DNA of 64,000 nucleotides from Candidatus Zhuqueibacterota bacterium (GTDB lineage Bacteria > Zhuqueibacterota > Zhuqueibacteria > JANLFK01 > Oleimicrobiaceae): contig JANLFK010000002.1 of the NCBI GenBank assembly GCA_024655945.1, forward strand, positions 242,610 through 306,609, written 5' to 3'. Shown here in pieces: positions 1 through 64,000 of the stretch; position 1 is the first letter of the stretch; each line of letters begins with the position of its first letter. Position numbers and translations under genes: made by a program. Below the pieces are notes generated by a model. That model worked only from the letters and a program-made list of their open reading frames with translations. It searched no databases and was not told the origin of the DNA.

Positions 1-494
1 CCGTGTGCGCGCGCAAAGGCCACCACCGCTTGCAGGTCCGCCACCTCCAGCAAGGGGTTGGTCATCACCTCGACATAGATCGCCTTTGTCGTGGGCCGCA
101 GGGCCTGGCGCCACGAGTCGGGGCGATTGCCGTCAACAAAGCTCACCTCGATCCCCAGAGCGGGGAGGTCGACAGCGAAAAGCTCGAGCGTGCCGCCGTA
201 GAGGCAATTCTGCGCCAAGAGGTGGTCGCCGGACTTGAGGAGGGCGAGCACCGTCGTGCTGATGGCGGCCATGCCACTGGCCGTCACCACTGCTGCCTCG
301 GCGTTCTCTAACGCCGCCAGCTTATTCTGCAGCACTTCGTGCGTGGGCGTGTTGTTGTAGCGACCGTAGCGCAGCACTTCGCCAGGCGCGCCGCGGTATT
401 GAAACGTGGCCGACTGGAAAGTGGGCAAGGTGACCGCGCCCAGGATGCGTGGAGATGGCTCACCGGCAAGGACTAACTTTGTGTCTATCTTCAT
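1..494 (-). CDS. PLP-dependent Cys/Met-metabolism enzyme (cystathionine gamma-synthase / methionine gamma-lyase / O-acetylhomoserine sulfhydrylase family). ATG at 494; C-terminus runs off the window edge, so partial.
   Basis: Reverse translation from 494 gives MKIDTKLVLAGEPSPRILGAVTLPTFQSATFQY...NTPTHEVLQNKLAALENAEAAVVTASGMAAISTTVLALL, the typical N-terminus of this PLP family. The plus-strand ORFs 3..311 and 5..238 are antisense artefacts. Confidence 0.8.
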   Translation of the reverse strand, partial: MKIDTKLVLAGEPSPRILGAVTLPTFQSATFQYRGAPGEVLRYGRYNNTPTHEVLQNKLAALENAEAAVVTASGMAAISTTVLALLKSGDHLLAQNCLYGGTLELFAVDLPALGIEVSFVDGNRPDSWRQALRPTTKAIYVEVMTNPLLEVADLQAVVAFARAH

Positions 495-535
495 TCCGTA
501 ACCTCCGCGGGCAGGCCCGCAGCCGGGGCAAGGAC

Positions 536-1642
536 TCAATCCTGCTCGGCGCGCACCTCGACTTCCAAGTGGTAGTGCTTAGCTTCTCCTGGCCCGAGCA
601 TGACCAGCGTGCCACGCTGCCGCTCGGCAACCCGCCCCTCAACATGACAGTTGGCAGGCTCAATGCCCAGGGCGTACACCCCAGCGGCAGGCATCTTCCA
701 CTCCACAAGGCGAGGAAGCGTGCTCCTTTCCCACCGCAGGGAAACCGACAATGCCACCTCGCGCCCAGCGACGGGGAAACGAGGGTTGCTCACAGTCACC
801 TCGGCCAGCTCCCGCGCCCCAGCGGACAAGCCGTCGAGTTCGTGGTAATAAACACGCTCGGTGTAGCCAACAGTGGGCGGATCGAATCGGTCAAAGCCCG
901 CCACGGGGACTTCCTTGTCGCGCGGGACAACTTTCCCCTTGGGGAAGCGCAGCACGGTCTGCTCCGACATCAGAGGGAAGCCGAAGTTAAAGTGGTAGAG
1001 GATCATGTGGGGCACTGGGGTGAAGCCAGCGTTTTCCACGCAGTCGTCGATGACGATGCGGTTCTTGCCGGCCAGGCTGCGGATCGTCCGATGCAGGCGC
1101 AGGTTCTCGGCAAAGATGCGCGTCTGCTCGACCAGGCCGGTGATCGTCATCTCGTATTCGTCTCCGCGCCACTCTGCCGTTACCCCCACCTGCCGGGCCG
1201 GGAGGTGATGGACGCGGCCGTGGAGGCCAAGCTCTTCTTCGCCATCCTGGCAGGGTGCTCCCACTTGCGTCAGGCCACAGGTGATGAGCAATCCGCCCGG
1301 CGCGGTGCGCAGCCATTCCAAGCCCCGCGGGTCGAAGTAAGCGGGGTGCACTTCGCCCGTCACCGCTTGCCAGCTCAGCGGTACGCCATAGAACTCGGTC
1401 AGCCCGATGTCCAGCGCCCGCGACGGATTCACGAAGTAGCTCAGCCCTGCTCCGGTGCGCACCCAAAGCACTTCCACGCCGGCCTCAGGTCCTTCGGCAA
1501 GGCGCATCCTGCGCACCCCGATATGGTTCTCGACTCTCCCCCAGCGAGCCTCAAGCTCCCGTCTTGTCCAGCTGCGCGCGTCGAGCTCCATGACATCACT
1601 CGTCTGTCCACTACCTGCCAGGTGTGCCATCACAGGCGACAA
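536..1642 (-). CDS. DUF4432 / aldose-1-epimerase-like (galactose-mutarotase fold) protein
   Basis: 368-aa ORF. The fold assignment is by overall resemblance only. The start could instead be the internal Met at about 1591. Confidence 0.6.
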   Translation of the reverse strand: MSPVMAHLAGSGQTSDVMELDARSWTRRELEARWGRVENHIGVRRMRLAEGPEAGVEVLWVRTGAGLSYFVNPSRALDIGLTEFYGVPLSWQAVTGEVHPAYFDPRGLEWLRTAPGGLLITCGLTQVGAPCQDGEEELGLHGRVHHLPARQVGVTAEWRGDEYEMTITGLVEQTRIFAENLRLHRTIRSLAGKNRIVIDDCVENAGFTPVPHMILYHFNFGFPLMSEQTVLRFPKGKVVPRDKEVPVAGFDRFDPPTVGYTERVYYHELDGLSAGARELAEVTVSNPRFPVAGREVALSVSLRWERSTLPRLVEWKMPAAGVYALGIEPANCHVEGRVAERQRGTLVMLGPGEAKHYHLEVEVRAEQD

Positions 1643-1935
1643 TTGCTACACCCTGATGCTCTCCCGCCTCGGGGGCACGAGCCAGGGGAGCGTCAGCGAC
1701 CACCAATGCGAGCCGGGCTACCTTTCTCCAGGGAACCCGGTGTGGCCAGTTCCGGTGCAAAGGGTCCGGAGGCCGGCTCCCTCCCCCGCAGCACTGACGC
1801 AACACGTGGGAGCCCTCGCCGGCAACGTCGCTTGGAACTCCCACCTCGGGCAGCAGGTCTGTCACGCTCTTGGGTTCGCCTGCAAGGCTTCTCACCGAAA
1901 GCAAGATCGGAGCCCCTTGGCTCGACACTCTCCTT

Positions 1936-2571
1936 CTACAGAGCCAACGAGACCGCGCTGGCCGTGGCGACCACGGCGACAAGCGCGGCGTAGGAGTACG
2001 CAGGCCTCACTGCCACCACATGTGCCCAGCGGCTCCGCAAACTGCGCGCCAAGCTCTGCCCGAGCCGGAAGGAGGCACTGCTCACGATTGCCGCTAATCC
2101 ACCTTGGGCCAGCACGTAACGCATGATCTTGGGCAAGCCTCCCTGTGTCCACCAGTGATAGCGAACCACATAGGTCATGATGAGCGCGAAGAGGAGGAAG
2201 AAAAACCAAGTGGCCACGCCCACCAGGAGCGGCTGGGTGCTTGGGCCCGCCTTCACCCGGGGACCAAGCACCGAAACGGTGACTTCCACAAAGAAGGCAA
2301 GAAGCACCACGGCAAAGATCTGACAGCCGAAGAAGGGGACGTTCAGGAACTTGAAGAACGCCGCAACCAGCCCTGCGACAAGAATGGCGCCCGGCCTGCT
2401 CTCCAGCACATGGAGCATTCCTACCAGCATCACGGCGAAGGAAGGGAGCACCACAGCCCGGGCCGCGGTGCCGCTCCATGCAAGAGTGGCATCCATCAGC
2501 ACTTCTGCCATGCCCCAGAGACTCCCGAGCATAATCGCCGCCATGAGCCAGCTCCGCTTGGTCACCATCCT
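1936..2571 (-). CDS. Small polytopic membrane protein (5-6 predicted TM helices), possibly an ECF-type substrate-capture (S) component. Lies immediately downstream of AOR.
   Basis: ORF 1936..2682 trimmed to the Met of MVTKRSWLMAAIMLG (2571) so that it does not overlap the AOR stop. Runs of hydrophobic segments are visible. Confidence 0.5.
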   Translation of the reverse strand, partial: RMVTKRSWLMAAIMLGSLWGMAEVLMDATLAWSGTAARAVVLPSFAVMLVGMLHVLESRPGAILVAGLVAAFFKFLNVPFFGCQIFAVVLLAFFVEVTVSVLGPRVKAGPSTQPLLVGVATWFFFLLFALIMTYVVRYHWWTQGGLPKIMRYVLAQGGLAAIVSSASFRLGQSLARSLRSRWAHVVAVRPAYSYAALVAVVATASAVSLAL

Positions 2572-2603
2572 TGTTCCTCCATTCCTTCGAAGGTGCTGCC
2601 CAG

Positions 2604-4424
2604 TCACCGCATCAAGTCCAGCATGTCGGCAATGCCCAAGTTGCGCAGGGTCTCGGCCTTGGGCACACCGTTCTCGTCCCAACCCATGAGCTTGTAGTAC
2701 TCAGCCCTGAGCCTGTCCAGCTCCACCACCTGCCCCTTCGCTGGCCCAGCCGGAAGTGGCTCCGCCACGCACCTCTTGGGCAGAGTGTCGTCGTGGGCGG
2801 TAAAACCCTCACGCAGGTTGTACAAGCGCGCCAGGTTGATGATTCGCTCGCCCACATGGTCCAGTTCGCGCGGGCTGGCGTACTCCAGGCCGGTGCAGGG
2901 ATTGACCATCTGCCAGACTTCCTTGAGGGTGATACCAAATTTGACGAAATAGCAAAGGATGAGGCAGTTGACCACGGCGCTGTCGGTCTGGTTCACTTTG
3001 AACAAGGCTGCCTTCCCTTCCGGCGTCAGCGGGTCGGCACCGCCAAGGATTTCCACCAAGGGGGAGCCGCGCAAGTGGCATGCGCCCCGCTCGGAGATGG
3101 CGTAGCTCAGGCCGACCCCTTTGGCGGCACGAGGCAGATAGCCGGGCATCTCTAAACCCTTGACGTGCATGGCAAAATCTGCGCTGCCAGGGAAATGCGC
3201 GCTGATTTCGCGTACCCCTTTCTCCACTAGCTCTCCGATCCCTTCGCCCTTGGCAATCTTCTCGGTCAATTGCACCAAGGCCTCGCCACTGCCCCACACC
3301 GCCTCGATCCCGTCCAGCTCCGCCTTGCCCACCATGCCCCGCTCGTAGAGCTCCATGACGAAGCCGATGATGTTGCCCACGGTGATGGTATCGACGCCGT
3401 ACATGTCGCACAGGTAGTTGGCATAGATAATCGCCTCGTGGTCGGCAACGCCGCAATTGCTGCCCAAGGCAAAAATCGTTTCATAGTCGGGTCCGTCGAT
3501 GGCGGTGTCGAACTTTGGCGAGTAGGCGATCTTCGAGCAGGCGATGGGGCAGCCTTCGCAGGCGATGTCCTTCTTCCAGTAGTGCTTGCGCCATACTTCG
3601 CCTGCCAGCGCCTCCGCTTTGTCGAATTGGCCATACTGGAAATTGCGGGTGGGCAAGGCGCCGGCGGCGTTGACCAACAAGACGATATTCGGGGTGCCAA
3701 AGTCAACCATTCGTTTGACCTGGCTGCTCATGCGCAGCATGCGGTGGGCAATCCAGACAGCCTCCTCGTACTCCTGGCGGTTGGCAACCTGCACCGAACC
3801 GGTTCCTCGCACGGCGATCCCCTTGAGCTTCTTGGAGCCCATGACTGCGCCGGTGCCTGCTCGCCCAGCGGTGCGCAGGCCGCAAAACACGCCCGAAAGA
3901 GTGGCCAACCGCTCGCCCGCGGGGCCGATCACTGCCGTCTGCACGTCTTGGCCATAACGTTCGCGCAGGGCGTTTGCAGTCTCGGCAGTGTTCTTTCCCC
4001 AGAGGTCAGATGCGTCCACTATTGCCACTGACTGGTTATCCAGAATCAGGGCCTTGGGCTCTTTGGCCGCACCCTTGATGACCACGGCGTCGTAGCCTGC
4101 GTACTTCAGGGTCTGACCAAAGAAGCCCCCGCAGTAGGAATCCATGTAAGTGCCGGTCTTTGGGCTCTTCGCCATCACGCAGAGCCGGCTCGAGGTGGGC
4201 GCGATGGTACCGGTCAGCGGACCCGTGGCGAAGATGAGCAGGTTGTCGGGACCGAGGGCGTCCACCTTAGGCGCCATGCGGGTGTAAAGCAGGTAGGAGC
4301 CAAGTCCTTTGCCCCCCAGGTAGAGGCGGGCTATGTCCTCTTCCAACTCCTCTACGCTGCACGCACCGCTGCTGAGGTCGACGGTGAGAATCTTGTTGGC
4401 GTAGCCTCTATTGTGCATGGACAT
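2604..4424 (-). CDS. Tungsten-containing aldehyde:ferredoxin oxidoreductase family protein (AOR/FOR/GAPOR family)
   Basis: 606-aa ORF. The N-terminus ...YANKILTVDLSSG..., the length and overall architecture are typical of the AOR family. Confidence 0.9.
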   Translation of the reverse strand: MSMHNRGYANKILTVDLSSGACSVEELEEDIARLYLGGKGLGSYLLYTRMAPKVDALGPDNLLIFATGPLTGTIAPTSSRLCVMAKSPKTGTYMDSYCGGFFGQTLKYAGYDAVVIKGAAKEPKALILDNQSVAIVDASDLWGKNTAETANALRERYGQDVQTAVIGPAGERLATLSGVFCGLRTAGRAGTGAVMGSKKLKGIAVRGTGSVQVANRQEYEEAVWIAHRMLRMSSQVKRMVDFGTPNIVLLVNAAGALPTRNFQYGQFDKAEALAGEVWRKHYWKKDIACEGCPIACSKIAYSPKFDTAIDGPDYETIFALGSNCGVADHEAIIYANYLCDMYGVDTITVGNIIGFVMELYERGMVGKAELDGIEAVWGSGEALVQLTEKIAKGEGIGELVEKGVREISAHFPGSADFAMHVKGLEMPGYLPRAAKGVGLSYAISERGACHLRGSPLVEILGGADPLTPEGKAALFKVNQTDSAVVNCLILCYFVKFGITLKEVWQMVNPCTGLEYASPRELDHVGERIINLARLYNLREGFTAHDDTLPKRCVAEPLPAGPAKGQVVELDRLRAEYYKLMGWDENGVPKAETLRNLGIADMLDLMR

Positions 4425-5688
4425 GTCGCGCTCTCCGCTTCCACTCCGTGAGGACGATGGCGCCGCGCTTGCACCATTTTACGCACTCAGGGTCGCCCTC
4501 GCACAGGTCACAGACCACAGGGTAGCCATCCTCGGTGGAGATCAGGTCAAACGGGCAGGCCTCCACACAGGCGCCGCATTGCGTGCACAGGCTCCGTTCC
4601 AGAACGAGGCGCGAGTCAGGCCCAATGGTGAGTGCCCCGGTCTGGCAGGCATCCACACACTGGCCACACAGGGTGCAGACCACCGGACGGATAGGGCTGA
4701 GTTCGTCCCCTAGTGCAGGAAACTGGATACGCAGGCGCGCGCGTGTCTGGCCGTACCCTGGGCTGTGCGCGCGGACGCAGGCCACCTCACAGAGTTGGCA
4801 GCCCACGCACTGTGACGGAACCGGCTTGAGCCGCTGACCAAGGGCCCGCCGCTCTCCCAGGATCTCTGCAATGGTCTTGCCACCGTGCACCAAGGCGACG
4901 ATGTCGGCCACCATCTTCTGAGGGTCCTTGGCCTTGGTGACGTTGCGGCCAAACACCGTGCCGCTGGCGCCGGCGCGCAGTGCCTCGTCCACCAGCTCCA
5001 AAGCGTCGCGCGGCACGTCCGACTTGGCACCGCCTAAGACCAGCACGGGCACACCCGCCTGATCTACTAACTGCTTGAATGACTTCACGTCGCCGGTGTA
5101 GGGGATTTTGAGCGCGTCGGCGCCGATTTCCGCAGCGATGCGCCCCGAGGCGATGAGGATCTCGGCAATATTCACACCGGTGACCATGCCGCCCACGGCC
5201 ATGGGTTCAATGATCAGCGGCAGCCCCATCCTGCGGCACTCCTTGGCAAAGTCAGCCGCCTGCTCGATGTTGATGGCCTCGAACTCATCCCCGTAGCCGA
5301 TGAAGTAGTAGATGGTAATGGCCGAGGCGCCCATGAGCAACGCGTCGCGGGCGCGAGAGGTGGCCATTTTCTTGAAGTTCACCACCGGCAACACGTTGCT
5401 GACATTGGAGGCACCAAGGCGGGGCATGTTCATCCAGTCAGCACGGATGAGCATTGCCGGCGAGTCCTTGCCGCGCAGCAGGTGGCCATGGCGCACCGCC
5501 GTGCCAAAGCTGATGAGAATGCCGTCGGCCCCACCGCGCACCACCAGCTCCAAGATGCGCCGCAGCTCCATGACATTGGGCGTGACATCCGACATCCAGC
5601 CGTGGTCGGCGGCGACGCACACGGCTCGCCCGTCCTTCGGGTTGAACAGGCGGTTCAGCCGCGCCGTCTTACCTGGGGAGCGCACCAT
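4408..5688 (-). CDS. DhnA/FbaB-type class I aldolase (DeoC/LacD superfamily) fused to a C-terminal 2x[4Fe-4S] ferredoxin domain
   Basis: N-terminal part MVRSPGKTARLNRLFNPKDGRAVCVAADHGW... is DhnA-like. C-terminal part carries CVGCQLCEVAC and CTLCGQCVDACQ plus CTQCGACVEACP and CDLCEGDPECVKWC Cys motifs. Start set at the Met 36 codons into the ORF, giving a 20-nt overlap with the upstream gene. Confidence 0.8.
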   Translation of the reverse strand: MVRSPGKTARLNRLFNPKDGRAVCVAADHGWMSDVTPNVMELRRILELVVRGGADGILISFGTAVRHGHLLRGKDSPAMLIRADWMNMPRLGASNVSNVLPVVNFKKMATSRARDALLMGASAITIYYFIGYGDEFEAINIEQAADFAKECRRMGLPLIIEPMAVGGMVTGVNIAEILIASGRIAAEIGADALKIPYTGDVKSFKQLVDQAGVPVLVLGGAKSDVPRDALELVDEALRAGASGTVFGRNVTKAKDPQKMVADIVALVHGGKTIAEILGERRALGQRLKPVPSQCVGCQLCEVACVRAHSPGYGQTRARLRIQFPALGDELSPIRPVVCTLCGQCVDACQTGALTIGPDSRLVLERSLCTQCGACVEACPFDLISTEDGYPVVCDLCEGDPECVKWCKRGAIVLTEWKRRARHVHAQ

Positions 5689-6475
5689 CGCCAGCTCTCC
5701 TCTGGTGCAGATGATCGGCCAGCAGGGCCAACTGCCGGGCATAGTGGTCGCGGGCAACAGCCCTTTCCCCCACGACGATGCCGCGCAGGCCACTGTTAAG
5801 CACCTCGTCCACCTGGCTCGCCTCTGGGATCTCCTCTAAGCGGACAAGCACCGGCACGGCGATCCAACTGCCGATGGTGGCACAGGTGGCCGTCTCACAT
5901 TGTGGGATGATCAAAACATCCGCGCCCAGCTCCTGCATGAACGACACACCGAGTTTGACCGACTCCTCAAAGTTGCCAGGCCCCACCTTGAAGCCGATAG
6001 GGCGAATGTCCACCACCAGCGGCAGAGCTAAGCGATAGCAGTCACGCCCCAGTAGCGACAGCGCTTCGATGTTCTTTGCCTCAGCTTCGTCGTCAAACCC
6101 GAGGAAGAGACTGGCAACCGCCGCACTGGCACCCAACGCTAACGCATCTTCGGCATCCGAGATGAACAGATGCTTGAACTGCGCAGCCGGCAGACAAAAG
6201 TCCGGCCCGCGGTAGGCGTTGCTCCAGTCCACGCGCACCAAGGGGCTTGCCCGCCTCCTGCCCCCAAGCAGCTCGGCGTGATGCTCGGCCTGCCCCGGGT
6301 TCAGGATAACGCCGTCCAGGATCTCGGTCACCTTGCGGAGGACCTCGTCAATGTGCGTGAGTCCAGCGGTGGCGCCCACAGAAGCAGGCAGCGTGGTGTC
6401 CAAAAGGAGCGCCCTCCCGTCTGCTGCACTGATGAAGTCACTGATGCGGATCGTCTTGCCTATGTCGACTTCCAT
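5669..6475 (-). CDS. DhnA/FbaB-type class I aldolase paralog (fructose-bisphosphate aldolase / ADH-synthase family)
   Basis: 268-aa ORF. Paralogous to the N-terminal domain of the adjacent aldolase-ferredoxin fusion. Confidence 0.8.
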   Translation of the reverse strand: MEVDIGKTIRISDFISAADGRALLLDTTLPASVGATAGLTHIDEVLRKVTEILDGVILNPGQAEHHAELLGGRRRASPLVRVDWSNAYRGPDFCLPAAQFKHLFISDAEDALALGASAAVASLFLGFDDEAEAKNIEALSLLGRDCYRLALPLVVDIRPIGFKVGPGNFEESVKLGVSFMQELGADVLIIPQCETATCATIGSWIAVPVLVRLEEIPEASQVDEVLNSGLRGIVVGERAVARDHYARQLALLADHLHQRRAGDGALPR

Positions 6476-6547
6476 CCTTCCTCCGCGAGTCGGCCCGAAA
6501 TATGCCCCAATTCAAGCACCTGGACACCTCAAGAGCGTGCCGAACGC

Positions 6548-6778
6548 TCAGCTGTTCTTGGCGGCCTGTTCCCGTTTCTTCTTGCTCAGCGTGCAAATCT
6601 TAAGAGGAACGTAGAGCGGGCAAAAACCGACAATGCCGGTGAGGAGAAAGACCACTGCCACGATGCCGAGAATGATGGCCAATGTGCCCGAGATGAGGTT
6701 CAGAATGTACAGCAGCGCGATGACCAGCGCCACGAAGATGCGCACGGTCCTGTCGATGGAGCCCATGTTCTTCTTCAT
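6548..6778 (-). CDS. DUF2892 (YgaP-like) small inner-membrane protein
   Basis: 76 aa with the ...GFCPLY... motif typical of DUF2892. Confidence 0.75.
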   Translation of the reverse strand: MKKNMGSIDRTVRIFVALVIALLYILNLISGTLAIILGIVAVVFLLTGIVGFCPLYVPLKICTLSKKKREQAAKNS

Positions 6779-7094
6779 GATTTCCTCCGCTCTTGGGTGG
6801 GATGGTTGTTCAACTGTCGAAAGCGACTCTTGACTGCTCCAAGTCAGGGCGTCTCACCGCCCACATGGTCACTGCCTTTGTGCCTGGCGGAATTTACGAA
6901 ATAGCAAAGTCCCAGTCAAGCGAATTTGCTGGCGAACATGGGCAGTTCAGGCAGCACATGGCGGAGGGCGAAACGCTCCAGCTACGGCTCCGTCTTCCTG
7001 TGGGAGCCGCCTGCCTTGGCGGTTGAACAGAAAGGCAGCGAGCGCCTGGTGGCTCATTTCCCGCCGTCCTCTGGGGAGGCACTCCCCGGCGGTC

Positions 7095-8093
7095 TTAGAG
7101 GATGAGCTTGAGCAGCTCGAACGTGCCGGCCGCCACCAGTGCTGCGCCGGGCATGGTCAGAATCCAGGTGACGACAATGTGCAGAGCCACGCCCCAGCGA
7201 ACCGCGGAAAGACGATGCGTGGCACCAACGCCCATTATGGCGGTGGAAATGACGTGGGTCGTGCTGATCGGGGCGCCGAGCAGCGTGGCCATAAGAATTA
7301 CCGCACCCGCGGAAAACTCGGCGCTGAACCCGTGCACCGGGCGGAGCTTGACCATCTTCATGCCCATCGTCCTGATGACCCGCCACCCCCCCACCGAGGT
7401 GCCCAAGCCCATGAAAAGAGCCGAACCCACGATGACCCAGGTCGGGACGTGAAACTCCTTGATGAAGCCTCCCACCAACAGCGCCGCGGTGATGATACCC
7501 ATGGCATTCTGCGTGTCGTTGGTCCCATGGCTCAGCGCCATGAAGGCAGCAGAACCAATCTGGCCGAAGCGGAAGAACCTATTGACGCGGGAGGGCATCA
7601 TGTTTCTCACGATCCAGAAGATAAGCACAAGCAGGATGTACCCCCAGACGAAGCCCAAGACCGGCGACACAAGCATAGCGATGAATATCTTCTTCAGCCC
7701 TGCCAGCTTTACCACACCCAGTCCGTGGGCCGCACCTGCCGCGCCCACAATGCTCCCCACCAGCGCATGGGTGATGCTGATGGGTATGCCCGCATAGGTG
7801 CACCCGGCGCTCCACACACTTGCGCCCACCAATGAGGAGATGACTACCATCTGGTCCATGGCCGAAGGGTCTACGACCCCTTTACCCATGGTCCTGGCCA
7901 CGGCGGTGGTGAGAAAAGCTCCCAGGACGTTCATGAGCCACGCTAAGAAGATGGCCTGAGCGGGAGTCAAAGCGCGGGTGGAAATGGTGGTGGCGATGGC
8001 ATTGGCCGCATCGTTCATGCCATTGAAAAAATCATACGTCCACGCGAGGGCGACGACAATAGCCAAGAAGGTCAGACTGTCGAAGGGGTGCAT
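7095..8093 (-). CDS. Inorganic phosphate transporter, PiT (PHO4) family
   Basis: N-terminus ...WTYDFFNGMNDAANAIATT... and the mid-protein ...HGTNDTQNAMGII... are the duplicated PiT signature. Confidence 0.9.
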   Translation of the reverse strand: MHPFDSLTFLAIVVALAWTYDFFNGMNDAANAIATTISTRALTPAQAIFLAWLMNVLGAFLTTAVARTMGKGVVDPSAMDQMVVISSLVGASVWSAGCTYAGIPISITHALVGSIVGAAGAAHGLGVVKLAGLKKIFIAMLVSPVLGFVWGYILLVLIFWIVRNMMPSRVNRFFRFGQIGSAAFMALSHGTNDTQNAMGIITAALLVGGFIKEFHVPTWVIVGSALFMGLGTSVGGWRVIRTMGMKMVKLRPVHGFSAEFSAGAVILMATLLGAPISTTHVISTAIMGVGATHRLSAVRWGVALHIVVTWILTMPGAALVAAGTFELLKLIL

Positions 8094-8103
8094 CGCCTCC
8101 TGC

Positions 8104-8715
8104 TCACACGTTCTTCACCGAAATCGCCTCCAGCACATTGGCCACGTCCTCGCAACGGTCGGTGGCCAGCTCCAGGTCCTGATAGAAATCCTTAAGCTTG
8201 ATTATCTCAATGGGGTCAGCGTAGTTGTGGAAAAGCTTGGCAAGACCGTGGCGGAACACCCTGTCCCCTTCGTTCTCCAGGCGATTGATCTCGATGCAAT
8301 GCACGCACATCTGCGCCGGGTGGCGAAGGAGGCTCACGCCGCGCACAATCTCGGCCGAAGCCTCGGCGATGATTTTCGCCAGTTTCACGGCATCTTCGCC
8401 ACGGTTGGTCAATTCGAAGAGATAGACGCGATCGGCGGCAGAATCAACCAGGTCAATCACATCGTCCAGGGCGCGACAGAGGGCGTAGATGTCCTCGCGA
8501 TCGAAAGGGGTGACAAAAGTGGTGTTCAGTTTGTTGATGATTTCGTGGGTGAGCTTGTCGCCCTTGTGCTCCAGCTCCTTGATCTGACGACCAAAGCGCT
8601 CGGCTTCCTTCCCGGACTCGAGCATCTGCACAAGGAGCTGCGCCGCTTCCTGAATGTTGGCGGCAGCCTCGGCAAACATCTCAAAGAATCGCTCGTGCTT
8701 CGGAAGAATCCTCAT
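8104..8715 (-). CDS. DUF47 (PhoU-like, TIGR00153) protein, the usual PiT partner
   Basis: Start placed at MRILPKHERFFEMF. Forms the conserved DUF47-PiT pair with a 10-nt gap. Confidence 0.85.
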   Translation of the reverse strand: MRILPKHERFFEMFAEAAANIQEAAQLLVQMLESGKEAERFGRQIKELEHKGDKLTHEIINKLNTTFVTPFDREDIYALCRALDDVIDLVDSAADRVYLFELTNRGEDAVKLAKIIAEASAEIVRGVSLLRHPAQMCVHCIEINRLENEGDRVFRHGLAKLFHNYADPIEIIKLKDFYQDLELATDRCEDVANVLEAISVKNV

Positions 8716-9081
8716 CGTTTGCGCACCTCGCCATGAAAGTAGACGGCTGTCACGGAACAAAGACGGCCGGACAATATACAAAACCCAACTTTCCCTGTCA
8801 AGACATTATTTCCGTTGCAGTAGGTTTGCCACTGACGCCGTCCTGCTTTGTACCCGCATCGTGGCCCGCCCCCTGCGCCGGGTACCAACCGCCGCCTGCA
8901 CGGCTTGCTTCCTCGCTCGCCAACGTCTCCATCCCGGCGAACGACCTGCACACACGTGGCCACGTCGCGGAGCCGGCGCCCATCGTGCCGGCACAAGAAC
9001 GCCGCCCAGTCTGGACAGGCATGGGCGGCGTCTTGATGTGGACGACAGAGCAATGCTCTTCTGGCTCGCGTTGCGCGGGAT

Positions 9082-10281
9082 TTACGCCCTCGCGTATCCT
9101 TCCCAGCGCTGGCGCAACTGGGGGTCCCGCACAGTCTCGAGCAGGTAATCGGCAAACTCGTGGCCGGTGGCTCCCGTGTCTCGCCCTGTGATGACCAAGC
9201 GCTTCTCGAATTGCCCGCAGATATCCAGGGCCATCTCCAGGCGCTCGGCCTTGTCCGGGTAGCCGATGTGGCGCAGCAGCATTGCGCCGGCGCGGATCAT
9301 ACTGCAGGGGTCTGCGTACTTGCCCCTTCCCTCTTTGATCATGCGCGGCGCCGAGCCATGGATCGCCTCAAACATGGCGTAGCGCTTGCCGATGTTGGCG
9401 CTGCCGGCAGTGCCCACCCCGCCTTGGAACTCCGCCGCCTCATCGGTGAGGATGTCGCCGTAGAGGTTCTGAAGGACAATGACCCGGAACTGCGTGCGCC
9501 GCTTCGGGTCCACAAGCTTGGCAGTCATGATGTCGATGTACCAGCCTTCCCAGGAAATCTCGGGGTAATCTTTGGCGACTTCGCCGGCGACCTCCAAGAA
9601 CAGCCCGTCAGTGGTCTTCACCACATTCGCCTTGGTGACCACGGTAACGCTGTTGATTTTGTTCTTGTGCGCATAGTCGAACGCCATGCGAATGATGCGC
9701 TCGGCCCCCTGGCGTGTGGTCACGGTGAAATCGAAGGCCAGGTCTTCGGTCACCTGGATGCCCTTGCTCCCCAAGATGTAGGCGCCCTCGGTGTTCTCAC
9801 GGAAAAAGATCCAGTCGATTCCCTCCTTGGGCACCTTTACCGGACGGACATTGGCAAACAGGTCCAAGGCACGCCGCATGGCGACGTTGGCGCTCTCAAT
9901 GTTGGGGTAAGGTCCCCCCTTCTCCGGCGTGGTAGTGGGGCCCTTCAGGATTACGTGGCACTTCTTGATCTCCTCGAGCACATCATCAGGGATCGCCTTC
10001 ATGTGCTTCACGCGATTCTCGATGGTCAATCCCTCGATGGTTCGGAAGAGGACTTTGCCGGACTTGATTTCGTCGGCCAGCATCTCCTCCAGCACCCGCT
10101 GTGCCTCAGCCGAGATGATGGGTCCAATCCCGTCGCCGCCGCACACCCCGATGATGATGGGCTTGAGGATAGAGTAGTCGATCCAGTCCTGGGCCTGCTT
10201 CATCTGCTCCACGCGGGCCAGCTGCTCCTCGACAAGCTTGCCAAAATGAGCCTTTGCCCTTTCGATTGCTTCCTGGTTCAT
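9082..10281 (-). CDS. icd: NADP-dependent isocitrate dehydrogenase (isocitrate/isopropylmalate dehydrogenase family)
   Basis: Family motifs are present. Start chosen at MNQEAIERAKAHFGK, which has a GGAGG RBS 5 nt upstream. Confidence 0.88.
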   Translation of the reverse strand: MNQEAIERAKAHFGKLVEEQLARVEQMKQAQDWIDYSILKPIIIGVCGGDGIGPIISAEAQRVLEEMLADEIKSGKVLFRTIEGLTIENRVKHMKAIPDDVLEEIKKCHVILKGPTTTPEKGGPYPNIESANVAMRRALDLFANVRPVKVPKEGIDWIFFRENTEGAYILGSKGIQVTEDLAFDFTVTTRQGAERIIRMAFDYAHKNKINSVTVVTKANVVKTTDGLFLEVAGEVAKDYPEISWEGWYIDIMTAKLVDPKRRTQFRVIVLQNLYGDILTDEAAEFQGGVGTAGSANIGKRYAMFEAIHGSAPRMIKEGRGKYADPCSMIRAGAMLLRHIGYPDKAERLEMALDICGQFEKRLVITGRDTGATGHEFADYLLETVRDPQLRQRWEGYARA

Positions 10282-10329
10282 CTTTTCCTCCACTGCACGA
10301 CTTGGTCGCTGCTCCCTGCTTGCCAACGG

Positions 10330-12267
10330 CTATTGCTGCCCTCTCGTGTAGTTCAGCAAGCCGCCGGCAAGGATGATCGCCCGCTGTCGTTCGCTCAACT
10401 CGTAGACCAACTCCAGTTCCTCGCCTGTGGCTACTTTGCGCGCTATGAGCGGTTGCCCTTTCAGCAGCCGCATCTTTAACTCGGGCAGCTCGAGTTGGTC
10501 CCCCTGGGCAAGACGCTCATAGTCCTCTTCGACCTTGAAACGCAGCGGCAGGATGCCAAAGTTGATGAGGTTGGCCGTGTGAATGCGCTCCAAGCTCTTA
10601 GCAATCACCGCCTTGACGCCGAGGTACATGGGACAGAGCGCGGCATGTTCTCTGGACGAGCCCTGGCCGTAGCTCCAACCGCCCACCACGATGTTGAACA
10701 CCCCCCTTTCCTTGTTCTTCATACAGCGCTCCGGGAAGGTAGGGTCGATCGGCTCGAACACGAAGGTTGCATACTTGGGCACGTTGGAGCGGTACTTGAG
10801 GCGCGAGCCGGCAGGCATGATGTGGTCGGTGGTGATTTTGTCGCCCACCTTCAGTGCCACTTCCACGCGCAAGGCATCTGGCAAAGGCGTGTTGGTGGGC
10901 GGGTCACCGATGTTGGGGCCACGCAGAATCGTCACCTTTTCTGGGTGCTCCGCAGGCGGAAGAATCAAACTGTCATCAATGGTGAACCGCTCCGGCATGG
11001 GGATGGCCGGATAGGGCATCCCTAAGTCGCGGGGATCGGTGATCCCGCCGGTGAGTGCACAAGCGACGGCCGTCTCCGGGCTGACCAAGTAGACCTGTGC
11101 CGACTTTGTGCCGGAGCGGCCCTCAAAGTTGCGATTGTTGGTGCGGATGGAGACGGCATTGGTGGGAGGAGCCTGGCCGTTGCCGATGCAAAAGCCGCAT
11201 GTTGCTTCCATGATGCGCGCGCCCGCGGCAATGAGGTCGCTCAGCGCGCCGCTGGCGGCAATCATGCGCAGCACCTGCTTGGACCCCGGAGCAACAACAA
11301 AGCTGACCTCCGGATGCACAGTTCGCCCTTTCAACACCGCGGCCACGGTCAGCAGGTCCTTCACCGAGGAATTCGTGCAGCTACCGATGCACACCTGGTC
11401 AACCTTGGTACCCGCTATGTCCCGAACGCGGCACACATTGTCGGGGCTGTGCGGCTTGGCAATCATCGGCTCGATGGTGGAAAGGTCCAGTTCGATCACC
11501 CGGTCATACTCGGCGTCTGGGTCAGGAGCAAGCAGCACCCACACGTGCTCGCGCCCCTGTGCCTTCAGGAATCGCCTGGTTACCTCATCGCTGGGGAAAA
11601 GCGACGTGGTCACTCCCAGTTCGGCGCCCATGTTGGTGATGGTCGCCCGCTCTGGGACCGACAGCGTGGCGATGCCTGGCCCGCCGTATTCGATCATCCA
11701 GCCCACATTGCCCTTGGTCGTGAGCATCTCAAGCACCTTGAGGATGACGTCCTTGGCGGCGACCCACGGCTGCAGTTGACCGGTGAGCAGGATCTTCAGG
11801 ACCCTTGGATAGGTGAGGTAAAAGGCGCCACCACCCATGGCCACCGCCACGTCCAGTCCGCCCGCGCCGATGGCCATCATCCCCAGGCCGCCGCCCGTGG
11901 GGGTGTGGCTGTCTGAGCCGAGCAGCGTCTTGCCCGGCACGCCAAATCGTTCCAAGTGCACCTGGTGGCAGATGCCATTTCCCGCCTTGGAGAGATAGAT
12001 CCCGTACTTGGCAGCCACCGACTGCAGGTAGCGGTGATCGTCGGCGTTCTCGAATCCGTCCTGGAGCGTGTTGTGGTCGATGTAGCTCACCGACAGCTCG
12101 GTCTTGACGCGAGGAATCCCCATGGCTTCGAACTGAAGATAGGCCATGGTGCCGGTGGCATCCTGGGTGAGCGTCTGGTCGATGCGGATAGCCACCGGCT
12201 CGCCGGCCTTCATTTGGCCTTCCACCAGGTGAGCAGCAACAATCTTTTGAACAAGATTCTGTCCCAT
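10330..12267 (-). CDS. Aconitate hydratase (aconitase family, 645 aa)
   Basis: N-terminus MGQNLVQKIVAAHL... and aconitase-family Cys ligand regions (e.g. ...CIGSCTNSS...) are present. Confidence 0.9.
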   Translation of the reverse strand: MGQNLVQKIVAAHLVEGQMKAGEPVAIRIDQTLTQDATGTMAYLQFEAMGIPRVKTELSVSYIDHNTLQDGFENADDHRYLQSVAAKYGIYLSKAGNGICHQVHLERFGVPGKTLLGSDSHTPTGGGLGMMAIGAGGLDVAVAMGGGAFYLTYPRVLKILLTGQLQPWVAAKDVILKVLEMLTTKGNVGWMIEYGGPGIATLSVPERATITNMGAELGVTTSLFPSDEVTRRFLKAQGREHVWVLLAPDPDAEYDRVIELDLSTIEPMIAKPHSPDNVCRVRDIAGTKVDQVCIGSCTNSSVKDLLTVAAVLKGRTVHPEVSFVVAPGSKQVLRMIAASGALSDLIAAGARIMEATCGFCIGNGQAPPTNAVSIRTNNRNFEGRSGTKSAQVYLVSPETAVACALTGGITDPRDLGMPYPAIPMPERFTIDDSLILPPAEHPEKVTILRGPNIGDPPTNTPLPDALRVEVALKVGDKITTDHIMPAGSRLKYRSNVPKYATFVFEPIDPTFPERCMKNKERGVFNIVVGGWSYGQGSSREHAALCPMYLGVKAVIAKSLERIHTANLINFGILPLRFKVEEDYERLAQGDQLELPELKMRLLKGQPLIARKVATGEELELVYELSERQRAIILAGGLLNYTRGQQ

Positions 12268-12318
12268 GATGGCCCTTCACACTCCTTTTCTCGACGAGGA
12301 GACACCTCGACAGGCAAA

Positions 12319-12350
12319 GGGGCTGCCCTCAAGGGCACGAGGGCAGCCCC
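12319..12350 (-). other. Perfect 12-bp inverted repeat (GGGGCUGCCCUC / GAGGGCAGCCCC, 8-nt loop) between the citrate synthase stop and the aconitase start. Candidate intercistronic stem-loop or weak terminator/attenuator.
   Basis: Seen directly in the sequence. On the minus strand it is followed only by TTTG, so it is not a strong intrinsic terminator. Confidence 0.4.
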
Positions 12351-12361
12351 AGGCCGCAAGA

Positions 12362-13642
12362 CTACGCTGCGCCGACTTGCTTCTTGACCCAATCGGTTCC
12401 TACCGACTTCGGGCGCTCGATGGGTGCACCCATGGCGCGACCGACGATCAGTTGCGCGCACATGCCCAGAGCTCGCGAGACGCCGAACAGCACCGTGTAG
12501 TAGTCGAACTCCTTGAGGCCGAAGTAGTAGAGTAGCGCCCCTGAACCGGCGTCGACATTAGGCCAGGGGTTCTTGGCCTTGCCATGGGCCTGCAGCACCT
12601 CCGGCACCACCGCAAACAGCCGGTCGACGATCTGGAACACCTTGTCCTGCGCGCAGACGCGCTTGCCAAAGGCGTGGAAAGCGGTGAAGCGTGGGTCGGT
12701 GGCCCGCAGCACCGCATGTCCATAGCCAGGAATGACCTTGCCTGAATTCAGGGTGTCCCAGGCGAACTTTTTCAGCTCCTCATCGCTGGGCACGCCTTTG
12801 TACTTCTCCAGGATCTCCAACACGAATTTCAGGCATTCCTGATTGGCGAGCCCGTGCAGAGGGCCGGCCAACCCGTTCAGTCCCGCAGAAACCGCATAGT
12901 AGGCATCCGAAAGAGCCGAGCCCACCAGGTGGCAGGTGTGAGCGCTCACGTTGCCGCTCTCGTGGTCGCTGTGCAGCACCAGGTACAGGCGCATCAAGTT
13001 GGCGAACTCCCCGGTGGGGTCATCGAACCCCAGCATGCGCACATAGTTCGCACTCCAATCCAGCTCTGGGTCGCCCTTGATAAGCTTGCCATCCTTGAAA
13101 CGGATGCGGTACACACCCGCCGCCACCGCCGGCAGCCGTGCCAAGAGATTGAGCGAGTCCTCCAGCATCGGCTCCCAGTACTCGGTCTTGGTCATGCCCT
13201 CGTCGTAGCGCTTGCGGAACAGCGATTCGCGCTCCATCACCAGGATGGCCGTGTCGAACATGGCCATGGGGTGCGAATCCTTGGGCATCGCGCGCAGCAC
13301 AGCCCACACATACTCCGGGACCTTCGCGCGCTTGGTGAACTCATTGCGCAGGTCCTCCAGAGCGGCCTTGTCGGGCAGCTCTCCGGTGCACAGCAGATAA
13401 AACACCTCCTCGGGCGTCTCGTCGGTGAGCTGGGCGATGGGTATGCCTCTGATAATGAGCCCCTTCTCTGGATCCACCAAAGAAGTGTCGCAGATCAGAG
13501 ACTTGACACCGCGCATGCCGCCGTAGGCCTGGGCCACGGTGACTTCGGAGATGACCTTGTCACCGTGGGTTTTGACCAGGTTGGCAATGTCTTCTCGCAA
13601 ACGCGGGATCTGCTCAGCCAGTTTCTGCTTCAAGGTTGCCAT
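12362..13642 (-). CDS. Citrate synthase (eukaryotic-like ~430-aa type)
   Basis: MATLKQKLAEQIPRLRED... and the overall citrate synthase signature. A strong RBS AAAGGAGGGTG lies upstream. Confidence 0.92.
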   Translation of the reverse strand: MATLKQKLAEQIPRLREDIANLVKTHGDKVISEVTVAQAYGGMRGVKSLICDTSLVDPEKGLIIRGIPIAQLTDETPEEVFYLLCTGELPDKAALEDLRNEFTKRAKVPEYVWAVLRAMPKDSHPMAMFDTAILVMERESLFRKRYDEGMTKTEYWEPMLEDSLNLLARLPAVAAGVYRIRFKDGKLIKGDPELDWSANYVRMLGFDDPTGEFANLMRLYLVLHSDHESGNVSAHTCHLVGSALSDAYYAVSAGLNGLAGPLHGLANQECLKFVLEILEKYKGVPSDEELKKFAWDTLNSGKVIPGYGHAVLRATDPRFTAFHAFGKRVCAQDKVFQIVDRLFAVVPEVLQAHGKAKNPWPNVDAGSGALLYYFGLKEFDYYTVLFGVSRALGMCAQLIVGRAMGAPIERPKSVGTDWVKKQVGAA

Positions 13643-13837
13643 GCGCCACCCTCCTTTTGGTGCGAAGCCCTACTGACCTAAATATCCCTTAGAAACCGAC
13701 TTTGATGTTCGCTCCACCGACTGCTCGCAACGAGCGTGCTTGCTTCCGAACTGCTTCCCTGCCGCCGGTGCTCTGGGCAAGACAGCATCTCTCCGGCAAC
13801 GGGCATAGCGCATCCTGCCGGCGCCGCTCAGCCAGCA

Positions 13838-14263
13838 TCAACGTGCACCCGAGGCGCGGAAGGGGCTCGGCCCAAGTCTTCTCACGGTGTCCACAAAGTT
13901 GTTGACCATCTGCTGGAACTTGGGCGCCTCGGTGGCCAGGATCCACTCTAATCGGAGCCTTCGCGGGTCAACGCCGAACTGCCGCAGCATGCTGCGCAAA
14001 AGGGCAAACCGCCGCATCGTGCGGAAGTTGCCGCCGACGTAGTGACAATCGCCTGGATGACAACCGGCGATCATCACGCCGTCGGCGCCACGGCGCAGCG
14101 CTTCGATGACAAACTCTGGCTCCACGCGCGAGGTGCACTCCATGCGCACCACGGCAAAGTTCGGCTGCATGGGCAGCCGCGCCACGCCTGCCAGGTCCGC
14201 AGCCGCATCGGCACACCAGTCACAACAAAGCACCAAAACTTTAGGTTCGAACGCCGCAGTCAC
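13838..14263 (-). CDS. mvhD: MvhD-like (methyl-viologen-reducing hydrogenase delta subunit family) [2Fe-2S] protein
   Basis: N-terminus ...PKVLVLCCDWCADAAADLAG... and the ...AGCHPGDCHY... Cys motif typical of MvhD. Confidence 0.85.
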   Translation of the reverse strand: MTAAFEPKVLVLCCDWCADAAADLAGVARLPMQPNFAVVRMECTSRVEPEFVIEALRRGADGVMIAGCHPGDCHYVGGNFRTMRRFALLRSMLRQFGVDPRRLRLEWILATEAPKFQQMVNNFVDTVRRLGPSPFRASGAR

Positions 14264-14292
14264 GCCTCTCTCCTTGCCTCAGATTCCGTCTC

Positions 14293-17200
14293 TCAGCTCA
14301 GCGCCGCGCCGATCACCGCCATGAGCTGGTCGCGGGTCCTGCCCTGCTGTCGCATGGCGCCACTGGCACAGGCCGCCACACAGCAGCCGCAGCCAGTGCA
14401 CATGGCCTGGATGACCTCGGCGCGCTCCTTGTAACGCCCGTTCTCGCGCACGCGGTTGATGCGAATGGCATCGAACTCGCAGGCGCCTTCACAGATTCGG
14501 CAACCCGTGCAGAGCTCTTCGTCAGGGTGAGCGTACACCCCTTGCCAGGACAGTTCACCGCGTGTCAGCAGTGCCGTGACCCGCGCCGCAAGGGCATGGG
14601 CATGGGTCACCGACTCGCGCAACGAGCGTGGCGAGTGCGCCAGGCCGCCGACAAACACGCCTGCGCGGGCAAGGTCAAGCGGCCGGAACTTGCTGTTGAC
14701 TTCGGCAAAAAACCCATCTTCATCCAATGGCACGCGCAATACCTTGCTCAGTCTGCCGTTCTTGGCCGCGACCACACCGGTGGAAAGAACCACCAAGTCT
14801 GCGGTGAACAGGAGCATCTCGTCGATGATCTTGTCCAGCACAAGCACTTCCAGTTTGCCATTCCGCTGTCTGACCACCGGCTTCTGGGCTAAGTCGTAGC
14901 GGAGAAAGATTACCCCGGCCTCCCTGGCCTTGGTGTAGTATTCCTCGCTGAAGCCGTAGGTCATAATGTCCCGATTGAGCACGTAGACCGCCAGGTCTGG
15001 GTTGGCCGTCTTGAGGGCAAGGGCATTCCGGATGGCCTGCGAACAGCAGATGCGGCTACAGTAGGGCCGCCGCTCATCGCGGGAGCCCACACACTGAATC
15101 ATGACCACGCACTTGAGCCGCGAGGGGTTCAGTTTGCCCTTGGCGAGCCGTTGCTCCAGCTGGGTCTGGGTGAGCACCCGGCGGTTTTTCCCATACAGGT
15201 ACTCCTTGGGTTGGTACTCGACGGCACCTGTGGCCACCACCACCACCCCATGCTGCAGCTGGCGCTTCGCCCCGGAGGCCCGCCGCACCGTCGTGCGGAA
15301 GTTGCCCACGAACCCATCAAGACGTGTGACCTCCGAGCGGAGATGGACGGTGATGCGCGGATTGGCTCTGACCTTCTCGATAGTCTTCCGCACAAAATCG
15401 GCGACGTCCAGTCCCTCCAGGGTGCGGTCGAAGAGCAGCGCGTTGCCCCCGAGCTCTCCGCTTTTCTCCACCAAGTGGACGGCGAAGCCCTGGGCGGCGA
15501 TGTCCAGGGCGGCAACCATGCCGGTCACCCCGCCGCCGATGACCAGCGCCCGGGGCGTGACCTTGAGCACGCCCGGCGGTGCGGCAGTCGTGCTGCGCAG
15601 GCGCATGGCCGCTGCGTGGAGCAGGAACCTTGCCTTCTCGAGTGCCATTCCGCGGTCGGCGTGAATCCAGCCCACCTGCTCCCGCAACGGAACTACCTCC
15701 AACATGCGGCGATCAACTCCTGCCTCCGCCAACATCTGGGCGAAACGGTCTTCGTACAGGTGAGGTGAGCAGGCGCCAAACAGCACCCGGTTCAGCCCCT
15801 GCGCTCGGATGGCCTCTTTGACCCCCGCCAGGGTCGACTGGAAGCAGAGCAGGTCCACCACCGCTACATGCGCAACTCCGGGGAGGTTCCTTGCCGCACT
15901 GGCCAAGGCCTGCAGGTCGAGAACCTCCCCGACCTCTCCCTGGCACCTGCAGAGAAAGACTCCAATGCGCGCTTCTGCGCCTCGATGCTCTGCGGGGCTC
16001 AACGCCTGGTGTGCGCCGCCATGGTCACGCCGGCCAGGCTTGACCACGAGGGCTGCTTGTGCGGCAGCGGCAAGGCCCTGCGCCACGCTCTCGGGAATAT
16101 CGCGGGGCGCAGTCAGCGCGCCACAGGCAAAGACCCCGGCCCTTCCGGTGCTCACCGCAGAGAAGCCCGGGTACGAGACAAAGCCGTGCCGGTTCACCTT
16201 TGCCCCTATGGCCGAGGCAAGCGCGGCGCTCTGCTCGGCAGGGCCCAATCCCACCGAAAGAACCACCAGTTCGAACTCGCGCCGCTGGAATGAGCTGTCC
16301 TCGGCCTCGTACACCACGACCAGATTCTTGCTCGCCGGGTGTTCCTCCACCGCGGACACGCGGCAGCGCGTGAACGCCACTCCCAGTTCCTGTTGGGCCT
16401 TCTGATACACGCGGTGATACCCCTTGCCGAAGGCACGCACGTCCATGTAGAAGATCTGCGACTGTATTCCTGCCGCCTTGAGGTGCGCTGCCTCCTTGAT
16501 GGCAAACATGCAGCACGCCGACGAGCAGTAGTCGTGCTCGGCGTCCCGGGAGCCCACGCACTGGAGAAAAGCCACCGAAGCCGGAACTTTGCCGTCGGAG
16601 GGACGGCGCACGGCCCCTTGCGTCGGCCCGCCCTCGCTGGTGAGCCGCTCCAGCTCGGTGCTGGTCACCACGTTAGCAAATCGGCCATAGCCAAACTGAC
16701 TCAGCGAGGAGGGGTCAAATTCTTTGAACCCAAGGGCAGCCACAATCGCCCCGACGTGGAGGTACTGGGTGGTCGGTCCGGCATCCAGGGAGATGGCGCC
16801 GGTGGGGCAAATGCGCACGCATTCACCGCAGCGCGTGCAAGCGGCCGCGTCGATGGTGTACAGGCGCGGAATACCCAAGCCGTGGCGCACGTACACCGCC
16901 TTGCGCACGCTCAGCCCCTGGTTGAACTCGTCCTGGACCTCCACTGGACATACCGGAATGCAGCGGCCACACGTGATGCACTTTTCCGGGTCCACAAACT
17001 GCGGGCTCGTCACCATGGTGGCCACGAAGGCGCCAGGCTTGCCTTCCAGCGCGGTGAGCTGGCTATCAAAGACCACCTTGACGTTCGGGTAGAGGAGCCC
17101 ACGCCGCAAGCAGAAGCCGGACACCCCTTCACCGGGCACGGCCGGCAATAGCTTGCACAAGCCGCAATCGTCGGTAGGGAACAGCCTGTCGAGCTGCAGC

Positions 17201-17340
17201 ACCTTGCCGCCTAGCATCGACGACTGGTCCACCAGGTAGACGGGCACCCCCATGTCCGCCAGTTCGATGGCGGCGCGAATCCCGGCAACGCCTGCTCCCA
17301 CCACCAGGACTGCTTGAGTCTTCTCGCTTCGCTCCGCCAC
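14293..17340 (-). CDS. hdrA: HdrA-family flavin/Fe-S protein (heterodisulfide reductase subunit A-like). Unusually large at 1015 aa, with two HdrA-like FAD modules and an internal MvhD-like segment.
   Basis: Two dinucleotide-binding GxGxxG motifs (VVGAGVAGIRAA, VIGGGVTGMVAAL). Several CxxCxxCxxxCP ferredoxin motifs. An internal ...RIGVFLCRCQGEVG... MvhD-like region. Confidence 0.9.
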   Translation of the reverse strand: MAERSEKTQAVLVVGAGVAGIRAAIELADMGVPVYLVDQSSMLGGKVLQLDRLFPTDDCGLCKLLPAVPGEGVSGFCLRRGLLYPNVKVVFDSQLTALEGKPGAFVATMVTSPQFVDPEKCITCGRCIPVCPVEVQDEFNQGLSVRKAVYVRHGLGIPRLYTIDAAACTRCGECVRICPTGAISLDAGPTTQYLHVGAIVAALGFKEFDPSSLSQFGYGRFANVVTSTELERLTSEGGPTQGAVRRPSDGKVPASVAFLQCVGSRDAEHDYCSSACCMFAIKEAAHLKAAGIQSQIFYMDVRAFGKGYHRVYQKAQQELGVAFTRCRVSAVEEHPASKNLVVVYEAEDSSFQRREFELVVLSVGLGPAEQSAALASAIGAKVNRHGFVSYPGFSAVSTGRAGVFACGALTAPRDIPESVAQGLAAAAQAALVVKPGRRDHGGAHQALSPAEHRGAEARIGVFLCRCQGEVGEVLDLQALASAARNLPGVAHVAVVDLLCFQSTLAGVKEAIRAQGLNRVLFGACSPHLYEDRFAQMLAEAGVDRRMLEVVPLREQVGWIHADRGMALEKARFLLHAAAMRLRSTTAAPPGVLKVTPRALVIGGGVTGMVAALDIAAQGFAVHLVEKSGELGGNALLFDRTLEGLDVADFVRKTIEKVRANPRITVHLRSEVTRLDGFVGNFRTTVRRASGAKRQLQHGVVVVATGAVEYQPKEYLYGKNRRVLTQTQLEQRLAKGKLNPSRLKCVVMIQCVGSRDERRPYCSRICCSQAIRNALALKTANPDLAVYVLNRDIMTYGFSEEYYTKAREAGVIFLRYDLAQKPVVRQRNGKLEVLVLDKIIDEMLLFTADLVVLSTGVVAAKNGRLSKVLRVPLDEDGFFAEVNSKFRPLDLARAGVFVGGLAHSPRSLRESVTHAHALAARVTALLTRGELSWQGVYAHPDEELCTGCRICEGACEFDAIRINRVRENGRYKERAEVIQAMCTGCGCCVAACASGAMRQQGRTRDQLMAVIGAALS

Positions 17341-17377
17341 GTGCGTCGTCCCTCGCGCTTCTGTTGGTGGATATCCC

Positions 17378-18265
17378 TTAGGCGGCAGCCGCCGGTGACA
17401 CCTTGGCCAAAACCGCGTCTGGCCGCACCTTGTTCAGGCGGACCCCAAGGTCCTTCGGGTCGTACCCCATGGCAAGTCCCAAGACCTGGGGATAGAAAAA
17501 GACCGGAAGGGCGATTTCACGCTGGAACTGCTCTTCCACCTTCTTCTGGTTGTCCTCGTAGAGCACGCTGCAGAACGGGCAGATGGAGATGAGCGCGTCG
17601 GCCCCGGCAGCCCGCACATCACTCAACTTCAGGCCCGACAGTCCAAGCGCCGTCGTCTGCTCCACACCTAAGATGGCGCCACCGCAGCAGTACTTCTTGG
17701 TCTCGTAGCGGATAACTTCGGCCCCGGTGACAGCCACCAGCTCGTCCAAAGAGCGCGCCGCCTCGGGGTCGTCGAAAGCGTCATAGTTCCCTTTTGGGCG
17801 CACGAAGTGGCAACCATAATGCGGAGCCAGTTTCAGCGTCGTCAGGGGTCTGGTCACGTGCCGACGCAAATTGTCGATGCCATAGTCTTCGTACAGAATT
17901 CGCGCAAAGTGTTTCACTTTGACCGTGCCCCGGTACTGGCGATTGATCTTGCGCAGCTGGCGGTTCACCTGTCGCAACAGTTCAGGGTGCTGCTGCAGCT
18001 CGAGATTGGTCTCGGTGAGCACCGCCGAACATGCGCTGCACAGGCAGCAGACGTCCAGCCCTTGCTCCTCGGCCACCGCCAAGTTGCGCGCCGCCATGAG
18101 CAGAGTGGTCTGCGCATTGGTGGACTTGACAGGAAAGCCGCAACAGGAGAAATCCTCCACGTCCACCAACTCGATCCCCAGCCCGCTGGCAACCGCCCGC
18201 ACGGCCACTTCATAGTTCTGGCTGCGGATCGGCACCGTGCAGCCGAGAAAGAGGGCGTACTTCAT
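17378..18265 (-). CDS. hdrB: HdrB-family protein (two CCG domains)
   Basis: MKYALFLGCTVP... N-terminus and CCG motifs (...FSCCGFP...). Confidence 0.88.
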   Translation of the reverse strand: MKYALFLGCTVPIRSQNYEVAVRAVASGLGIELVDVEDFSCCGFPVKSTNAQTTLLMAARNLAVAEEQGLDVCCLCSACSAVLTETNLELQQHPELLRQVNRQLRKINRQYRGTVKVKHFARILYEDYGIDNLRRHVTRPLTTLKLAPHYGCHFVRPKGNYDAFDDPEAARSLDELVAVTGAEVIRYETKKYCCGGAILGVEQTTALGLSGLKLSDVRAAGADALISICPFCSVLYEDNQKKVEEQFQREIALPVFFYPQVLGLAMGYDPKDLGVRLNKVRPDAVLAKVSPAAAA

Positions 18266-18825
18266 GGCTGATTGGCCTCCGCCGCTTCGGTGTACTTGCC
18301 CATCCCGGTCATGCGAAAGATCTCCTGCACCTCGGGGAATGTCTTCCTGACCGGGGGAAGGCCTAAGCGCTGGCGCTTCTTGTTGTCAAAATCCTCCACC
18401 TCATAGAGGCGGCCAAACCTGCCCACTAACTCCGCCTGCTGGCGGAAAGTGGGGTGCAAATAGCCCTCGCGCGCAGCGATGTTCTTCACGGCAGTCATGA
18501 TATCGGTCACGCGCACCCCTTGCGGACAACGGTCGGCGCAGGTGTAGCAGCCAGAGCAAAGCCAGATGAAGTCACTGCTCAGCACCCGCTCCCTCATGCC
18601 CAGCAAGATCATATGCACCAGCTGCCGGGGATTGTAGCGCGCGTCCACGGCGTGCACGGGACAGGCGGCTGTGCACGTGCCGCAGGCAAAACAGCGCGCA
18701 CTGAGCTCGCCCCCTGGCTCCTTAGCAACCTCTCGCCAGAAGCTGGGGGTCAACTCCTCGAATCTGGTCATCGGCTTGCTGCCCTTCACGTTCGCCACGG
18801 TCAAGCTCCTCATCGCCTGCGTCAT
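18262..18825 (-). CDS. hdrC: HdrC-family 2x[4Fe-4S] protein
   Basis: Motifs CFACGTCTAACP and CSGCYTCADRCP. 4-nt overlap with hdrB. The start may be the internal Met at about 18771. Confidence 0.82.
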   Translation of the reverse strand: MTQAMRSLTVANVKGSKPMTRFEELTPSFWREVAKEPGGELSARCFACGTCTAACPVHAVDARYNPRQLVHMILLGMRERVLSSDFIWLCSGCYTCADRCPQGVRVTDIMTAVKNIAAREGYLHPTFRQQAELVGRFGRLYEVEDFDNKKRQRLGLPPVRKTFPEVQEIFRMTGMGKYTEAAEANQP

Positions 18826-19875
18826 CTACCGTGCGTTCATAATGGCCATGGAAAAGTCCTCGGCGGTCACGCCTGGCGTTTCCACTTCGTGTTCATCGCA
18901 GAATTCGCCCACCCGCTGCACAATGTCCTCGGGCTGGCGCTTTATCCCCTTCAGGGAGTTCTCCAAGCCAGCCAGTTCCTCCTTGGGATAGAAGGTGAAA
19001 TCGCCGGAAATGCCGAGGTCTTTGATGCGCTCCCGCTCCACCTCCTGCACCGTGCGGATCAGGCCGCCTGGGGCCTTGTGGATGCCGAAGGAGATCTCCA
19101 CGCCCTCCCGGATCTTCACCCCTGTGGCCACGCGCGGCGTCTTCTTGAAGAGGAACTCGGGGGAATTGAACTCCTGCTCCAGCCGCGCCATGGTCGCCCA
19201 AAGCTCGCTGGTCATCTCGGCCGGCTCCAGGGGGCCCACCAGCCGCGTGAAGTGCCGCACCAAGGCGCGCTTGATCTCTTCGCGAGGGGGCAGAGCACCG
19301 AGCTCGCGCTTCATGGTGGTGAGGTTCTCCTCCATGCTCTTGAAAATCTTGTCGCGAAACTTTTCCTCCGGCACCTTGAGCACGCGCACCATGGTCTCAT
19401 AGTCAAAATCCAAGAGGATGCCGCCGACGAAAACCATGCAATCGCCGATGTTAGCGCCGCCTTCGCCGGCGATCTTCCGCCCTTCGCCGGTGACGATGTC
19501 ATTGACCGGCCGGAAGCGGGCCTTGATGCCGAACTCGCGATAGGTCTCCACCGGAGCCTGGGAGAACCACTCGTAGATTTCGCTGATTTTCTTGGGGAAG
19601 TGGGGGTTGGAGCGTCGCCAGATGAGCTGGTAGAAGATCTGGTTCCCATCCAGATAGGTGGTGCCGCCGCCTACCTCGCGGCGCATGGCGGGAATTTTCA
19701 CCTTCTCCAAATACTCCAGGTCAATCTCCTGCTTGGCGTCCTGGAAGTAGCCGATGCTCACCAGCGGGTCTTGCGGCGAGACGATGACCAGGCTCTCCAC
19801 GCCCATGCGCGCCAAGGCGTGGAAGATGAGCATCGAATTCTGACCGGGAAGCTTGTCCAAGTAAAAGAGCTGCAT
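18826..19875 (-). CDS. Lipoate/octanoate-protein ligase family protein (BPL/LplA/LipB catalytic domain plus LplA-type C-terminal domain)
   Basis: Start at MQLFYLD, preceded by GGAGG. A conserved ...GRKIAGEGG... lysine region resembles the LplA active-site Lys. Embedded between hdrC and the glcF-like gene. Confidence 0.78.
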   Translation of the reverse strand: MQLFYLDKLPGQNSMLIFHALARMGVESLVIVSPQDPLVSIGYFQDAKQEIDLEYLEKVKIPAMRREVGGGTTYLDGNQIFYQLIWRRSNPHFPKKISEIYEWFSQAPVETYREFGIKARFRPVNDIVTGEGRKIAGEGGANIGDCMVFVGGILLDFDYETMVRVLKVPEEKFRDKIFKSMEENLTTMKRELGALPPREEIKRALVRHFTRLVGPLEPAEMTSELWATMARLEQEFNSPEFLFKKTPRVATGVKIREGVEISFGIHKAPGGLIRTVQEVERERIKDLGISGDFTFYPKEELAGLENSLKGIKRQPEDIVQRVGEFCDEHEVETPGVTAEDFSMAIMNAR

Positions 19876-19965
19876 GCCCGACCTCCGTGTTCGTTTCACC
19901 AAGGGTCTCCCTTGCTCCGTCTCGGGCCTGCTATGCCCGTCATCCCCCAATGCAGTGCACCGCCT

Positions 19966-21045
19966 TCAAGCGCCAGCCGAGCGCAGCGCGTCCCACACCA
20001 AGTCTGCCACGTCGCGCACGACGATGTCGCCCTCCCCTGCCTCAGCCAAAGACGTAGCGCCCTTCTTGAGGGTTTGCTCGCAGGTGGCACAAGAGGTGAC
20101 GATGGTCTTCGCCCCTGTGGCCATGGCCTGACGCACCCGGTTGCGCGCCAATTGCGCGGAGAGCTGCTCGTTGGAGGAAAGAATGCCGCCACCGCCACCG
20201 CAGCAGCGCGTGGTGTTCTTGCTCTTCGGCATCTCCTTCACTTCCGCGCCAATCGCGCTCAGCACGCGCCGCGGCTCTTCCACCACCTTGGCACCGCGCG
20301 CCAAGTCACACGGGTCATGATAGGTGACCGTCACTTCCAGCTTCTTGACCTTGTCGGCCGGGAGCTTTTCGGCCACCGCCTGCAAGAAGTGGCGCGTCGG
20401 GATACCGTACTCCTCTTTGAGGAAAACCGTGCAGGTGGGACAGAAGGTGATGGTGGGCTCTTTGGCCAGCATCTGGGCCAAGCGCTTCTTGTGCTCCTCG
20501 AATTTGTGCACAAAGCCCAGAGAGACCAGGGGAAACCCGCAGCAGATCTCCTCCTGCACTTTGGGCTTGAGGCCGATCATCTCGAGTATCTTGAGGTACT
20601 TTTTCACCTTATTCGGCCGCGCCAAGAACTGGCAGCCGATGAATACGCGCACCTCCCCCTCCTGCTTGGGCAACATCACTTCCTGGTCCCCGAAGATGTT
20701 GCCCGAGGCCATCACGTTCTCTGCCAGCATGATCTGGCCGGGGAAGGCCAGCCCCATGTCCACCAGCTCGGCGCGCGCCGCCCGCACGATCTGCGGCACT
20801 TTGACCTTGGAGGGGCAGCGCCGCTCGCAGTCCCCGCACATGGTGCATTCGTAGATCCTCTGCGCCACGCTTTCGTCCGCCTGGATCTCGCCGGTGAGCA
20901 TGCCGTACGCCAAGATGTTGCGCCCCCGTGCCGAGGTGCCATCCCAAAGAATCTCGTCAAAGGGCGGACAGACGTTCTTGCAGTACCCGCACAGAGTGCA
21001 GGTGATGAGTTCGTTCAGCCACGGTTTCAGATATTCGCCTTTCAT
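19966..21045 (-). CDS. HdrD/GlcF-like Fe-S protein: 2x[4Fe-4S] plus two CCG domains (glycolate oxidase Fe-S subunit / LutA / Dld-II partner family)
   Basis: CTLCGYCKNVCPP and CTMCGDCERRCP motifs, ICCGFP and CCGGGGG CCG motifs. Its ATG overlaps the glcD-like TGA stop (ATGA), and a GGAGGTG RBS is present. Confidence 0.85.
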   Translation of the reverse strand: MKGEYLKPWLNELITCTLCGYCKNVCPPFDEILWDGTSARGRNILAYGMLTGEIQADESVAQRIYECTMCGDCERRCPSKVKVPQIVRAARAELVDMGLAFPGQIMLAENVMASGNIFGDQEVMLPKQEGEVRVFIGCQFLARPNKVKKYLKILEMIGLKPKVQEEICCGFPLVSLGFVHKFEEHKKRLAQMLAKEPTITFCPTCTVFLKEEYGIPTRHFLQAVAEKLPADKVKKLEVTVTYHDPCDLARGAKVVEEPRRVLSAIGAEVKEMPKSKNTTRCCGGGGGILSSNEQLSAQLARNRVRQAMATGAKTIVTSCATCEQTLKKGATSLAEAGEGDIVVRDVADLVWDALRSAGA

Positions 21046-22478
21046 TGCGACACCTCCACAGGGTACCGTAGGTGGGTGATGAACCCATTTTCCCACTCCT
21101 GAATCTTGTGCGGGTTCATGATGTTGTTTGGGTCCAAAGCGCGTTTGACAGCCTTCATCGCCGCGATCAAGCTGGCGCGCTCCTGGCGGAAGTACGGCGT
21201 CTTGGTAATGCCAATGCCATGCTCACCGGTCACCGTGCCGCCCAGCTCCAGCACAATGTCATAGATTTCCTGCACTGCCTTGTCCGCCTGCCGCCAGTGG
21301 TCCGGGTTGGTGGGATCCATGAGCACTTTGGTGTGCAGATTGCCATCACCGGCGTGGCCGTAGGCGGGGATTTCGATGTCGTAGCGGTCCGAGACCTCCT
21401 GGAAGCGCACCACCGCCTCCGGCACTTTGGAGATGGGCACGGACATATCATCAGCGAGCATCACCGTGGCGTATTCTTCGCGCAGGGCGCTCAGCGAGGG
21501 GATCATCTGCTTGCGCCCCTTCCACAGCTCCTCCAGGCGCTTGGGGTCCTCACTAAAGTCCATGGACACGGCGTTGTTCTTCTTGCACACCTCGGTGACC
21601 TTTGCCAGCTCCTCCCGCACCGCCTGCAGATTGTTCCCGTCCACTTCGATGAGCAGGATGGCATCGACCTCGGGCAGCCCCAGGCCGGTGGCCTTGTTGA
21701 CCGCCTTGATGCAGGTGCCCGACATCAGCTCCATGTTCGACGGCAGGATAGGCACAGCGATGATGTCGGACACCGTTTGCCCTGCCTCGCGGATATGGGC
21801 AAACGCCGCTACGCACCCTGCGCGGTAGGTGGCCAAGGGCACCAGCTTGAGGGTGATTTCGGTGACGATGCCCAAGGTTCCTTCCGAGCCGACGAAGAGC
21901 TTCTCGAACTGGTAGCCGCTGGCCCCCTTCACTGAACGGGCACCGCACCGGGCAATATCGCCGGTGGGCAACACCACCTCCAGGCCAAGCACGACGTCCC
22001 GCGTGGCCCCGTACTTCAGAGCCTTATCACCCGAGGCGTTACAAGCAACCATGCCGCCAAGCGTTGCCGCCTCGCTGCTGGCAGGACCGGGGATGAAGAA
22101 CTTGTACTTTTTCAGGGCCGCGTTTAGGTGGTCGCACACCACCCCTGGCTCCACCACGCAGATCAGGTCCTCGACGCAGATCTCTTTGATCTTCTTCATG
22201 CGCTGCAGGTCGACCACCACGCCGTGGTCGATGGGCACCGAATGTCCACAGAGGGCGGTGCCGGCACCGCGCGGCACCACGGGGAATTTGAATTCGTTGG
22301 CCAGCTTCACGATCTGGGCGACCTCCTGCGTGTTGATCGGCTGCACGACCACATCCGGCACCTCGCGGTGGATGCCACCGTCAAAGGCGTAGACGTAGCG
22401 CTCGGCGATGCTGGTCTTGCAGCGGTCTTCGCCCACAATGCTCTGCAGTCGTGCGATGACCTCTTTCTTGAGCGCCAT
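21042..22478 (-). CDS. FAD-linked oxidase, GlcD / D-lactate dehydrogenase family (FAD_binding_4 plus C-terminal domain)
   Basis: MALKKEVIARLQSIVGEDR... and the GlcD-like FAD-binding region. Confidence 0.86.
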   Translation of the reverse strand: MALKKEVIARLQSIVGEDRCKTSIAERYVYAFDGGIHREVPDVVVQPINTQEVAQIVKLANEFKFPVVPRGAGTALCGHSVPIDHGVVVDLQRMKKIKEICVEDLICVVEPGVVCDHLNAALKKYKFFIPGPASSEAATLGGMVACNASGDKALKYGATRDVVLGLEVVLPTGDIARCGARSVKGASGYQFEKLFVGSEGTLGIVTEITLKLVPLATYRAGCVAAFAHIREAGQTVSDIIAVPILPSNMELMSGTCIKAVNKATGLGLPEVDAILLIEVDGNNLQAVREELAKVTEVCKKNNAVSMDFSEDPKRLEELWKGRKQMIPSLSALREEYATVMLADDMSVPISKVPEAVVRFQEVSDRYDIEIPAYGHAGDGNLHTKVLMDPTNPDHWRQADKAVQEIYDIVLELGGTVTGEHGIGITKTPYFRQERASLIAAMKAVKRALDPNNIMNPHKIQEWENGFITHLRYPVEVSQ

Positions 22479-22512
22479 GATCTTTCTCCTCTCTTTCGGT
22501 TCTCCGTGCCGC

Positions 22513-23759
22513 TCAATCCAACAGTGGCACGGTGATGCTGCCATCCATCAAGAAGATCACCTGACAATCAGGTCCTTTTTCTGCCAGCGCCTCGTCCAAG
22601 GCCTCCTGCACGCTGCGGAACGGCTTGATGAAGATTGCCTCAAGGTCCTTGTCCGGCAGGTCGGTGACCCCCCAGACCTGTGCCCAGGTATTGATCTCCG
22701 CCATCTTCGCTGCCTTGTGATAGCCGAGTTTGAACTCCTTGCCGATTCTTTCGATGGTGGCCCGGGGGGAGTCGCAACTGGAAAGCAGATCGAAAAAAGT
22801 GCGCTCGCCGATGCCGGTGCGGCACTTGGAGACCATGATGAGAATCCCGCCCTCTTTGAGCGCTAACTTTCCGTTGTCCAAGGCCTTCTGCGATTGATAA
22901 AGGTCCACATCCATTGGGTAGGGTGCCACCGAGACCACCACATCGGCCTTGCCGCGGATTTTCACGGTAAAGACCTCGTTGGCCTTGGCAATGCACGCGC
23001 GGAAGGAAGCATGGAGATCGCCTGCTGCTGCTGCATAAATACGCCGGTCCCGATCCAGGACCGTTTGGATGGAAAAGATCTCCTTGTCGGCGATGCTGCG
23101 CAAGGCATCGATCATGTCCTCGTGCACCGGGTTGCCTTCCAGCACCAGCGCCTTAGCCTCCAGGCGCAGCGCGTGCTTGTGGTTCTGCTCAATGGTCGCA
23201 TAGGAGGCAATGCCCGGGAGGAAGGACTTGCGGCCGCCCGTGTAGCCGGCAAAATAGTGGGGCTCCACCGAGCCGATGATGACAATCTTGTCCGCCTCCA
23301 CGCCCATGCGGTTGACGTACATTTCGGTGCCGTTCACCGAGGTGCCGATGTGCACCATCTCCTCCTGCTTGCGGCAGTCGTGGACGTAGATGCGATCTTT
23401 CAAGTAGGGATAATGACGCCCAAAGATAAAGTCGTATTCCTCCTGCGTCGGTGCCCGGTGCACACCGGTGGCAATCAAGAAACGGCTTTTTGTGAGAGGA
23501 ATCTTCGGCTGCAGGATGTCGAGTATCTTGGCGGTAGGAGTGGGGCGCGTGCCGTCGTTGACAATGAAAAGAACGTCTCGGGCGTCAGACAGGAATTCGT
23601 CGAACGGGCGCGATTGCAGCGGCGACGAGATTGCCGCCATGAGTGTTGCCATCTCATCGCCGACCACTACAGAGTTGGGGTGAAGCACGTGCATCACGTG
23701 GTGGTCGGCGATCTCCACCTGCTGCGCCTCTCTGCCGTACGGGATCGCAAGTCTCACCG
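22513..23759 (-). CDS. LarA-family (nickel-pincer-nucleotide-dependent lactate racemase-like, DUF2088) protein
   Basis: Architecture and length are typical of LarA homologs. GTG start chosen at VRLAIPYG, with GGAGAG 7 nt upstream. A long Arg-rich N-terminal extension from the first ATG was rejected. Confidence 0.75.
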
Positions 23760-23851
23760 TCGCTCTCCTCGCGGAAAGTGGACAACGCTCTGCAGCACCC
23801 CTCGCGCTGCTTACCCCTCGTTCGGCGGAGCACAAAGACCGCGCGGGCCCA

Positions 23852-24286
23852 CTACTTCTTCTTTTCGCGCTCCACCCGCTCCTTCTCACCTTCAAGGTAC
23901 TTGGGGATGTCGCCAATCTTCATGAGGCCGGCAAGCTGGGCATCCAAGTCAGAGGCCTCGATGACCATGATCCACCCGTCACCATAGGGGGACTTGTTAA
24001 TCAGGTTGGCCGTATCCTCGAGGGCGTTGTTCACCTCGGCAATGGTGCCGGTGAGTGGGCTGACGATTTTGCCCACCCACTTGCTGGATTGCAGCTTGCC
24101 CACCGTCTCCCCTTCAGAGACCTCGTCGCCTTCGAAAGGCAGGTCCACGTAGACGATCTCCCCTGAGAGCTTTTGGTAAAAGTCCGTCATCCCCACTCTG
24201 GCGCGGCCATCGCCCTCGGGCTTGACCCAAGTGTGCTCCCTGTGGTAGTAGAGATCGTCCGGGTAGTCGTAACCTTCAATTTCCAT
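23852..24286 (-). CDS. GcvH-family lipoyl-carrier protein (glycine-cleavage H protein / LbpA-like). First gene of the operon.
   Basis: Start at MEIEGYDYPDDLYYHREHTWVK with a GGAGGGAGCC RBS. Lipoyl-lysine context ...GKLQSSKWVGKIVSPLTGTI... matches the GcvH E-S-V-K-A region. Confidence 0.85.
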   Translation of the reverse strand: MEIEGYDYPDDLYYHREHTWVKPEGDGRARVGMTDFYQKLSGEIVYVDLPFEGDEVSEGETVGKLQSSKWVGKIVSPLTGTIAEVNNALEDTANLINKSPYGDGWIMVIEASDLDAQLAGLMKIGDIPKYLEGEKERVEREKKK

Positions 24287-24351
24287 GGCTCCCTCCTTGG
24301 TGATGCCGCAATGCAGGACAATTTGCCGAGCGCCACCGCCCGGAAACTGCA

Positions 24352-24394
24352 CGCCCGTGCGTGGCCATCCCCGCTGGCACGGGCGCACGCGTGC
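24352..24394 (-). promoter_or_regulatory. Structured 5' leader of the gcvH-led operon: a 9-bp GC-rich inverted repeat (CGCCCGUGC ... GCACGGGCG, 16-nt loop) plus an overlapping 10-bp palindrome GCACGCGTGC, between the predicted TSS and the RBS.
   Basis: Seen in the sequence. No recognisable glycine-riboswitch consensus. Confidence 0.3.
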
Positions 24395-24408
24395 GGCAAG
24401 GCCGCGCT

Positions 24409-24437
24409 ATTATACAAAATTCCCCCCTCAAAGTCAA
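24409..24437 (-). promoter_or_regulatory. Near-consensus sigma70 promoter for the gcvH-larA-glcDF-lplA-hdrCBA-mvhD operon: -35 TTGACT (24437..24432), 17-bp spacer, TG-TATAAT -10 (24414..24409).
   Basis: The minus strand reads GCTTGACTTTGAGGGGGGAATTTTGTATAATAGCGC. These AT-rich hexamers stand out in a >60% GC background, about 120 nt upstream of the gcvH ATG. Confidence 0.6.
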
Positions 24438-24661
24438 GCAAAACCGGCCAGCTTCGTCGGAAACGAATGGTTTTCAAACTGCATGCCATGCGCCAAGACT
24501 TGACGCCGCCAAGGCACCTCCACATTTACAGGAAGTTAGCACACCTGACGATCGCCCTCGTGGCCATGTCGAAGCGAATGCTTCCCAAAACTGGGAATGC
24601 CCGGCAAAGCGGTTGGCATTTTTGGGAAAGACTCGCTGGCGCCCTCCTCCGCGCTTTCCGC

Positions 24662-24690
24662 TTGCTTGACAGGAGAAAATGTCGTAAAAT
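24662..24690 (+). promoter_or_regulatory. Candidate divergent promoter for the plus-strand gene at 24707: -35 TTGCTT, 17-bp spacer, -10 TAAAAT.
   Basis: Sequence CTTGCTTGACAGGAGAAAATGTCGTAAAATAGC. The alternative TTGACA pairing has only a 13-bp spacer. Very short leader before the ATG. Confidence 0.3.
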
Positions 24691-24706
24691 AGCAACACAG
24701 GGAAAC

Positions 24707-25549
24707 ATGAGGCGCAGTATGAACGACCAGGCTCGGCAACAGGAGAGCATTCGCACCATCATCAGCCAACGAGGGTTGCGCTATGCCGGCGATTCTCCGC
24801 TGGACAACGTGCTCTTGCCGGAGCCAGCAGACCCGCAGGCGTGTCAGGAATTCCTCCGATTCATGAAGCGCTATTCCTTCCGCTTGCTGCTGCGGGATGT
24901 CATCAAGTACCGCGCCGGCTTTCGCGCCGAGGACCTGCTGCACTACTGCTCGCCGCGCAAGGCCCAGCGCTACGTCGACTACTTGCTCCGGGCAAGGGTG
25001 ATTGCCCCAGGCGAAAGTCAAGACACCTTCCGGCTGCGAAACCAGGCGGTGTACAGTTTCGGGGACACCTTAGAGTGGTACGTGGCGCAGCTCTTTGCCC
25101 AGGCCTTTGCCGCCACTGTGGGCTGGGACGTCAAGGTCTACGATTTGCCGGCAGGCGGCGACTTTGACGTGGTTGCCCTCTTGGGTGAGCTGCTGGTCTA
25201 CGTGGAGACCAAGTCCAGCCCACCCAAGAACATCCATCAGCCGGTGGTGGCCGCCTTCTTCGACCGCGTCGAGGCTTTGGCGCCAGATGTGGCCATCTTT
25301 CTGGTGGACACCCACCTGCGCCTGGCTGACAAGATCAACAAGATGGTGCGCCACGAGCTCAGACGCAGGACAGGAGGCCAGGCGACGGTCAACTTGCGAC
25401 CACTACGCCGTGGCGTGTACGCGGCCTCGGCCGGGCTGTTCGTCATCAACGGCAAGCCGGACTTGACACTGAATCTGCGTCTCTGTTTGCGGCACTTTTG
25501 GGCGCAGCGCGCCCGACAACGGCTGTTTGGCTTGGCACCACAGGAGTGA
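24707..25549 (+). CDS. Hypothetical protein: N-terminal winged-helix-like region plus a C-terminal PD-(D/E)xK-like (Mrr-type) nuclease motif
   Basis: Trimmed from ORF 24173..25549 to MRRSMNDQ; the upstream part overlaps the divergent promoter and gcvH. Motif ...GGDFDVVALLGELLVYVETKSS... fits a D...ExK arrangement. An alternative start at 24566 is possible. Confidence 0.5.
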   Translation: MRRSMNDQARQQESIRTIISQRGLRYAGDSPLDNVLLPEPADPQACQEFLRFMKRYSFRLLLRDVIKYRAGFRAEDLLHYCSPRKAQRYVDYLLRARVIAPGESQDTFRLRNQAVYSFGDTLEWYVAQLFAQAFAATVGWDVKVYDLPAGGDFDVVALLGELLVYVETKSSPPKNIHQPVVAAFFDRVEALAPDVAIFLVDTHLRLADKINKMVRHELRRRTGGQATVNLRPLRRGVYAASAGLFVINGKPDLTLNLRLCLRHFWAQRARQRLFGLAPQE

Positions 25550-25559
25550 GGAGACAAAC

Positions 25560-26600
25560 ATGGAAATCGACCTTGCCAACGTCTTTCGCAAACGTCAGGC
25601 CGAGTCGCGCTCTCTCAGCGCCGAGAATCCCACAGGCGAAAAGGGAAAAGGGGCGATGGCAGAGCCGGATGCCCAGAGCCCTGCCAGGGAATTGGGACGC
25701 GGGTGGAAGGTGCGCCCCTGCATCAGCATCGCGCCGGGGCAGACCGCCACCCTGATGGACCACGACGGCCCGGGTGTGATCCGCCACATCTGGCTCACCT
25801 GCAGCGAAAAGTTCTATCGCGACCTCATCCTCAGATGCTTCTGGGACCACCTTGCCCAGCCTTCGGTGGAAGTACCTCTGGGCGATTTTTTCTGCAACTC
25901 CTGGGGCTGTCGGCAAAACATCCTGGCCCTCCCCATCAACGTCAATCCGTCCGGAGGGATGAACTGCTACCTCCCCATGCCCTTCCGTACCCACGCCCGC
26001 ATCACGGTGGAAAACCAAGCCCCGGAGGAACTGCCGCACTTTTTCTATACCATCAACTACACCCTGGAGCAAGTGCCCGAAGATGCCCTGTACTTGCATG
26101 CCCAGTGGCGGCGCTCCAATCCATTGCCCTACGGCTGTGACCATGTCCTCGTGGATGGCGTGCGCGGCCAGGGGCACTATGTAGGCACCTTCATGGCCTG
26201 GCAGCAAAACAACGCCGGTTGGTGGGGAGAGGGCGAAATCAAGATGTTTATCGACGGCGACCGGGACTTTCCCACCATCTGCGGCACGGGCACTGAGGAC
26301 TATTTCGGCGGCGCCTGGTGTTTCGGCGAGGACTTTAGCGGGCCTTTCTGCGGCTTTCACCAGGTGGTGAAAAAATCAGGCGAACCAGGCGCACGCATGA
26401 CCCTGTATCGCTTTCACGTGCACGATCCGGTCTTTTTCTCCGCCGAGCTCAAGGTGACCATGCAGGCCCTCGGCTGGCGGAGCGGGCGGCGCTTCCTCCC
26501 CCTGCAGGACGACATTGCCTCGGTGGCCTACTGGTACCAGACCCTGCCGCCGGCACCCTTTCCGCCTCTGCCGGACCGAAACGGGCGGGAGATCATTTGA
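25560..26600 (+). CDS. DUF2961 / glycoside hydrolase family 172-like protein
   Basis: Start MEIDLANVFRK with a GAGGAGA RBS. The ...HIWLTCSEKFYRDLILRCFWD...YFGGAWCFGE... region resembles DUF2961. Confidence 0.75.
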   Translation: MEIDLANVFRKRQAESRSLSAENPTGEKGKGAMAEPDAQSPARELGRGWKVRPCISIAPGQTATLMDHDGPGVIRHIWLTCSEKFYRDLILRCFWDHLAQPSVEVPLGDFFCNSWGCRQNILALPINVNPSGGMNCYLPMPFRTHARITVENQAPEELPHFFYTINYTLEQVPEDALYLHAQWRRSNPLPYGCDHVLVDGVRGQGHYVGTFMAWQQNNAGWWGEGEIKMFIDGDRDFPTICGTGTEDYFGGAWCFGEDFSGPFCGFHQVVKKSGEPGARMTLYRFHVHDPVFFSAELKVTMQALGWRSGRRFLPLQDDIASVAYWYQTLPPAPFPPLPDRNGREII

Positions 26601-26628
26601 CAGGCTGGGTAAACTTCGACCTCAGGCC

Positions 26629-27396
26629 ATGGCAAGAATTCAATTGAACATCCTCTTTTCAGATGACGCAGTGCTGGCCGTGGACAAACCACCAGGGCTG
26701 CTCACCATCCCGGACCGCTGGGATGCTGCGCGGCCCAACCTCCTGGCCGTGCTACGCGCCACTCATGCAGGGGAGCAGATCCTGCCGGTGCACCGCCTGG
26801 ACGAGGGCACAAGTGGGGTGGTGCTCTTCGCTAAGGGAAAGGAGGCCCACCGCGCGCTCTGCCTGCAGCTTCAAGAGCGCGCCATGGTCAAGGTCTATTT
26901 GGCCATAGTCCTCGGTGAAGTGGCGCAGAACGGCACAATTGGCCTGCCGCTGGCCGCCGATAGTCGGCGGCGTGGGCACGTGGTCGTACGCAGCTACGGC
27001 AAGAAATCACAAAGCGACTACCAGGTGCTGGAGCGTTTTCGCGGGTACACCTTGCTGCGCGTGGTGCCGCGCACCGGCCGGACGCACCAGATTCGCGCCC
27101 ACCTGCAGGCCATCGGGCACCAGCTGGCGGTCGACCGCTCCTATGGCGGCCGGCCTGCCCTCTACCTCTCGGAGCTCAAGACGCATTACAAGCGGAAACA
27201 AGACCAGGAAGAGCGACCACTCCTGAGCAGGCCGGCACTGCATGCGGCTGAGCTTCACTTCGTATCGCCGAGCAGTGGCAAGGTGGTGGTGCAGGCCCCG
27301 CTGCCCAAGGATTTTCGCGCCCTGCTGCACGCGTTGCGCAAATATCGGCCTCTGCCAGAGTGGGAATCCGGCCGGGCTGGCATGAGGAACATCTGA
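26629..27396 (+). CDS. RluA-family pseudouridine synthase
   Basis: ...VLAVDKPPGLLTIP... and ...HRLDEGTSGVVLFAKG... (catalytic Asp motif) and ...RTGRTHQIRAHL.... Confidence 0.85.
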   Translation: MARIQLNILFSDDAVLAVDKPPGLLTIPDRWDAARPNLLAVLRATHAGEQILPVHRLDEGTSGVVLFAKGKEAHRALCLQLQERAMVKVYLAIVLGEVAQNGTIGLPLAADSRRRGHVVVRSYGKKSQSDYQVLERFRGYTLLRVVPRTGRTHQIRAHLQAIGHQLAVDRSYGGRPALYLSELKTHYKRKQDQEERPLLSRPALHAAELHFVSPSSGKVVVQAPLPKDFRALLHALRKYRPLPEWESGRAGMRNI

Positions 27397-27593
27397 AGCA
27401 GCCACCGCACGAGAAAAGCCGCGCGCCTCAAGGGCCAGTCCGCCTGTGCTGGGCACGCCGGACTGATATGTCGCGCGGGCAACTTGCCGGAGGCCCTTTG
27501 GGCGCAGAACGGAAACGCAGGCGAGGCAATGCACGCAAAGAGAGCCCCGGAGCGGATGACGAGGCGTGGTGCGCGCTGTGTTGAGGACAAGGC

Positions 27594-28703
27594 GTGGCAA
27601 GCGAACGCTGCAAGCTCTGCGGTCAGCCAGGATTAGTCAGTCGGGCCCTGGGCGTCTGTGCCAGCTGCATAGTGCAGCGGGAGGTGCAGGCAAAGGAATT
27701 CGTGCGGCAGGCGCATCGTGCGGCGCGCCGACCCTTTGATGTGCCCGACGAAATGCCCAGGGCCGCAGAGGGTGTGGGTTGCAAGGGGTGTGGCAACAAT
27801 TGCCGCATGCCCCTTGGCGGGCGCGGCTACTGCGGGCTGCGGCGCAACGAGGGCGGCAGGCTCATGCAACTGGCGGGCACGCCGCGCGGCGCCCTGGTGA
27901 GCTGGTACCACGACCCCCTGCCCACCAATTGCGTGGCAAGCTGGGTCTGTCCAGCCGGCGCAGAAGTCGGCTATCCCGATTTCCCCTATGCTCCCGGGCC
28001 TGAGTACGGCTACACAAACCTCGCCGTCTTCTACAAGGCGTGTAGCTTTGATTGCCTGTTCTGCCAGAACTGGCACTACCGGGAAGCAAAGCCCACCAAC
28101 AGACAGCGCTCTGCGCAGGAGCTGGCAGCAGCCGTGGACCGGCGAACCGCCTGCATCTGTTACTTCGGCGGTGACCCTGCGCCTCAAGTGGCGCACGCCT
28201 TGGCCGCCTCGCGTCTTGCGCTCCGTGCCAACGCAGGGCGGCCGCTGCGCATCTGCTGGGAGACAAACGGCAGCGTCGGCCTCCCTGCGCTGCGCAAGAT
28301 GGCGGATCTCTCCCTGCGCAGCGGCGGCTGCATCAAGATCGACCTCAAAGCCTTCACGCCGCAGCTGCACGAGGCGCTGTGCGGCACGAGCAACGCCCAG
28401 ACCATAGCGAATGTGGCCTGGCTGGCAAGGCTCGCCCGGCAACGCCCCTCCGTGCCCCTCCTTGTGGTCAGCACTCTGCTTGTTCCGGGCTACGTGGAGG
28501 CCGACGAGGTTCGTCGCATTGCCGGCTTTATCGCCTCCCTGCACCAGGACACGCCCTATTCGCTGCTCGCCTTTTACCCCCAGTTCTTCATGAGTGACCT
28601 TCCTGCAACTTCGCGGGAACAGGCCTACTCCTGCGTGGAGGCGGCACGGGCTGCCGGGCTGCGGCGCGTCCACTTGGGCAACCAGCACCTGCTGGGCCTG
28701 TAG
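27594..28703 (+). CDS. Radical SAM protein, PflA / AmmeMemoRadiSam-like, with an extra N-terminal Cys-rich (Zn-ribbon-like) segment
   Basis: CxxxCxxC core ...ACSFDCLFCQNWHY.... N-terminal CKLCGQ...CASC. The start codon may be a nearby GTG. Confidence 0.75.
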   Translation: MASERCKLCGQPGLVSRALGVCASCIVQREVQAKEFVRQAHRAARRPFDVPDEMPRAAEGVGCKGCGNNCRMPLGGRGYCGLRRNEGGRLMQLAGTPRGALVSWYHDPLPTNCVASWVCPAGAEVGYPDFPYAPGPEYGYTNLAVFYKACSFDCLFCQNWHYREAKPTNRQRSAQELAAAVDRRTACICYFGGDPAPQVAHALAASRLALRANAGRPLRICWETNGSVGLPALRKMADLSLRSGGCIKIDLKAFTPQLHEALCGTSNAQTIANVAWLARLARQRPSVPLLVVSTLLVPGYVEADEVRRIAGFIASLHQDTPYSLLAFYPQFFMSDLPATSREQAYSCVEAARAAGLRRVHLGNQHLLGL

Positions 28704-29001
28704 GAAATCAGGCGCGGGGGAGGATTCGCCGGGAGCTGAACGCCCGCTGGCTCACGGAGAGGCGCGGCGCTGCTGTGCTCTGGCCGCAAGGAGCAAAGAG
28801 CACATTTCCCGAACCTGGAGCGGAAAGTTGGCCCACGCTCCTCCTCCCTTCTGCCGACTCCAGGAGAGATGTTCGGGAGCACGCCCGTGGCAATGGCCGC
28901 TCCCACCAGCAGGCCCCAGGAGGACAACCCCGGGCGCACTGCCGGTATCCTGTCGCGAGCGGAGGCTGCGCGCTTCACGCGCAGTCACTCACCGCTAGGA
29001 T

Positions 29002-30243
29002 TCACATCTTCGCCGTTGCCTGCTCCAGCCAGGCCAGCATGGCCTCCAGAGCAGCCAGCACCTCGTCGACTTCATGCTCCTGAATGGTCAGCGGCGGCAG
29101 CAGCTGGTTCACCGACTGGTCGTTGTTGGCGTAAATGCAGAGCAGCCCAAACCGGAACCCTGCCAAGGTGAGCAGGGGCCCCATCGCCTCGTGGGCAAGC
29201 TTCAGTCCCAGCATCAAACCGCGCTGGCGCACCTCCACCAACACCCCGCCGTGCCGCTCCTTCAGCCTTGCTAAGCCCTCGGCAAAGCGCGCCGCCATCC
29301 GCCGCACGTGCGCCAGGAATTCGGGCTCCTCGAGGATGGCGAGCACTTCCAGGGCGACGCGACAGCCGACCTCCGCGCCGCCAAAAGTGGAGATGTGGCT
29401 GAAAGGGTTCTCATGCAAGAAGGGGTTGAGGTGCTCCCTGTAGATGGTGGCGGAAATCGGATAGAGACCACCGGAGAGTCCTTTGGCGGTGACCAGAATG
29501 TCGGGAACTACGCCGAAGGTGTCGATGCCCCAGAGTGCCCCGCATCTGCCCAGACCGCTCTGCACCTCATCGATAATCATCACCGCCCCATGCCGATCGC
29601 ACAGCCGGCGCACCCCGGCAAAATAGTCCTCGGGTGGCACCACGATGCCCATGGTGGCGGGAATGGTCTCGAAGATGACGGCAGCGGTGTCAGCGTCCAT
29701 GGCGGCAGCCAATGCTGCCAAGTCACCAAAGGGCACTTGCACAAAGCCTGGTGCTAAGGGTGCAAAAGGCGCACTGTACTTGGCGTCCCCTGCGGCCAAG
29801 GCAAAGCCGGTGTGGCCGTGATACCCGCCGTTGGCACAGATGACCTTCGGCCTGCGCGTGTGGGCCCGCGCTATCTTGATGGCCATGTCAATGGCCTCGC
29901 CCCCTCCTACCCCGAACACCACCCTGCTCAGGTGCCCTGGACAGAGGGCCACTAATCGTTCCGCCAGCAGAGCACGCTGTTCGCTGATGAAGTGATGGTT
30001 GCCAATGTCCAGCTCCTCCAAGGCAGCCTCCAACGCGGCAACCACCCGCGGGTGGCGGTGACCGAGGTTGAACACCCCGCCATTGCAGTGACAATCGATG
30101 AGTCGTTGCCGGCCCGTCACATCCCAGACGTACACCCCCTCTCTCCTGCCAAACACAAAGTCGATGCCGGCTTTGCGAAAAAACTCCACCTTGCCACTGG
30201 ACACATGACGCGCAAAGCTCTCGATAATCCGCTCCTTGGGCAT
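29002..30243 (-). CDS. Class III (acetylornithine / GABA / omega-amino acid type) PLP aminotransferase
   Basis: ...GNHHFISEQRALLAERL...VVFGVGGGEAIDMAIKIAR... and ...IIDEVQSGLGRCG... motifs. The 308-aa ORF 29888..30814 in another frame is an artefact. Confidence 0.85.
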   Translation of the reverse strand: MPKERIIESFARHVSSGKVEFFRKAGIDFVFGRREGVYVWDVTGRQRLIDCHCNGGVFNLGHRHPRVVAALEAALEELDIGNHHFISEQRALLAERLVALCPGHLSRVVFGVGGGEAIDMAIKIARAHTRRPKVICANGGYHGHTGFALAAGDAKYSAPFAPLAPGFVQVPFGDLAALAAAMDADTAAVIFETIPATMGIVVPPEDYFAGVRRLCDRHGAVMIIDEVQSGLGRCGALWGIDTFGVVPDILVTAKGLSGGLYPISATIYREHLNPFLHENPFSHISTFGGAEVGCRVALEVLAILEEPEFLAHVRRMAARFAEGLARLKERHGGVLVEVRQRGLMLGLKLAHEAMGPLLTLAGFRFGLLCIYANNDQSVNQLLPPLTIQEHEVDEVLAALEAMLAWLEQATAKM

Positions 30244-30273
30244 GCCACCGATAACGGCCATCTCTGTCCTCCT

Positions 30274-31077
30274 CTAACGCTTGATCTTGTCCGGCAAAAT
30301 GTATGGGTACTCGCCTCCCAATAGCCGTGTGCGCAGGAAGCGGTCGATCTTCCTCATGCCGAGGTAGAGCCTCCAGATGAGGGCGTCCTCCCGGTAATAT
30401 GCGGCCACCTCCTTGTCGGCGATTGGGGCAATGTGCAAGTCGGCCGCCTCTTGCGCAAAAAAGGCATTGGCCACGCGGAGGACCAAGGGGATCAACTCCG
30501 GGCGCTGCTCTTTGTAGAAATTCGCCGCCAAATCCACCACCACCCGCCGAAAGTCGTAGTAGCGGTCCACAACGTCCTTGAGGAAAAAGAGGCGGAGGAT
30601 CCACACCAAGAAAGAGGGGGCGCTGCGCAGGAACAACTCCGTGTCCAACTGCTCCACCCCGCGCACGCGGAAGAGCGGGGTGCTGGTGTCGAGGTAGAGG
30701 AGCGGCGCCTGGGCAATGTCCTGCGCGCTCCCCTCCCATCGCGCAGGCGCCCAATTGGAAATCTGGCCGTCGATGGCAACCTGCAGGTGCTCCTGCCGCC
30801 GGTTGAAGAGCCACACCTTGCGCAGCTCCCTGAGCACGCGCCCCTCCAGGAAGCCGACCTCCTCCGGCGCGAGCCGGTGGATGAGGCGATTGCCGATGGA
30901 CTCGGCCGGCAATTGCGCCTGCACGATGTAGAAGACAGGCCGCCCCATGCGGCCGCGGATGACCTGGTACCCATGAGGCGGAAGCGCAAGGCCGATGTCC
31001 TCCTCCAACAGCCGGCAGTACTCCTGGTAGACCGAGGCGTAGCGACGCACCTCATCGTCATTCAGGAATAGAGGCAT
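30274..31077 (-). CDS. Hypothetical protein
   Basis: ORF 30274..31194, tentatively started at MPLFLNDDEV. No recognisable family. Positionally coupled to the aminotransferase. Confidence 0.4.
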   Translation of the reverse strand: MPLFLNDDEVRRYASVYQEYCRLLEEDIGLALPPHGYQVIRGRMGRPVFYIVQAQLPAESIGNRLIHRLAPEEVGFLEGRVLRELRKVWLFNRRQEHLQVAIDGQISNWAPARWEGSAQDIAQAPLLYLDTSTPLFRVRGVEQLDTELFLRSAPSFLVWILRLFFLKDVVDRYYDFRRVVVDLAANFYKEQRPELIPLVLRVANAFFAQEAADLHIAPIADKEVAAYYREDALIWRLYLGMRKIDRFLRTRLLGGEYPYILPDKIKR

Positions 31078-31532
31078 GCGCTTGAAGGCCAGGCCGCGCA
31101 GGCCATCCGCGTCAAATTGCGAACACCGTGCTGATTTCGCCAAAGCCGAGCACGCGCGCGGGAATGGCGCTCCGCTCTGGGACACGGGGGTCAAGTCCGC
31201 GCTCGAAGCGCTGAAGGAGCTCGGCGTCCACCGAAATTGACAAACCTCCTGTCGCCCTCATGTGCGCATCTTCTCCCTCTCCTTTCCTATGCCAAGCGCC
31301 GCGTGGCGAAGCATGTTGCTGCCAGACGCCCCTGCACGACAACGTGCCAAAACATGGCCTCCTGTCGACGAAGTCGCCGCAGGCAAGAAGCCATGCTGGT
31401 GGCGTGAGGCTCCAGCTCGTCGGTGACAAGCACAACAACGACCCTTGCGCGCAGAAGGCGGAGTGCGGCAGGCACCTCTTGCCGACGGCAAGGTCAGCCC
31501 GTCGGCCGCGGCGCGAGGCCAAAAGGCCGGCG

Positions 31533-32468
31533 CTATCTCTGGCCGCCGAATCCCTGCAGATTCACCAGCGGCACGATGTTCTGCGGCAGCACGCCCCACT
31601 GGATGTTCGGCGCCAGCTTCTGGACGAACTCCCACTGGATGATGGTGGGGTTCTTGCTCAGCGCTGCCTGTCGGATCTCGATGCTCTTGGCGTCGCCCTC
31701 GGCCGCGACAATCTTCTGCTCCTTGCGGATCTTCTCCTGCTCCAGCTTGTTCTTCTCGGTGGTGATGTTCTCCAAGGCGATTTGCTTCTCCTCGAGCGTG
31801 CGCGCGTACTCCGGCGTGAAGGTGATGTTGCGCAGCACCAGCTCGTCCAAGATCAGGCCGTTGGCGGCAAATTTCGGGGCGAGCTCGTCGAACAGCGCCT
31901 GCTGAGCATCGTAGCTGCGCCGGGTGTAGAGGTCGTACGAGGCGAACTTGGTGGGTACGCGCCGCCCCGAGCCACGGATCTCCGTCTTGACGACCTTCTC
32001 CACATAGTCGCGCTCGGTGCCGAGGTTCTGCAGGATCCAGGGCGCCATGCCGGGTTGGATCATGAAGCGCGCGGTGATGCCGACGCGGATCTGCTGCCCG
32101 TCCGAGGTCAGGGCGCTGATGACCACATCCGGAAAGTCAGCCCGGCTCTGACTCGGCTCGTCGGAGGCCTCGTAGGTCTTTTTGATGGTGGGGAAGATGA
32201 CCACCCGGTTTACCACCGGAATCACCACGTGCATGCCCGGGGGCAGCTCGCGATGCACGGCGCCGAGCCGTTTGACCACCCCCACCGTGCCGGCTTGAAT
32301 GATGACCACCGCATCAACGATGAGCACAAACAGCACGATCGCCGCTAAAGCCAGGAGAATCGTCTTGCTGCCAAAGGCGGGGAGCTTCATCCCTCTCTGG
32401 CGCAGCGAAGCCAGCACCAGCTGCAGGACGAATAGGACAATCAATGCTGTGATCAGGTAGCCTGCCAT
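31533..32468 (-). CDS. SPFH / band-7 (prohibitin/stomatin-like) membrane protein
   Basis: N-terminal TM helix, then the SPFH core, then a coiled-coil rich ...EKQIALENITTEKNKLEQEKIRKEQKIVAAEGDAKSIEI.... Confidence 0.85.
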   Translation of the reverse strand: MAGYLITALIVLFVLQLVLASLRQRGMKLPAFGSKTILLALAAIVLFVLIVDAVVIIQAGTVGVVKRLGAVHRELPPGMHVVIPVVNRVVIFPTIKKTYEASDEPSQSRADFPDVVISALTSDGQQIRVGITARFMIQPGMAPWILQNLGTERDYVEKVVKTEIRGSGRRVPTKFASYDLYTRRSYDAQQALFDELAPKFAANGLILDELVLRNITFTPEYARTLEEKQIALENITTEKNKLEQEKIRKEQKIVAAEGDAKSIEIRQAALSKNPTIIQWEFVQKLAPNIQWGVLPQNIVPLVNLQGFGGQR

Positions 32469-32833
32469 GATTACCTCCAAGCTTGGGGTACAAAGCTACA
32501 GCCGCCGAGCGTCGCAGCACACGACAGCCAGGCACAGAACCTCCCTCTCCCTGACCTAGCTACCCCCCGCCACTTTCGCTCCCTTGTCCCTCAAGAGCCC
32601 CATCTGCTGACAGCCCGTGTAGCGCAAACCTCTGCTTTGCGCCGCGCCCTACAACTTCCGCTGCCCTCGTTTCTGATGAACCCACTGCCAGGACAACGTC
32701 AACTCCTTCGAGCCTCCGGGGGGTGCGCCGGAGCACAAACGAGGCTACTGGCAAAGAGCCCAGCTCGTGCATCAGGAGCGTTCTCAGCAAAACCTCCGGG
32801 CGGTTCTACCAGGGTCCGTCTCTTCTCCTCGGC

Positions 32834-33835
32834 CTAAGGCCCGTTGCGAACCACTTCCTCGCGCAGCGGAAACAGGTCAAACGCCCCACCGGTGTGGATG
32901 AACAGCACCCTCTCACCGGGGCGGAACCGACCCCGCCTTATCTGATCCACCAGCCCGTACATGGCCTTGCCGGTGTAGACCGGATCTAGCAGCACTCCCT
33001 CCGTACGCGCCACCTGGCGGATGAAGGCTAACTCCTCAGGCCGACTCAGTCCGTACCCCAATCCCACATAGCCGTCGACAATCTCGATCTCCTCCGGGCT
33101 GTAAGCGAACTCCGCGCCGAATTGCGCCCGGAACTCTTCGATAATGCCAGCGATGCGGTGCACGAAATACGCCGCGTCGTCACACACGTTGATGCCCACC
33201 ACACGGGCGCGCAGGCCGCTTAGCTTGCTGGCCAGAAACATGCCCGCGTAGGTGCCGCCGGAGCCCACGGCAAAAACCACCGCATCAAACGACACGCCGA
33301 GCTCTTCCTGGTCACGGGCGATCTCCTGGCCGGCCTGCAGGTACCCCAGCGCGCCTACGGCATTGGAGGCCCCCTCCGGGATCACATAAGCACGCTCGCC
33401 GTCGCGCTCCAGCTCGGCCGCCTTCTCGGCCATGATCTCGTCGCGATGAGCATAATACTGCTCAGGGGTGATGAAGCTCATCTCCGCGCCCACCAACTTG
33501 GCGATGAGGGTGTTGCCGTCATAAACCTCAGGGGGTTCGCCCCGGAGCACAAGGTGGCACTTTAACCCAAGGCGTGCGGCTGCCACTGCCGTTGCGCGCG
33601 CATGGTTGGAATGAGTGCCCCCACAGGTGATGAGGACCGTCGCTCCGTGGCGCAGCGCGTCGGCAACGACGAACTCCAGTTTGCGCACCTTGTTGCCGCT
33701 GAGGGCAAACCCAGTGAGATCGTCCCGCTTGAGGTAGATTTCCGGCCCTTCCAAGCTGCTGGACAACCGGGGAAGGTGATGCACAGGCGTGGGAAGATGG
33801 GCAAGTGACACGCGCGGCGGAAACGCGAAATGCAC
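32834..33835 (-). CDS. D-cysteine desulfhydrase / ACC-deaminase family PLP enzyme
   Basis: ...LPTPVHHLPRLS...IYLKRDDLTGFALSGNKVRKLEFV... Start set at the GTG of VHFAFPP, with a GAGGAGGAT RBS 7 nt upstream. The TTG-initiated Arg-rich 35-aa extension was rejected. Confidence 0.75.
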   Translation of the reverse strand: MHFAFPPRVSLAHLPTPVHHLPRLSSSLEGPEIYLKRDDLTGFALSGNKVRKLEFVVADALRHGATVLITCGGTHSNHARATAVAAARLGLKCHLVLRGEPPEVYDGNTLIAKLVGAEMSFITPEQYYAHRDEIMAEKAAELERDGERAYVIPEGASNAVGALGYLQAGQEIARDQEELGVSFDAVVFAVGSGGTYAGMFLASKLSGLRARVVGINVCDDAAYFVHRIAGIIEEFRAQFGAEFAYSPEEIEIVDGYVGLGYGLSRPEELAFIRQVARTEGVLLDPVYTGKAMYGLVDQIRRGRFRPGERVLFIHTGGAFDLFPLREEVVRNGP

Positions 33836-33975
33836 GGCAGATCCTCCTCGTGGAATGTGGGAGACAGGCTCTGTAGCCCCGAGGGGACGAGATGGTCTAG
33901 CACGCCGTCTGGCGCTCCCCCGAGGCAGCAACCAGGACAAAAAGGCGCTGCCGTCCGTAGCAGCGCCTCACAGAT

Positions 33976-34917
33976 TCAACTCAAGATTTGGGCAGCAAGC
34001 AGGATGGCCCCAATCACCCCGGCGTCGTTGCCAAGCTCCGCCGGCCGGATCTGTAGCCCCTTCCAGGCAGTGGGCATTGCCCTTTCGCGCACCGCCTGCG
34101 CCACGCGGTCGATGAAAAAGGGGCCGGCATCGGCAACTCCGCCACCGATGACCACCATCTCCGGATTGAGGGCATTGGCGAAGCTGGCAATGCCCGCGCC
34201 GAGGTACTGGCTGGTCAGCTCAACGGCGGCCACGGCCTCCGGCTCGCCCAACTTGGCGCGTTCAAAAACTAACTTGGCATCTACCTCGGAGGGTACCGGC
34301 TTGCCGGCCTGCTGAAGCCGGGCCGTATACTCCCGCACGGTAGCTGGTGCGGAGGCGTACTGCTCCAGACAGCCGCGCCCGCCGCATGGGCAAGGCCGAC
34401 CGTTGAACTCTACCAGCGTGTGGCCGAGCTCGGCGCCGGCAAAATGGTTGCCGCGGTAGATTTCGCCGTTCAGGTACAGCCCGCCGCCAATGCCCGTGCC
34501 CACGGTTAGGCACACCACGTGGCGACAGCCCTTGGCGGCGCCCACGGTCACCTCTGCCAAGGTCATCAAATTGGCATCGTTGTCCGCGAACGTGGGAAGG
34601 CCGAAATGGCAGGCCATCCTCCCGGCGATCTCCACGTTTGCCCAGTGCGGAAGATTGGGGCTCTGCCCCACCAGTCGGCCCCTGTGCACATCGATCACTC
34701 CTGGGCTGCCCACCCCGACAGCCTGCACCACGCCCCCGTACTGTTCGGCGGCCACGAGCAGTTCCTCCACGGCAGCGAACATATTTTCAAAGATGACGTC
34801 CGCCGGGGCCGTGGCCTCAGAAGGACGCTTCCCTTTCTGCAAGAGGCGACCTTTCATGTCGCCCAAGGCCGACTTCAAGAAGGTTCCACCCAGATCCAGC
34901 CCTATGATGAGCTTCAT
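33976..34917 (-). CDS. ROK-family sugar kinase (glucokinase-like)
   Basis: MKLIIGLDLGGTFLK... N-terminus and ...CPCGGRGCLEQYAS... Zn motif. GGTGGAG RBS. Confidence 0.85.
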   Translation of the reverse strand: MKLIIGLDLGGTFLKSALGDMKGRLLQKGKRPSEATAPADVIFENMFAAVEELLVAAEQYGGVVQAVGVGSPGVIDVHRGRLVGQSPNLPHWANVEIAGRMACHFGLPTFADNDANLMTLAEVTVGAAKGCRHVVCLTVGTGIGGGLYLNGEIYRGNHFAGAELGHTLVEFNGRPCPCGGRGCLEQYASAPATVREYTARLQQAGKPVPSEVDAKLVFERAKLGEPEAVAAVELTSQYLGAGIASFANALNPEMVVIGGGVADAGPFFIDRVAQAVRERAMPTAWKGLQIRPAELGNDAGVIGAILLAAQILS

Positions 34918-34957
34918 GGCGCCGCTCCACCTTCGCCTTGCCTGTGAAAAGTAGCCA

Positions 34958-35266
34958 TCACGCCTTGAGCTCGTAGTAGCCATCTTTGACCTTTTCAATG
35001 GTGATCTTGTGGCCATAGCGGAGAGGGATGCTGCCCACGAAGGGGCGCAGGTCGATGCGATAGCTCCTGGTCGGCTTGCGCGGGCCCATGCTCCAGCACT
35101 CCACTGCGGCCACGGCCACCTCGTGGTACTTGCCGCCCACCTTCAACTTGAACGGTTTGCCCGGCGCAGGGAAAAGCTCCAAGCTCCCCTTTTGCACCAA
35201 AAGGTACTGCCCCCGCACCTCTTCATCTGACAACTTGCGAACGCAGACAGGGCGCTCCTTTGCCAC
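34958..35266 (-). CDS. Small hypothetical protein (102 aa)
   Basis: ORF only; no recognisable motif. Confidence 0.35.
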   Translation of the reverse strand: MAKERPVCVRKLSDEEVRGQYLLVQKGSLELFPAPGKPFKLKVGGKYHEVAVAAVECWSMGPRKPTRSYRIDLRPFVGSIPLRYGHKITIEKVKDGYYELKA

Positions 35267-35337
35267 AGGTCTTCCCTCCAGAGTTGTACCAAAGAAATGG
35301 CTGCGCAGCGTTTGTCACTTAGCGGAAGAAGGGAGCC

Positions 35338-35811
35338 TTACAGTTCCGCCACAATGGCGTTCAGGTCGGTCAAGTGCTGCTGTTCCTCCCGGATGGTGAC
35401 GTCGACATGCTTGCGCTCCGCGTCCGGGACATGCTTGCGCAGTTCCTCCAGCAGGAGCAGGGTGCTCCGCTCCGTCTCAATGGCCAGCTTGACGGCGTCG
35501 ACGTCGGACTTTTCCTGGGCCATTGCCGCCGCAGCCTCGGCGTCGGGAAAAATCTTGTAGTTGAGCAGCGCCTTGACATAGGCGTCGTACTCGCCAGGGT
35601 AGCTTTCTGCCACCTCGGGTTCACCCAAGCGCTCCAGGAGTTCGGTGAACAACTTCTCGTGGTGGCGCTCCTGCTCGGCGATGCGGGCAGCCGCCTCCCG
35701 CAGCTTCTTGGAGCTCGCCTTTTTGGCCAGGGCGGTGTAGTAGGCCGCCCCGTTCTGCTCCTCGGTGATGTTCATCTTGACGATCTCGTTGGCGTAGAAT
35801 AGGTGTGCCAT
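35338..35811 (-). CDS. Ferritin-like / rubrerythrin-like four-helix-bundle protein
   Basis: Paired ...E...ExxH... patterns (...IAEQERHHEKL... and ...IREEQQHLTDL...). Confidence 0.55.
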   Translation of the reverse strand: MAHLFYANEIVKMNITEEQNGAAYYTALAKKASSKKLREAAARIAEQERHHEKLFTELLERLGEPEVAESYPGEYDAYVKALLNYKIFPDAEAAAAMAQEKSDVDAVKLAIETERSTLLLLEELRKHVPDAERKHVDVTIREEQQHLTDLNAIVAEL

Positions 35812-35851
35812 GGCTTTCTCCTCGCTGATTCCAGTCTGCTATCTGCGACTA

Positions 35852-36466
35852 TCACTCCCACGGTCGGTGCAACAATACCTCAGGGCGGCGCTCGAACCCC
35901 AAGTCCTCCTTGCCGGCATGGTAGCGCTGGCGGAAGGAGCGTTTCACCTCGCCCAGGTCGGTGTCGATGTAGTCGACCTCATCACTGCCCTCGCGTCTTC
36001 GGATCCACTGCAGCGACCCGTTTTGCATGCGATCGATGAAGAGGATGCCGTCGATGTGGTCGATTTCGTGTTGGAAGATGCGGGCCAACAGTCCCCGCGC
36101 GACCAATTCCACCTGCCGCCCTTCCGGGTCGAGTCCGCGCACCACCACCTTGTTGGCGCGTTCCACCTGCGCCTGCAGTCCCGGCAGGCTCAAGCACCCC
36201 TCCGAGTCGACGTTGGTGCGCGCGCTCCAGCTCACAATCTCCGGGTTGATGAGGATGTGCAGCTGCTCCTCGTAGGCCACCACGATGATGCGCCTGGGGA
36301 GCCCGACCTGGTTTGCTGCCAGTCCGACCCCGTCCGCCTCGCGCATGGTGTGTACCATGGCCGGGATGATGGCGCGGACCTCGTCGAGAGCCTCCACCGG
36401 CGCGGCCGGCGTGCGTAGCACCGGATCGCCGTACACCCTCACCTGCAGGAGCCTGCTCTCCTCCAT
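35852..36466 (-). CDS. def: Peptide deformylase with a ~35-aa C-terminal extension
   Basis: ...GVGLAANQVG..., ...EGCLSLPG..., ...QHEIDHIDG... motifs. Start at MEESRLLQV. Confidence 0.85.
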   Translation of the reverse strand: MEESRLLQVRVYGDPVLRTPAAPVEALDEVRAIIPAMVHTMREADGVGLAANQVGLPRRIIVVAYEEQLHILINPEIVSWSARTNVDSEGCLSLPGLQAQVERANKVVVRGLDPEGRQVELVARGLLARIFQHEIDHIDGILFIDRMQNGSLQWIRRREGSDEVDYIDTDLGEVKRSFRQRYHAGKEDLGFERRPEVLLHRPWE

Positions 36467-36470
36467 GCCC

Positions 36471-37559
36471 TCACCCTTGCGCCTTGACGCCCTGCTTCTG
36501 CCTTTGCCGCTGCATGGCCAGATACTCTTCAAACCGCGTCCAGAACGGATCAACCCTCGGGTGAAGCAGCGGTCGCCCCACACCCGCCTCGACGATGGTC
36601 AACCCTTCTTCGGCAGGCAAGACCTCGCCGACAAGGGAGCTGACAATCCCCGCGCTCTGCAGCGCCTGAACGATTGCCTCGGCGCGCTCCTTGCGCACTA
36701 TCGCGATAAGCGTGCCTTCGCTGATGGCCTTGTATGGGTCGATGTCGAAGACGGCGCACGTCTTGCGTACAATCTCCTGGAGGACGATGCGCTCCTTGTT
36801 GACCCGCACGCCATAGTTCCCGGCCATGGCCATTTCGAACAGGCCGCCGAGCACGCCGCACTCGGTGGCATCGTGCATGGCCACCACGCCGTCAGTCTCC
36901 GCGGCAATGCGCGCGTCTTTGACCACCGACATTTGGTAGAAGACGTCCTGTGCCTGGCGCACAGCGGCCGCGCCCAGTTCCTTCTCGATGAACTCCGGGA
37001 ACTGCACTGCCATGAGGCCGGTGGTCTCCACTGCCGGCCCTTTGGTGATGAGCACCAAGTCGCCAGGCCGCACGTTGCGGGGATCGGCCAATTGCTCCGG
37101 GCGCCCCACGCCGAACATGGTGGCGCCACCCACCATCGGGTAGGAGCAACCGGCATAGCGGGCGGTGTGGCCGCCGACAATGGCGATGCCCAGCTTGGCG
37201 GCCTCGGAGTGGATGGTGTCCCAAATGATTTCCAGTACGTCTTCATTCATCTCTGGCGGCAGGTTGAGGTCGATGGTGAGGTGCGAAGGAGGGATGCCGC
37301 TCACGGCCACGTCGCTGGCCAAGATGTGCAGGGCAAACCAGGCAGCGCGCTCCCAGCCGAGCGAGGGTTGGATGAAGACCGGGTCGGAGGAGAACACCAG
37401 CACGTGTTCCCCGACGCGCAGGGCTCCAAAATCCACGCCATGGCGTGGGCCCAGCAGGACGTTGGGGTCCTTGGCACCCAACCGGGGAAAGATCACCTTG
37501 TCGAAAAAGTCGAAATCAATCTTGCCAAGAGGTGGCAAAAGGGGCCTACTCCTCTCCAT
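36471..37559 (-). CDS. AIR-synthase-related (PurM/HypE-like) protein
   Basis: PurM-like N- and C-domains. Start [19 protein letters not shown] with an AAGGGAGAG RBS. Confidence 0.7.
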   Translation of the reverse strand: MERSRPLLPPLGKIDFDFFDKVIFPRLGAKDPNVLLGPRHGVDFGALRVGEHVLVFSSDPVFIQPSLGWERAAWFALHILASDVAVSGIPPSHLTIDLNLPPEMNEDVLEIIWDTIHSEAAKLGIAIVGGHTARYAGCSYPMVGGATMFGVGRPEQLADPRNVRPGDLVLITKGPAVETTGLMAVQFPEFIEKELGAAAVRQAQDVFYQMSVVKDARIAAETDGVVAMHDATECGVLGGLFEMAMAGNYGVRVNKERIVLQEIVRKTCAVFDIDPYKAISEGTLIAIVRKERAEAIVQALQSAGIVSSLVGEVLPAEEGLTIVEAGVGRPLLHPRVDPFWTRFEEYLAMQRQRQKQGVKAQG

Positions 37560-38052
37560 GCGCCATACTCTCCCTTCCTTTTCGCTCCGCCTCGGCCCGG
37601 AGACGGCGTCGTTCCCCGGCTTCCGTCCAGCGCCGGCGTTCCTCCTCAGTCTCGAGGGCCACGTCCGCAACCCTTATCGGACGCCCATCCTCGCCCAACG
37701 CCACAAAAGTCAGGTACCCAGAACATGCGTGGTACGCAGCCTTGGCGTAGGTATCTTCCGCCCACACCTTGACGCCCACCTCCATGGAACTGCCAAACAC
37801 CCGGTTCACCTTCGCCTTACATACCACGACTTGTCCCACTCTGATTGGTTTCAAAAAGCGGACCTCCTGTACCGCCACCGTGGCTACGCGCGTGCCGGTG
37901 TGACGCCTGGCGGCGATGGTAGCCACCATGTCCATGATCTGCAGAATCCTGCCCCCGAACACGCTGCCGATGCTATTGGCGTCTGCTGGCAGGGCCAGCA
38001 GGACCGTCTCGGCTTCACCGGATCTGATGCCGGCGGCGCGTTCCGGTTTCAT
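37546..38052 (-). CDS. Hotdog-fold acyl-CoA thioesterase (YciA-like)
   Basis: ...[22 protein letters not shown]... 4-nt overlap with lipA upstream. Confidence 0.7.
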
Positions 38053-38915
38053 GACAGCACCCCTGCCTGTCGGGCGGCATGGTACGAACTGCGCACCAAT
38101 GGGCCCGCTTCCACGTGAGCAAAGCCCATGGCCAGTCCTGCGGCGCGCAGTTGCTCGAATTCCTGTGGTGGGACAAAGCGGTCCACCGGCAGATGTTGGG
38201 CGCTCGGCTGCAAATACTGGCCGGTCGTCAAAATGCTGCACCCCGCGCCACGGAGGTCAGCCATGGTTGCCAGCACCTCCTCGCTGCTCTCGCCCAGTCC
38301 CACCATCAGGCCGGACTTGGTCACGACGCCTGCCTGGGCGGCCTGGGCCAGCAGGCCGAGGGAACGTCGGTAATCCGCCTGTGGACGAACCAAGGGATAA
38401 AGCCGGGGCACCGTCTCGACGTTGTGGTTCAACACGTGCGGCGCCGCGGCCAGCACCTCGGCGAGGGCCTCCTGCGAACCGGCGAAATCGGGAACCAGCA
38501 CCTCCACCTTGCAGTCGGGTCGCCGCGCGCGCACCGCCCTGATGGTGGCGGCGAAATGGCTCGCTCCGCCATCTGGCAGGTCGTCGCGGGTCACCGAGGT
38601 GATGACCGTATAGTCGAGGGCAAGAAGTGCCACCGCCTCTGCCACGCGGCGCGGCTCGTCGCCATCCAGGGGGAGCGGTGCACCATGGTCTACGGCGCAG
38701 AAGCCACAAGCGCGGGTGCATACGTTCCCCATGATCATGAAAGTGGCCGTGCGCTGCGCCCAACACTCGCCGATGTTCGGGCAGCGGGCGCTCTGGCAGA
38801 CGGTGTGCAACCGGTGCTTTGCCACCAAGGCGCGCACGGCGCAGAACCCTTCCCCGCTGGGAAGCCTCACCTTCAGCCACCCGGGGCGCCTTCTCTGTTG
38901 TCCAACACGACCCAT
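38049..38915 (-). CDS. lipA: Lipoyl synthase
   Basis: ...[13 protein letters not shown]... auxiliary cluster and ...[10 protein letters not shown]... radical SAM motif. Confidence 0.9.
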
Positions 38916-38937
38916 GCTGAGCTGCACCGTCCTCGTG

Positions 38938-39612
38938 CTATTCCGCCGCCTGATGCGACGGGAGATAGTACTTGCGAAACGCCTCGTAGGACCATGGCAT
39001 CTTCTCTGCAAAGATGCGCATGATGGCCTCGGCGTAGGCGCGAATTTCCTCTTGAGCGTGGCGCTCCGCCCGCAGGATGAGAAAGTTCATGAGCGAGCGG
39101 GCGTTTACCGTCCAGTAAAACTGCGTGTAAAGGGCCAAGGGCAAGACAATGCGGGCATGCTCCTTGGCCACACCTTGCGCGAGCAGCCTCTGGTAGAGGG
39201 CATAGCTCCGCTGGTAGTGCTCCACCATCTCCTGCCGCAGCGGCCGGTTGGCCTCTTCTGGCAAGAGCTCGAACTGATAGTCGAGACCTCTCTCCTTGCG
39301 CAGCCGTTCGGGGACGTAGAACTCGTGCTCAAGGCGCGTGTAGCGGCCGGAGATCTCGTTGTAGCTGGCCATTCGGTGACGGAACCATTGCCTGGCCACG
39401 AAGATGGGGCACTTGATGTGAAAGGTGAAGACACTGTGCTCGAACGGCGTCTCGTGGCGGTGGCTGAGGAGATAGTCGATGAGCTGACGGTCCTTGAGCT
39501 CACCTTTGCTCTCTTGCCCCACGGAGACGCGCGCTGCCCGCACCACCGCCTGGTCGCCACCCATAAAGTCCACCAGGCGCACAAAACCATGATCCAGGAC
39601 CGCCTGCACCAT
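38938..39612 (-). CDS. thyX: FAD-dependent thymidylate synthase
   Basis: ...[14 protein letters not shown]... ThyX RHR motif. Confidence 0.88.
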
Positions 39613-39943
39613 CGTCCCTGCCGGGGCGACTTCTCCGGGTTTTCTTTCTTGGTCCGTCACGCAGCACTCCTCCGCCGTGCAGCGCCCCTTCGTGGGCCAA
39701 AGAGTCCACAGGAGGTAAGGGTAGACTTCTTGGCCAATCTCTGGCCCCAGTGAAGAGCGCATCCCCAAGGATGGAAGGCAACCTCCCCCGCCGAACGCGA
39801 CGCAGTTACCCGCCGCAGCTCCTCACGGTGACCATGCGGGACCACCGACCAGGCAGAGCAAAAGGCAAGGTGCGCACTGCCTTCGCCATCGGCCGCCACC
39901 CTTGGCAAGAGACTGTGCAACGACGACACTCCCATTCCTGGTC

Positions 39944-40405
39944 TCAGCCCACGCTTGCTCTGTCAAGCAGTTCGAGATACGGCTGGTACTCCAGGCCCGA
40001 GCGCACTAAGTAGGTGGTGAGCAGAATCTTCACCGATTGCTGCAACTGGCTCGCATCCCACGGTTTTTCCACATAGCGGTCGATGTGCGCCTCGTTGATG
40101 GCGTAGATGGTGTCCTCGTGCGTGGCCAAACCGGTGAGAAGCATTTTCTTCGTGTTGGGAAAGCGGCCGGCCTGGGTTAACTCTGCCAGCAGGTCGATGC
40201 CGTTCTTGCCGGGCATGATGTGGTCGCAGATGATCAAAGCGAGGTGGTCGCCCCGTCGTTCCATCTCCGCCAGCACCTCCTCGGCTTCGGCGGCCGATTC
40301 GCATTCAACGATGGCACACACCGAGGTAAGCGGCTCCAGGTCCTTGCGCAAGGCAGCCAACACCTCACGCTGATCGTCAACGCATAGCACCTTTAGCTTC
40401 TCCAT
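39944..40405 (-). CDS. Single-domain response regulator (CheY-like receiver)
   Basis: MEKLKVLCVDDQREVL... with phospho-accepting Asp in ...LIICDHIMPG... and the conserved Lys region. Confidence 0.85.
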   Translation of the reverse strand: MEKLKVLCVDDQREVLAALRKDLEPLTSVCAIVECESAAEAEEVLAEMERRGDHLALIICDHIMPGKNGIDLLAELTQAGRFPNTKKMLLTGLATHEDTIYAINEAHIDRYVEKPWDASQLQQSVKILLTTYLVRSGLEYQPYLELLDRASVG

Positions 40406-41783
40406 AGCCTCCTCTGATCGGTAACGTCACGGTGAACACGGTCCTGCCAGGGCGCGATTGCACGCTCACGCGACCGCCATAGTTGGTGACGATGCGTTCC
40501 ACGATGGTCAGCCCCAATCCCAAACCGAAATCCAAGCCCTGTTCCTTTGTCGTGTAGTTGGGCTGAAAGATCTTTGGCAGCACGCGCTTGGGGATGCCCG
40601 GGCCATTGTCCTGGACGGAGACCTGAATCACCTCGTCGGTGGCCCGGCTGGTAATGACCACCTCGCCCTTTTTGCTGCTATCGGTGGCAAGGCTTTCCAC
40701 GGCGTTGCGGATGAGGTTGCTCCACACCTGCACCAATTCGCCCTTGCTGGCGGCGATGGGCGGCACTTCACCCAAGTTGAGTTTCAGGTCCACCTTGCGC
40801 AGAGGGCTGCTGAGCAGGATGAGCGCCTCGCCAATCGACTTGTTCACCTCCAACTCCGGCTCGATGGCGGTCTCTTGCGTGGCTAAGTACTTCACGGACT
40901 TGACCACGTGTGCCGCATGTTGGGCGGCCACCGCCATGTCCCGGAAGGTGGCGCCAAGCTGCCAGTAGTAATGCACCACGTCGCCCACTGCCTGGAGGTG
41001 TCTCCCGAAGCGAGCCAGTTGCTCGGCGGACAGCCCCGTTTCAGCGAGCTTGTGGGCGGTCTCGGGGCTCAGGCCGTAGGCCTGCTCCAATATCTCCGCC
41101 TGCTGCCGCACCTCGCGCGTGGACTGCCAGCGGCCCTTTTCCAGCCCCAGACGAAAGTACTCGAGCTGCTCGGGCGACTGGTCGCGCAGGGCCCGAATCA
41201 AGTTCTCCCGCAGCCATTCGGTGTTCCGCTCCAACACGGCCACTGCGTTGTTCAGCTCGTGGGCGATGCCAGCCGCCATCTGCCCAAGGGAAGCAAGACG
41301 CTCAGTGTGAATCAGGCGGCGCAGGGCCCGTTCCTTTTCCCGGGCAATCTGCAGTTCCCTTTGCTGCCGGTACTTCAGGTCCATGACCACCACCGGCATG
41401 AACTGCTCAAACAGAGAGCTTCCCCTGGACGGATCCTTTACCGGCTGATGCTGGTCGATGTAGGCCACCTCGGCATCGCGCTCCACGATCACCGTGGCCG
41501 AGCTGACGAAGGTGCGCGAAAAGTAGCTGTACACCCCCACGAACTTGTTGCGCGTCGCCCGGAAGAGTTCGTACTGGCCCCCACCAGGGGCCCGCGCACA
41601 GCCGACCAGCACGCCCTTGAGGACCAGGTAGAGGCGATCGTTGTATCCCCCCTGCACCATGAGCCTTTCGCCCTTGCGGAGGCTAAGCCGCCTCGAAGGA
41701 TCAGAAAAGTAGGTGCTGATCAGCCACGATAGATCGGGGCTTTTCGCGTCCAACTTGGTCGTGGTAACTGCCATGGGCCTCAT
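40377..41783 (-). CDS. Sensor histidine kinase with N-terminal cyclic-nucleotide-binding domain (cNMP plus HisKA plus HATPase_c)
   Basis: ...ERLMVQGGYNDRLYLVLKGVL... cNMP-like region. H-box ...AGIAHELNNAV.... G-boxes ...NGPGIP... and ...GLGLGLTIV.... Confidence 0.85.
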   Translation of the reverse strand: MRPMAVTTTKLDAKSPDLSWLISTYFSDPSRRLSLRKGERLMVQGGYNDRLYLVLKGVLVGCARAPGGGQYELFRATRNKFVGVYSYFSRTFVSSATVIVERDAEVAYIDQHQPVKDPSRGSSLFEQFMPVVVMDLKYRQQRELQIAREKERALRRLIHTERLASLGQMAAGIAHELNNAVAVLERNTEWLRENLIRALRDQSPEQLEYFRLGLEKGRWQSTREVRQQAEILEQAYGLSPETAHKLAETGLSAEQLARFGRHLQAVGDVVHYYWQLGATFRDMAVAAQHAAHVVKSVKYLATQETAIEPELEVNKSIGEALILLSSPLRKVDLKLNLGEVPPIAASKGELVQVWSNLIRNAVESLATDSSKKGEVVITSRATDEVIQVSVQDNGPGIPKRVLPKIFQPNYTTKEQGLDFGLGLGLTIVERIVTNYGGRVSVQSRPGRTVFTVTLPIRGGYGEAKGAMR

Positions 41784-42051
41784 CGTGAGCTTGGTCTCCT
41801 GCCCGCACGCAGGGTGCTAATATGCGAAATATTTCTGCAATATTCAAGCGGGAAATGGCAGAGGTCTCGGGTGCAGCAACTGCGAGCAGAACCGCTTGGC
41901 GAGCGCCGGTTGGCCATCTGCCCAAGAACAGGAGATGGCTCACCTGGGGCTGAGTCGCCCCACGGCCGAGATTTCGCTTGCGTTTGAGCCGAGAGGTCGC
42001 TACATTGCCACTGCCGAGCCGTCTGGGTGCACGCACAAGGAGGGAAAGGGT

Positions 42052-42501
42052 ATGTTGCAAGAGTTCAAGAAGTTCATTATGCGTGGCAACGTGGTGGCTA
42101 TGGCGGAAGGGATCGTCGTGGGAGCCGCGTTTGGCACCATCGTCAAGTCCTTTGTCGAGGATATTCTCATGCCACCCATCGGCCTGCTCCTTGGCAAAGT
42201 GGACTTTACCAACTTGTACGTTGTGCTCTGCAAAGGAACCAGTACCAATCCTTACGCCAGCCTTGCGGCGGCAAATCAGGCCGGAGCTGCCACCTTCAAC
42301 TATGGAGTCTTCATTACCACATTGATCAATTTCTTGATAATCGGGTTTGCGCTCTTCCTGGTGGTGAAAGGGGTCAACGCCTTGCGGGCAAAAGAGGAGG
42401 CGCCTCCCCTGGCGCCCACAACCAAGGAGTGCCCGGAATGCCTGTCGGTGATCCCCCTCAAGGCAATGCGTTGTGCACACTGTGGCATCGGGCTCCAGTG
42501 A
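42052..42501 (+). CDS. mscL: Large-conductance mechanosensitive channel MscL with a C-terminal CxxC...CxxC zinc-ribbon extension
   Basis: [31 protein letters not shown]... Strong AAGGAGGG RBS. C-terminus ...[19 protein letters not shown].... Confidence 0.85.
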
Positions 42502-42579
42502 GAAGTCGTGGCAGATCTCAGGGCAGGCTGCGCCCCGGCTCGGCACCTCCCAGCGCTTCGCCAAAGTGAGCAAGTCAAT

Positions 42580-43323
42580 TCACCCGGCTCGCCACAAGGC
42601 TTCGTACCCCATTGCCACCACTTCGCGCACTACCGGGATGTTGGCCAGCCTGAGGGGCCGCAAGCCAAAGCGGGTGCGGTAGATTGGGCGTACTATGAAA
42701 AGTTCTCTCCTCACCAGCCGGAAACCGGTTGCCCTGCACAGCCGCTCACAGTGAGCGATGCTCAGGCCCAGTCGGCGATTTGTCACGATGCTGTTCACCT
42801 GGTACTCTGCCTCATGCAGGACTCTCCCCAGGGCGCCAACCAGTGGCGCGGGCAGCAAATGAACAAAGGGGACAAAACGGAGCACAGAGCGACCCACTTG
42901 CTGGTGGCCGGCAAAAGCGGAGTACTTCGGGGGAAAGGACACAAAGAGGTAGCCCCCCGCGTTGAGCAGCGCGCGGATGTTGTGCAGCGCCGCGGCTCGC
43001 TCGGCGATGTGTTCGATCACGTCCCGCATCACCACCAGGTCGAAACCGGTACCCACCACCTGGCGGCAGCGCGGGTCGGTGATGTCGCCCACGCACACGT
43101 GCAGGTCTGGGTTCTTGCGCCGGGCAATGGCCACGCGCGCGGGCGAAAGCTCCAGCCCCACTGCCTCTATCCCCTGCTCGTGGAGCACATCGAGGAGCCC
43201 TGCCTCGGCACAACCGACTTCCAAAACGCGCATGCCGGCAAAGCCGGGAAGGTGCTCCCGAAAGTAGGGCAACAGATAGGACTTGGCAAAGGCCTGTTGC
43301 TCTTGAAAGTGCTTCTCCGCCAT
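42580..43323 (-). CDS. Class I SAM-dependent methyltransferase
   Basis: ...VLEVGCAEAG... motif I and ...FDLVVMRDVIEH.... Confidence 0.8.
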   Translation of the reverse strand: MAEKHFQEQQAFAKSYLLPYFREHLPGFAGMRVLEVGCAEAGLLDVLHEQGIEAVGLELSPARVAIARRKNPDLHVCVGDITDPRCRQVVGTGFDLVVMRDVIEHIAERAAALHNIRALLNAGGYLFVSFPPKYSAFAGHQQVGRSVLRFVPFVHLLPAPLVGALGRVLHEAEYQVNSIVTNRRLGLSIAHCERLCRATGFRLVRRELFIVRPIYRTRFGLRPLRLANIPVVREVVAMGYEALWRAG

Positions 43324-43347
43324 TCGTGAACCTTAGGTTACCCGCTG

Positions 43348-44763
43348 CTATCTTGCCGGGTAGAGGTAGTTCTCCGCCACTTTGATGCGTTTCACCGCGC
43401 CGGTGCGGTCGACTTCGAACACCACAGGCTCTCCGTCACTGCTGCGCCGGAATCTGTCCTTTCCCACTGGCTGGAGTTCCACCAAAGCCTCTGCAGGATC
43501 GTCTTCCGGCGGATAGCTGTACCCGTAGAGGTAGAGCCGCCCGTCGAGAATGAGCACGTCGGTCCGCCAATGGGTGGGGTCCTGGTAACTGCCCACAAAG
43601 CGCACCCAGGTGGAGTCGAAAGCTGGCGGGGCCGGAGGAGCTTCCTCAGCCGCCAGGGCCGGTGCCACCACCTCCAGCGCCTTGGTGGCGATGGCGCCAG
43701 GGTCAAAGTCTTCGGTGTTGATGAAGACAATCGCCGCTAACTTCTCCTCCGGGGAGAAAATGACCTGCGAGCGGAAGCCGGCCACCCACCCAGCGTGGCC
43801 GACCAACGTCCTGGATCCGGCACGCCGCACGCTGCAGCCGAGGCCATAGCCGCTCTGCCAATCGGGACGCAGCCAGTGCACACGATGCATCTCCCGCAAC
43901 GTGCTCCCCTTGACCACTGCAGAAGGCGACAAGTCGTCGTACCTGAACTGCAAGGAACAAAAACGTGCCATGTCCTCGATGTTGGTGGCGAGGTTCGCGG
44001 CCGCCGTGAGCCCACGCGAATCGGTGAATGGGGCAACCTCCCGTTGCCGCCCTTCCATGTGGCGCAGGTAGCCGGTGGCCAAACCTGTGGTGGTGGCCGC
44101 CACTTCCACGCGCGTCGCCCGCATGTCCAACGGGCGCAGAATGTGTTCCTCCACGTACTCGGCATAGCTTGTGCCGCTTGCCGCGGCGACTACCTCGCCA
44201 AGAAGCGCCATCCCCAAGTTCGAATATTTCCAGCGGCTCTCCGGCTGATAGACCATCTCCTGGTTAGGCAAGGCAGCCATCACCTGCTCCCTAGTCGGAA
44301 AGACGTGGTCGGTCCAGTATGGGAAGGCTGCCTCCCGGGGAAGCCCAGAGGTGTGGGTGAGGAGCTGGCGAATGGTCACCGGTGGCCATCCTGGCTGCTG
44401 GCCCTGAATGGCAAACCACGGCAGATGCTTTTGCACCGGATCATCGAGGGCGAGTTTCCCTGCGTCGCGTAGTTGCATAATGGCCGTGGCGGTGAACAAC
44501 TTGGTGATTGAGGCAACGCGGAACAGCGTCCGTGGGGTAACCGGTGCTTTCGTGCCGAGATCGGCGTAGCCGAACCCCTTGGCGTAGATCAACTCCTGGT
44601 CGTGCACGATTCCCACCGCCACGCCGGGCAAGTGGTAGTACTCGCTGAGCTCCTGGACCCACTTCTGAAGAAGAGTCAGCTTCGCATCAACACTCCCCTC
44701 CTTTGCCGTCTGCGGGAAGGCGGTTGCGGCACAGAGCAGTGCCAGGAGGATGAATCTCTTCAT
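43348..44763 (-). CDS. Secreted serine hydrolase of the beta-lactamase / PBP superfamily
   Basis: Signal peptide MKRFILLALLCAATAF. SxxK motif ...ASITKLF.... GGAGG RBS. Confidence 0.85.
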   Translation of the reverse strand: MKRFILLALLCAATAFPQTAKEGSVDAKLTLLQKWVQELSEYYHLPGVAVGIVHDQELIYAKGFGYADLGTKAPVTPRTLFRVASITKLFTATAIMQLRDAGKLALDDPVQKHLPWFAIQGQQPGWPPVTIRQLLTHTSGLPREAAFPYWTDHVFPTREQVMAALPNQEMVYQPESRWKYSNLGMALLGEVVAAASGTSYAEYVEEHILRPLDMRATRVEVAATTTGLATGYLRHMEGRQREVAPFTDSRGLTAAANLATNIEDMARFCSLQFRYDDLSPSAVVKGSTLREMHRVHWLRPDWQSGYGLGCSVRRAGSRTLVGHAGWVAGFRSQVIFSPEEKLAAIVFINTEDFDPGAIATKALEVVAPALAAEEAPPAPPAFDSTWVRFVGSYQDPTHWRTDVLILDGRLYLYGYSYPPEDDPAEALVELQPVGKDRFRRSSDGEPVVFEVDRTGAVKRIKVAENYLYPAR

Positions 44764-44786
44764 GTTTGGCCTCCGTTCCCAAGTTT

Positions 44787-45737
44787 TCATCGCATGCCTG
44801 CGGCAGGGACCACCACACGCGCCGTCACGGGAAAATGGTCCGAGGGGTAGCGGCCACCGGCATTGGTGTAATCGATATGCGCGCCTCTGACCTTGACGCT
44901 CGGAGCAGCAAAGATGTAGTCGATCTTGGCACCGCTGCGGTCACCCGTGAAGCCGTGGAAGGTGCCAATGGCCGAAGTGTCTGCGTGGATAGCAGAGTAG
45001 GTATCGACCAACGGCAGCGGGTTGTTGGCTACCTTCCCATCACCAAGGGCAAGTTTCGCGCTGCCCTTCAGGAAGGCGACTACCGGATTGCGCGGGCCAG
45101 CATTGAGGTCGCCCATCACGAACACCGGTGCGGTTGAGCTACGCGTGCCGATTCTCTCTGCGAGAAGCTGTACACTGCGCTCGCGAGACCTCTGCGAGAC
45201 ATGATCGAGGTGGAGGTTGAAGACGTAGAAGGCCACACCTTTCCCCGGGTGGCGCAGGCGCGCCCAGGTGCAGATGCGCGGAAGCTCGTTGCCCCAGCTC
45301 GTGGAGCCAGGCACCTCCGGGGTATCGGAGAACCAAAAGGCTCCGCTCTCTTCGACAGCGAAGCGGTCCTTTCTGTAAAGGAGGGCTGCGTATTCGCCCG
45401 CCTCCGCCCCGTCGTCGCGCCCCACGCCCACATAGCCGTAGCGCGGCAGAGCCTGGCAGATCTCTTGGAGTTGGAAATGCAAGGCCTCTTGCAGCCCAAC
45501 CACATCGGCGTCATTCTTCTCCAGCACTTGGAACACCAGCTCGCGCCGGTGCGACCAGCTGTTTGGCCCATCCTCTGCAGTGCCGTAGCGGATGTTGAAC
45601 GTCATCAAGTTCAGCTCCAGCCCAGCCAGGCGTCGCCCAAGACCCAACAGCCCACACCCAGAACAAGCGAGCATGACGGCGATGGCCAGGGCTCTGTGCA
45701 CCTTCAGCCCACGATCCTGAAGAGAACGAAGTAGCAT
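44787..45737 (-). CDS. Endonuclease/exonuclease/phosphatase (EEP) family lipoprotein
   Basis: Lipobox ...MLACSGC.... EEP motifs ...NLMTFNIR..., ...GDLNAGP..., ...SDHFPV.... GGAGG RBS. Confidence 0.8.
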   Translation of the reverse strand: MLLRSLQDRGLKVHRALAIAVMLACSGCGLLGLGRRLAGLELNLMTFNIRYGTAEDGPNSWSHRRELVFQVLEKNDADVVGLQEALHFQLQEICQALPRYGYVGVGRDDGAEAGEYAALLYRKDRFAVEESGAFWFSDTPEVPGSTSWGNELPRICTWARLRHPGKGVAFYVFNLHLDHVSQRSRERSVQLLAERIGTRSSTAPVFVMGDLNAGPRNPVVAFLKGSAKLALGDGKVANNPLPLVDTYSAIHADTSAIGTFHGFTGDRSGAKIDYIFAAPSVKVRGAHIDYTNAGGRYPSDHFPVTARVVVPAAGMR

Positions 45738-45780
45738 GAGGAGGCACCCCTTTGGTCTCTGCCAGCCTTTGCCTCGCCAA

Positions 45781-46743
45781 TCAGAGCGAGGCGACGTACT
45801 CCCGGAGACGGAGCACCTTTTCCGGCTCTGCCTCGTAAGGAAGCACCCCGGTACCAATGCACGCCCGCGGATGCCGCATGGCCAGTTGCGCGACGCGATC
45901 AGCCTCCCGGAAGATTGCCGCCTCATCGCCATGGACCAAGACCCAAGGGTCCATGTTGATACGCACGGTCACGTCCGAGTAGGTCTGGGCGACCTTCATG
46001 AAAGCCTGTTGGTCCGTTTCGGACGGGCAGATGACGTAGCCGGCGCCGGTGCGGAAGAGCATGTCAGCCACCGGCGCAGTGTCGCCGCCCACAATGCATG
46101 GTGCTGGCCGACCGAGCAGTTCCGCGGCAGCTTGCACCAAGAGGGCAAGTGCGGGAAACTCCACCTCTTCGAACAGGCGCGGCGAAAGGAGCGGCGGCGT
46201 GGCTGCCGATTCGAAGATGGTCACTCCGAGGCCGCACGCCCGCGCAGCCGCACAAAATCGACGCTGCCCCGCCACCAGATGCAGGAGCGCCCGCTTCACG
46301 GTGTCTGGATCGCTGAGGAGTTCGCAGAGGAGCGTCTCGAAGCCCACCAGATTGCTGGCCAACGAGAAGGGCCCGCTGACCGGGATGTTCACTGTGGCCG
46401 CTGGAAACGCCTGGCGCAAGCGTTGCCCAACCTCCAACACCATCGGGATACGCCCGGCGCGCGAAGGGTCCAGCGTGGGCAAGTCCAGGATGGCCCTCAC
46501 TTCAGCGCAAGGATGGCCGGTGACGGCAGGAAGCCCTTGCTCTTCCGGTTGCGCGACCACGGCGCCATAGGCCTCTGGCTCCAAGTTGTACACATCGATT
46601 CCCACCACAACCGGCGTGTGCCTGTAGAGGCGGAAGGCGGCGGCATGGGCCTGGAACAGCAACTCGGCGCTGCGGGAGGCCTCCCACGGCGTCCTGCCAA
46701 TGAGCCGCGCGGCATGCTCGTATACAGCTGGGGCGAAATCCAT
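45781..46743 (-). CDS. Uroporphyrinogen-decarboxylase-family (URO-D/MtaA-like) protein
   Basis: Trimmed to MDFAPAVYEHAARLIG to clear the HIT gene. Family assignment is by general resemblance only. Confidence 0.6.
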   Translation of the reverse strand: MDFAPAVYEHAARLIGRTPWEASRSAELLFQAHAAAFRLYRHTPVVVGIDVYNLEPEAYGAVVAQPEEQGLPAVTGHPCAEVRAILDLPTLDPSRAGRIPMVLEVGQRLRQAFPAATVNIPVSGPFSLASNLVGFETLLCELLSDPDTVKRALLHLVAGQRRFCAAARACGLGVTIFESAATPPLLSPRLFEEVEFPALALLVQAAAELLGRPAPCIVGGDTAPVADMLFRTGAGYVICPSETDQQAFMKVAQTYSDVTVRINMDPWVLVHGDEAAIFREADRVAQLAMRHPRACIGTGVLPYEAEPEKVLRLREYVASL

Positions 46744-46765
46744 GGCGCAGACTCTTCGCATTCTG

Positions 46766-47200
46766 CTACCGGCCAGAGTGGAGGGCGGCTTGCAACGAGG
46801 CGGCGATGGCATCCAACTTCGCGCGTGGTGCCAGCCGGCCATAGTCCGGGCCGAAGCGCAAACCAAAGCCATCCCCCCGGTACCTGGGGACCACGTGCAG
46901 ATGCACGTGAAAAACCTCTTGACCTGCAGCTCGGCCATCGGCCAGGTGCAGATTGACCCCTTCGCAGCGCAGGCCACTGGCGCGCAGGGCGCGCGCCACC
47001 TTTTGCGCCACGCGAAACATCTGCGCGCCCGCCTCCGGGTCCAGGTCGGCCAGGCCCGACGCGTGCTGGGCCGGGATAACCAGCACATGTCCCGGGTTCA
47101 CCGGCCGGATGTCCAGGAATGCCCAACACTGTTGGTCGCGATGCACCACGCTGGCCGGTCTACTTCCAGCCACAATCTCACAAAAGACGCATTCCGCCAT
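46766..47200 (-). CDS. HIT-family (histidine triad) hydrolase
   Basis: ...CVFCEIVAG... and ...HVHLHVVPR.... Confidence 0.88.
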   Translation of the reverse strand: MAECVFCEIVAGSRPASVVHRDQQCWAFLDIRPVNPGHVLVIPAQHASGLADLDPEAGAQMFRVAQKVARALRASGLRCEGVNLHLADGRAAGQEVFHVHLHVVPRYRGDGFGLRFGPDYGRLAPRAKLDAIAASLQAALHSGR

Positions 47201-47378
47201 CTCTGTGCCTTTTCATGCCGTAACTGACTTGTCCCACCATCTCTCCGTTCCAAGCCCGCGCGTGCACAGCGCCACCTCGTGCCAAGTGAAGCGAAGCCGC
47301 CGCGCCCTTTCCGCTATCTTCCGCCCAAGGAAGGCCTGGTGCGTTGGCTAAGAAGTGCCTGGTGCTCGCTGGCCTTTC

Positions 47379-48533
47379 TCACCGTGGCGGCCCGTAATCG
47401 AAAGGCAGTTGCTCGGCGAGCCTATCGTGCGACCAACGCCCGTAGCGCACTAAGTCAGCAGGCTCCGGCGCATACCCCGCCAAGTTCACCAGCACCGTGT
47501 CGCGGGCTAACTTGATGAGCGACACCTGATAGCTCCTTTGACTAAACTCATCGGGTTCCAAGATGTAGACCACTTTGAGAAACCCAGGAAAGTGCAGCCT
47601 CACCGTGAACCCGTCCTCGCCAGGTGAGAAGAGCTGCACCTGCTTGGACCTGCTGTCATAGCTGCTCTGCCGGTAGCTGTACAGTTTCGGCGTCCGCCAC
47701 ACCGAAAAGCCCTCCTCCTTGGTGGTGCCGTTGACCAGCGCCTTCAGGAAGTGGCGAAACGAACCGCGGTAGGCGCGCAAACGGTTCTGTTGCCAGGTTC
47801 GCGCCTCTTCTGGGCCGGAAGGCTCCAGCTCAGTGAACTGTGTCTTTGTCTGGTAGTGAGAGGCATCACCACGCACGGAGAATGAGATGAGCAGGGCATG
47901 GATCCGGTAACCCAAACCCCGATTGATGATTTCCAACGGTGCGCCGGCAGAGGCCTGCAGCACCTTGCCCTGCTGGTCCCTGGTGAACTCCAGCACCTCT
48001 GGGTTGAGAATCTCGCTCTGCCTGGCATTGGCGCTTGTTCCCAAGAAGGCACGGCAAAAGTGCTCCAAATCTGCCCGCCACTGATCCAGGTCTTCGGCGC
48101 GCACTTCTATGGGCGGCACTTCTATCACCGTCGGCTCCAAGGAGAACTCGACAACCCTGCCGTCGTCCTGGGGCATGCGCAGCAGGACAGATTCGGCGCG
48201 GTAGCCGATGCGCGAGGCGACCAGCTCGAACTGCCCCTCCGGTATCCTCCGGATGAGGAAGGAGCCGTTGCTGTCGCTGGCGGCCCCGATCGTGCTCTGC
48301 GCTATGAATACGTTCACCAGAGGGAGCGGCTGTCCGGTGGAAGCATCTCTCACCTTGCCGGAAACGGCAAAGCGACCGGCATGGCTCGGAGGTGGCCCGC
48401 CGAAGACTGCAGAGGGCAGGTGCACAACTAACACGCTTGCCCAGAGCTGCCGCAGCCAGAAGCCAGAAGAGCGCCCGCCAGTCACCGGCCTGCACCTTAG
48501 CCGACGGTCCGCCGTGGAAGCCGACCTGTTCAC
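47379..48533 (-). CDS. Secreted protein with an N-terminal carboxypeptidase-regulatory-like (Ig-like/transthyretin) domain. Paralog A of a tandem pair.
   Basis: ...VSGKVRDASTGQPLPLVNVFIAQSTIGAASDSNGSFLIRRIPEGQFELVASRIGY... Shared C-terminal ...RYGRWSHDRLAEQLPFDY.... Confidence 0.7.
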   Translation of the reverse strand: MNRSASTADRRLRCRPVTGGRSSGFWLRQLWASVLVVHLPSAVFGGPPPSHAGRFAVSGKVRDASTGQPLPLVNVFIAQSTIGAASDSNGSFLIRRIPEGQFELVASRIGYRAESVLLRMPQDDGRVVEFSLEPTVIEVPPIEVRAEDLDQWRADLEHFCRAFLGTSANARQSEILNPEVLEFTRDQQGKVLQASAGAPLEIINRGLGYRIHALLISFSVRGDASHYQTKTQFTELEPSGPEEARTWQQNRLRAYRGSFRHFLKALVNGTTKEEGFSVWRTPKLYSYRQSSYDSRSKQVQLFSPGEDGFTVRLHFPGFLKVVYILEPDEFSQRSYQVSLIKLARDTVLVNLAGYAPEPADLVRYGRWSHDRLAEQLPFDYGPPR

Positions 48534-49675
48534 TTCTCCTCCGGCAGGTAGTCGAAAGGCAGCGCTTCGGCCATGCGATCTCGCGCCCAGCGCCCATAGC
48601 GCACCAACACCCCCTCCTCACCTGTGTAGCCAGGCTCGTAGACGATCACCGTATCGGTGAGAGCCTCCAGACAGGAGGTTTGCGCCGGAGCAAAGGAGAA
48701 CTCATCCGATTCTTTGTAATAGACGACCTGAAGGTACTTGCCAAAGTGCAGCTTGGTCTCCCCAGGGAAGTCGCCGGGCGAGAAGAGCTTCTGCAGGGCC
48801 TCTTTGCCGAGGTAGACAAAGTACGCCCTCTCAGACGGCGAGCGCACCGCTCCGGCGGCAAAGCCCTCCTCACTGAGCCGCAGCCCGACCAGGGCCTGGT
48901 AGAAATGCCGAAAAGAGCCGCGGTAGGCCTCCAGTCGCCTCTTTGTCCACTCCTTGCGCTCTTGCTGGCTGCGCGCCGCCAGCTCTTCAAAGATCGGCTT
49001 GACCACGTACTCACACCTGCCGTGGCCGAAGGTGAAGCGCAGCAGCACCGTCGTTATCCGATAGCCGAGCGCTTCGTTCACAATCTCCAAGGCCTCGCTC
49101 GCTGTGGCCGTCAGCACGCCAGACTCCTTGTCCTGCGCAAAGTCGAGGTACTCTGGGTTGATGATGCGGCAGCGCTGCGCATTGGCCGTCTGGCCAAGGA
49201 ACTCGCGGGTGAAGATGCTGAGGTTCCGCTCCCAGTCCTTGGCGCGCGGCGCCTCCACTTCCACCGCAGGCAATTGCAGCACCCGTGGCTCGAGGCGAAA
49301 GTTCAGCTCCATTGTGCTCGGCGCGGCAAACCGCAGCGGCACCGTCTGCACCTTGTACCCCATCATTGACACCACCAGCTCGTGGCTGCCTATGGGGACA
49401 GTGCTAATTCGGTAAAAGCCCTCGCGGTCGGTGGTGGTGCCAATCATGGTGTTGGCCAAGAAGACATTGACGAGCATCAGCGGCTTGCCAGACTGGGCAT
49501 CAACCACCCGGCCATACACGGTACACTTCCCCTCCGGCACCGCTCCCTGTCCCGCAAGTGTCATGCTGCAGCAAACGCCGGCAAGCAACAGGCTCGAAAC
49601 CCTGCTCAGCGAACAACATGCCAGCCGGCGGGGCCAAACGCTTGTCCCTTTCCGCACCATGGACGACCGGAGCAA
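48530..49675 (-). CDS. Secreted protein with an N-terminal carboxypeptidase-regulatory-like domain. Paralog B, with a 4-nt overlap with paralog A.
   Basis: ...VYGRVVDAQSGKPLMLVNVFLANTMIGTTTDREGFYRISTVPIGSHELVVSMMGY... Shared C-terminal ...RYGRWARDRMAEALPFDY.... Confidence 0.7.
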   Translation of the reverse strand: MLRSSMVRKGTSVWPRRLACCSLSRVSSLLLAGVCCSMTLAGQGAVPEGKCTVYGRVVDAQSGKPLMLVNVFLANTMIGTTTDREGFYRISTVPIGSHELVVSMMGYKVQTVPLRFAAPSTMELNFRLEPRVLQLPAVEVEAPRAKDWERNLSIFTREFLGQTANAQRCRIINPEYLDFAQDKESGVLTATASEALEIVNEALGYRITTVLLRFTFGHGRCEYVVKPIFEELAARSQQERKEWTKRRLEAYRGSFRHFYQALVGLRLSEEGFAAGAVRSPSERAYFVYLGKEALQKLFSPGDFPGETKLHFGKYLQVVYYKESDEFSFAPAQTSCLEALTDTVIVYEPGYTGEEGVLVRYGRWARDRMAEALPFDYLPEEK

Positions 49676-49681
49676 GAGAGC

Positions 49682-52470
49682 CTATGGCACCGCTCGCGCT
49701 GTTGCCCGTGGCGAGGCCTCGTCTGCTCGTGGCTTCTCTTGCGGCTCAACCAAGAGGCCTACGGCGCGGTCTTCCTCGGCATTCGTGAGCACCTGCAACA
49801 GCCTGCCACCACTGGCCTTGGGCACGTCGATCACGCGCACCACCTGGGCCAACCACGCATACTCCGGAAGGAGCACAGGCAGCTGGTGCTCGGCGTGGAG
49901 CAAGAACTCCTCGTTGAACACCACGCCATCGTCGTCTGGATAGAGCGGCAGGTAGCGAATGGACGACTCCACCAGGTCCTGGAAGAAGTGGGTGCCAAAA
50001 GAGAGCTCGGGCACATAGTTGCCCTTTGGTCGGGCAATCTCGATAAGCATAGCTGCGCAGTTGATGTCCGAGTAGGTGACGTTCACTCCCAGCTTGATGT
50101 CACCCCTGCTGCCCCAGCGCCCTGGCCCCATGAGGATGAAGCGCCGCTTGGGGAGGCGTTTGTTCAGCAGGCCGACGACTCGCCCCACCTGGAGGAGCTG
50201 CCCGTGGTCGGCCAGCGCGTCATAGGCGTTGGGGTCCACGTAGACAATGTGCGAAATGGCTGGCACTGCTCCGTTGGAGACATACCGGTTGGCCGTGAAG
50301 AGCAATTGCTCCTTAGGGATATCTCGCGGGATAGCCGAAGGAGCCGCGCCTCGCGACCGACTCTGCGGCCGTCATGAGCGAACTCAATGTCCACCGGCAT
50401 GCCGAAGGCGTCCCGCAGCACCGCCAACATCGTCCTGATCTGGGCGACAAAGTCGTTGCGCAATAGCCCCTCGAACGTTACCACGACGTCAGCCTGGCTC
50501 AGGTCGGTGTTGTAGAGCGAGGTCGGATGGTGCAACATCTGCCCATCGTAGAGCGATATTAGCCACTCCAATCCCGGGATTTCATCGCCATGGCGGCGCA
50601 CCAACTGGCGAAAGTCCACGGTCTGGAAGGAATTGGTGCGCAGGTTGATGAGGTCGACCCGCTTTGTGGAGTAGCGAACGATCTCATCGGGCGTGGTATT
50701 GACGCGCAGTTGTGGCTGCCCTGGGGCAATCAAGGTGGGGTAGTCGTCGGCAATGCGGTCCACTGCCCTTGTGCCAAGTCCCGGCACCATTCTGATGACC
50801 CCGTCTTCACGCCGAATGCGCGGGGACCAGCAGAATTCGTTCTGGCTGAAGGCGACGCCGGCGAACGTGGGCAGGAAATAGTCTGCCACCCGGTTGCCCA
50901 CCACCTCCTGCATCATGATGCCCATCTCTTCGTAAAAGTCCAGCAAGCCGTGCTCGATGCGGTACTCGATGGGGTCCGGGGCAAAGGTGGAGGCATACAC
51001 TTCGGCAATCGCATCCATGAGCGCCTCCAGGCGTGCCTCCTTGCTGCCCTGATTGGCCAGGAACAGGCTCTTGTACTTGCCCGAGAACACGGCCCCGGCG
51101 CGATCCTCTAACAGACTGGAACTGCGCACCACGATGGGCCGCTCGCCAAGATCCTCCAACACGGCGCTCAACCCACTGACGATGCGCGGCGGGAAGTGGG
51201 AATGCTTGAAGATCTGGATCAGATTCGGATACTCGAAGCGGATCTCCTCAAGGTCCTTGTACTTCTGCTCATGGACATCTTCCCAGCCGTTGTAGTTCAG
51301 AAAATGCGTGAGGCTATCTGAGGTGATGTACCAAGTCCTGGGGGTGCGCACGCTGCGGAGAAGGGGATACCTGCCCTCCAGGCGGCGAATGACGCGCTCG
51401 GCCAGGAAGAGCCCTGCGCTCTTGCCCCCCAGATGGCCGTGACTCTCTTCGTGATAGACGATGCGGTCGGTGAGCGCGAAAATGTCGCTGAGCGTCACAT
51501 ACTGCTTGGCGACATTAATGAATTCCAACTGCTCGTAGAACAGGCGGCGGATCAGCGAGACCAGAACCCCCTTTTCGTTGGCAGGGGAAAGCTCAACATC
51601 GGCACTGGAACTGAGCCGGTAGCGAGAGATGGCGTTGATGACCTCGCTGAGGGTGGAGCTGGGATTGTCGATGGCGCGCACGAAAAACATCGCCTTGTCC
51701 TCCCGGATCCACCGCTGGATAGCCAGCACGATCTGCTCGCCGCTCAGATGCTCGGCAGCAATCTGGAAAACGCTGTCGCTGAGCTCAAGAATGCGCTCCA
51801 TCGACTGCTTCTGGCTGGGACGATTGGGGGCTTCGGCCTGCAGTTGGTCGGCGAGGGGCTCGGCGTAGCCGAAATCGTGGAGGAGCCTGACCGCAGGCTC
51901 ATTGCCCGCACGGCACAGCTGGCGGAGCATCTTGCGCGCCAGGTAGATGTAGAGCTTGCGGTCTGTCTTGCGCAGCGTTTCCACGATGGCCCGCCACCTT
52001 TCGCTCTCGCGCCCGCCGACGCCCTCTCCGATCCCATCCCATTTGCAGTAAAGGCGCTTCAACTCCAGATAGAGAATCGCGTGCGCCAGCCGGTCAGCAA
52101 GCGTACGCAACAACCTATCCTCTTCTGGAAGAAAATAGCCATCTCTCCCTTTGGGCACCTCGCTGGCATATGAGACCACGAGGCGGCCCACGCTTTTGTC
52201 CTGCACCACCAAGTCGGCGCTCTGCGCGATGGGGCTATCGAGGTATCCCTCCGTCTGAAAGACCTGCCCCTCGTACTCAATCTTCGCCTGGCAGGGCTCC
52301 GGGTACTGCCACCCGGTCGGGATGACCTTGACAACCTGGCGCAGAAGAGCGTCAAGGTCCATTGAGGTATCGGCCAACACCTGCTCTACCCGATAGACGC
52401 AGTTGAGCTCCTTTTCGCGCTCCTTGAGTTCGCGAATCAGGTTCTCGATGTGCTTGTCTTGGTCTGCCAT
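49682..52470 (-). pseudogene. PEP/pyruvate-binding-domain protein (PEP-utilising enzyme, PPDK/PpsA N-terminal-domain family, ~930 aa), interrupted by a frameshift near 50305-50375
   Basis: The 768-aa ORF (50164..52470) becomes nonsense after ...DIEFAHDG. The expected continuation ...QLLFTANRYVSNG... is in ORF 49682..50305 in another frame. Both frames are open across the junction, which is consistent with a single indel. Confidence 0.6.
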
Positions 52471-52589
52471 GGTCGACCCCTTGTGATAATGTGCCCGCCA
52501 CCACCGCGACGGACGTCAAAGTTTGCCGTGCGACATAAATATAACACATCTTCTCGGCAAGCGCAACCATGAAAATTGTGCTCACCAAC

Positions 52590-52616
52590 GAAAAAGGCGT
52601 CCCTCTCGGACGCCTC
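52590..52616 (-). terminator. Rho-independent terminator downstream of gdhA: 8-bp GC stem (GGACGCCU / AGGCGUCC), 5-nt loop, followed by UUUUU on the minus strand
   Basis: Plus-strand AAAAAGGCGTCCCTCTCGGACGCCT at 52591-52615. A second palindrome, CCGGCCCCGCGGCCGG, sits at 52631-52646. Confidence 0.55.
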
Positions 52617-52682
52617 TCTGTGGGCTTGCACCGGCCCCGCGGCCGGTGGAACTCATCCTTTTCTTGCGGGTGATGGCCTTGC

Positions 52683-53969
52683 CTACACCCAGCCACGCAT
52701 CCTCGTGGCCTGCGCCACGCGATCAATGGAGATGACGTACGCCGCATCGCGCATGTAAAGGTTGCGGCGTCTGGCGAGCTCGTACACGGCGTGGAACGCG
52801 GTGGTCATCTTCTCATCGAGCCGCTGCAACACCTCCTCCTTTGTCCAGAAAAAGTTGGTATTGCACTGCACCTGTTCGAAGTAACTACAAGTGACGCCGC
52901 CGGCGTTGGCCAGAAAATCCGGGATGAGGAAGATGCCCCGTTCCTGGATGACCTTGTCGGCCTCAAGCGTGGTCGGCCCATTGGCACCTTCGGCGATGAG
53001 TGTGACGCGCTTGCTAATCTTGCCGACAGTCGTCTCGTTGATCTGGTTCTCCAGAGCAGCGGGGATGAGGATATCGACGTCCTGCTCTATCCAGGCGTCG
53101 CCAGGGAGGATTTCGTAGCCAAGCTCCTGCGCCTTGGCTTTGTCAATAGCTCCGAGCCGGTCCGTGATGGGCCAGAGCTCCTGCATGTCCAAACCCGACT
53201 CGCGCCTGAAGGTGTAGGCCGCCTTATCGGCCTCATCCCAATATGAGGCAGCGATGACTTTGCCGCCCAGTTTCTGGAACAGGTCGATGGCGTACTGCGC
53301 GACATTGCCAAACCCTTGGCAGCTCGCTGTCGTGCCCTTGATGTCGATGCCCAACTCTTTGAGAGCCTCGCGCACCGTGTAGACGACGCCGTAGCCGGTC
53401 GCCTCGGTCCTTCCCAACGACCCGCCGATCCCCACCGGTTTGCCGGTGATGACCCCAGGGTACTTGCCGGCGTGCATGGTCTCGTACTCGTCCATCATCC
53501 ACACCATGTGCTGCGGGTTGGTGTAGACATCCGGCGCAGGCACATCGCGGACTGGCCCGATGTCCCAGCCGACCTGCCTGACCCAGCCGCGGCACAACAG
53601 TTCCTGCTCTCGCATGCTCAGGTGGTGCGGGTCACAGACCACTCCTCCTTTGCCGCCGCCCAGAGGGATGTCTACCACCGCGCACTTCCAGGTCATCCAC
53701 ATGGCCAGAGCGCGGACGGTGTCAATGGTCTCGGAGGGATGAAACCGAACGCCGCCCTTGGCCGGGCCACGGGCATCATTGTGCACGACGCGAAAGCCAC
53801 GAAAGACCTTTACCTCGCCAGAATCCATCCTCACCGGGATGCTGAAATGATACTCTCGCTGCGTATTGCGGAGCAACTCCTTGGTCCCCTGGTCCAATTG
53901 CAGCATCTCGGCAACCTTGTCGAACTGCGCTTGTGCCGTTTCGAAGGGGTTATAGCCCTTTGCCTTCAT
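52683..53969 (-). CDS. gdhA: NAD(P)-dependent glutamate dehydrogenase
   Basis: ...GGVRFHPSETIDTVRALAMWMTWKCAVVDIPLGGGKGG... GDH signature. Confidence 0.92.
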   Translation of the reverse strand: MKAKGYNPFETAQAQFDKVAEMLQLDQGTKELLRNTQREYHFSIPVRMDSGEVKVFRGFRVVHNDARGPAKGGVRFHPSETIDTVRALAMWMTWKCAVVDIPLGGGKGGVVCDPHHLSMREQELLCRGWVRQVGWDIGPVRDVPAPDVYTNPQHMVWMMDEYETMHAGKYPGVITGKPVGIGGSLGRTEATGYGVVYTVREALKELGIDIKGTTASCQGFGNVAQYAIDLFQKLGGKVIAASYWDEADKAAYTFRRESGLDMQELWPITDRLGAIDKAKAQELGYEILPGDAWIEQDVDILIPAALENQINETTVGKISKRVTLIAEGANGPTTLEADKVIQERGIFLIPDFLANAGGVTCSYFEQVQCNTNFFWTKEEVLQRLDEKMTTAFHAVYELARRRNLYMRDAAYVISIDRVAQATRMRGWV

Positions 53970-54211
53970 AACTCCTCCCTGTTAGGTTTGTGCGGCCCAC
54001 CTCGCTCCTCAAGTGCCGTCCGCCACCTCTTTGCCTGGTTGTGCATCGTGGCGGCCGGCGCCCAAATATAGGCAAATAGAGGCAGTTAAACAACAGCTTT
54101 TTGCACTCAGAAGAGCAGCCAAAGGACACTCCGCCGTTCGCGCACAAGCCACGGCCGCTGCGAAACTCCCTCCGGCATCTGACTCTTCGCGCAAAAGAGC
54201 CCTCTGCAGGC

Positions 54212-55561
54212 TCACTTCTTCGATTCCATTTCCAGAAAGCTCGCTGCCAAATGTGCCAGAGCGCGCACGCCGACCACCAGCGCACTCTCGTCCACAAAAA
54301 AGCGAGGGGAGTGATTCTCGGCTACCGTGTCCGGGTCGGCGTCACGGGGTGCGACGCCGAGGTTGAAAAAGAGCCCTGGGATTCTTTGCGCATAGTAGGC
54401 AAAATCCTCTGCCGTGGTCTTTGGCGGTACCTGGAGCGCTTCGCCGCCTGCGGACACCTGGCGCAGCACCGGCACCATGCGCTTGGTCAGATCGGGGTCA
54501 TTGACCAGCACCGGGTAGCCCTTGATGATCTGCACTTGCGCCGTGGCACCAGCGGCTTCGGCGATGGAAGTGGCGGTGCGTGTGATGCGGCGGTGTAAAT
54601 CCTCTCGCGTCTGCTCCCCGAAACTCCGGATGGTGCCCCACAGCTCCACCTGTTCAGGGATGATATTGTTGCGCACCCCGCCGTGAATGCTGCCGATGGT
54701 CACGATGGCGGGCGCCTCGGTGAGGTTGATCTGGCGGCTGACGATGGTCTGCAGCCCCAGGATGATCTGCGCGCTGACCACCACCGGGTCCACGCCGCGC
54801 CAGGGCGCCGCACCGTGCGTCTGCCGCCCCTTCACGGTAATACGCAGCTCATCCACCGCTGCCATTGCCGGGCCCGGGCAGTAAGCAATTGTACCGGCCG
54901 GGAAAGGAAACACATGCAGGCCGAAAATAGCCGAGGGCGCGGGATTCTCCAGTACCCCTTCGGCGATCATCGGCGCCGCGCCGCCTTGTTCACCCTCTGG
55001 CGCTCCCTCCTCTGCCGGCTGGAAGATGAACTTCACCGTGCCGGGGAGCTCGGCGCGCAGGCGCGAGAGCACCGCAGCCGCACCAAGGAGCATCGCCATA
55101 TGCGCATCGTGGCCGCAGGCGTGCATCACCCCCACCTCTTGCCCGCGGAAGGTAGTGCGCACGCGCGAGGCAAAGGGGAGATCCAGTTCCTCGGTCACCG
55201 GCAAGGCATCCATATCCGCGCGCAACGCCACCACCGGGGAATCCTTCGCGCCCCGGAGCAGGCCAACTACGCCGGTGTGCGCCACGCCGGTGCGCACCTC
55301 CAGCCCCAGGCGCTGCAGCTCTGCGGCAACGACCCCCGCCGTTCGGAACTCGCGATTTGACAGCTCAGGGTGGCGATGAAAATCACGGCGCCAGGCAATC
55401 ACCTGCTCTTGGACTTCCGCCGCCAGACGGTCTATTTGGCCGCCGAGTGTGCTCGGCTTCGCCCCGCGCGGGCGGCCTTCTGCACCATCCGCGTAGGCCA
55501 GCAGCAAGCCCACCACGGAGACCAGGCAACAAACCAGATGCGCCTCACCCACAATGGCCAT
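54212..55561 (-). CDS. M20D-family amidohydrolase (hippurate-hydrolase / aminoacylase-like) with signal peptide
   Basis: ...MHACGHDAHMAMLLGAA... metal-binding motif. Start MAIVGEAHLVCCLV with a GAGGAGG RBS. Confidence 0.85.
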   Translation of the reverse strand: MAIVGEAHLVCCLVSVVGLLLAYADGAEGRPRGAKPSTLGGQIDRLAAEVQEQVIAWRRDFHRHPELSNREFRTAGVVAAELQRLGLEVRTGVAHTGVVGLLRGAKDSPVVALRADMDALPVTEELDLPFASRVRTTFRGQEVGVMHACGHDAHMAMLLGAAAVLSRLRAELPGTVKFIFQPAEEGAPEGEQGGAAPMIAEGVLENPAPSAIFGLHVFPFPAGTIAYCPGPAMAAVDELRITVKGRQTHGAAPWRGVDPVVVSAQIILGLQTIVSRQINLTEAPAIVTIGSIHGGVRNNIIPEQVELWGTIRSFGEQTREDLHRRITRTATSIAEAAGATAQVQIIKGYPVLVNDPDLTKRMVPVLRQVSAGGEALQVPPKTTAEDFAYYAQRIPGLFFNLGVAPRDADPDTVAENHSPRFFVDESALVVGVRALAHLAASFLEMESKK

Positions 55562-55592
55562 ATCCACAACCTCCTCGGTTTTTCTTCCGCGA

Positions 55593-56444
55593 TCAGACGG
55601 ACACGATTTGCGTGTCGAATGCAAAGCTGACCGGCAGACCTTCCTCCTGTAATCTCGCCTCCAGCAGGCGCAGGTCGTCGTAGGACAGGTCGCACGGCTC
55701 TTCAATGTGGGTTAGGATTACCCTCTTTGCCGCCAAGCTCCGCACCAGCTCCAGGGTCTGCGCGAAGGTGGCCTCGGACTGGAGAATGGGGTGGTCAGCA
55801 GCCACAAGCCTGGCGCCACTGAGCGGATGAAACTCAGGAATCCCCATCGGCAGCACCGCAAGGTCCACCCCTGCCACCTCAGGGCCTGCTTGCCAGCCGA
55901 TATGCTCGTCAGCGACCACCAGCAGGCGCGCTTGGCCTTCCTCCACAAGAAAGGCGTATACAAAACCCACCGCTAGCGGGATGGGCCTTATGCGCGCGCC
56001 GTTGATGAGGAGTTCCTCCCCTTCCGCCAGTTCCACCACGCGCACCACCCCCTTCTCCTGCAGGTAACTGAAGTGGTTCCATAGGCCAAGTCCGCGCCGA
56101 AAGTCGGCAGCCACGCGCGGCGGCAGGTACACGTCGCAGCAGCGTGGCGCTTGGGGCCAATGCAGCCAGTCCATGTTCATCTCGAAGACCCGGCGCCCTG
56201 CAGTGTGATCCGGGTGCCAGTGCGAGTACAGGCAGCCGTTGACATGCCGCACCGCGGAGCGCGCCAGCTGCCAAGCGCTTTCCTCGGGTGTGTCAATGAG
56301 GATGTCCGGGCCGTGAATGAAAAGGCTTGGCCCAGAACGAGAATAGGGCACCCCGCGTTCGCGCGCCTGGGCGCAGACCCGACACGAACACAGCGGGCGA
56401 GGGATGGTGGTGGCACCTCCGGTACCGAGAAACTCGATAAGCAT
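55593..56444 (-). CDS. MBL-fold metallo-hydrolase (PhnP/GPMB-like)
   Basis: MLIEFLGTGGA... and HxHxDH motif ...SHWHPDHTAG.... Confidence 0.8.
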   Translation of the reverse strand: MLIEFLGTGGATTIPRPLCSCRVCAQARERGVPYSRSGPSLFIHGPDILIDTPEESAWQLARSAVRHVNGCLYSHWHPDHTAGRRVFEMNMDWLHWPQAPRCCDVYLPPRVAADFRRGLGLWNHFSYLQEKGVVRVVELAEGEELLINGARIRPIPLAVGFVYAFLVEEGQARLLVVADEHIGWQAGPEVAGVDLAVLPMGIPEFHPLSGARLVAADHPILQSEATFAQTLELVRSLAAKRVILTHIEEPCDLSYDDLRLLEARLQEEGLPVSFAFDTQIVSV

Positions 56445-57101
56445 TCCTGCCTCACTGCTCAGTCGCCAAGTGCACAAAGGCCGCCAGGTCAGCCTTCAGC
56501 GCCACCAAAGAAGGCTTGTGGCGGCACATGATGTGGCCACCCTGGGAGCGACTCGTGCGTGCCCAGCGGACCGAAAAACTCTTTCCTCACCGCCCCACGT
56601 GGCACGCCGTCTATGCCATGGAGCGTAACACAATGGTCCACCAGTTCGTCGGGCGGCAGGCGGTCGTAGGGTCGGGGCGGGCCGCGGCGGCAGTCTGTCC
56701 TGCGGCGCACTCGTTGAACATGACGCGTCAGGCACATGGCTGCAACGCTGATGCCGCCGACAGATGGGGACATGAGCGTGCCGGCCGTGTGCAGGACAGC
56801 GGTCTTGCCGGCACAAATAGGGTCAGGCAAGGTAAACACCCGTCCCAGCTTACCGCCAAAGCTCACGCTCGCGACTGCAGGCAGCGCCCGTCCCTCTTTC
56901 CCCAGCCCGGCCTCTTGCGCTGGCGCGCCGACAAGGGAGAACATCTTGATCGTCGAACTCCATCCCGGCCGAGTCTGCTCACTTGTGCCCACGGGCAAGC
57001 GGCCTCTGCCCACGTGCTCTGTGGCGGAGGCGTCGTTCTCCTCCCGCGCTGCGGGCAAATCTGCAGAGTCCCCGTGCGCCGCATGGGATCGCGCTCGCGG
57101 C

Positions 57102-57725
57102 TCAGTGATCAGAGCTGACCCGGCCGGGCAGTATTTCGCCGCGAGCCTCCTCTTTGTCGCCATTCACCCAAACGACAAAGCTCCGACCCCGCACCACAGT
57201 CACGTCCAACCCCTGTGATGAAAGCAAAGAGGCAAGCTTCTCACCCGGAAGAAAACCACTGCGCATCCCCAAAAGCCTCTCTCCCACGGCCAAGCACTTG
57301 ATTGCCAGCCGGCTGATGTCTGGCTCCTCGATCACCAGACGCCCTCCTCCGCCGAGCACGGCGGCAAGCTCGTTGATTGCCAGCTCTTGGGCGGCGAAGT
57401 GGTGAAGCGCGTCCACAGCGAGAACGCGGGCGAAGGTCGCGGGCCGAAAAGGCAGACGCGCAGCATCGGCAACCACGGCCCACACCCGCCGCCCGCGAGG
57501 AACCCGGCGCACCATGGCCAGCGAGCGATCGACCACCACGGCCCCGCCTACATAGCCGGCAAACCCGTGTGAGATCCTCCCGGTTCCCCCTCCCACATCG
57601 AGGAGGAGCCCGGCACAAGGCAACCGCAGATGCCTCCGCAGGGCCTCAAGGTCGGCGACAGGTATCAGCCGGTCGTAGACCGGTGCGACAATTGAGAAAA
57701 AGTCCACTGGCCTCTCCTGGGCCAC
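57102..57725 (-). CDS. Class I SAM-dependent methyltransferase (Methyltransf_11-like)
   Basis: ...LLLDVGGGTGRIS... motif I. Confidence 0.75.
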   Translation of the reverse strand: MAQERPVDFFSIVAPVYDRLIPVADLEALRRHLRLPCAGLLLDVGGGTGRISHGFAGYVGGAVVVDRSLAMVRRVPRGRRVWAVVADAARLPFRPATFARVLAVDALHHFAAQELAINELAAVLGGGGRLVIEEPDISRLAIKCLAVGERLLGMRSGFLPGEKLASLLSSQGLDVTVVRGRSFVVWVNGDKEEARGEILPGRVSSDH

Positions 57726-57733
57726 ATGCGCCT

Positions 57734-58723
57734 CTACACGCGGCGTTTGAACCCTTCGCCCAGCACCTCGTGCACGTTGCTGATAATCATGAAGCAGTTG
57801 GGATCGATCTCTTTCACCATCTCAATGAGCTGGTTGACCTCCTTGCGGTTGACCACGGTATAGAGCACTTCTCGGTCTTGGCCCGTGTACAGACCGCGCC
57901 CCTTCAAGGCGGTGGCACCACGGCTGAGGCGGTTCATGATGGTTTCGGCCACCTGGTCGCTCTTCGCCGAGACAATGAGCGCAGACCGCGCATAGTCCAT
58001 CCCATCGAGGATGACATCGATGATGCGGCTGGAGACAAAAAGGAGAAAGAATGCGTAGAGAGTAAGCACCAGGACAGGTTTCGCCACGGCCAGGCCGCGC
58101 CAGTGGATGACTGCCCCAGCCAAGCTGATGACGGCAAAGTCGATCGCCATAATCGCCTGTCCCGGCTTGATGCCGTGCTTCTTCTGCAAAATGGCCGCCA
58201 CAATATCCGAACCGGCAGTGCTGCCCTTGAACTTGAAAATGATCCCCAGGCCTATGCCGAGGAGCACGCTCCCGCAGAGCACCAAGAACAGGAAGTCGTG
58301 TTCGATCAAGTTGCGGATCGCGGCCGTGTCCTGCAGGCGGATGTGCCGTAAACCAGGGATCTCGCCGCGCACGAGGTCAACAAAGAGCGAGTTGGTAGAA
58401 AAACCGTAGAAGGTCCGCACCCCGAACTGGGGCCCCAGCTGGCGGACACCCCACACGTAGAGCGGCACATTCAGCAGCCACATCAGCGCCCCGACCGGAA
58501 TAGCGCCACCAGAGAGGTAGTGGATGGTCATGGACAGCCCGCTGACGCCGCCTGGCACCACATGGGCGTCGACCAAGAAGACCCCAATGCCCAGTGCCAT
58601 CACGAAAGAACCAACAGTTATGAACAGGTAGTCACGCACCGGGCGCAGCCGCAGGCAAAGGGCTCGCAGGCGGGCAGAGATGAGCCCTCGCTTGCTCACG
58701 GAGGTTTCTTCCTCACAGTTCAC
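57734..58723 (-). CDS. YitT-family (DUF161 + DUF2179) membrane protein
   Basis: Polytopic N-terminal part and a C-terminal DUF2179-like ...VLYTVVNRKEVNQLIEMVKEIDPNCFMIISNVHEVLGEGF.... The start is uncertain. Confidence 0.78.
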   Translation of the reverse strand: MNCEEETSVSKRGLISARLRALCLRLRPVRDYLFITVGSFVMALGIGVFLVDAHVVPGGVSGLSMTIHYLSGGAIPVGALMWLLNVPLYVWGVRQLGPQFGVRTFYGFSTNSLFVDLVRGEIPGLRHIRLQDTAAIRNLIEHDFLFLVLCGSVLLGIGLGIIFKFKGSTAGSDIVAAILQKKHGIKPGQAIMAIDFAVISLAGAVIHWRGLAVAKPVLVLTLYAFFLLFVSSRIIDVILDGMDYARSALIVSAKSDQVAETIMNRLSRGATALKGRGLYTGQDREVLYTVVNRKEVNQLIEMVKEIDPNCFMIISNVHEVLGEGFKRRV

Positions 58724-59199
58724 TCACAGGGGCCTTTTGCATCTGCCCAGGGGGGCGGGCCGCAAGGGCCAGTGGCGTCCTCGCTCTCCGGGAGGCGCTG
58801 TGTGTGCACGCGCCTGAGCATCATGTATCCCCCGGCAAGGGCGACGAGGAGTGCGGCGATCCCCAGCAGCACCAATGGGGGCACCTCCTTGTAATCAAGA
58901 ACGATCACCTTGCGCGCCAGGGCGGTCATCGCCACCAAGAAGACTACCTCTACGCAGAGTCGTGCCTGCCGAAGGTAGGCACGGACGGTGGCTAAGAGCT
59001 CAAGTCCTATCAGGATCATGAGGAAGAAACCAAAAACCTCCAGCATCTCTTCGATGTCCAAGAGCATCAAAGGGGGGTTCAGGAGCTCCCTCACCAGGAT
59101 GACCACCAGCTCGACCGTCGCGGCGGCAATGGCCACCATCATCATGACCACGACGGCGGTGGTCACGCAGCGTTCGAAAACGTAAATGACCCTCGTCAT
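58720..59199 (-). CDS. PsiE-like (phosphate-starvation-inducible protein E family) small membrane protein
   Basis: ORF 58720..59559 trimmed to MTRVIYVFERCV. Four hydrophobic helices. Confidence 0.55.
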   Translation of the reverse strand: MTRVIYVFERCVTTAVVVMMMVAIAAATVELVVILVRELLNPPLMLLDIEEMLEVFGFFLMILIGLELLATVRAYLRQARLCVEVVFLVAMTALARKVIVLDYKEVPPLVLLGIAALLVALAGGYMMLRRVHTQRLPESEDATGPCGPPPWADAKGPCE

Positions 59200-59389
59200 G
59201 AGCCACCTCTTCTCGCGTGCTCCCGCGCTTACCTCCCGGGCTTTCTCGCGGCTGCGACAAGATACCAAACTTGCGACCAAATCGCAACTGATTTTTTCCT
59301 GAGACCGCCAAGAGCAACAACGAAAAAGGTCACACCGCCTCGGGTGCGACCTTCTTTGCAGATCGGACTCGGCAGGGCGCCGCAACGCC

Positions 59390-59593
59390 TCAGACCTTTT
59401 CCACTCGTATCCTGTACCCGGCGATCCTGACTTCCTCAGCACGGCAGCTACACTCGGCTGCGCCAGGCGGTTTGGGTTTGCGGGAGGTGTTGAAACATTG
59501 CATGATGGCCTCCTCCTCACTGCGGGCCACGCGCAGATTCCAACATGGGGAATCCCCAAGGTAATACACCATGTACAACTTCAGCTCTTCCAT
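59390..59593 (-). CDS. Small hypothetical protein downstream of iscU (about 67 aa from MEELKLYMVYYLGDSPCWN)
   Basis: ORF only. Start trimmed to avoid overlapping the iscU stop. Confidence 0.3.
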   Translation of the reverse strand: MEELKLYMVYYLGDSPCWNLRVARSEEEAIMQCFNTSRKPKPPGAAECSCRAEEVRIAGYRIRVEKV

Positions 59594-59606
59594 CCCTACC
59601 TCCGGC

Positions 59607-60008
59607 TTAAACCTTCTCGCCTGCCGCAACGCGCTTCCGATAATCGTCGATGGCCGCTTTCAGGGCGTCTTCTGCCAGCACCGAGCAGTGCATCTTTACC
59701 TTAGGCAAGCCGCCCAGAGCCTCTGCCACGGTCTTGTTGGTGATCGCCAAGGCTTCCTCCAAAGTCTTGCCCTTGACCATCTCGGTAACCATGGAGCTGG
59801 TAGCAATGGCCGCCCCACAGCCAAAGGTCTTGAACTTGGCATCGACGATACGATTGTTCTCCACGCGGATGGTGAGTTTCATCACATCGCCGCAGGCGGG
59901 ATTGCCCACCACTCCCACGCCGTTGGCATTCTCCACCACCCCCACATTGCGTGGATGCTCGTAGTGATCCATTACCTTTTCGGTGTACTCACTGGTGATG
60001 TCCGTCAT
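59607..60008 (-). CDS. Fe-S cluster assembly scaffold, IscU/NifU N-terminal-domain type
   Basis: ...GNPACGDVMKL..., ...FKTFGCGAAIATSS... and ...HCSVLAEDALKAAI.... Confidence 0.9.
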   Translation of the reverse strand: MTDITSEYTEKVMDHYEHPRNVGVVENANGVGVVGNPACGDVMKLTIRVENNRIVDAKFKTFGCGAAIATSSMVTEMVKGKTLEEALAITNKTVAEALGGLPKVKMHCSVLAEDALKAAIDDYRKRVAAGEKV

Positions 60009-60038
60009 GTGGCATTTCTCCTTGCCAGAGAGGGGGCA

Positions 60039-61250
60039 TCAGTGGCGGTGCGGCCCCCAGCTGATGGCGTCTATGTCCACGCCCTCCTTGGCCATCTCGT
60101 ACAGCGGACTCATCTCCCTGAGTTTGGCCACGCTCGTCTTGAGCCGCTCCACAAGGAGGTCAACGTGCTCCGCAGTGTTGCTCCGTCCAAGGCCGAAGCG
60201 CAACGAGCAATGCGCCAGCGACTCGGGAACCCCGATGGCCCGTAACACATAGGAGGACTGCAACGACGCTGAGGTGCACGCCGAGCCCGTGGACAGGGCA
60301 AACTCCTTCAAGGAGAGGATCAATGACTCGCCCTCCACAAAGGCGAAGCTGTAGTTGAGGTTGTTGGGGAGGCGCTGCGTGGGATGCCCGTTCAGCTTCA
60401 CATAGTCGAGCGAGGACTCGATTCCCTGCCGCAATCGCTCCCGCAACTGGGTGAGTCGTGCCGCTTCCTCCTTCAGGTCACGCTTGCCGATCTCCGCGGC
60501 CTTGCCCAAGCCGACGATGCCCGGCACGTTGAGCGTCCCTGAGCGGTAGCCTCGTTCGTGACCGCCGCCATCCATTTGCGCCACCAGCTTCACCCCTTTG
60601 CGGATGTACAGCGCACCGACCCCTTTCGGCCCGTAGATCTTGTGCCCAGAGATGGACAACAGGTCGATGTGCTCCCTCTGCACGTCCACGGGCACCCGCG
60701 CCAACGCCTGCACCGCGTCGGAGTGAAAGAGGATGCCCCGCTCTTTGGCAAGCTCGCCAATGGCAGCGATAAGCTGCAGGGTGCCAATCTCGCTATTTGC
60801 GTACTGGATGCTCACCAGGATGGTCGAATCGTCCATGAGCTCGCGAAGGCCCTCGAGGTCCACCACCCCGAACTCATCGATGGGCGCAAAGACGATTTCG
60901 AAGCCTTCCTTCTGCAACTTCTTGGCCGTGTCCAACACGGCCTTGTGCTCGGTGGCGATGGTGATGATCCGCCGCCCTTTATCCTTGAGCTGTTGCGCCA
61001 CTCCTTTCAGGGCAAGATTGTCCGACTCGGTAGCGCCACTGGTGAAAATAATCTCCTCGGCCGAGGCCGCCCCCACCAACGCCGCCACCTGCTCCCGGGC
61101 CTTCTCCACGGCAGTGCGGGCAACGGTGCCGTAGACGTGGGTCGTACTGGATGGGTTGCCAAATTCGTCGGTCAGATAGGGCAACATTGCCTCCAGCACC
61201 TCTGGGAGCAGCGGCGTGGTCGCATGGTGATCCATGTAGATAGGGTTCAT
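60039..61250 (-). CDS. Cysteine desulfurase (IscS/NifS class V aminotransferase)
   Basis: MNPIYMDHHATTPL..., PLP-Lys region ...SGHKIYGPKG... and active-site ...STGSACTS.... Confidence 0.92.
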   Translation of the reverse strand: MNPIYMDHHATTPLLPEVLEAMLPYLTDEFGNPSSTTHVYGTVARTAVEKAREQVAALVGAASAEEIIFTSGATESDNLALKGVAQQLKDKGRRIITIATEHKAVLDTAKKLQKEGFEIVFAPIDEFGVVDLEGLRELMDDSTILVSIQYANSEIGTLQLIAAIGELAKERGILFHSDAVQALARVPVDVQREHIDLLSISGHKIYGPKGVGALYIRKGVKLVAQMDGGGHERGYRSGTLNVPGIVGLGKAAEIGKRDLKEEAARLTQLRERLRQGIESSLDYVKLNGHPTQRLPNNLNYSFAFVEGESLILSLKEFALSTGSACTSASLQSSYVLRAIGVPESLAHCSLRFGLGRSNTAEHVDLLVERLKTSVAKLREMSPLYEMAKEGVDIDAISWGPHRH

Positions 61251-61313
61251 AGCTCCTTCGCCTCTCTTCTGTCTCCTGGATGATGAACCCCTGTCACCGT
61301 GACTCGCGCCTTA

Positions 61314-62180
61314 TCAGGCGAGGAGGTCGCGAAGGGTTCGCAAGTTCGCTGCAAAGTCTTTCTCTTCTCCCGGCGTCTCCAAGAGCATGGGGATGTGCTG
61401 CAGTCTCTCCTCCTTCAGCAGCAGCCGGAAGCCTTCCAGCCCGATCTCCCCTTTGCCGATGTGTTCATGCCTGTCGATGCGACTTGCCAATTCCCGCTTT
61501 GAGTCGTTCAAGTGAATCACCTGCAAATGCGCAAGACCGATCAGGCGGTCAAACGTAGCCAGGGTTTCCGCCAGCCCTTCGGGGGAACGGAGTTCGTAGC
61601 CGGCGGCAAACACATGACAGGTGTCCAGGCATACTCCCACCCGCGACCGCGGGGTGGTCATCTCCAGCAGGGCAGCCAATTGCTCGAAAGTGTAGCCGAG
61701 AACCGACCCTTGGCCTGCGGTCGTCTCGTAGAGCACCATTACCTGCTGCGTGCCGCTCCTGTCTATTGCGGTGCTCACCCCCTCAGCGATAAGCCGAAGC
61801 CCCTTTTCCTCTCCATCGCCCATGTGTGCGCCTGGGTGCATCACCAAGTAGGGGGCGCCAATCTGCTCCGCGCGCAGGAGCTCGCCGACGAGGCTGTCCA
61901 AGGAGCGCGTTCGCACCGCCTGGTCAGGACTGGCCAAATTGATGAGATACGAGTCGTGAGTGACCACGCACGCCAGCCCCGACTGCTGGAACTCTGTGCG
62001 GAAAGCGGCGATCTCCTCCTCGCTCAGGGGTGGCGCCTTCCACTGCACCTGGTTCTTGGTGAAGATCTGGATGGCATCGCACCCGATGGCCAAGCCTCGA
62101 GCCGGGGCCCTGTGCAACCCCCCGGCAATGGAAACGTGCGCCCCGAGGATCGGTCGTGGTTGGCTCGTTGGCGTCTCCAC
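61314..62180 (-). CDS. nfo: Deoxyribonuclease IV (endonuclease IV, AP endonuclease family 2)
   Basis: ...GAHVSIAGG..., ...HDSYLINLAS..., ...VCLDTCHVFAAGY..., ...IHLNDSK.... Confidence 0.88.
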   Translation of the reverse strand: METPTSQPRPILGAHVSIAGGLHRAPARGLAIGCDAIQIFTKNQVQWKAPPLSEEEIAAFRTEFQQSGLACVVTHDSYLINLASPDQAVRTRSLDSLVGELLRAEQIGAPYLVMHPGAHMGDGEEKGLRLIAEGVSTAIDRSGTQQVMVLYETTAGQGSVLGYTFEQLAALLEMTTPRSRVGVCLDTCHVFAAGYELRSPEGLAETLATFDRLIGLAHLQVIHLNDSKRELASRIDRHEHIGKGEIGLEGFRLLLKEERLQHIPMLLETPGEEKDFAANLRTLRDLLA

Positions 62181-62186
62181 GAATGC

Positions 62187-63515
62187 CTACGCCTCAATGC
62201 TGATACGCTGCGCAGTGACGCTGGTCACCGTGCCGCTGATACTGGCATGCATATGGGCGGAGATACCCGCAGGGCTCATCGCGGCCACCAGCTCCCCTTT
62301 GCGCACCTTCTGCCCCACCCTGACCACTGGCCTGGCCGGAGCCCCTGCGCCCTGGGCAAGCGACAGGACTACGCGCGGCACAGCGGCAACTTCCTCCTGA
62401 AGCGGTGCCGGACGCCGGTAGCGCTCCAGACCCAGGCGGCGTACCAGCATGTCCACGGGCACTTTCCTTGCTGAGCGATCGGCGGGCGGCTGCGGCGACG
62501 AAGAAACGGAAGGCAGCTTCACGCCCCGCGCACGCATTTGCCCCTTCAGATGGGCATTGTAGCGGTCGGGGGAGAGTCCCATCGGGCAGGCGAATAAAGT
62601 GCCGCATAGACCACATTCACAACACAACAATGCCCCGGTGACCACGTCGGCTGCGACGTCCGAGGCATATGCTACTCCCTGCATAATCTTGTGGGGAAAG
62701 AGGTCGTGGCCAAGCAAGTAGCGGGGACAGTATTGGGTGCAAAACGAACACTGCTCACAGACCGATTTGGCTCTGGCCAATGAGTGCTCGAGCGGCGTCT
62801 GTTTGCTGAGCACGACTGGGTGGTCTGAGGGGAGGACGTAGAGTCCCGTCGTGGTCTTGTCCACACCGTCGTCGGGCCCGGCAATCGTGCCCATCATCGG
62901 GCCACCGCGCACGACCACAGGGCCGACGCAGATGGCGCCGCCGCAGAGCTCCATGGCAACAGGCACCGGCGTGCCGATGGGGAGGCGCAAGGTCTGGGGA
63001 CGCCGCACTTCTCCGACCACGGTAACAAAGCGGTCCAACACCGGCTGCCCCTGCGCAGCATCGGCCACGTGCAGGAGGGTGTGCACGTTCTGCACCACCG
63101 CGCCCACGTGGATCGGGAGTTTCCCGGCGGGCACCACACGGCTCAACACTTCGTAGACCAACACCTGCTCGTCCCCGGCTGGGTAGTGGTCTTGGAGGGT
63201 GTGGAGACGTATGCTCTGGGGGATTTTCGCAAGGGCCTGCTCAAGGGCTGCAATGGCCTTGCCGTATTTGGCTTTGACAGCCACGACTCCTTGGCTTGCG
63301 CCAGTGGCTGTCATTGCCAGAGCAAGACCGCGCAGTACGCGGTCGGTAAAGGCGGTCATGATCTGCTGGTCGCACTGCAGCAAGGGCTCGCACTCGGCGC
63401 CGTTGGCGATGACCACCTCGCACCGCGCGCCCAGCTTGATGTGCGTGGGAAAACCCGCTCCGCCGGCCCCCACCACGCCGGCCATACGCACCTGTTCGAC
63501 CAGAGACTGGCTCAT
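62187..63515 (-). CDS. RnfC/PduS-like Fe-S flavoprotein: 51K-type NAD(H)/FMN-binding region, SLBB, 2x[4Fe-4S], and an RnfC_N-like barrel placed at the C-terminus
   Basis: ...GAGGAGFPTHIKL..., CEQCSFCTQYCP and CCECGLCGTLFACP. C-terminal ...VRVGQKVRKGELVAAMSPAGISAHMHASISGTVT... Start at MSQSLVEQ. Confidence 0.7.
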   Translation of the reverse strand: MSQSLVEQVRMAGVVGAGGAGFPTHIKLGARCEVVIANGAECEPLLQCDQQIMTAFTDRVLRGLALAMTATGASQGVVAVKAKYGKAIAALEQALAKIPQSIRLHTLQDHYPAGDEQVLVYEVLSRVVPAGKLPIHVGAVVQNVHTLLHVADAAQGQPVLDRFVTVVGEVRRPQTLRLPIGTPVPVAMELCGGAICVGPVVVRGGPMMGTIAGPDDGVDKTTTGLYVLPSDHPVVLSKQTPLEHSLARAKSVCEQCSFCTQYCPRYLLGHDLFPHKIMQGVAYASDVAADVVTGALLCCECGLCGTLFACPMGLSPDRYNAHLKGQMRARGVKLPSVSSSPQPPADRSARKVPVDMLVRRLGLERYRRPAPLQEEVAAVPRVVLSLAQGAGAPARPVVRVGQKVRKGELVAAMSPAGISAHMHASISGTVTSVTAQRISIEA

Positions 63516-63562
63516 TGTGATGGCGTCGCCCCGGCCAAGGAGCCAGGCCGGGGCGCGCACGG

Positions 63563-64000
63563 CTATCCCAAATAGGGGCGAAGCTTCTCGCTGCGCGAAA
63601 TGTGGCGCAAGCGACGCAAGGCCCGATCCTTGATCTGCCTGATCCGCTCGCGGCTCAGGTGCATCACCTCCCCGATCTCCCCCAACGTCAGGGGACGGTA
63701 TTGACCGATGCCGAAGAAGAGGCGCAGTACCTCGGCTTCCCGCTTGTCCAGAGATTTGAGCGCGTTTTCAATCTCCTCCCGCAGCGACTCGCTGACCAGC
63801 GGCGAGTCGGGTTCCGGAAGGTCCTTGTCGGGCAGGCGGTCAACGACCCGAATGTCCTCATCGCCCCAGCTGACACTGTCCTCCAACGACACGTCGCGGC
63901 CCCACAAGCGCATGTTCCTGAGCAGGGTCGAGGAGTCGGTCTTTAGCTCCGAAGCGATCTCCTCGATGCTCGGATCGCGCCCCAGATCCTGCTCCAAGGC
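63563..64000 (-). CDS. Sigma-70-family RNA polymerase sigma factor. The C-terminal regions 3-4 are in the window; the N-terminus lies beyond the window end.
   Basis: Region 4 HTH ...LTLGEIGEVMHLSRERIRQIKDRALRRLRH.... Confidence 0.8.
   Translation of the reverse strand, partial: ALEQDLGRDPSIEEIASELKTDSSTLLRNMRLWGRDVSLEDSVSWGDEDIRVVDRLPDKDLPEPDSPLVSESLREEIENALKSLDKREAEVLRLFFGIGQYRPLTLGEIGEVMHLSRERIRQIKDRALRRLRHISRSEKLRPYLG

Follow-up and report, generated by a model that had tools for sequence, protein, structure and literature searches.

What Hdr-like and CCG-domain enzymes act on physiologically in non-methanogens has long been in question. To our knowledge, no protein partner of these enzymes is established apart from DsrC and LbpA. 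The precedent for cooperation between a lipoyl protein and Hdr-like complexes is the sHdr-LbpA system, and LbpA itself is marked by a strictly conserved pair of cysteines, one N-terminal and the other C-terminal (PMC6067878). Other pieces of the picture have been described separately: (i) for a GcvH encoded in an Ehe/Hdr cluster of Culexarchaeia, a role as disulfide carrier has been raised speculatively (PMC9723716); (ii) the Dld-II-type enzymes of Shewanella and Desulfovibrio function without any H-protein (PMC4481167); and (iii) the papers on the LarA superfamily report COG0247/COG0277 neighbours, GcvH not being among them. An association of GcvH or lipoate with Hdr, CCG, LarA or lactate dehydrogenase was not found described in the literature, where only sHdr-LbpA, the Culexarchaeia remark and the puzzle of the acetogen gcvH-lpdA genes were encountered.

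The locus presented here carries a gene of the GcvH family (23852..24286, minus strand) at the head of nine genes, within a 64-kb window (i.e., the whole stretch of DNA analysed). In order, the operon comprises gcvH, a larA-like gene, a glcD-like gene, an FeS/CCG (hdrD-like) gene, lplA, hdrC, hdrB, a tandem hdrA and mvhD/flpD, and the genes downstream of gcvH are spaced by -4 to 94 nt. This close packing bears out an earlier note, made from the letters of this DNA, which had named gcvH as the lead gene of an hdr operon; the LarA-like, GlcD-like and FlpD genes do not figure in the text of that note. The strong ribosome binding site it reported is also there (AAGGAGG, 5-6 nt ahead of the ATG), and this start is backed by 29 homologues, all of which share the same first position. 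A longer, 178-aa version starting from an upstream GTG is absent from the sequence collection, and the homologue alignment speaks against it. A sigma-70-like promoter (TTGACT-17-TATAAT; 24409..24437, minus strand; score 11/12) lies about 115 nt upstream of the ATG. The note had called it the strongest promoter in the window; the site does head gcvH, but it must be described as one of the two best, since the promoter-like site at 8801..8773 also scores 11/12. The leader matched no Rfam family, hence no glycine riboswitch, and the stability of its GC-rich hairpin does not exceed that of shuffled sequence (z = -0.4).

In terms of family and fold, the encoded protein (144 aa) is an H-protein. It matches Pfam GCV_H (PF01597) with an E-value of 6.5e-38, bears the PGAP name GcvH, and passes two NCBIfam models narrowly: TIGR00527 (128.2; cutoff 115.85) and NF002270 (129.4; cutoff 117). 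Its identity to canonical H-proteins (E. coli GcvH, T. thermophilus 1onl) amounts to 37-41%. The lipoyl-lysine context quoted beforehand, QSSKWVGKIVSPLTGTI, is present, and K69 aligns with the lipoyl lysine (SVK) of E. coli GcvH in an alignment of 40% identity. The AlphaFold model (pLDDT 91.2) matches the solved 1onl structure with TM values of 0.84/0.95, and the top Foldseek matches are all H-proteins (E 9e-14). The protein contains no cysteines and ends in an extra C-terminal helix (residues 124-143).

The residues around the lipoyl lysine are, nevertheless, exchanged with respect to the canonical ones: the loop reads Q-S-S-K-W-V-G-K instead of E-S-x-K-[A/S], with E replaced by Q at -3, A/S by W at +1, and D/E by K at +4, and it does not match the pattern E-[ST]-x-K-[AST]. 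That canonical loop is contacted by the P- and T-proteins, as well as by generic ligases. Of the best 150 matches, 138 single-domain representatives were aligned, and 64 of these show the combination E-K-[AST]. The H-protein of the window belongs instead to a clade (the QSxKW subfamily) with an invariant GKxQS[SA]KW[VI]GK loop, the E. coli equivalent being AESVKAASD; Q66 and W70 are invariant in this clade, and so are K69 and G80 (Gly at +11). It is a rare clade, as its loop motif was found in 142 stretches, 124 of them confirmed relatives, among 185,579 species genomes. Its hosts are bacteria (WOR-3, Stahlbacteria, TA06, Zixibacteria, Sumerlaeota, Omnitrophota, Planctomycetota, Deltaproteobacteria, Clostridia) and archaea (about 28 Thermoplasmatota and others). 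Clade members have 0-3 cysteines, at positions other than those of LbpA (e.g., GETCGK). Outside the loop, its similarity to canonical H-proteins (38%) and that to the E-K-W group (40%) are about equal, and in a neighbour-joining tree (no bootstrap; canonical and W(+1) groups compared) the groups are of moderate purity, coherent but not sharply separated.

The gene that follows (22513..23757, minus strand) encodes a LarA-family, nickel-pincer 2-hydroxyacid racemase of 414 aa, if read from the GTG at 23757, a start chosen by the length of a 94%-identical neighbour in another locus (L001). Its domains are Lar_N (7e-54) and LarA_C (5e-17) in Pfam, and its substrate is probably of the malate or lactate type: in NCBIfam, the malate racemase LarAH6 comes first with 380 bits (cutoff 500), ahead of lactate racemase with 300, and among solved structures Mar2 6d6z is nearest (204 bits). 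The residues aligned with the ATGFHR, ESH, GGRK and ANH motifs of L. plantarum LarA are kept, and with them the predicted two catalytic His, NPN-binding Lys and Ni-ligand His. Next comes a GlcD-like, FAD-linked oxidase subunit of a D-2-hydroxyacid dehydrogenase (21042..22544, minus strand; likely true start, ATG 22478), with FAD_binding_4 (1.8e-39), FAD-oxidase_C (3.5e-63) and a TIGR00387 glcD score of 406.6, under the cutoff of 567.9. The adjoining HdrD/GlcF-like iron-sulfur subunit (19966..21045, minus strand) has two CxxCxxCxxxC motifs and two complete CCG sites (Pfam CCG 1.4e-25, plus Fer4_8), its best NCBIfam match being the thiol:fumarate reductase TfrB at 146.6 bits, under cutoff. Judged by their domains, the two proteins are predicted to form a two-subunit, Dld-II-type dehydrogenase; the HdrD-like protein is fused to GlcD in the locus L063 and in the protein P0121.

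As the earlier note had reported, an LplA-family ligase is part of the operon (18826..19950, minus strand; likely true start, ATG 19875). It combines an LplA catalytic domain (LplA-B_cat, 5.2e-36) with an LplB-like C-terminal domain (Lip_prot_lig_C, 2.4e-6), and reaches neither the TIGR00545 (135.5 bits) nor the LplB (60.5 bits) cutoff. Orthologues of this ligase (326-461 bits) adjoin the H-protein in L003-L006, L011, L012, L014, L016, L018, L022, L027, L051, L056, L070, L075 and L081. The remaining genes, all on the minus strand, encode (i) an HdrC-like subunit (18262..18825) with two CxxCxxCxxxC motifs for two [4Fe-4S] clusters (TIGR03290, 121.2 bits; cutoff 160); (ii) an HdrB-like subunit (17378..18265) with two complete CCG, non-cubane cluster sites (CCG 2.6e-25; cysteines 9, 41-42, 73-79, 152, 193-194, 229 and 232; TIGR03288, 270.7 bits; cutoff 345); (iii) an HdrA-like flavoprotein (14293..17340) of 1015 aa, with ferredoxin domains and two tandem FAD domains of the thioredoxin-reductase type (internal repeat, residues 207-444 vs. 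708-936), which matches the HdrA2 model in three stretches (794.7 bits) and shares 41% identity with the 1477-aa HdrA of L003; and (iv) as ninth and last gene, an MvhD/FlpD-like [2Fe-2S] electron-transfer protein (13838..14263; Pfam FlpD 8.3e-48), which is annotated as a gene in two source records (L116, L117). The CCG sets of HdrB and the [4Fe-4S] motifs of HdrC are complete, and the HdrA flavoprotein is present. Since all scores fall under the CoB-CoM equivalog cutoffs, the set is to be regarded as Hdr-like and not as a CoM/CoB enzyme.

Elsewhere in the window, a classical lipoyl synthase, LipA (38049..39011, minus strand), adjoins thyX and scores above cutoff in both NF004019 (418.7 bits) and TIGR00510 (375 bits). 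It is unlinked to the operon, at 13.8 kb (39011..38049), as the earlier note's figure of 14 kb implied. A radical-SAM gene at 27594..28703, considered as LipS1/S2, was discarded with only a weak match to AmmeMemoRadiSam-type models. Searches of the 64 kb with Pfam (all long ORFs) and with the E. coli proteins (tblastn) detected neither gcvT nor gcvP nor a second gcvH, so that the absence of gcvT/gcvP observed beside the gene extends to the whole window. The window likewise yielded no lpd, E2, OsmC, LarB, LarC or LarE, no sulfurtransferase domains (DsrE/TusA/rhodanese), and no LipL or LipM.

The surroundings of the gene are conserved well beyond this genome. In 80 species loci, the genes found within 10 kb of the clade gene were GlcD-like (46), LarA (45), FeS/CCG (44), any HdrABC (34), LplA (27), FlpD (24) and OsmC (16); at least one of these kinds was present in 75 loci and none in the other 5. 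Over the same distance, gcvP was found in 0 of the 80 and gcvT in one, as a weak match. The arrangement seen most often is gcvH-larA-glcD-CCG(-lplA), all on the same strand and with gaps below 250 nt, and the LarA/GlcD/CCG/Hdr/LplA neighbourhood is kept across more than 10 bacterial phyla and in archaea. In the reciprocal direction, a search from the CCG protein of the window led to an H-protein in 14 of the 17 loci with sufficient flank (3/17 had none), each of the 14 with QSSKWVGK. The closest partner of the H-protein is the module of LarA plus GlcD/CCG (Dld-II-type) dehydrogenase, and not Hdr. In the WOR-3, Stahlbacteria and TA06 loci examined, LarA, GlcD and CCG stand beside the H-protein, the ligase being absent within 10 kb. 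OsmC-family genes lie within 3.5 kb of the clade gene in 12 of the 80 loci; in Thermoplasmatota they are typically about 100 nt upstream, and in L003-L006 they are located inside the hdr cluster.

Gene fusions and a related group of proteins point in the same direction. The top match among 1.84 billion representatives, P0121, joins 3×GCV_H, FAD_binding_4, FAD-oxidase_C, Fer4 and 2×CCG in one chain of 1391 aa, and a second fusion (L070:10450-11772) consists of REC, GCV_H and HdrC. The H-domains of both have lost the lipoyl lysine, so the fold has a non-lipoyl role in these two chains; further lysine-less GCV_H proteins are P0123, P0154 and P0165. The related E-x-G-K-W group includes more than 7000 proteins, and in the three loci examined (3/3) its genes are flanked by two CCG proteins and a GlcD-like gene, and an Lpl ligase comes next. 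Two of the three loci continue with LipT-like, LipS1-like and LipS2-like genes, which is the maturation set known from shdr-lbpA clusters (PMC10332631).

Taken together, we consider it somewhat probable that the H-protein is a dedicated lipoyl carrier, i.e., a dithiol/disulfide shuttle between CCG-type active sites, not primarily devoted to glycine cleavage. Its nearly constant pairing with a racemase, a lactate-type dehydrogenase and hdr genes indicates that it is probably the protein-bound disulfide that these enzymes reduce and oxidise. The co-encoded Lpl-type ligase would lipoylate it, with LipA inserting sulfur if octanoate is what is attached. The lipoyl dithiol/disulfide would then act as a protein-bound "heterodisulfide" for two CCG-type sites encoded downstream: (i) the GlcD-like/HdrD-like (Dld-II-type) D-2-hydroxyacid dehydrogenase, to which the LarA-type racemase would supply the right enantiomer of lactate or malate; and (ii) HdrB of the HdrABC-MvhD flavoprotein complex, which would connect the carrier to ferredoxin and pyridine nucleotide through electron bifurcation or confurcation. 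The same protein may, in addition, be the genome's sole H-protein and have a part in glycine cleavage as well.

The direction of electron flow deserves some attention. The standard potentials are approximately -190 mV for lactate/pyruvate, -290 mV for lipoamide, -320 mV for NAD, and -400 to -500 mV for ferredoxin. With these values, the reduction of an oxoacid by the dihydrolipoyl group would be downhill, and electron transfer from a hydroxyacid to the lipoyl group would run about 100 mV uphill, which counts against the carrier function. Hydroxyacid oxidation would need a pull from the Hdr module (Fd_red + dihydrolipoyl -> 2 NAD(P)H), and the net reaction would then be that of the Ldh/Etf complex. 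Also on the debit side are the narrow pass of the GcvH equivalog models and the PGAP name, the near-equal similarity to canonical H-proteins and to the E-K-W group outside the loop, the existence of Dld-II-type enzymes without an H-protein, the loss of the lysine from the fused H-domains, and the loci (3/17 and 5/80) in which the association is missing.

Of the other readings, that of a dithiol reductant for defence is unlikely and amounts to the carrier function with another electron sink: Hdr and/or the dehydrogenase would reduce the lipoyl-H-protein, which would in turn serve OsmC/Ohr-type peroxidases or other thiol-dependent enzymes. Ohr/OsmC enzymes do use lipoylated proteins as reductants, the OsmC-family genes close to clade genes and within the hdr cluster of some loci suit this idea, and a peroxide sink would render the uphill step from hydroxyacid to lipoyl feasible. 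Nevertheless, OsmC is missing from both operon and window, as it is from most bacterial loci, and nine genes with a bifurcating-type HdrA resemble energy metabolism more. Somewhat more doubtful still is an ordinary glycine-cleavage H-protein placed here by chance, with gcvT and gcvP elsewhere in the genome. The equivalog passes, the TM values, the 40% identity to E. coli GcvH and the PGAP name all suit it, and unlinked gcvH genes exist, as in Bacillus subtilis; it is at odds with the conserved neighbourhood and its want of gcvP (0/80), the outcome of the reciprocal search (14/17), the fusions to GlcD-CCG and HdrC, the replacement of the partner-contacted residues flanking the lipoyl lysine, and a leader free of a glycine riboswitch.

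We give little credence to a non-redox, structural or regulatory subunit, in which the H-fold would bind to the dehydrogenase or Hdr complex and the lipoyl group would play no part. The lysine-less domains of P0121 and L070, together with P0123, P0154 and P0165, would fit such a role, but free-standing members of the clade never vary at K69 or G80, the 14/14 loci found independently included, and lipoate ligases are co-encoded, accompanied in the sister group by LipS1/LipS2-like genes; all this is hard to explain if the cofactor goes unused. Very improbable as main function, and conceivable as a side role, is the relay of the LipM/LipL type that the earlier note had entertained, in which GcvH would receive octanoate or lipoate from the ligase, be brought to its lipoyl form by LipA and hand the cofactor on to other lipoyl proteins. 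Firmicutes are known to have GcvH-specific ligases and relays (PMC10332631), and the operon ligase and lipA of the window are compatible with one. This proposal fares poorly, however: the ligase carries an LplB-like accessory domain and fits ligase models, not the short LipM/LipL type; LipL, LipM and any acceptor such as E2 are missing from the window; the LarA/GlcD/CCG set persists without a ligase within 10 kb in the WOR-3, Stahlbacteria and TA06 loci examined; and the fusions and the altered loop are left unexplained.

If the H-protein is a dedicated carrier, the operon and its relatives name a concrete candidate for the Hdr/CCG substrate, namely a lipoylated H-protein subfamily with a recognisable signature, tied to 2-hydroxyacid metabolism in widespread uncultivated anaerobes. 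As a more tentative proposal, the W(+1) H-proteins at large (QSxKW here; E-x-G-KW in Thermodesulfobacteriota and others) could be the physiological thiol/disulfide substrate of non-methanogen HdrABC and HdrD/Dld-II-type CCG enzymes, in a lipoyl-protein "heterodisulfide cycle" that would allow uncultivated anaerobes (KSB1, WOR-3, Zixibacteria, Sumerlaeota, Thermoplasmatota) to couple the oxidation or reduction of lactate or malate to ferredoxin and NAD(P) by flavin-based electron bifurcation. Such a cycle, if true, would be a third role of lipoate, beside acyl/aminomethyl transfer and sulfur oxidation. On the practical side, thousands of proteins automatically annotated as "glycine cleavage system protein GcvH" are probably no evidence for glycine cleavage, which affects the metabolic reconstructions of these phyla.

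With respect to known systems, the H-protein shares with E. coli GcvH and 1onl the fold (TM up to 0.95), the lipoyl-lysine hairpin and the Gly at +11. It differs from E. coli GcvH in the loop (Q-S-S-K-W-V-G-K vs. E-S-V-K-A-A-S-D) and in the extra C-terminal helix, and from canonical GcvH in its neighbourhood, gcvT/P being absent nearby. LbpA (Hyphomicrobium denitrificans, Thioalkalivibrio; PMC6067878, PMC10332631) is similarly a GcvH homologue of a single domain that is encoded with Hdr-like CCG proteins and a lipoate ligase, unlinked to gcvT/P, and presumed to offer a dithiol/disulfide to Hdr-type sites; with the sister E-K-W group, it also shares LipT/LipS1/LipS2-like maturation genes. The published defining features of LbpA, on the other hand, set the H-protein apart: (i) LbpA has two conserved cysteines and the H-protein none; (ii) LbpA clusters contain hdrC1B1A-hyp-hdrC2B2 and DsrE/TusA/rhodanese genes, and the operon neither; (iii) the partners here are a LarA racemase, a Dld-II-type dehydrogenase and a tandem HdrA with MvhD; (iv) the host is an anaerobic KSB1 lineage and not a sulfur oxidiser; and (v) a classical LipA rather than LipS1/S2 is nearby, and the H-protein still scores as GcvH in NCBIfam. 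The initial suggestion of an LbpA-like carrier for the Hdr module consequently holds as regards function, with a clade found beside CCG/Hdr enzymes and lipoate ligases in many bacterial and archaeal phyla, never adjoining gcvP, and with fusions; membership in LbpA does not, given the missing cysteine pair, the lack of sulfurtransferases and of the sHdr order, and the different type of ligase.

The orphan gcvH genes of Culexarchaeia (PMC9723716) and of the acetogen Wood-Ljungdahl gcvH-lpdA arrangement (PMC4600107) also lie in redox clusters without gcvT/P, but their partners are, respectively, hydrogenase/CdhA/SdhA and WLP enzymes, and neither paper gives a family-wide analysis, a motif, or a link to LarA/Dld-II. 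Closer on the side of the dehydrogenase, the Dld-II of Shewanella oneidensis and of Desulfovibrio vulgaris (DVU3027-28) has the FAD_binding_4, FAD-oxidase_C, 4Fe-4S dicluster and 2×CCG domains of the pair in the window (PMC4481167), and the GlcD-CCG single chain of L063 reproduces the Shewanella arrangement. In those examples the module stands without genes for an H-protein, a racemase or Hdr, whereas the relatives of the window pair mostly have the H-protein gene first. Finally, compared with the methanogen HdrABC-MvhAGD, HdrDE and TfrAB, the window also has homologues of HdrA, HdrB, HdrC and MvhD with complete CCG sites; its operon differs in scoring under the equivalog cutoffs, in having a tandem-duplicated HdrA and no hydrogenase, and in that the proposed disulfide would be a protein-bound lipoyl group. 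The logic would, in any case, be the same as that of the methanogen CoM-S-S-CoB cycle: one disulfide carrier between reducing and oxidising CCG enzymes.

The H-protein gene (24286..23852, minus strand) encodes a GcvH-family product of 144 residues (Pfam GCV_H, 6.5e-38) and, as the earlier note had it, leads the hdr operon: eight more genes follow it in the same orientation, spaced by -4 to 94 nt, giving nine in total. These eight encode, in order: (i) a LarA-family racemase (23757..22513); (ii) a GlcD-like FAD oxidase; (iii) an iron-sulfur protein (FeS/CCG) that carries a pair of ferredoxin motifs as well as two complete CCG sites; (iv) a lipoate ligase of the LplA+LplB type; (v) HdrC; (vi) HdrB, with two complete CCG sites; (vii) a tandem HdrA of 1015 aa; and (viii) an MvhD/FlpD-like protein of 141 aa (14263..13838; Pfam FlpD, 8.3e-48). 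Beyond a 195-nt gap, citrate synthase, aconitase and isocitrate dehydrogenase genes lie in a row (9082..13642, minus strand).

The lipoyl-lysine context quoted for the H-protein (QSSKWVGKIVSPLTGTI) is present, and K69 falls at the lipoyl-lysine position in the alignment with E. coli GcvH (40% identity). An AlphaFold model from 30 homologues (pLDDT 91.2) resembles solved H-proteins (TM 0.84/0.95 to T. thermophilus 1onl) and has an extra C-terminal helix at residues 124-143. The ATG is preceded by the strong RBS previously described (AAGGAGG) and, approximately 115 nt 5', by TTGACT-17-TATAAT (11/12 match). This promoter had been called the strongest in the window; it is rather one of the two best, since another 11/12 sigma-70-like site (TTGACA-17-TATATT; 8801..8773, minus strand) precedes a PhoU_div (DUF47) and PHO4 phosphate transporter pair. 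An Rfam search of the gene leader returned no match, glycine riboswitch included, and its fold is nothing out of the ordinary.

The earlier note saw no gcvT or gcvP adjacent; neither was found anywhere in the 64-kb window, and the same applies to a second gcvH, lpd, E2, OsmC and larBCE. A classical lipA lies 13.8 kb away, in line with the 14 kb first estimated. A radical-SAM gene (27594..28703, plus strand) was rejected as LipS1/S2, its weak matches being to AmmeMemoRadiSam and glycyl-radical-activase models only. Other genes in the window include: (i) an RnfC-like gene (Complex1_51K, RnfC_N, Fer4) at the edge (62187..63560, minus strand), consistent with ferredoxin-based anaerobic energy metabolism; (ii) an unusual fusion of a DeoC/LacD-type aldolase to a 2×[4Fe-4S] ferredoxin domain (4408..5793, minus strand), directly 5' of a tungsten-type aldehyde:ferredoxin oxidoreductase gene (2604..4424, minus strand); and (iii) a paralogous tandem pair of 381-384 aa (47379..49675, minus strand), each with an N-terminal CarboxypepD_reg and no further recognised domain.

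The neighbourhood of related genes was surveyed by tblastn on 80 species loci (±10 kb), using as queries the window operon proteins, E. coli GcvT and GcvP, and OsmC and FlpD from a related locus. Within 10 kb of the H-protein gene, GlcD-like genes occur in 46 loci, LarA in 45, FeS/CCG in 44, any of HdrA/B/C in 34, LplA in 27, FlpD in 24 and OsmC in 16; at least one of these is found in 75 of the 80. By contrast with E. coli GcvP, which matched in 0/80 loci, GcvT matched in one, the WOR-3 chromosome locus L063, at the locus edge (~19951; 102 bits), 9.6 kb from the H-protein gene. The most frequent order is gcvH-larA-glcD-CCG(-lplA) on a single strand, often with HdrABC-FlpD upstream. As many WOR-3, Stahlbacteria and TA06 loci hold the four-gene core with neither ligase nor HdrABC nearby, the racemase/dehydrogenase module is the tightest partner of the H-protein. 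In a motif-independent reciprocal test, on metagenome loci retrieved with the window CCG protein, the H-protein was present in 14 of the 17 loci with enough flank, and QSSKWVGK in all 14. Thermoplasmatota loci (e.g., L021, L030, L031, L052, L060, L064) typically have an OsmC-family peroxiredoxin gene ~100 nt upstream, and in L003-L006 OsmC sits between hdrB and hdrA; this placement suggests a lipoyl-dependent peroxidase link.

The database name of the product is 'glycine cleavage system protein GcvH', and formally it does fall within GcvH: it narrowly passes the NCBI equivalog model (128.2 bits; cutoff 115.85), and profile score and fold both place it there. Its loop, however, is not the canonical one. 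In the nearest relatives (55-63% identity) GKxQS[SA]KW[VI]GK is invariant, whereas canonical H-proteins, that of E. coli included, have E at -3 of the lysine and, at +1 and +4, a small and an acidic residue respectively. Furthermore, no link to gcvT/P is observable in the window or the 10-kb census. A rival reading, raised in the earlier note, makes the H-protein the relay of a LipM/LipL lipoate assembly route; it fits poorly because the operon ligase carries an accessory domain, acceptor and amidotransferase were not found in the window, and the H-protein association holds in loci without a ligase.

A motif scan over 185,579 species, each represented by one genome, gave only 142 stretches, of which 124 are confirmed relatives. 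They occur in bacteria (WOR-3, Stahlbacteria, TA06, Zixibacteria, Sumerlaeota, Omnitrophota, Planctomycetota, Deltaproteobacteria and Clostridia) and in archaea, where Thermoplasmatota and related lineages account for about 28. When 1.84 billion representatives were searched exhaustively, just 14 proteins had E ≤ 1e-30. Among 138 aligned single-domain representatives (110-200 aa), drawn from the best 150 matches, the loop is E-K-[AST] in 64, E-K-W in 39 and Q-K-W in 10. In a neighbour-joining tree with the loop masked, one clade of 79 holds 61/66 W(+1) sequences, and a clade of 16 holds 14/17 of the Q-K-W ones. Given that this tree was built without bootstrap and that between-group identities are alike (38-40%), the subfamily is coherent but not sharply separated. 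Some close GCV_H relatives have no lipoyl lysine: P0123 (160 aa; loop N-S-W-A-W, C-terminal end ...SAGCG), and P0154 and P0165, with a cysteine-rich N-terminal extension.

The most economical reading is that this operon encodes its own lipoyl carrier in the H-protein, whose lipoylation is predicted from sequence. The operon ligase and LipA would make the holo-protein, and the CCG sites of both the Dld-II-type dehydrogenase and HdrB would act on its lipoyl dithiol/disulfide. By standard potentials, the downhill direction is oxoacid reduction by dihydrolipoyl; to oxidise the hydroxyacid, the Hdr module would have to pull (Fd_red + dihydrolipoyl -> 2 NAD(P)H), and the net would then be that of Ldh/Etf. 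In loci with OsmC, peroxide as electron sink is an attractive variant. As to the substrate, the LarA homologue retains the catalytic residues and is slightly closer to malate racemase Mar2 (204 bits) than to lactate racemase (172-185 bits) among solved structures; NCBIfam gives 380 bits for malate versus 300 bits for lactate racemase, all below cutoffs. The citrate synthase genes beside this operon, together with the malic enzyme of L003 and the Ldh/Mdh-like ORF of L070, keep malate in play as an alternative to lactate; oxaloacetate from a racemase/dehydrogenase acting on malate could be passed to citrate synthase.

Gene fusions bear on the carrier reading. P0121 (1391 aa), the top match among representatives, joins 3×GCV_H, FAD_binding_4, FAD-oxidase_C, a 4Fe-4S dicluster and 2×CCG; in L063 (11718-14219, plus strand) the GlcD-like and CCG proteins are fused (833 aa). 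In L070, a locus from an unclassified bacterial MAG, a single hdr cluster encodes three proteins with GCV_H: an HdrC with N-terminal receiver and GCV_H domains (10450-11772, plus strand), a free H-protein of the Q-K-W type, and a protein of 308 aa whose GCV_H domain is C-terminal (9992-10420 and 18288-19214). Close to this cluster are an Ldh/Mdh-like ORF and a Fur gene. Since the fused H-domains (P0121, L070 HdrC) have lost the lipoyl lysine, the fusions point to physical association and not to lipoyl chemistry.

The E-K-W group is far larger (>7000 proteins at E ≤ 1e-15). All three contexts inspected have GlcD-like, CCG, H-protein, second CCG and Lpl ligase in that order; in L111 and L113 (about 5281-15086) and in L114 an E-x-G-K-W H-protein lies between two CCG proteins, and the ligase is an LplA-DUF116 fusion. 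In two Thermodesulfobacteriota-type loci the ligase is followed by geranylgeranyl-reductase-family (LipT-like) and LipS1-like and LipS2-like radical-SAM genes, the latter two just below cutoff (206/230 and 210/270 bits). Thermodesulfobacteriota-type loci also have, upstream, a second GlcD/CCG pair, a LarA-like Lar_N-only protein of 475 aa and a multihaem cytochrome, and, downstream, a TRAP transporter. The maturation set of LipT-like, LipS1-like and LipS2-like genes is that described for shdr-lbpA clusters (PMC10332631).

Targeted searches of a literature collection found no description of an H-protein tied to LarA/Dld-II/Hdr genes in these lineages. Context tables of the LarA superfamily give Fe-S oxidoreductase and FAD dehydrogenase neighbours, GcvH not being among them. 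An idea akin to the carrier reading has been mentioned briefly for the GcvH of a Culexarchaeia Hdr/hydrogenase cluster (PMC9723716). The subfamily flags a probable systematic misannotation, and the question of what the disulfide of bacterial Hdr/CCG enzymes is becomes directly testable.

In domain content, the GlcD-like and FeS/CCG proteins together match Dld-II-type NAD-independent D-lactate dehydrogenases (PMC4481167). Of the LbpA-like carrier proposed in the earlier note, the LbpA-like working is retained as probable, by analogy with LbpA in sHdr sulfur oxidation (PMC6067878), but membership of LbpA does not: (i) the two conserved cysteines of LbpA (PMC6067878) are both missing; (ii) the window has neither the sulfurtransferases nor the gene order of sHdr clusters; and (iii) its ligase is two-domain, with a classical LipA in the genome. 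The proposed cycle would likewise be analogous to that of CoM-S-S-CoB between Hdr and thiol:fumarate reductase.
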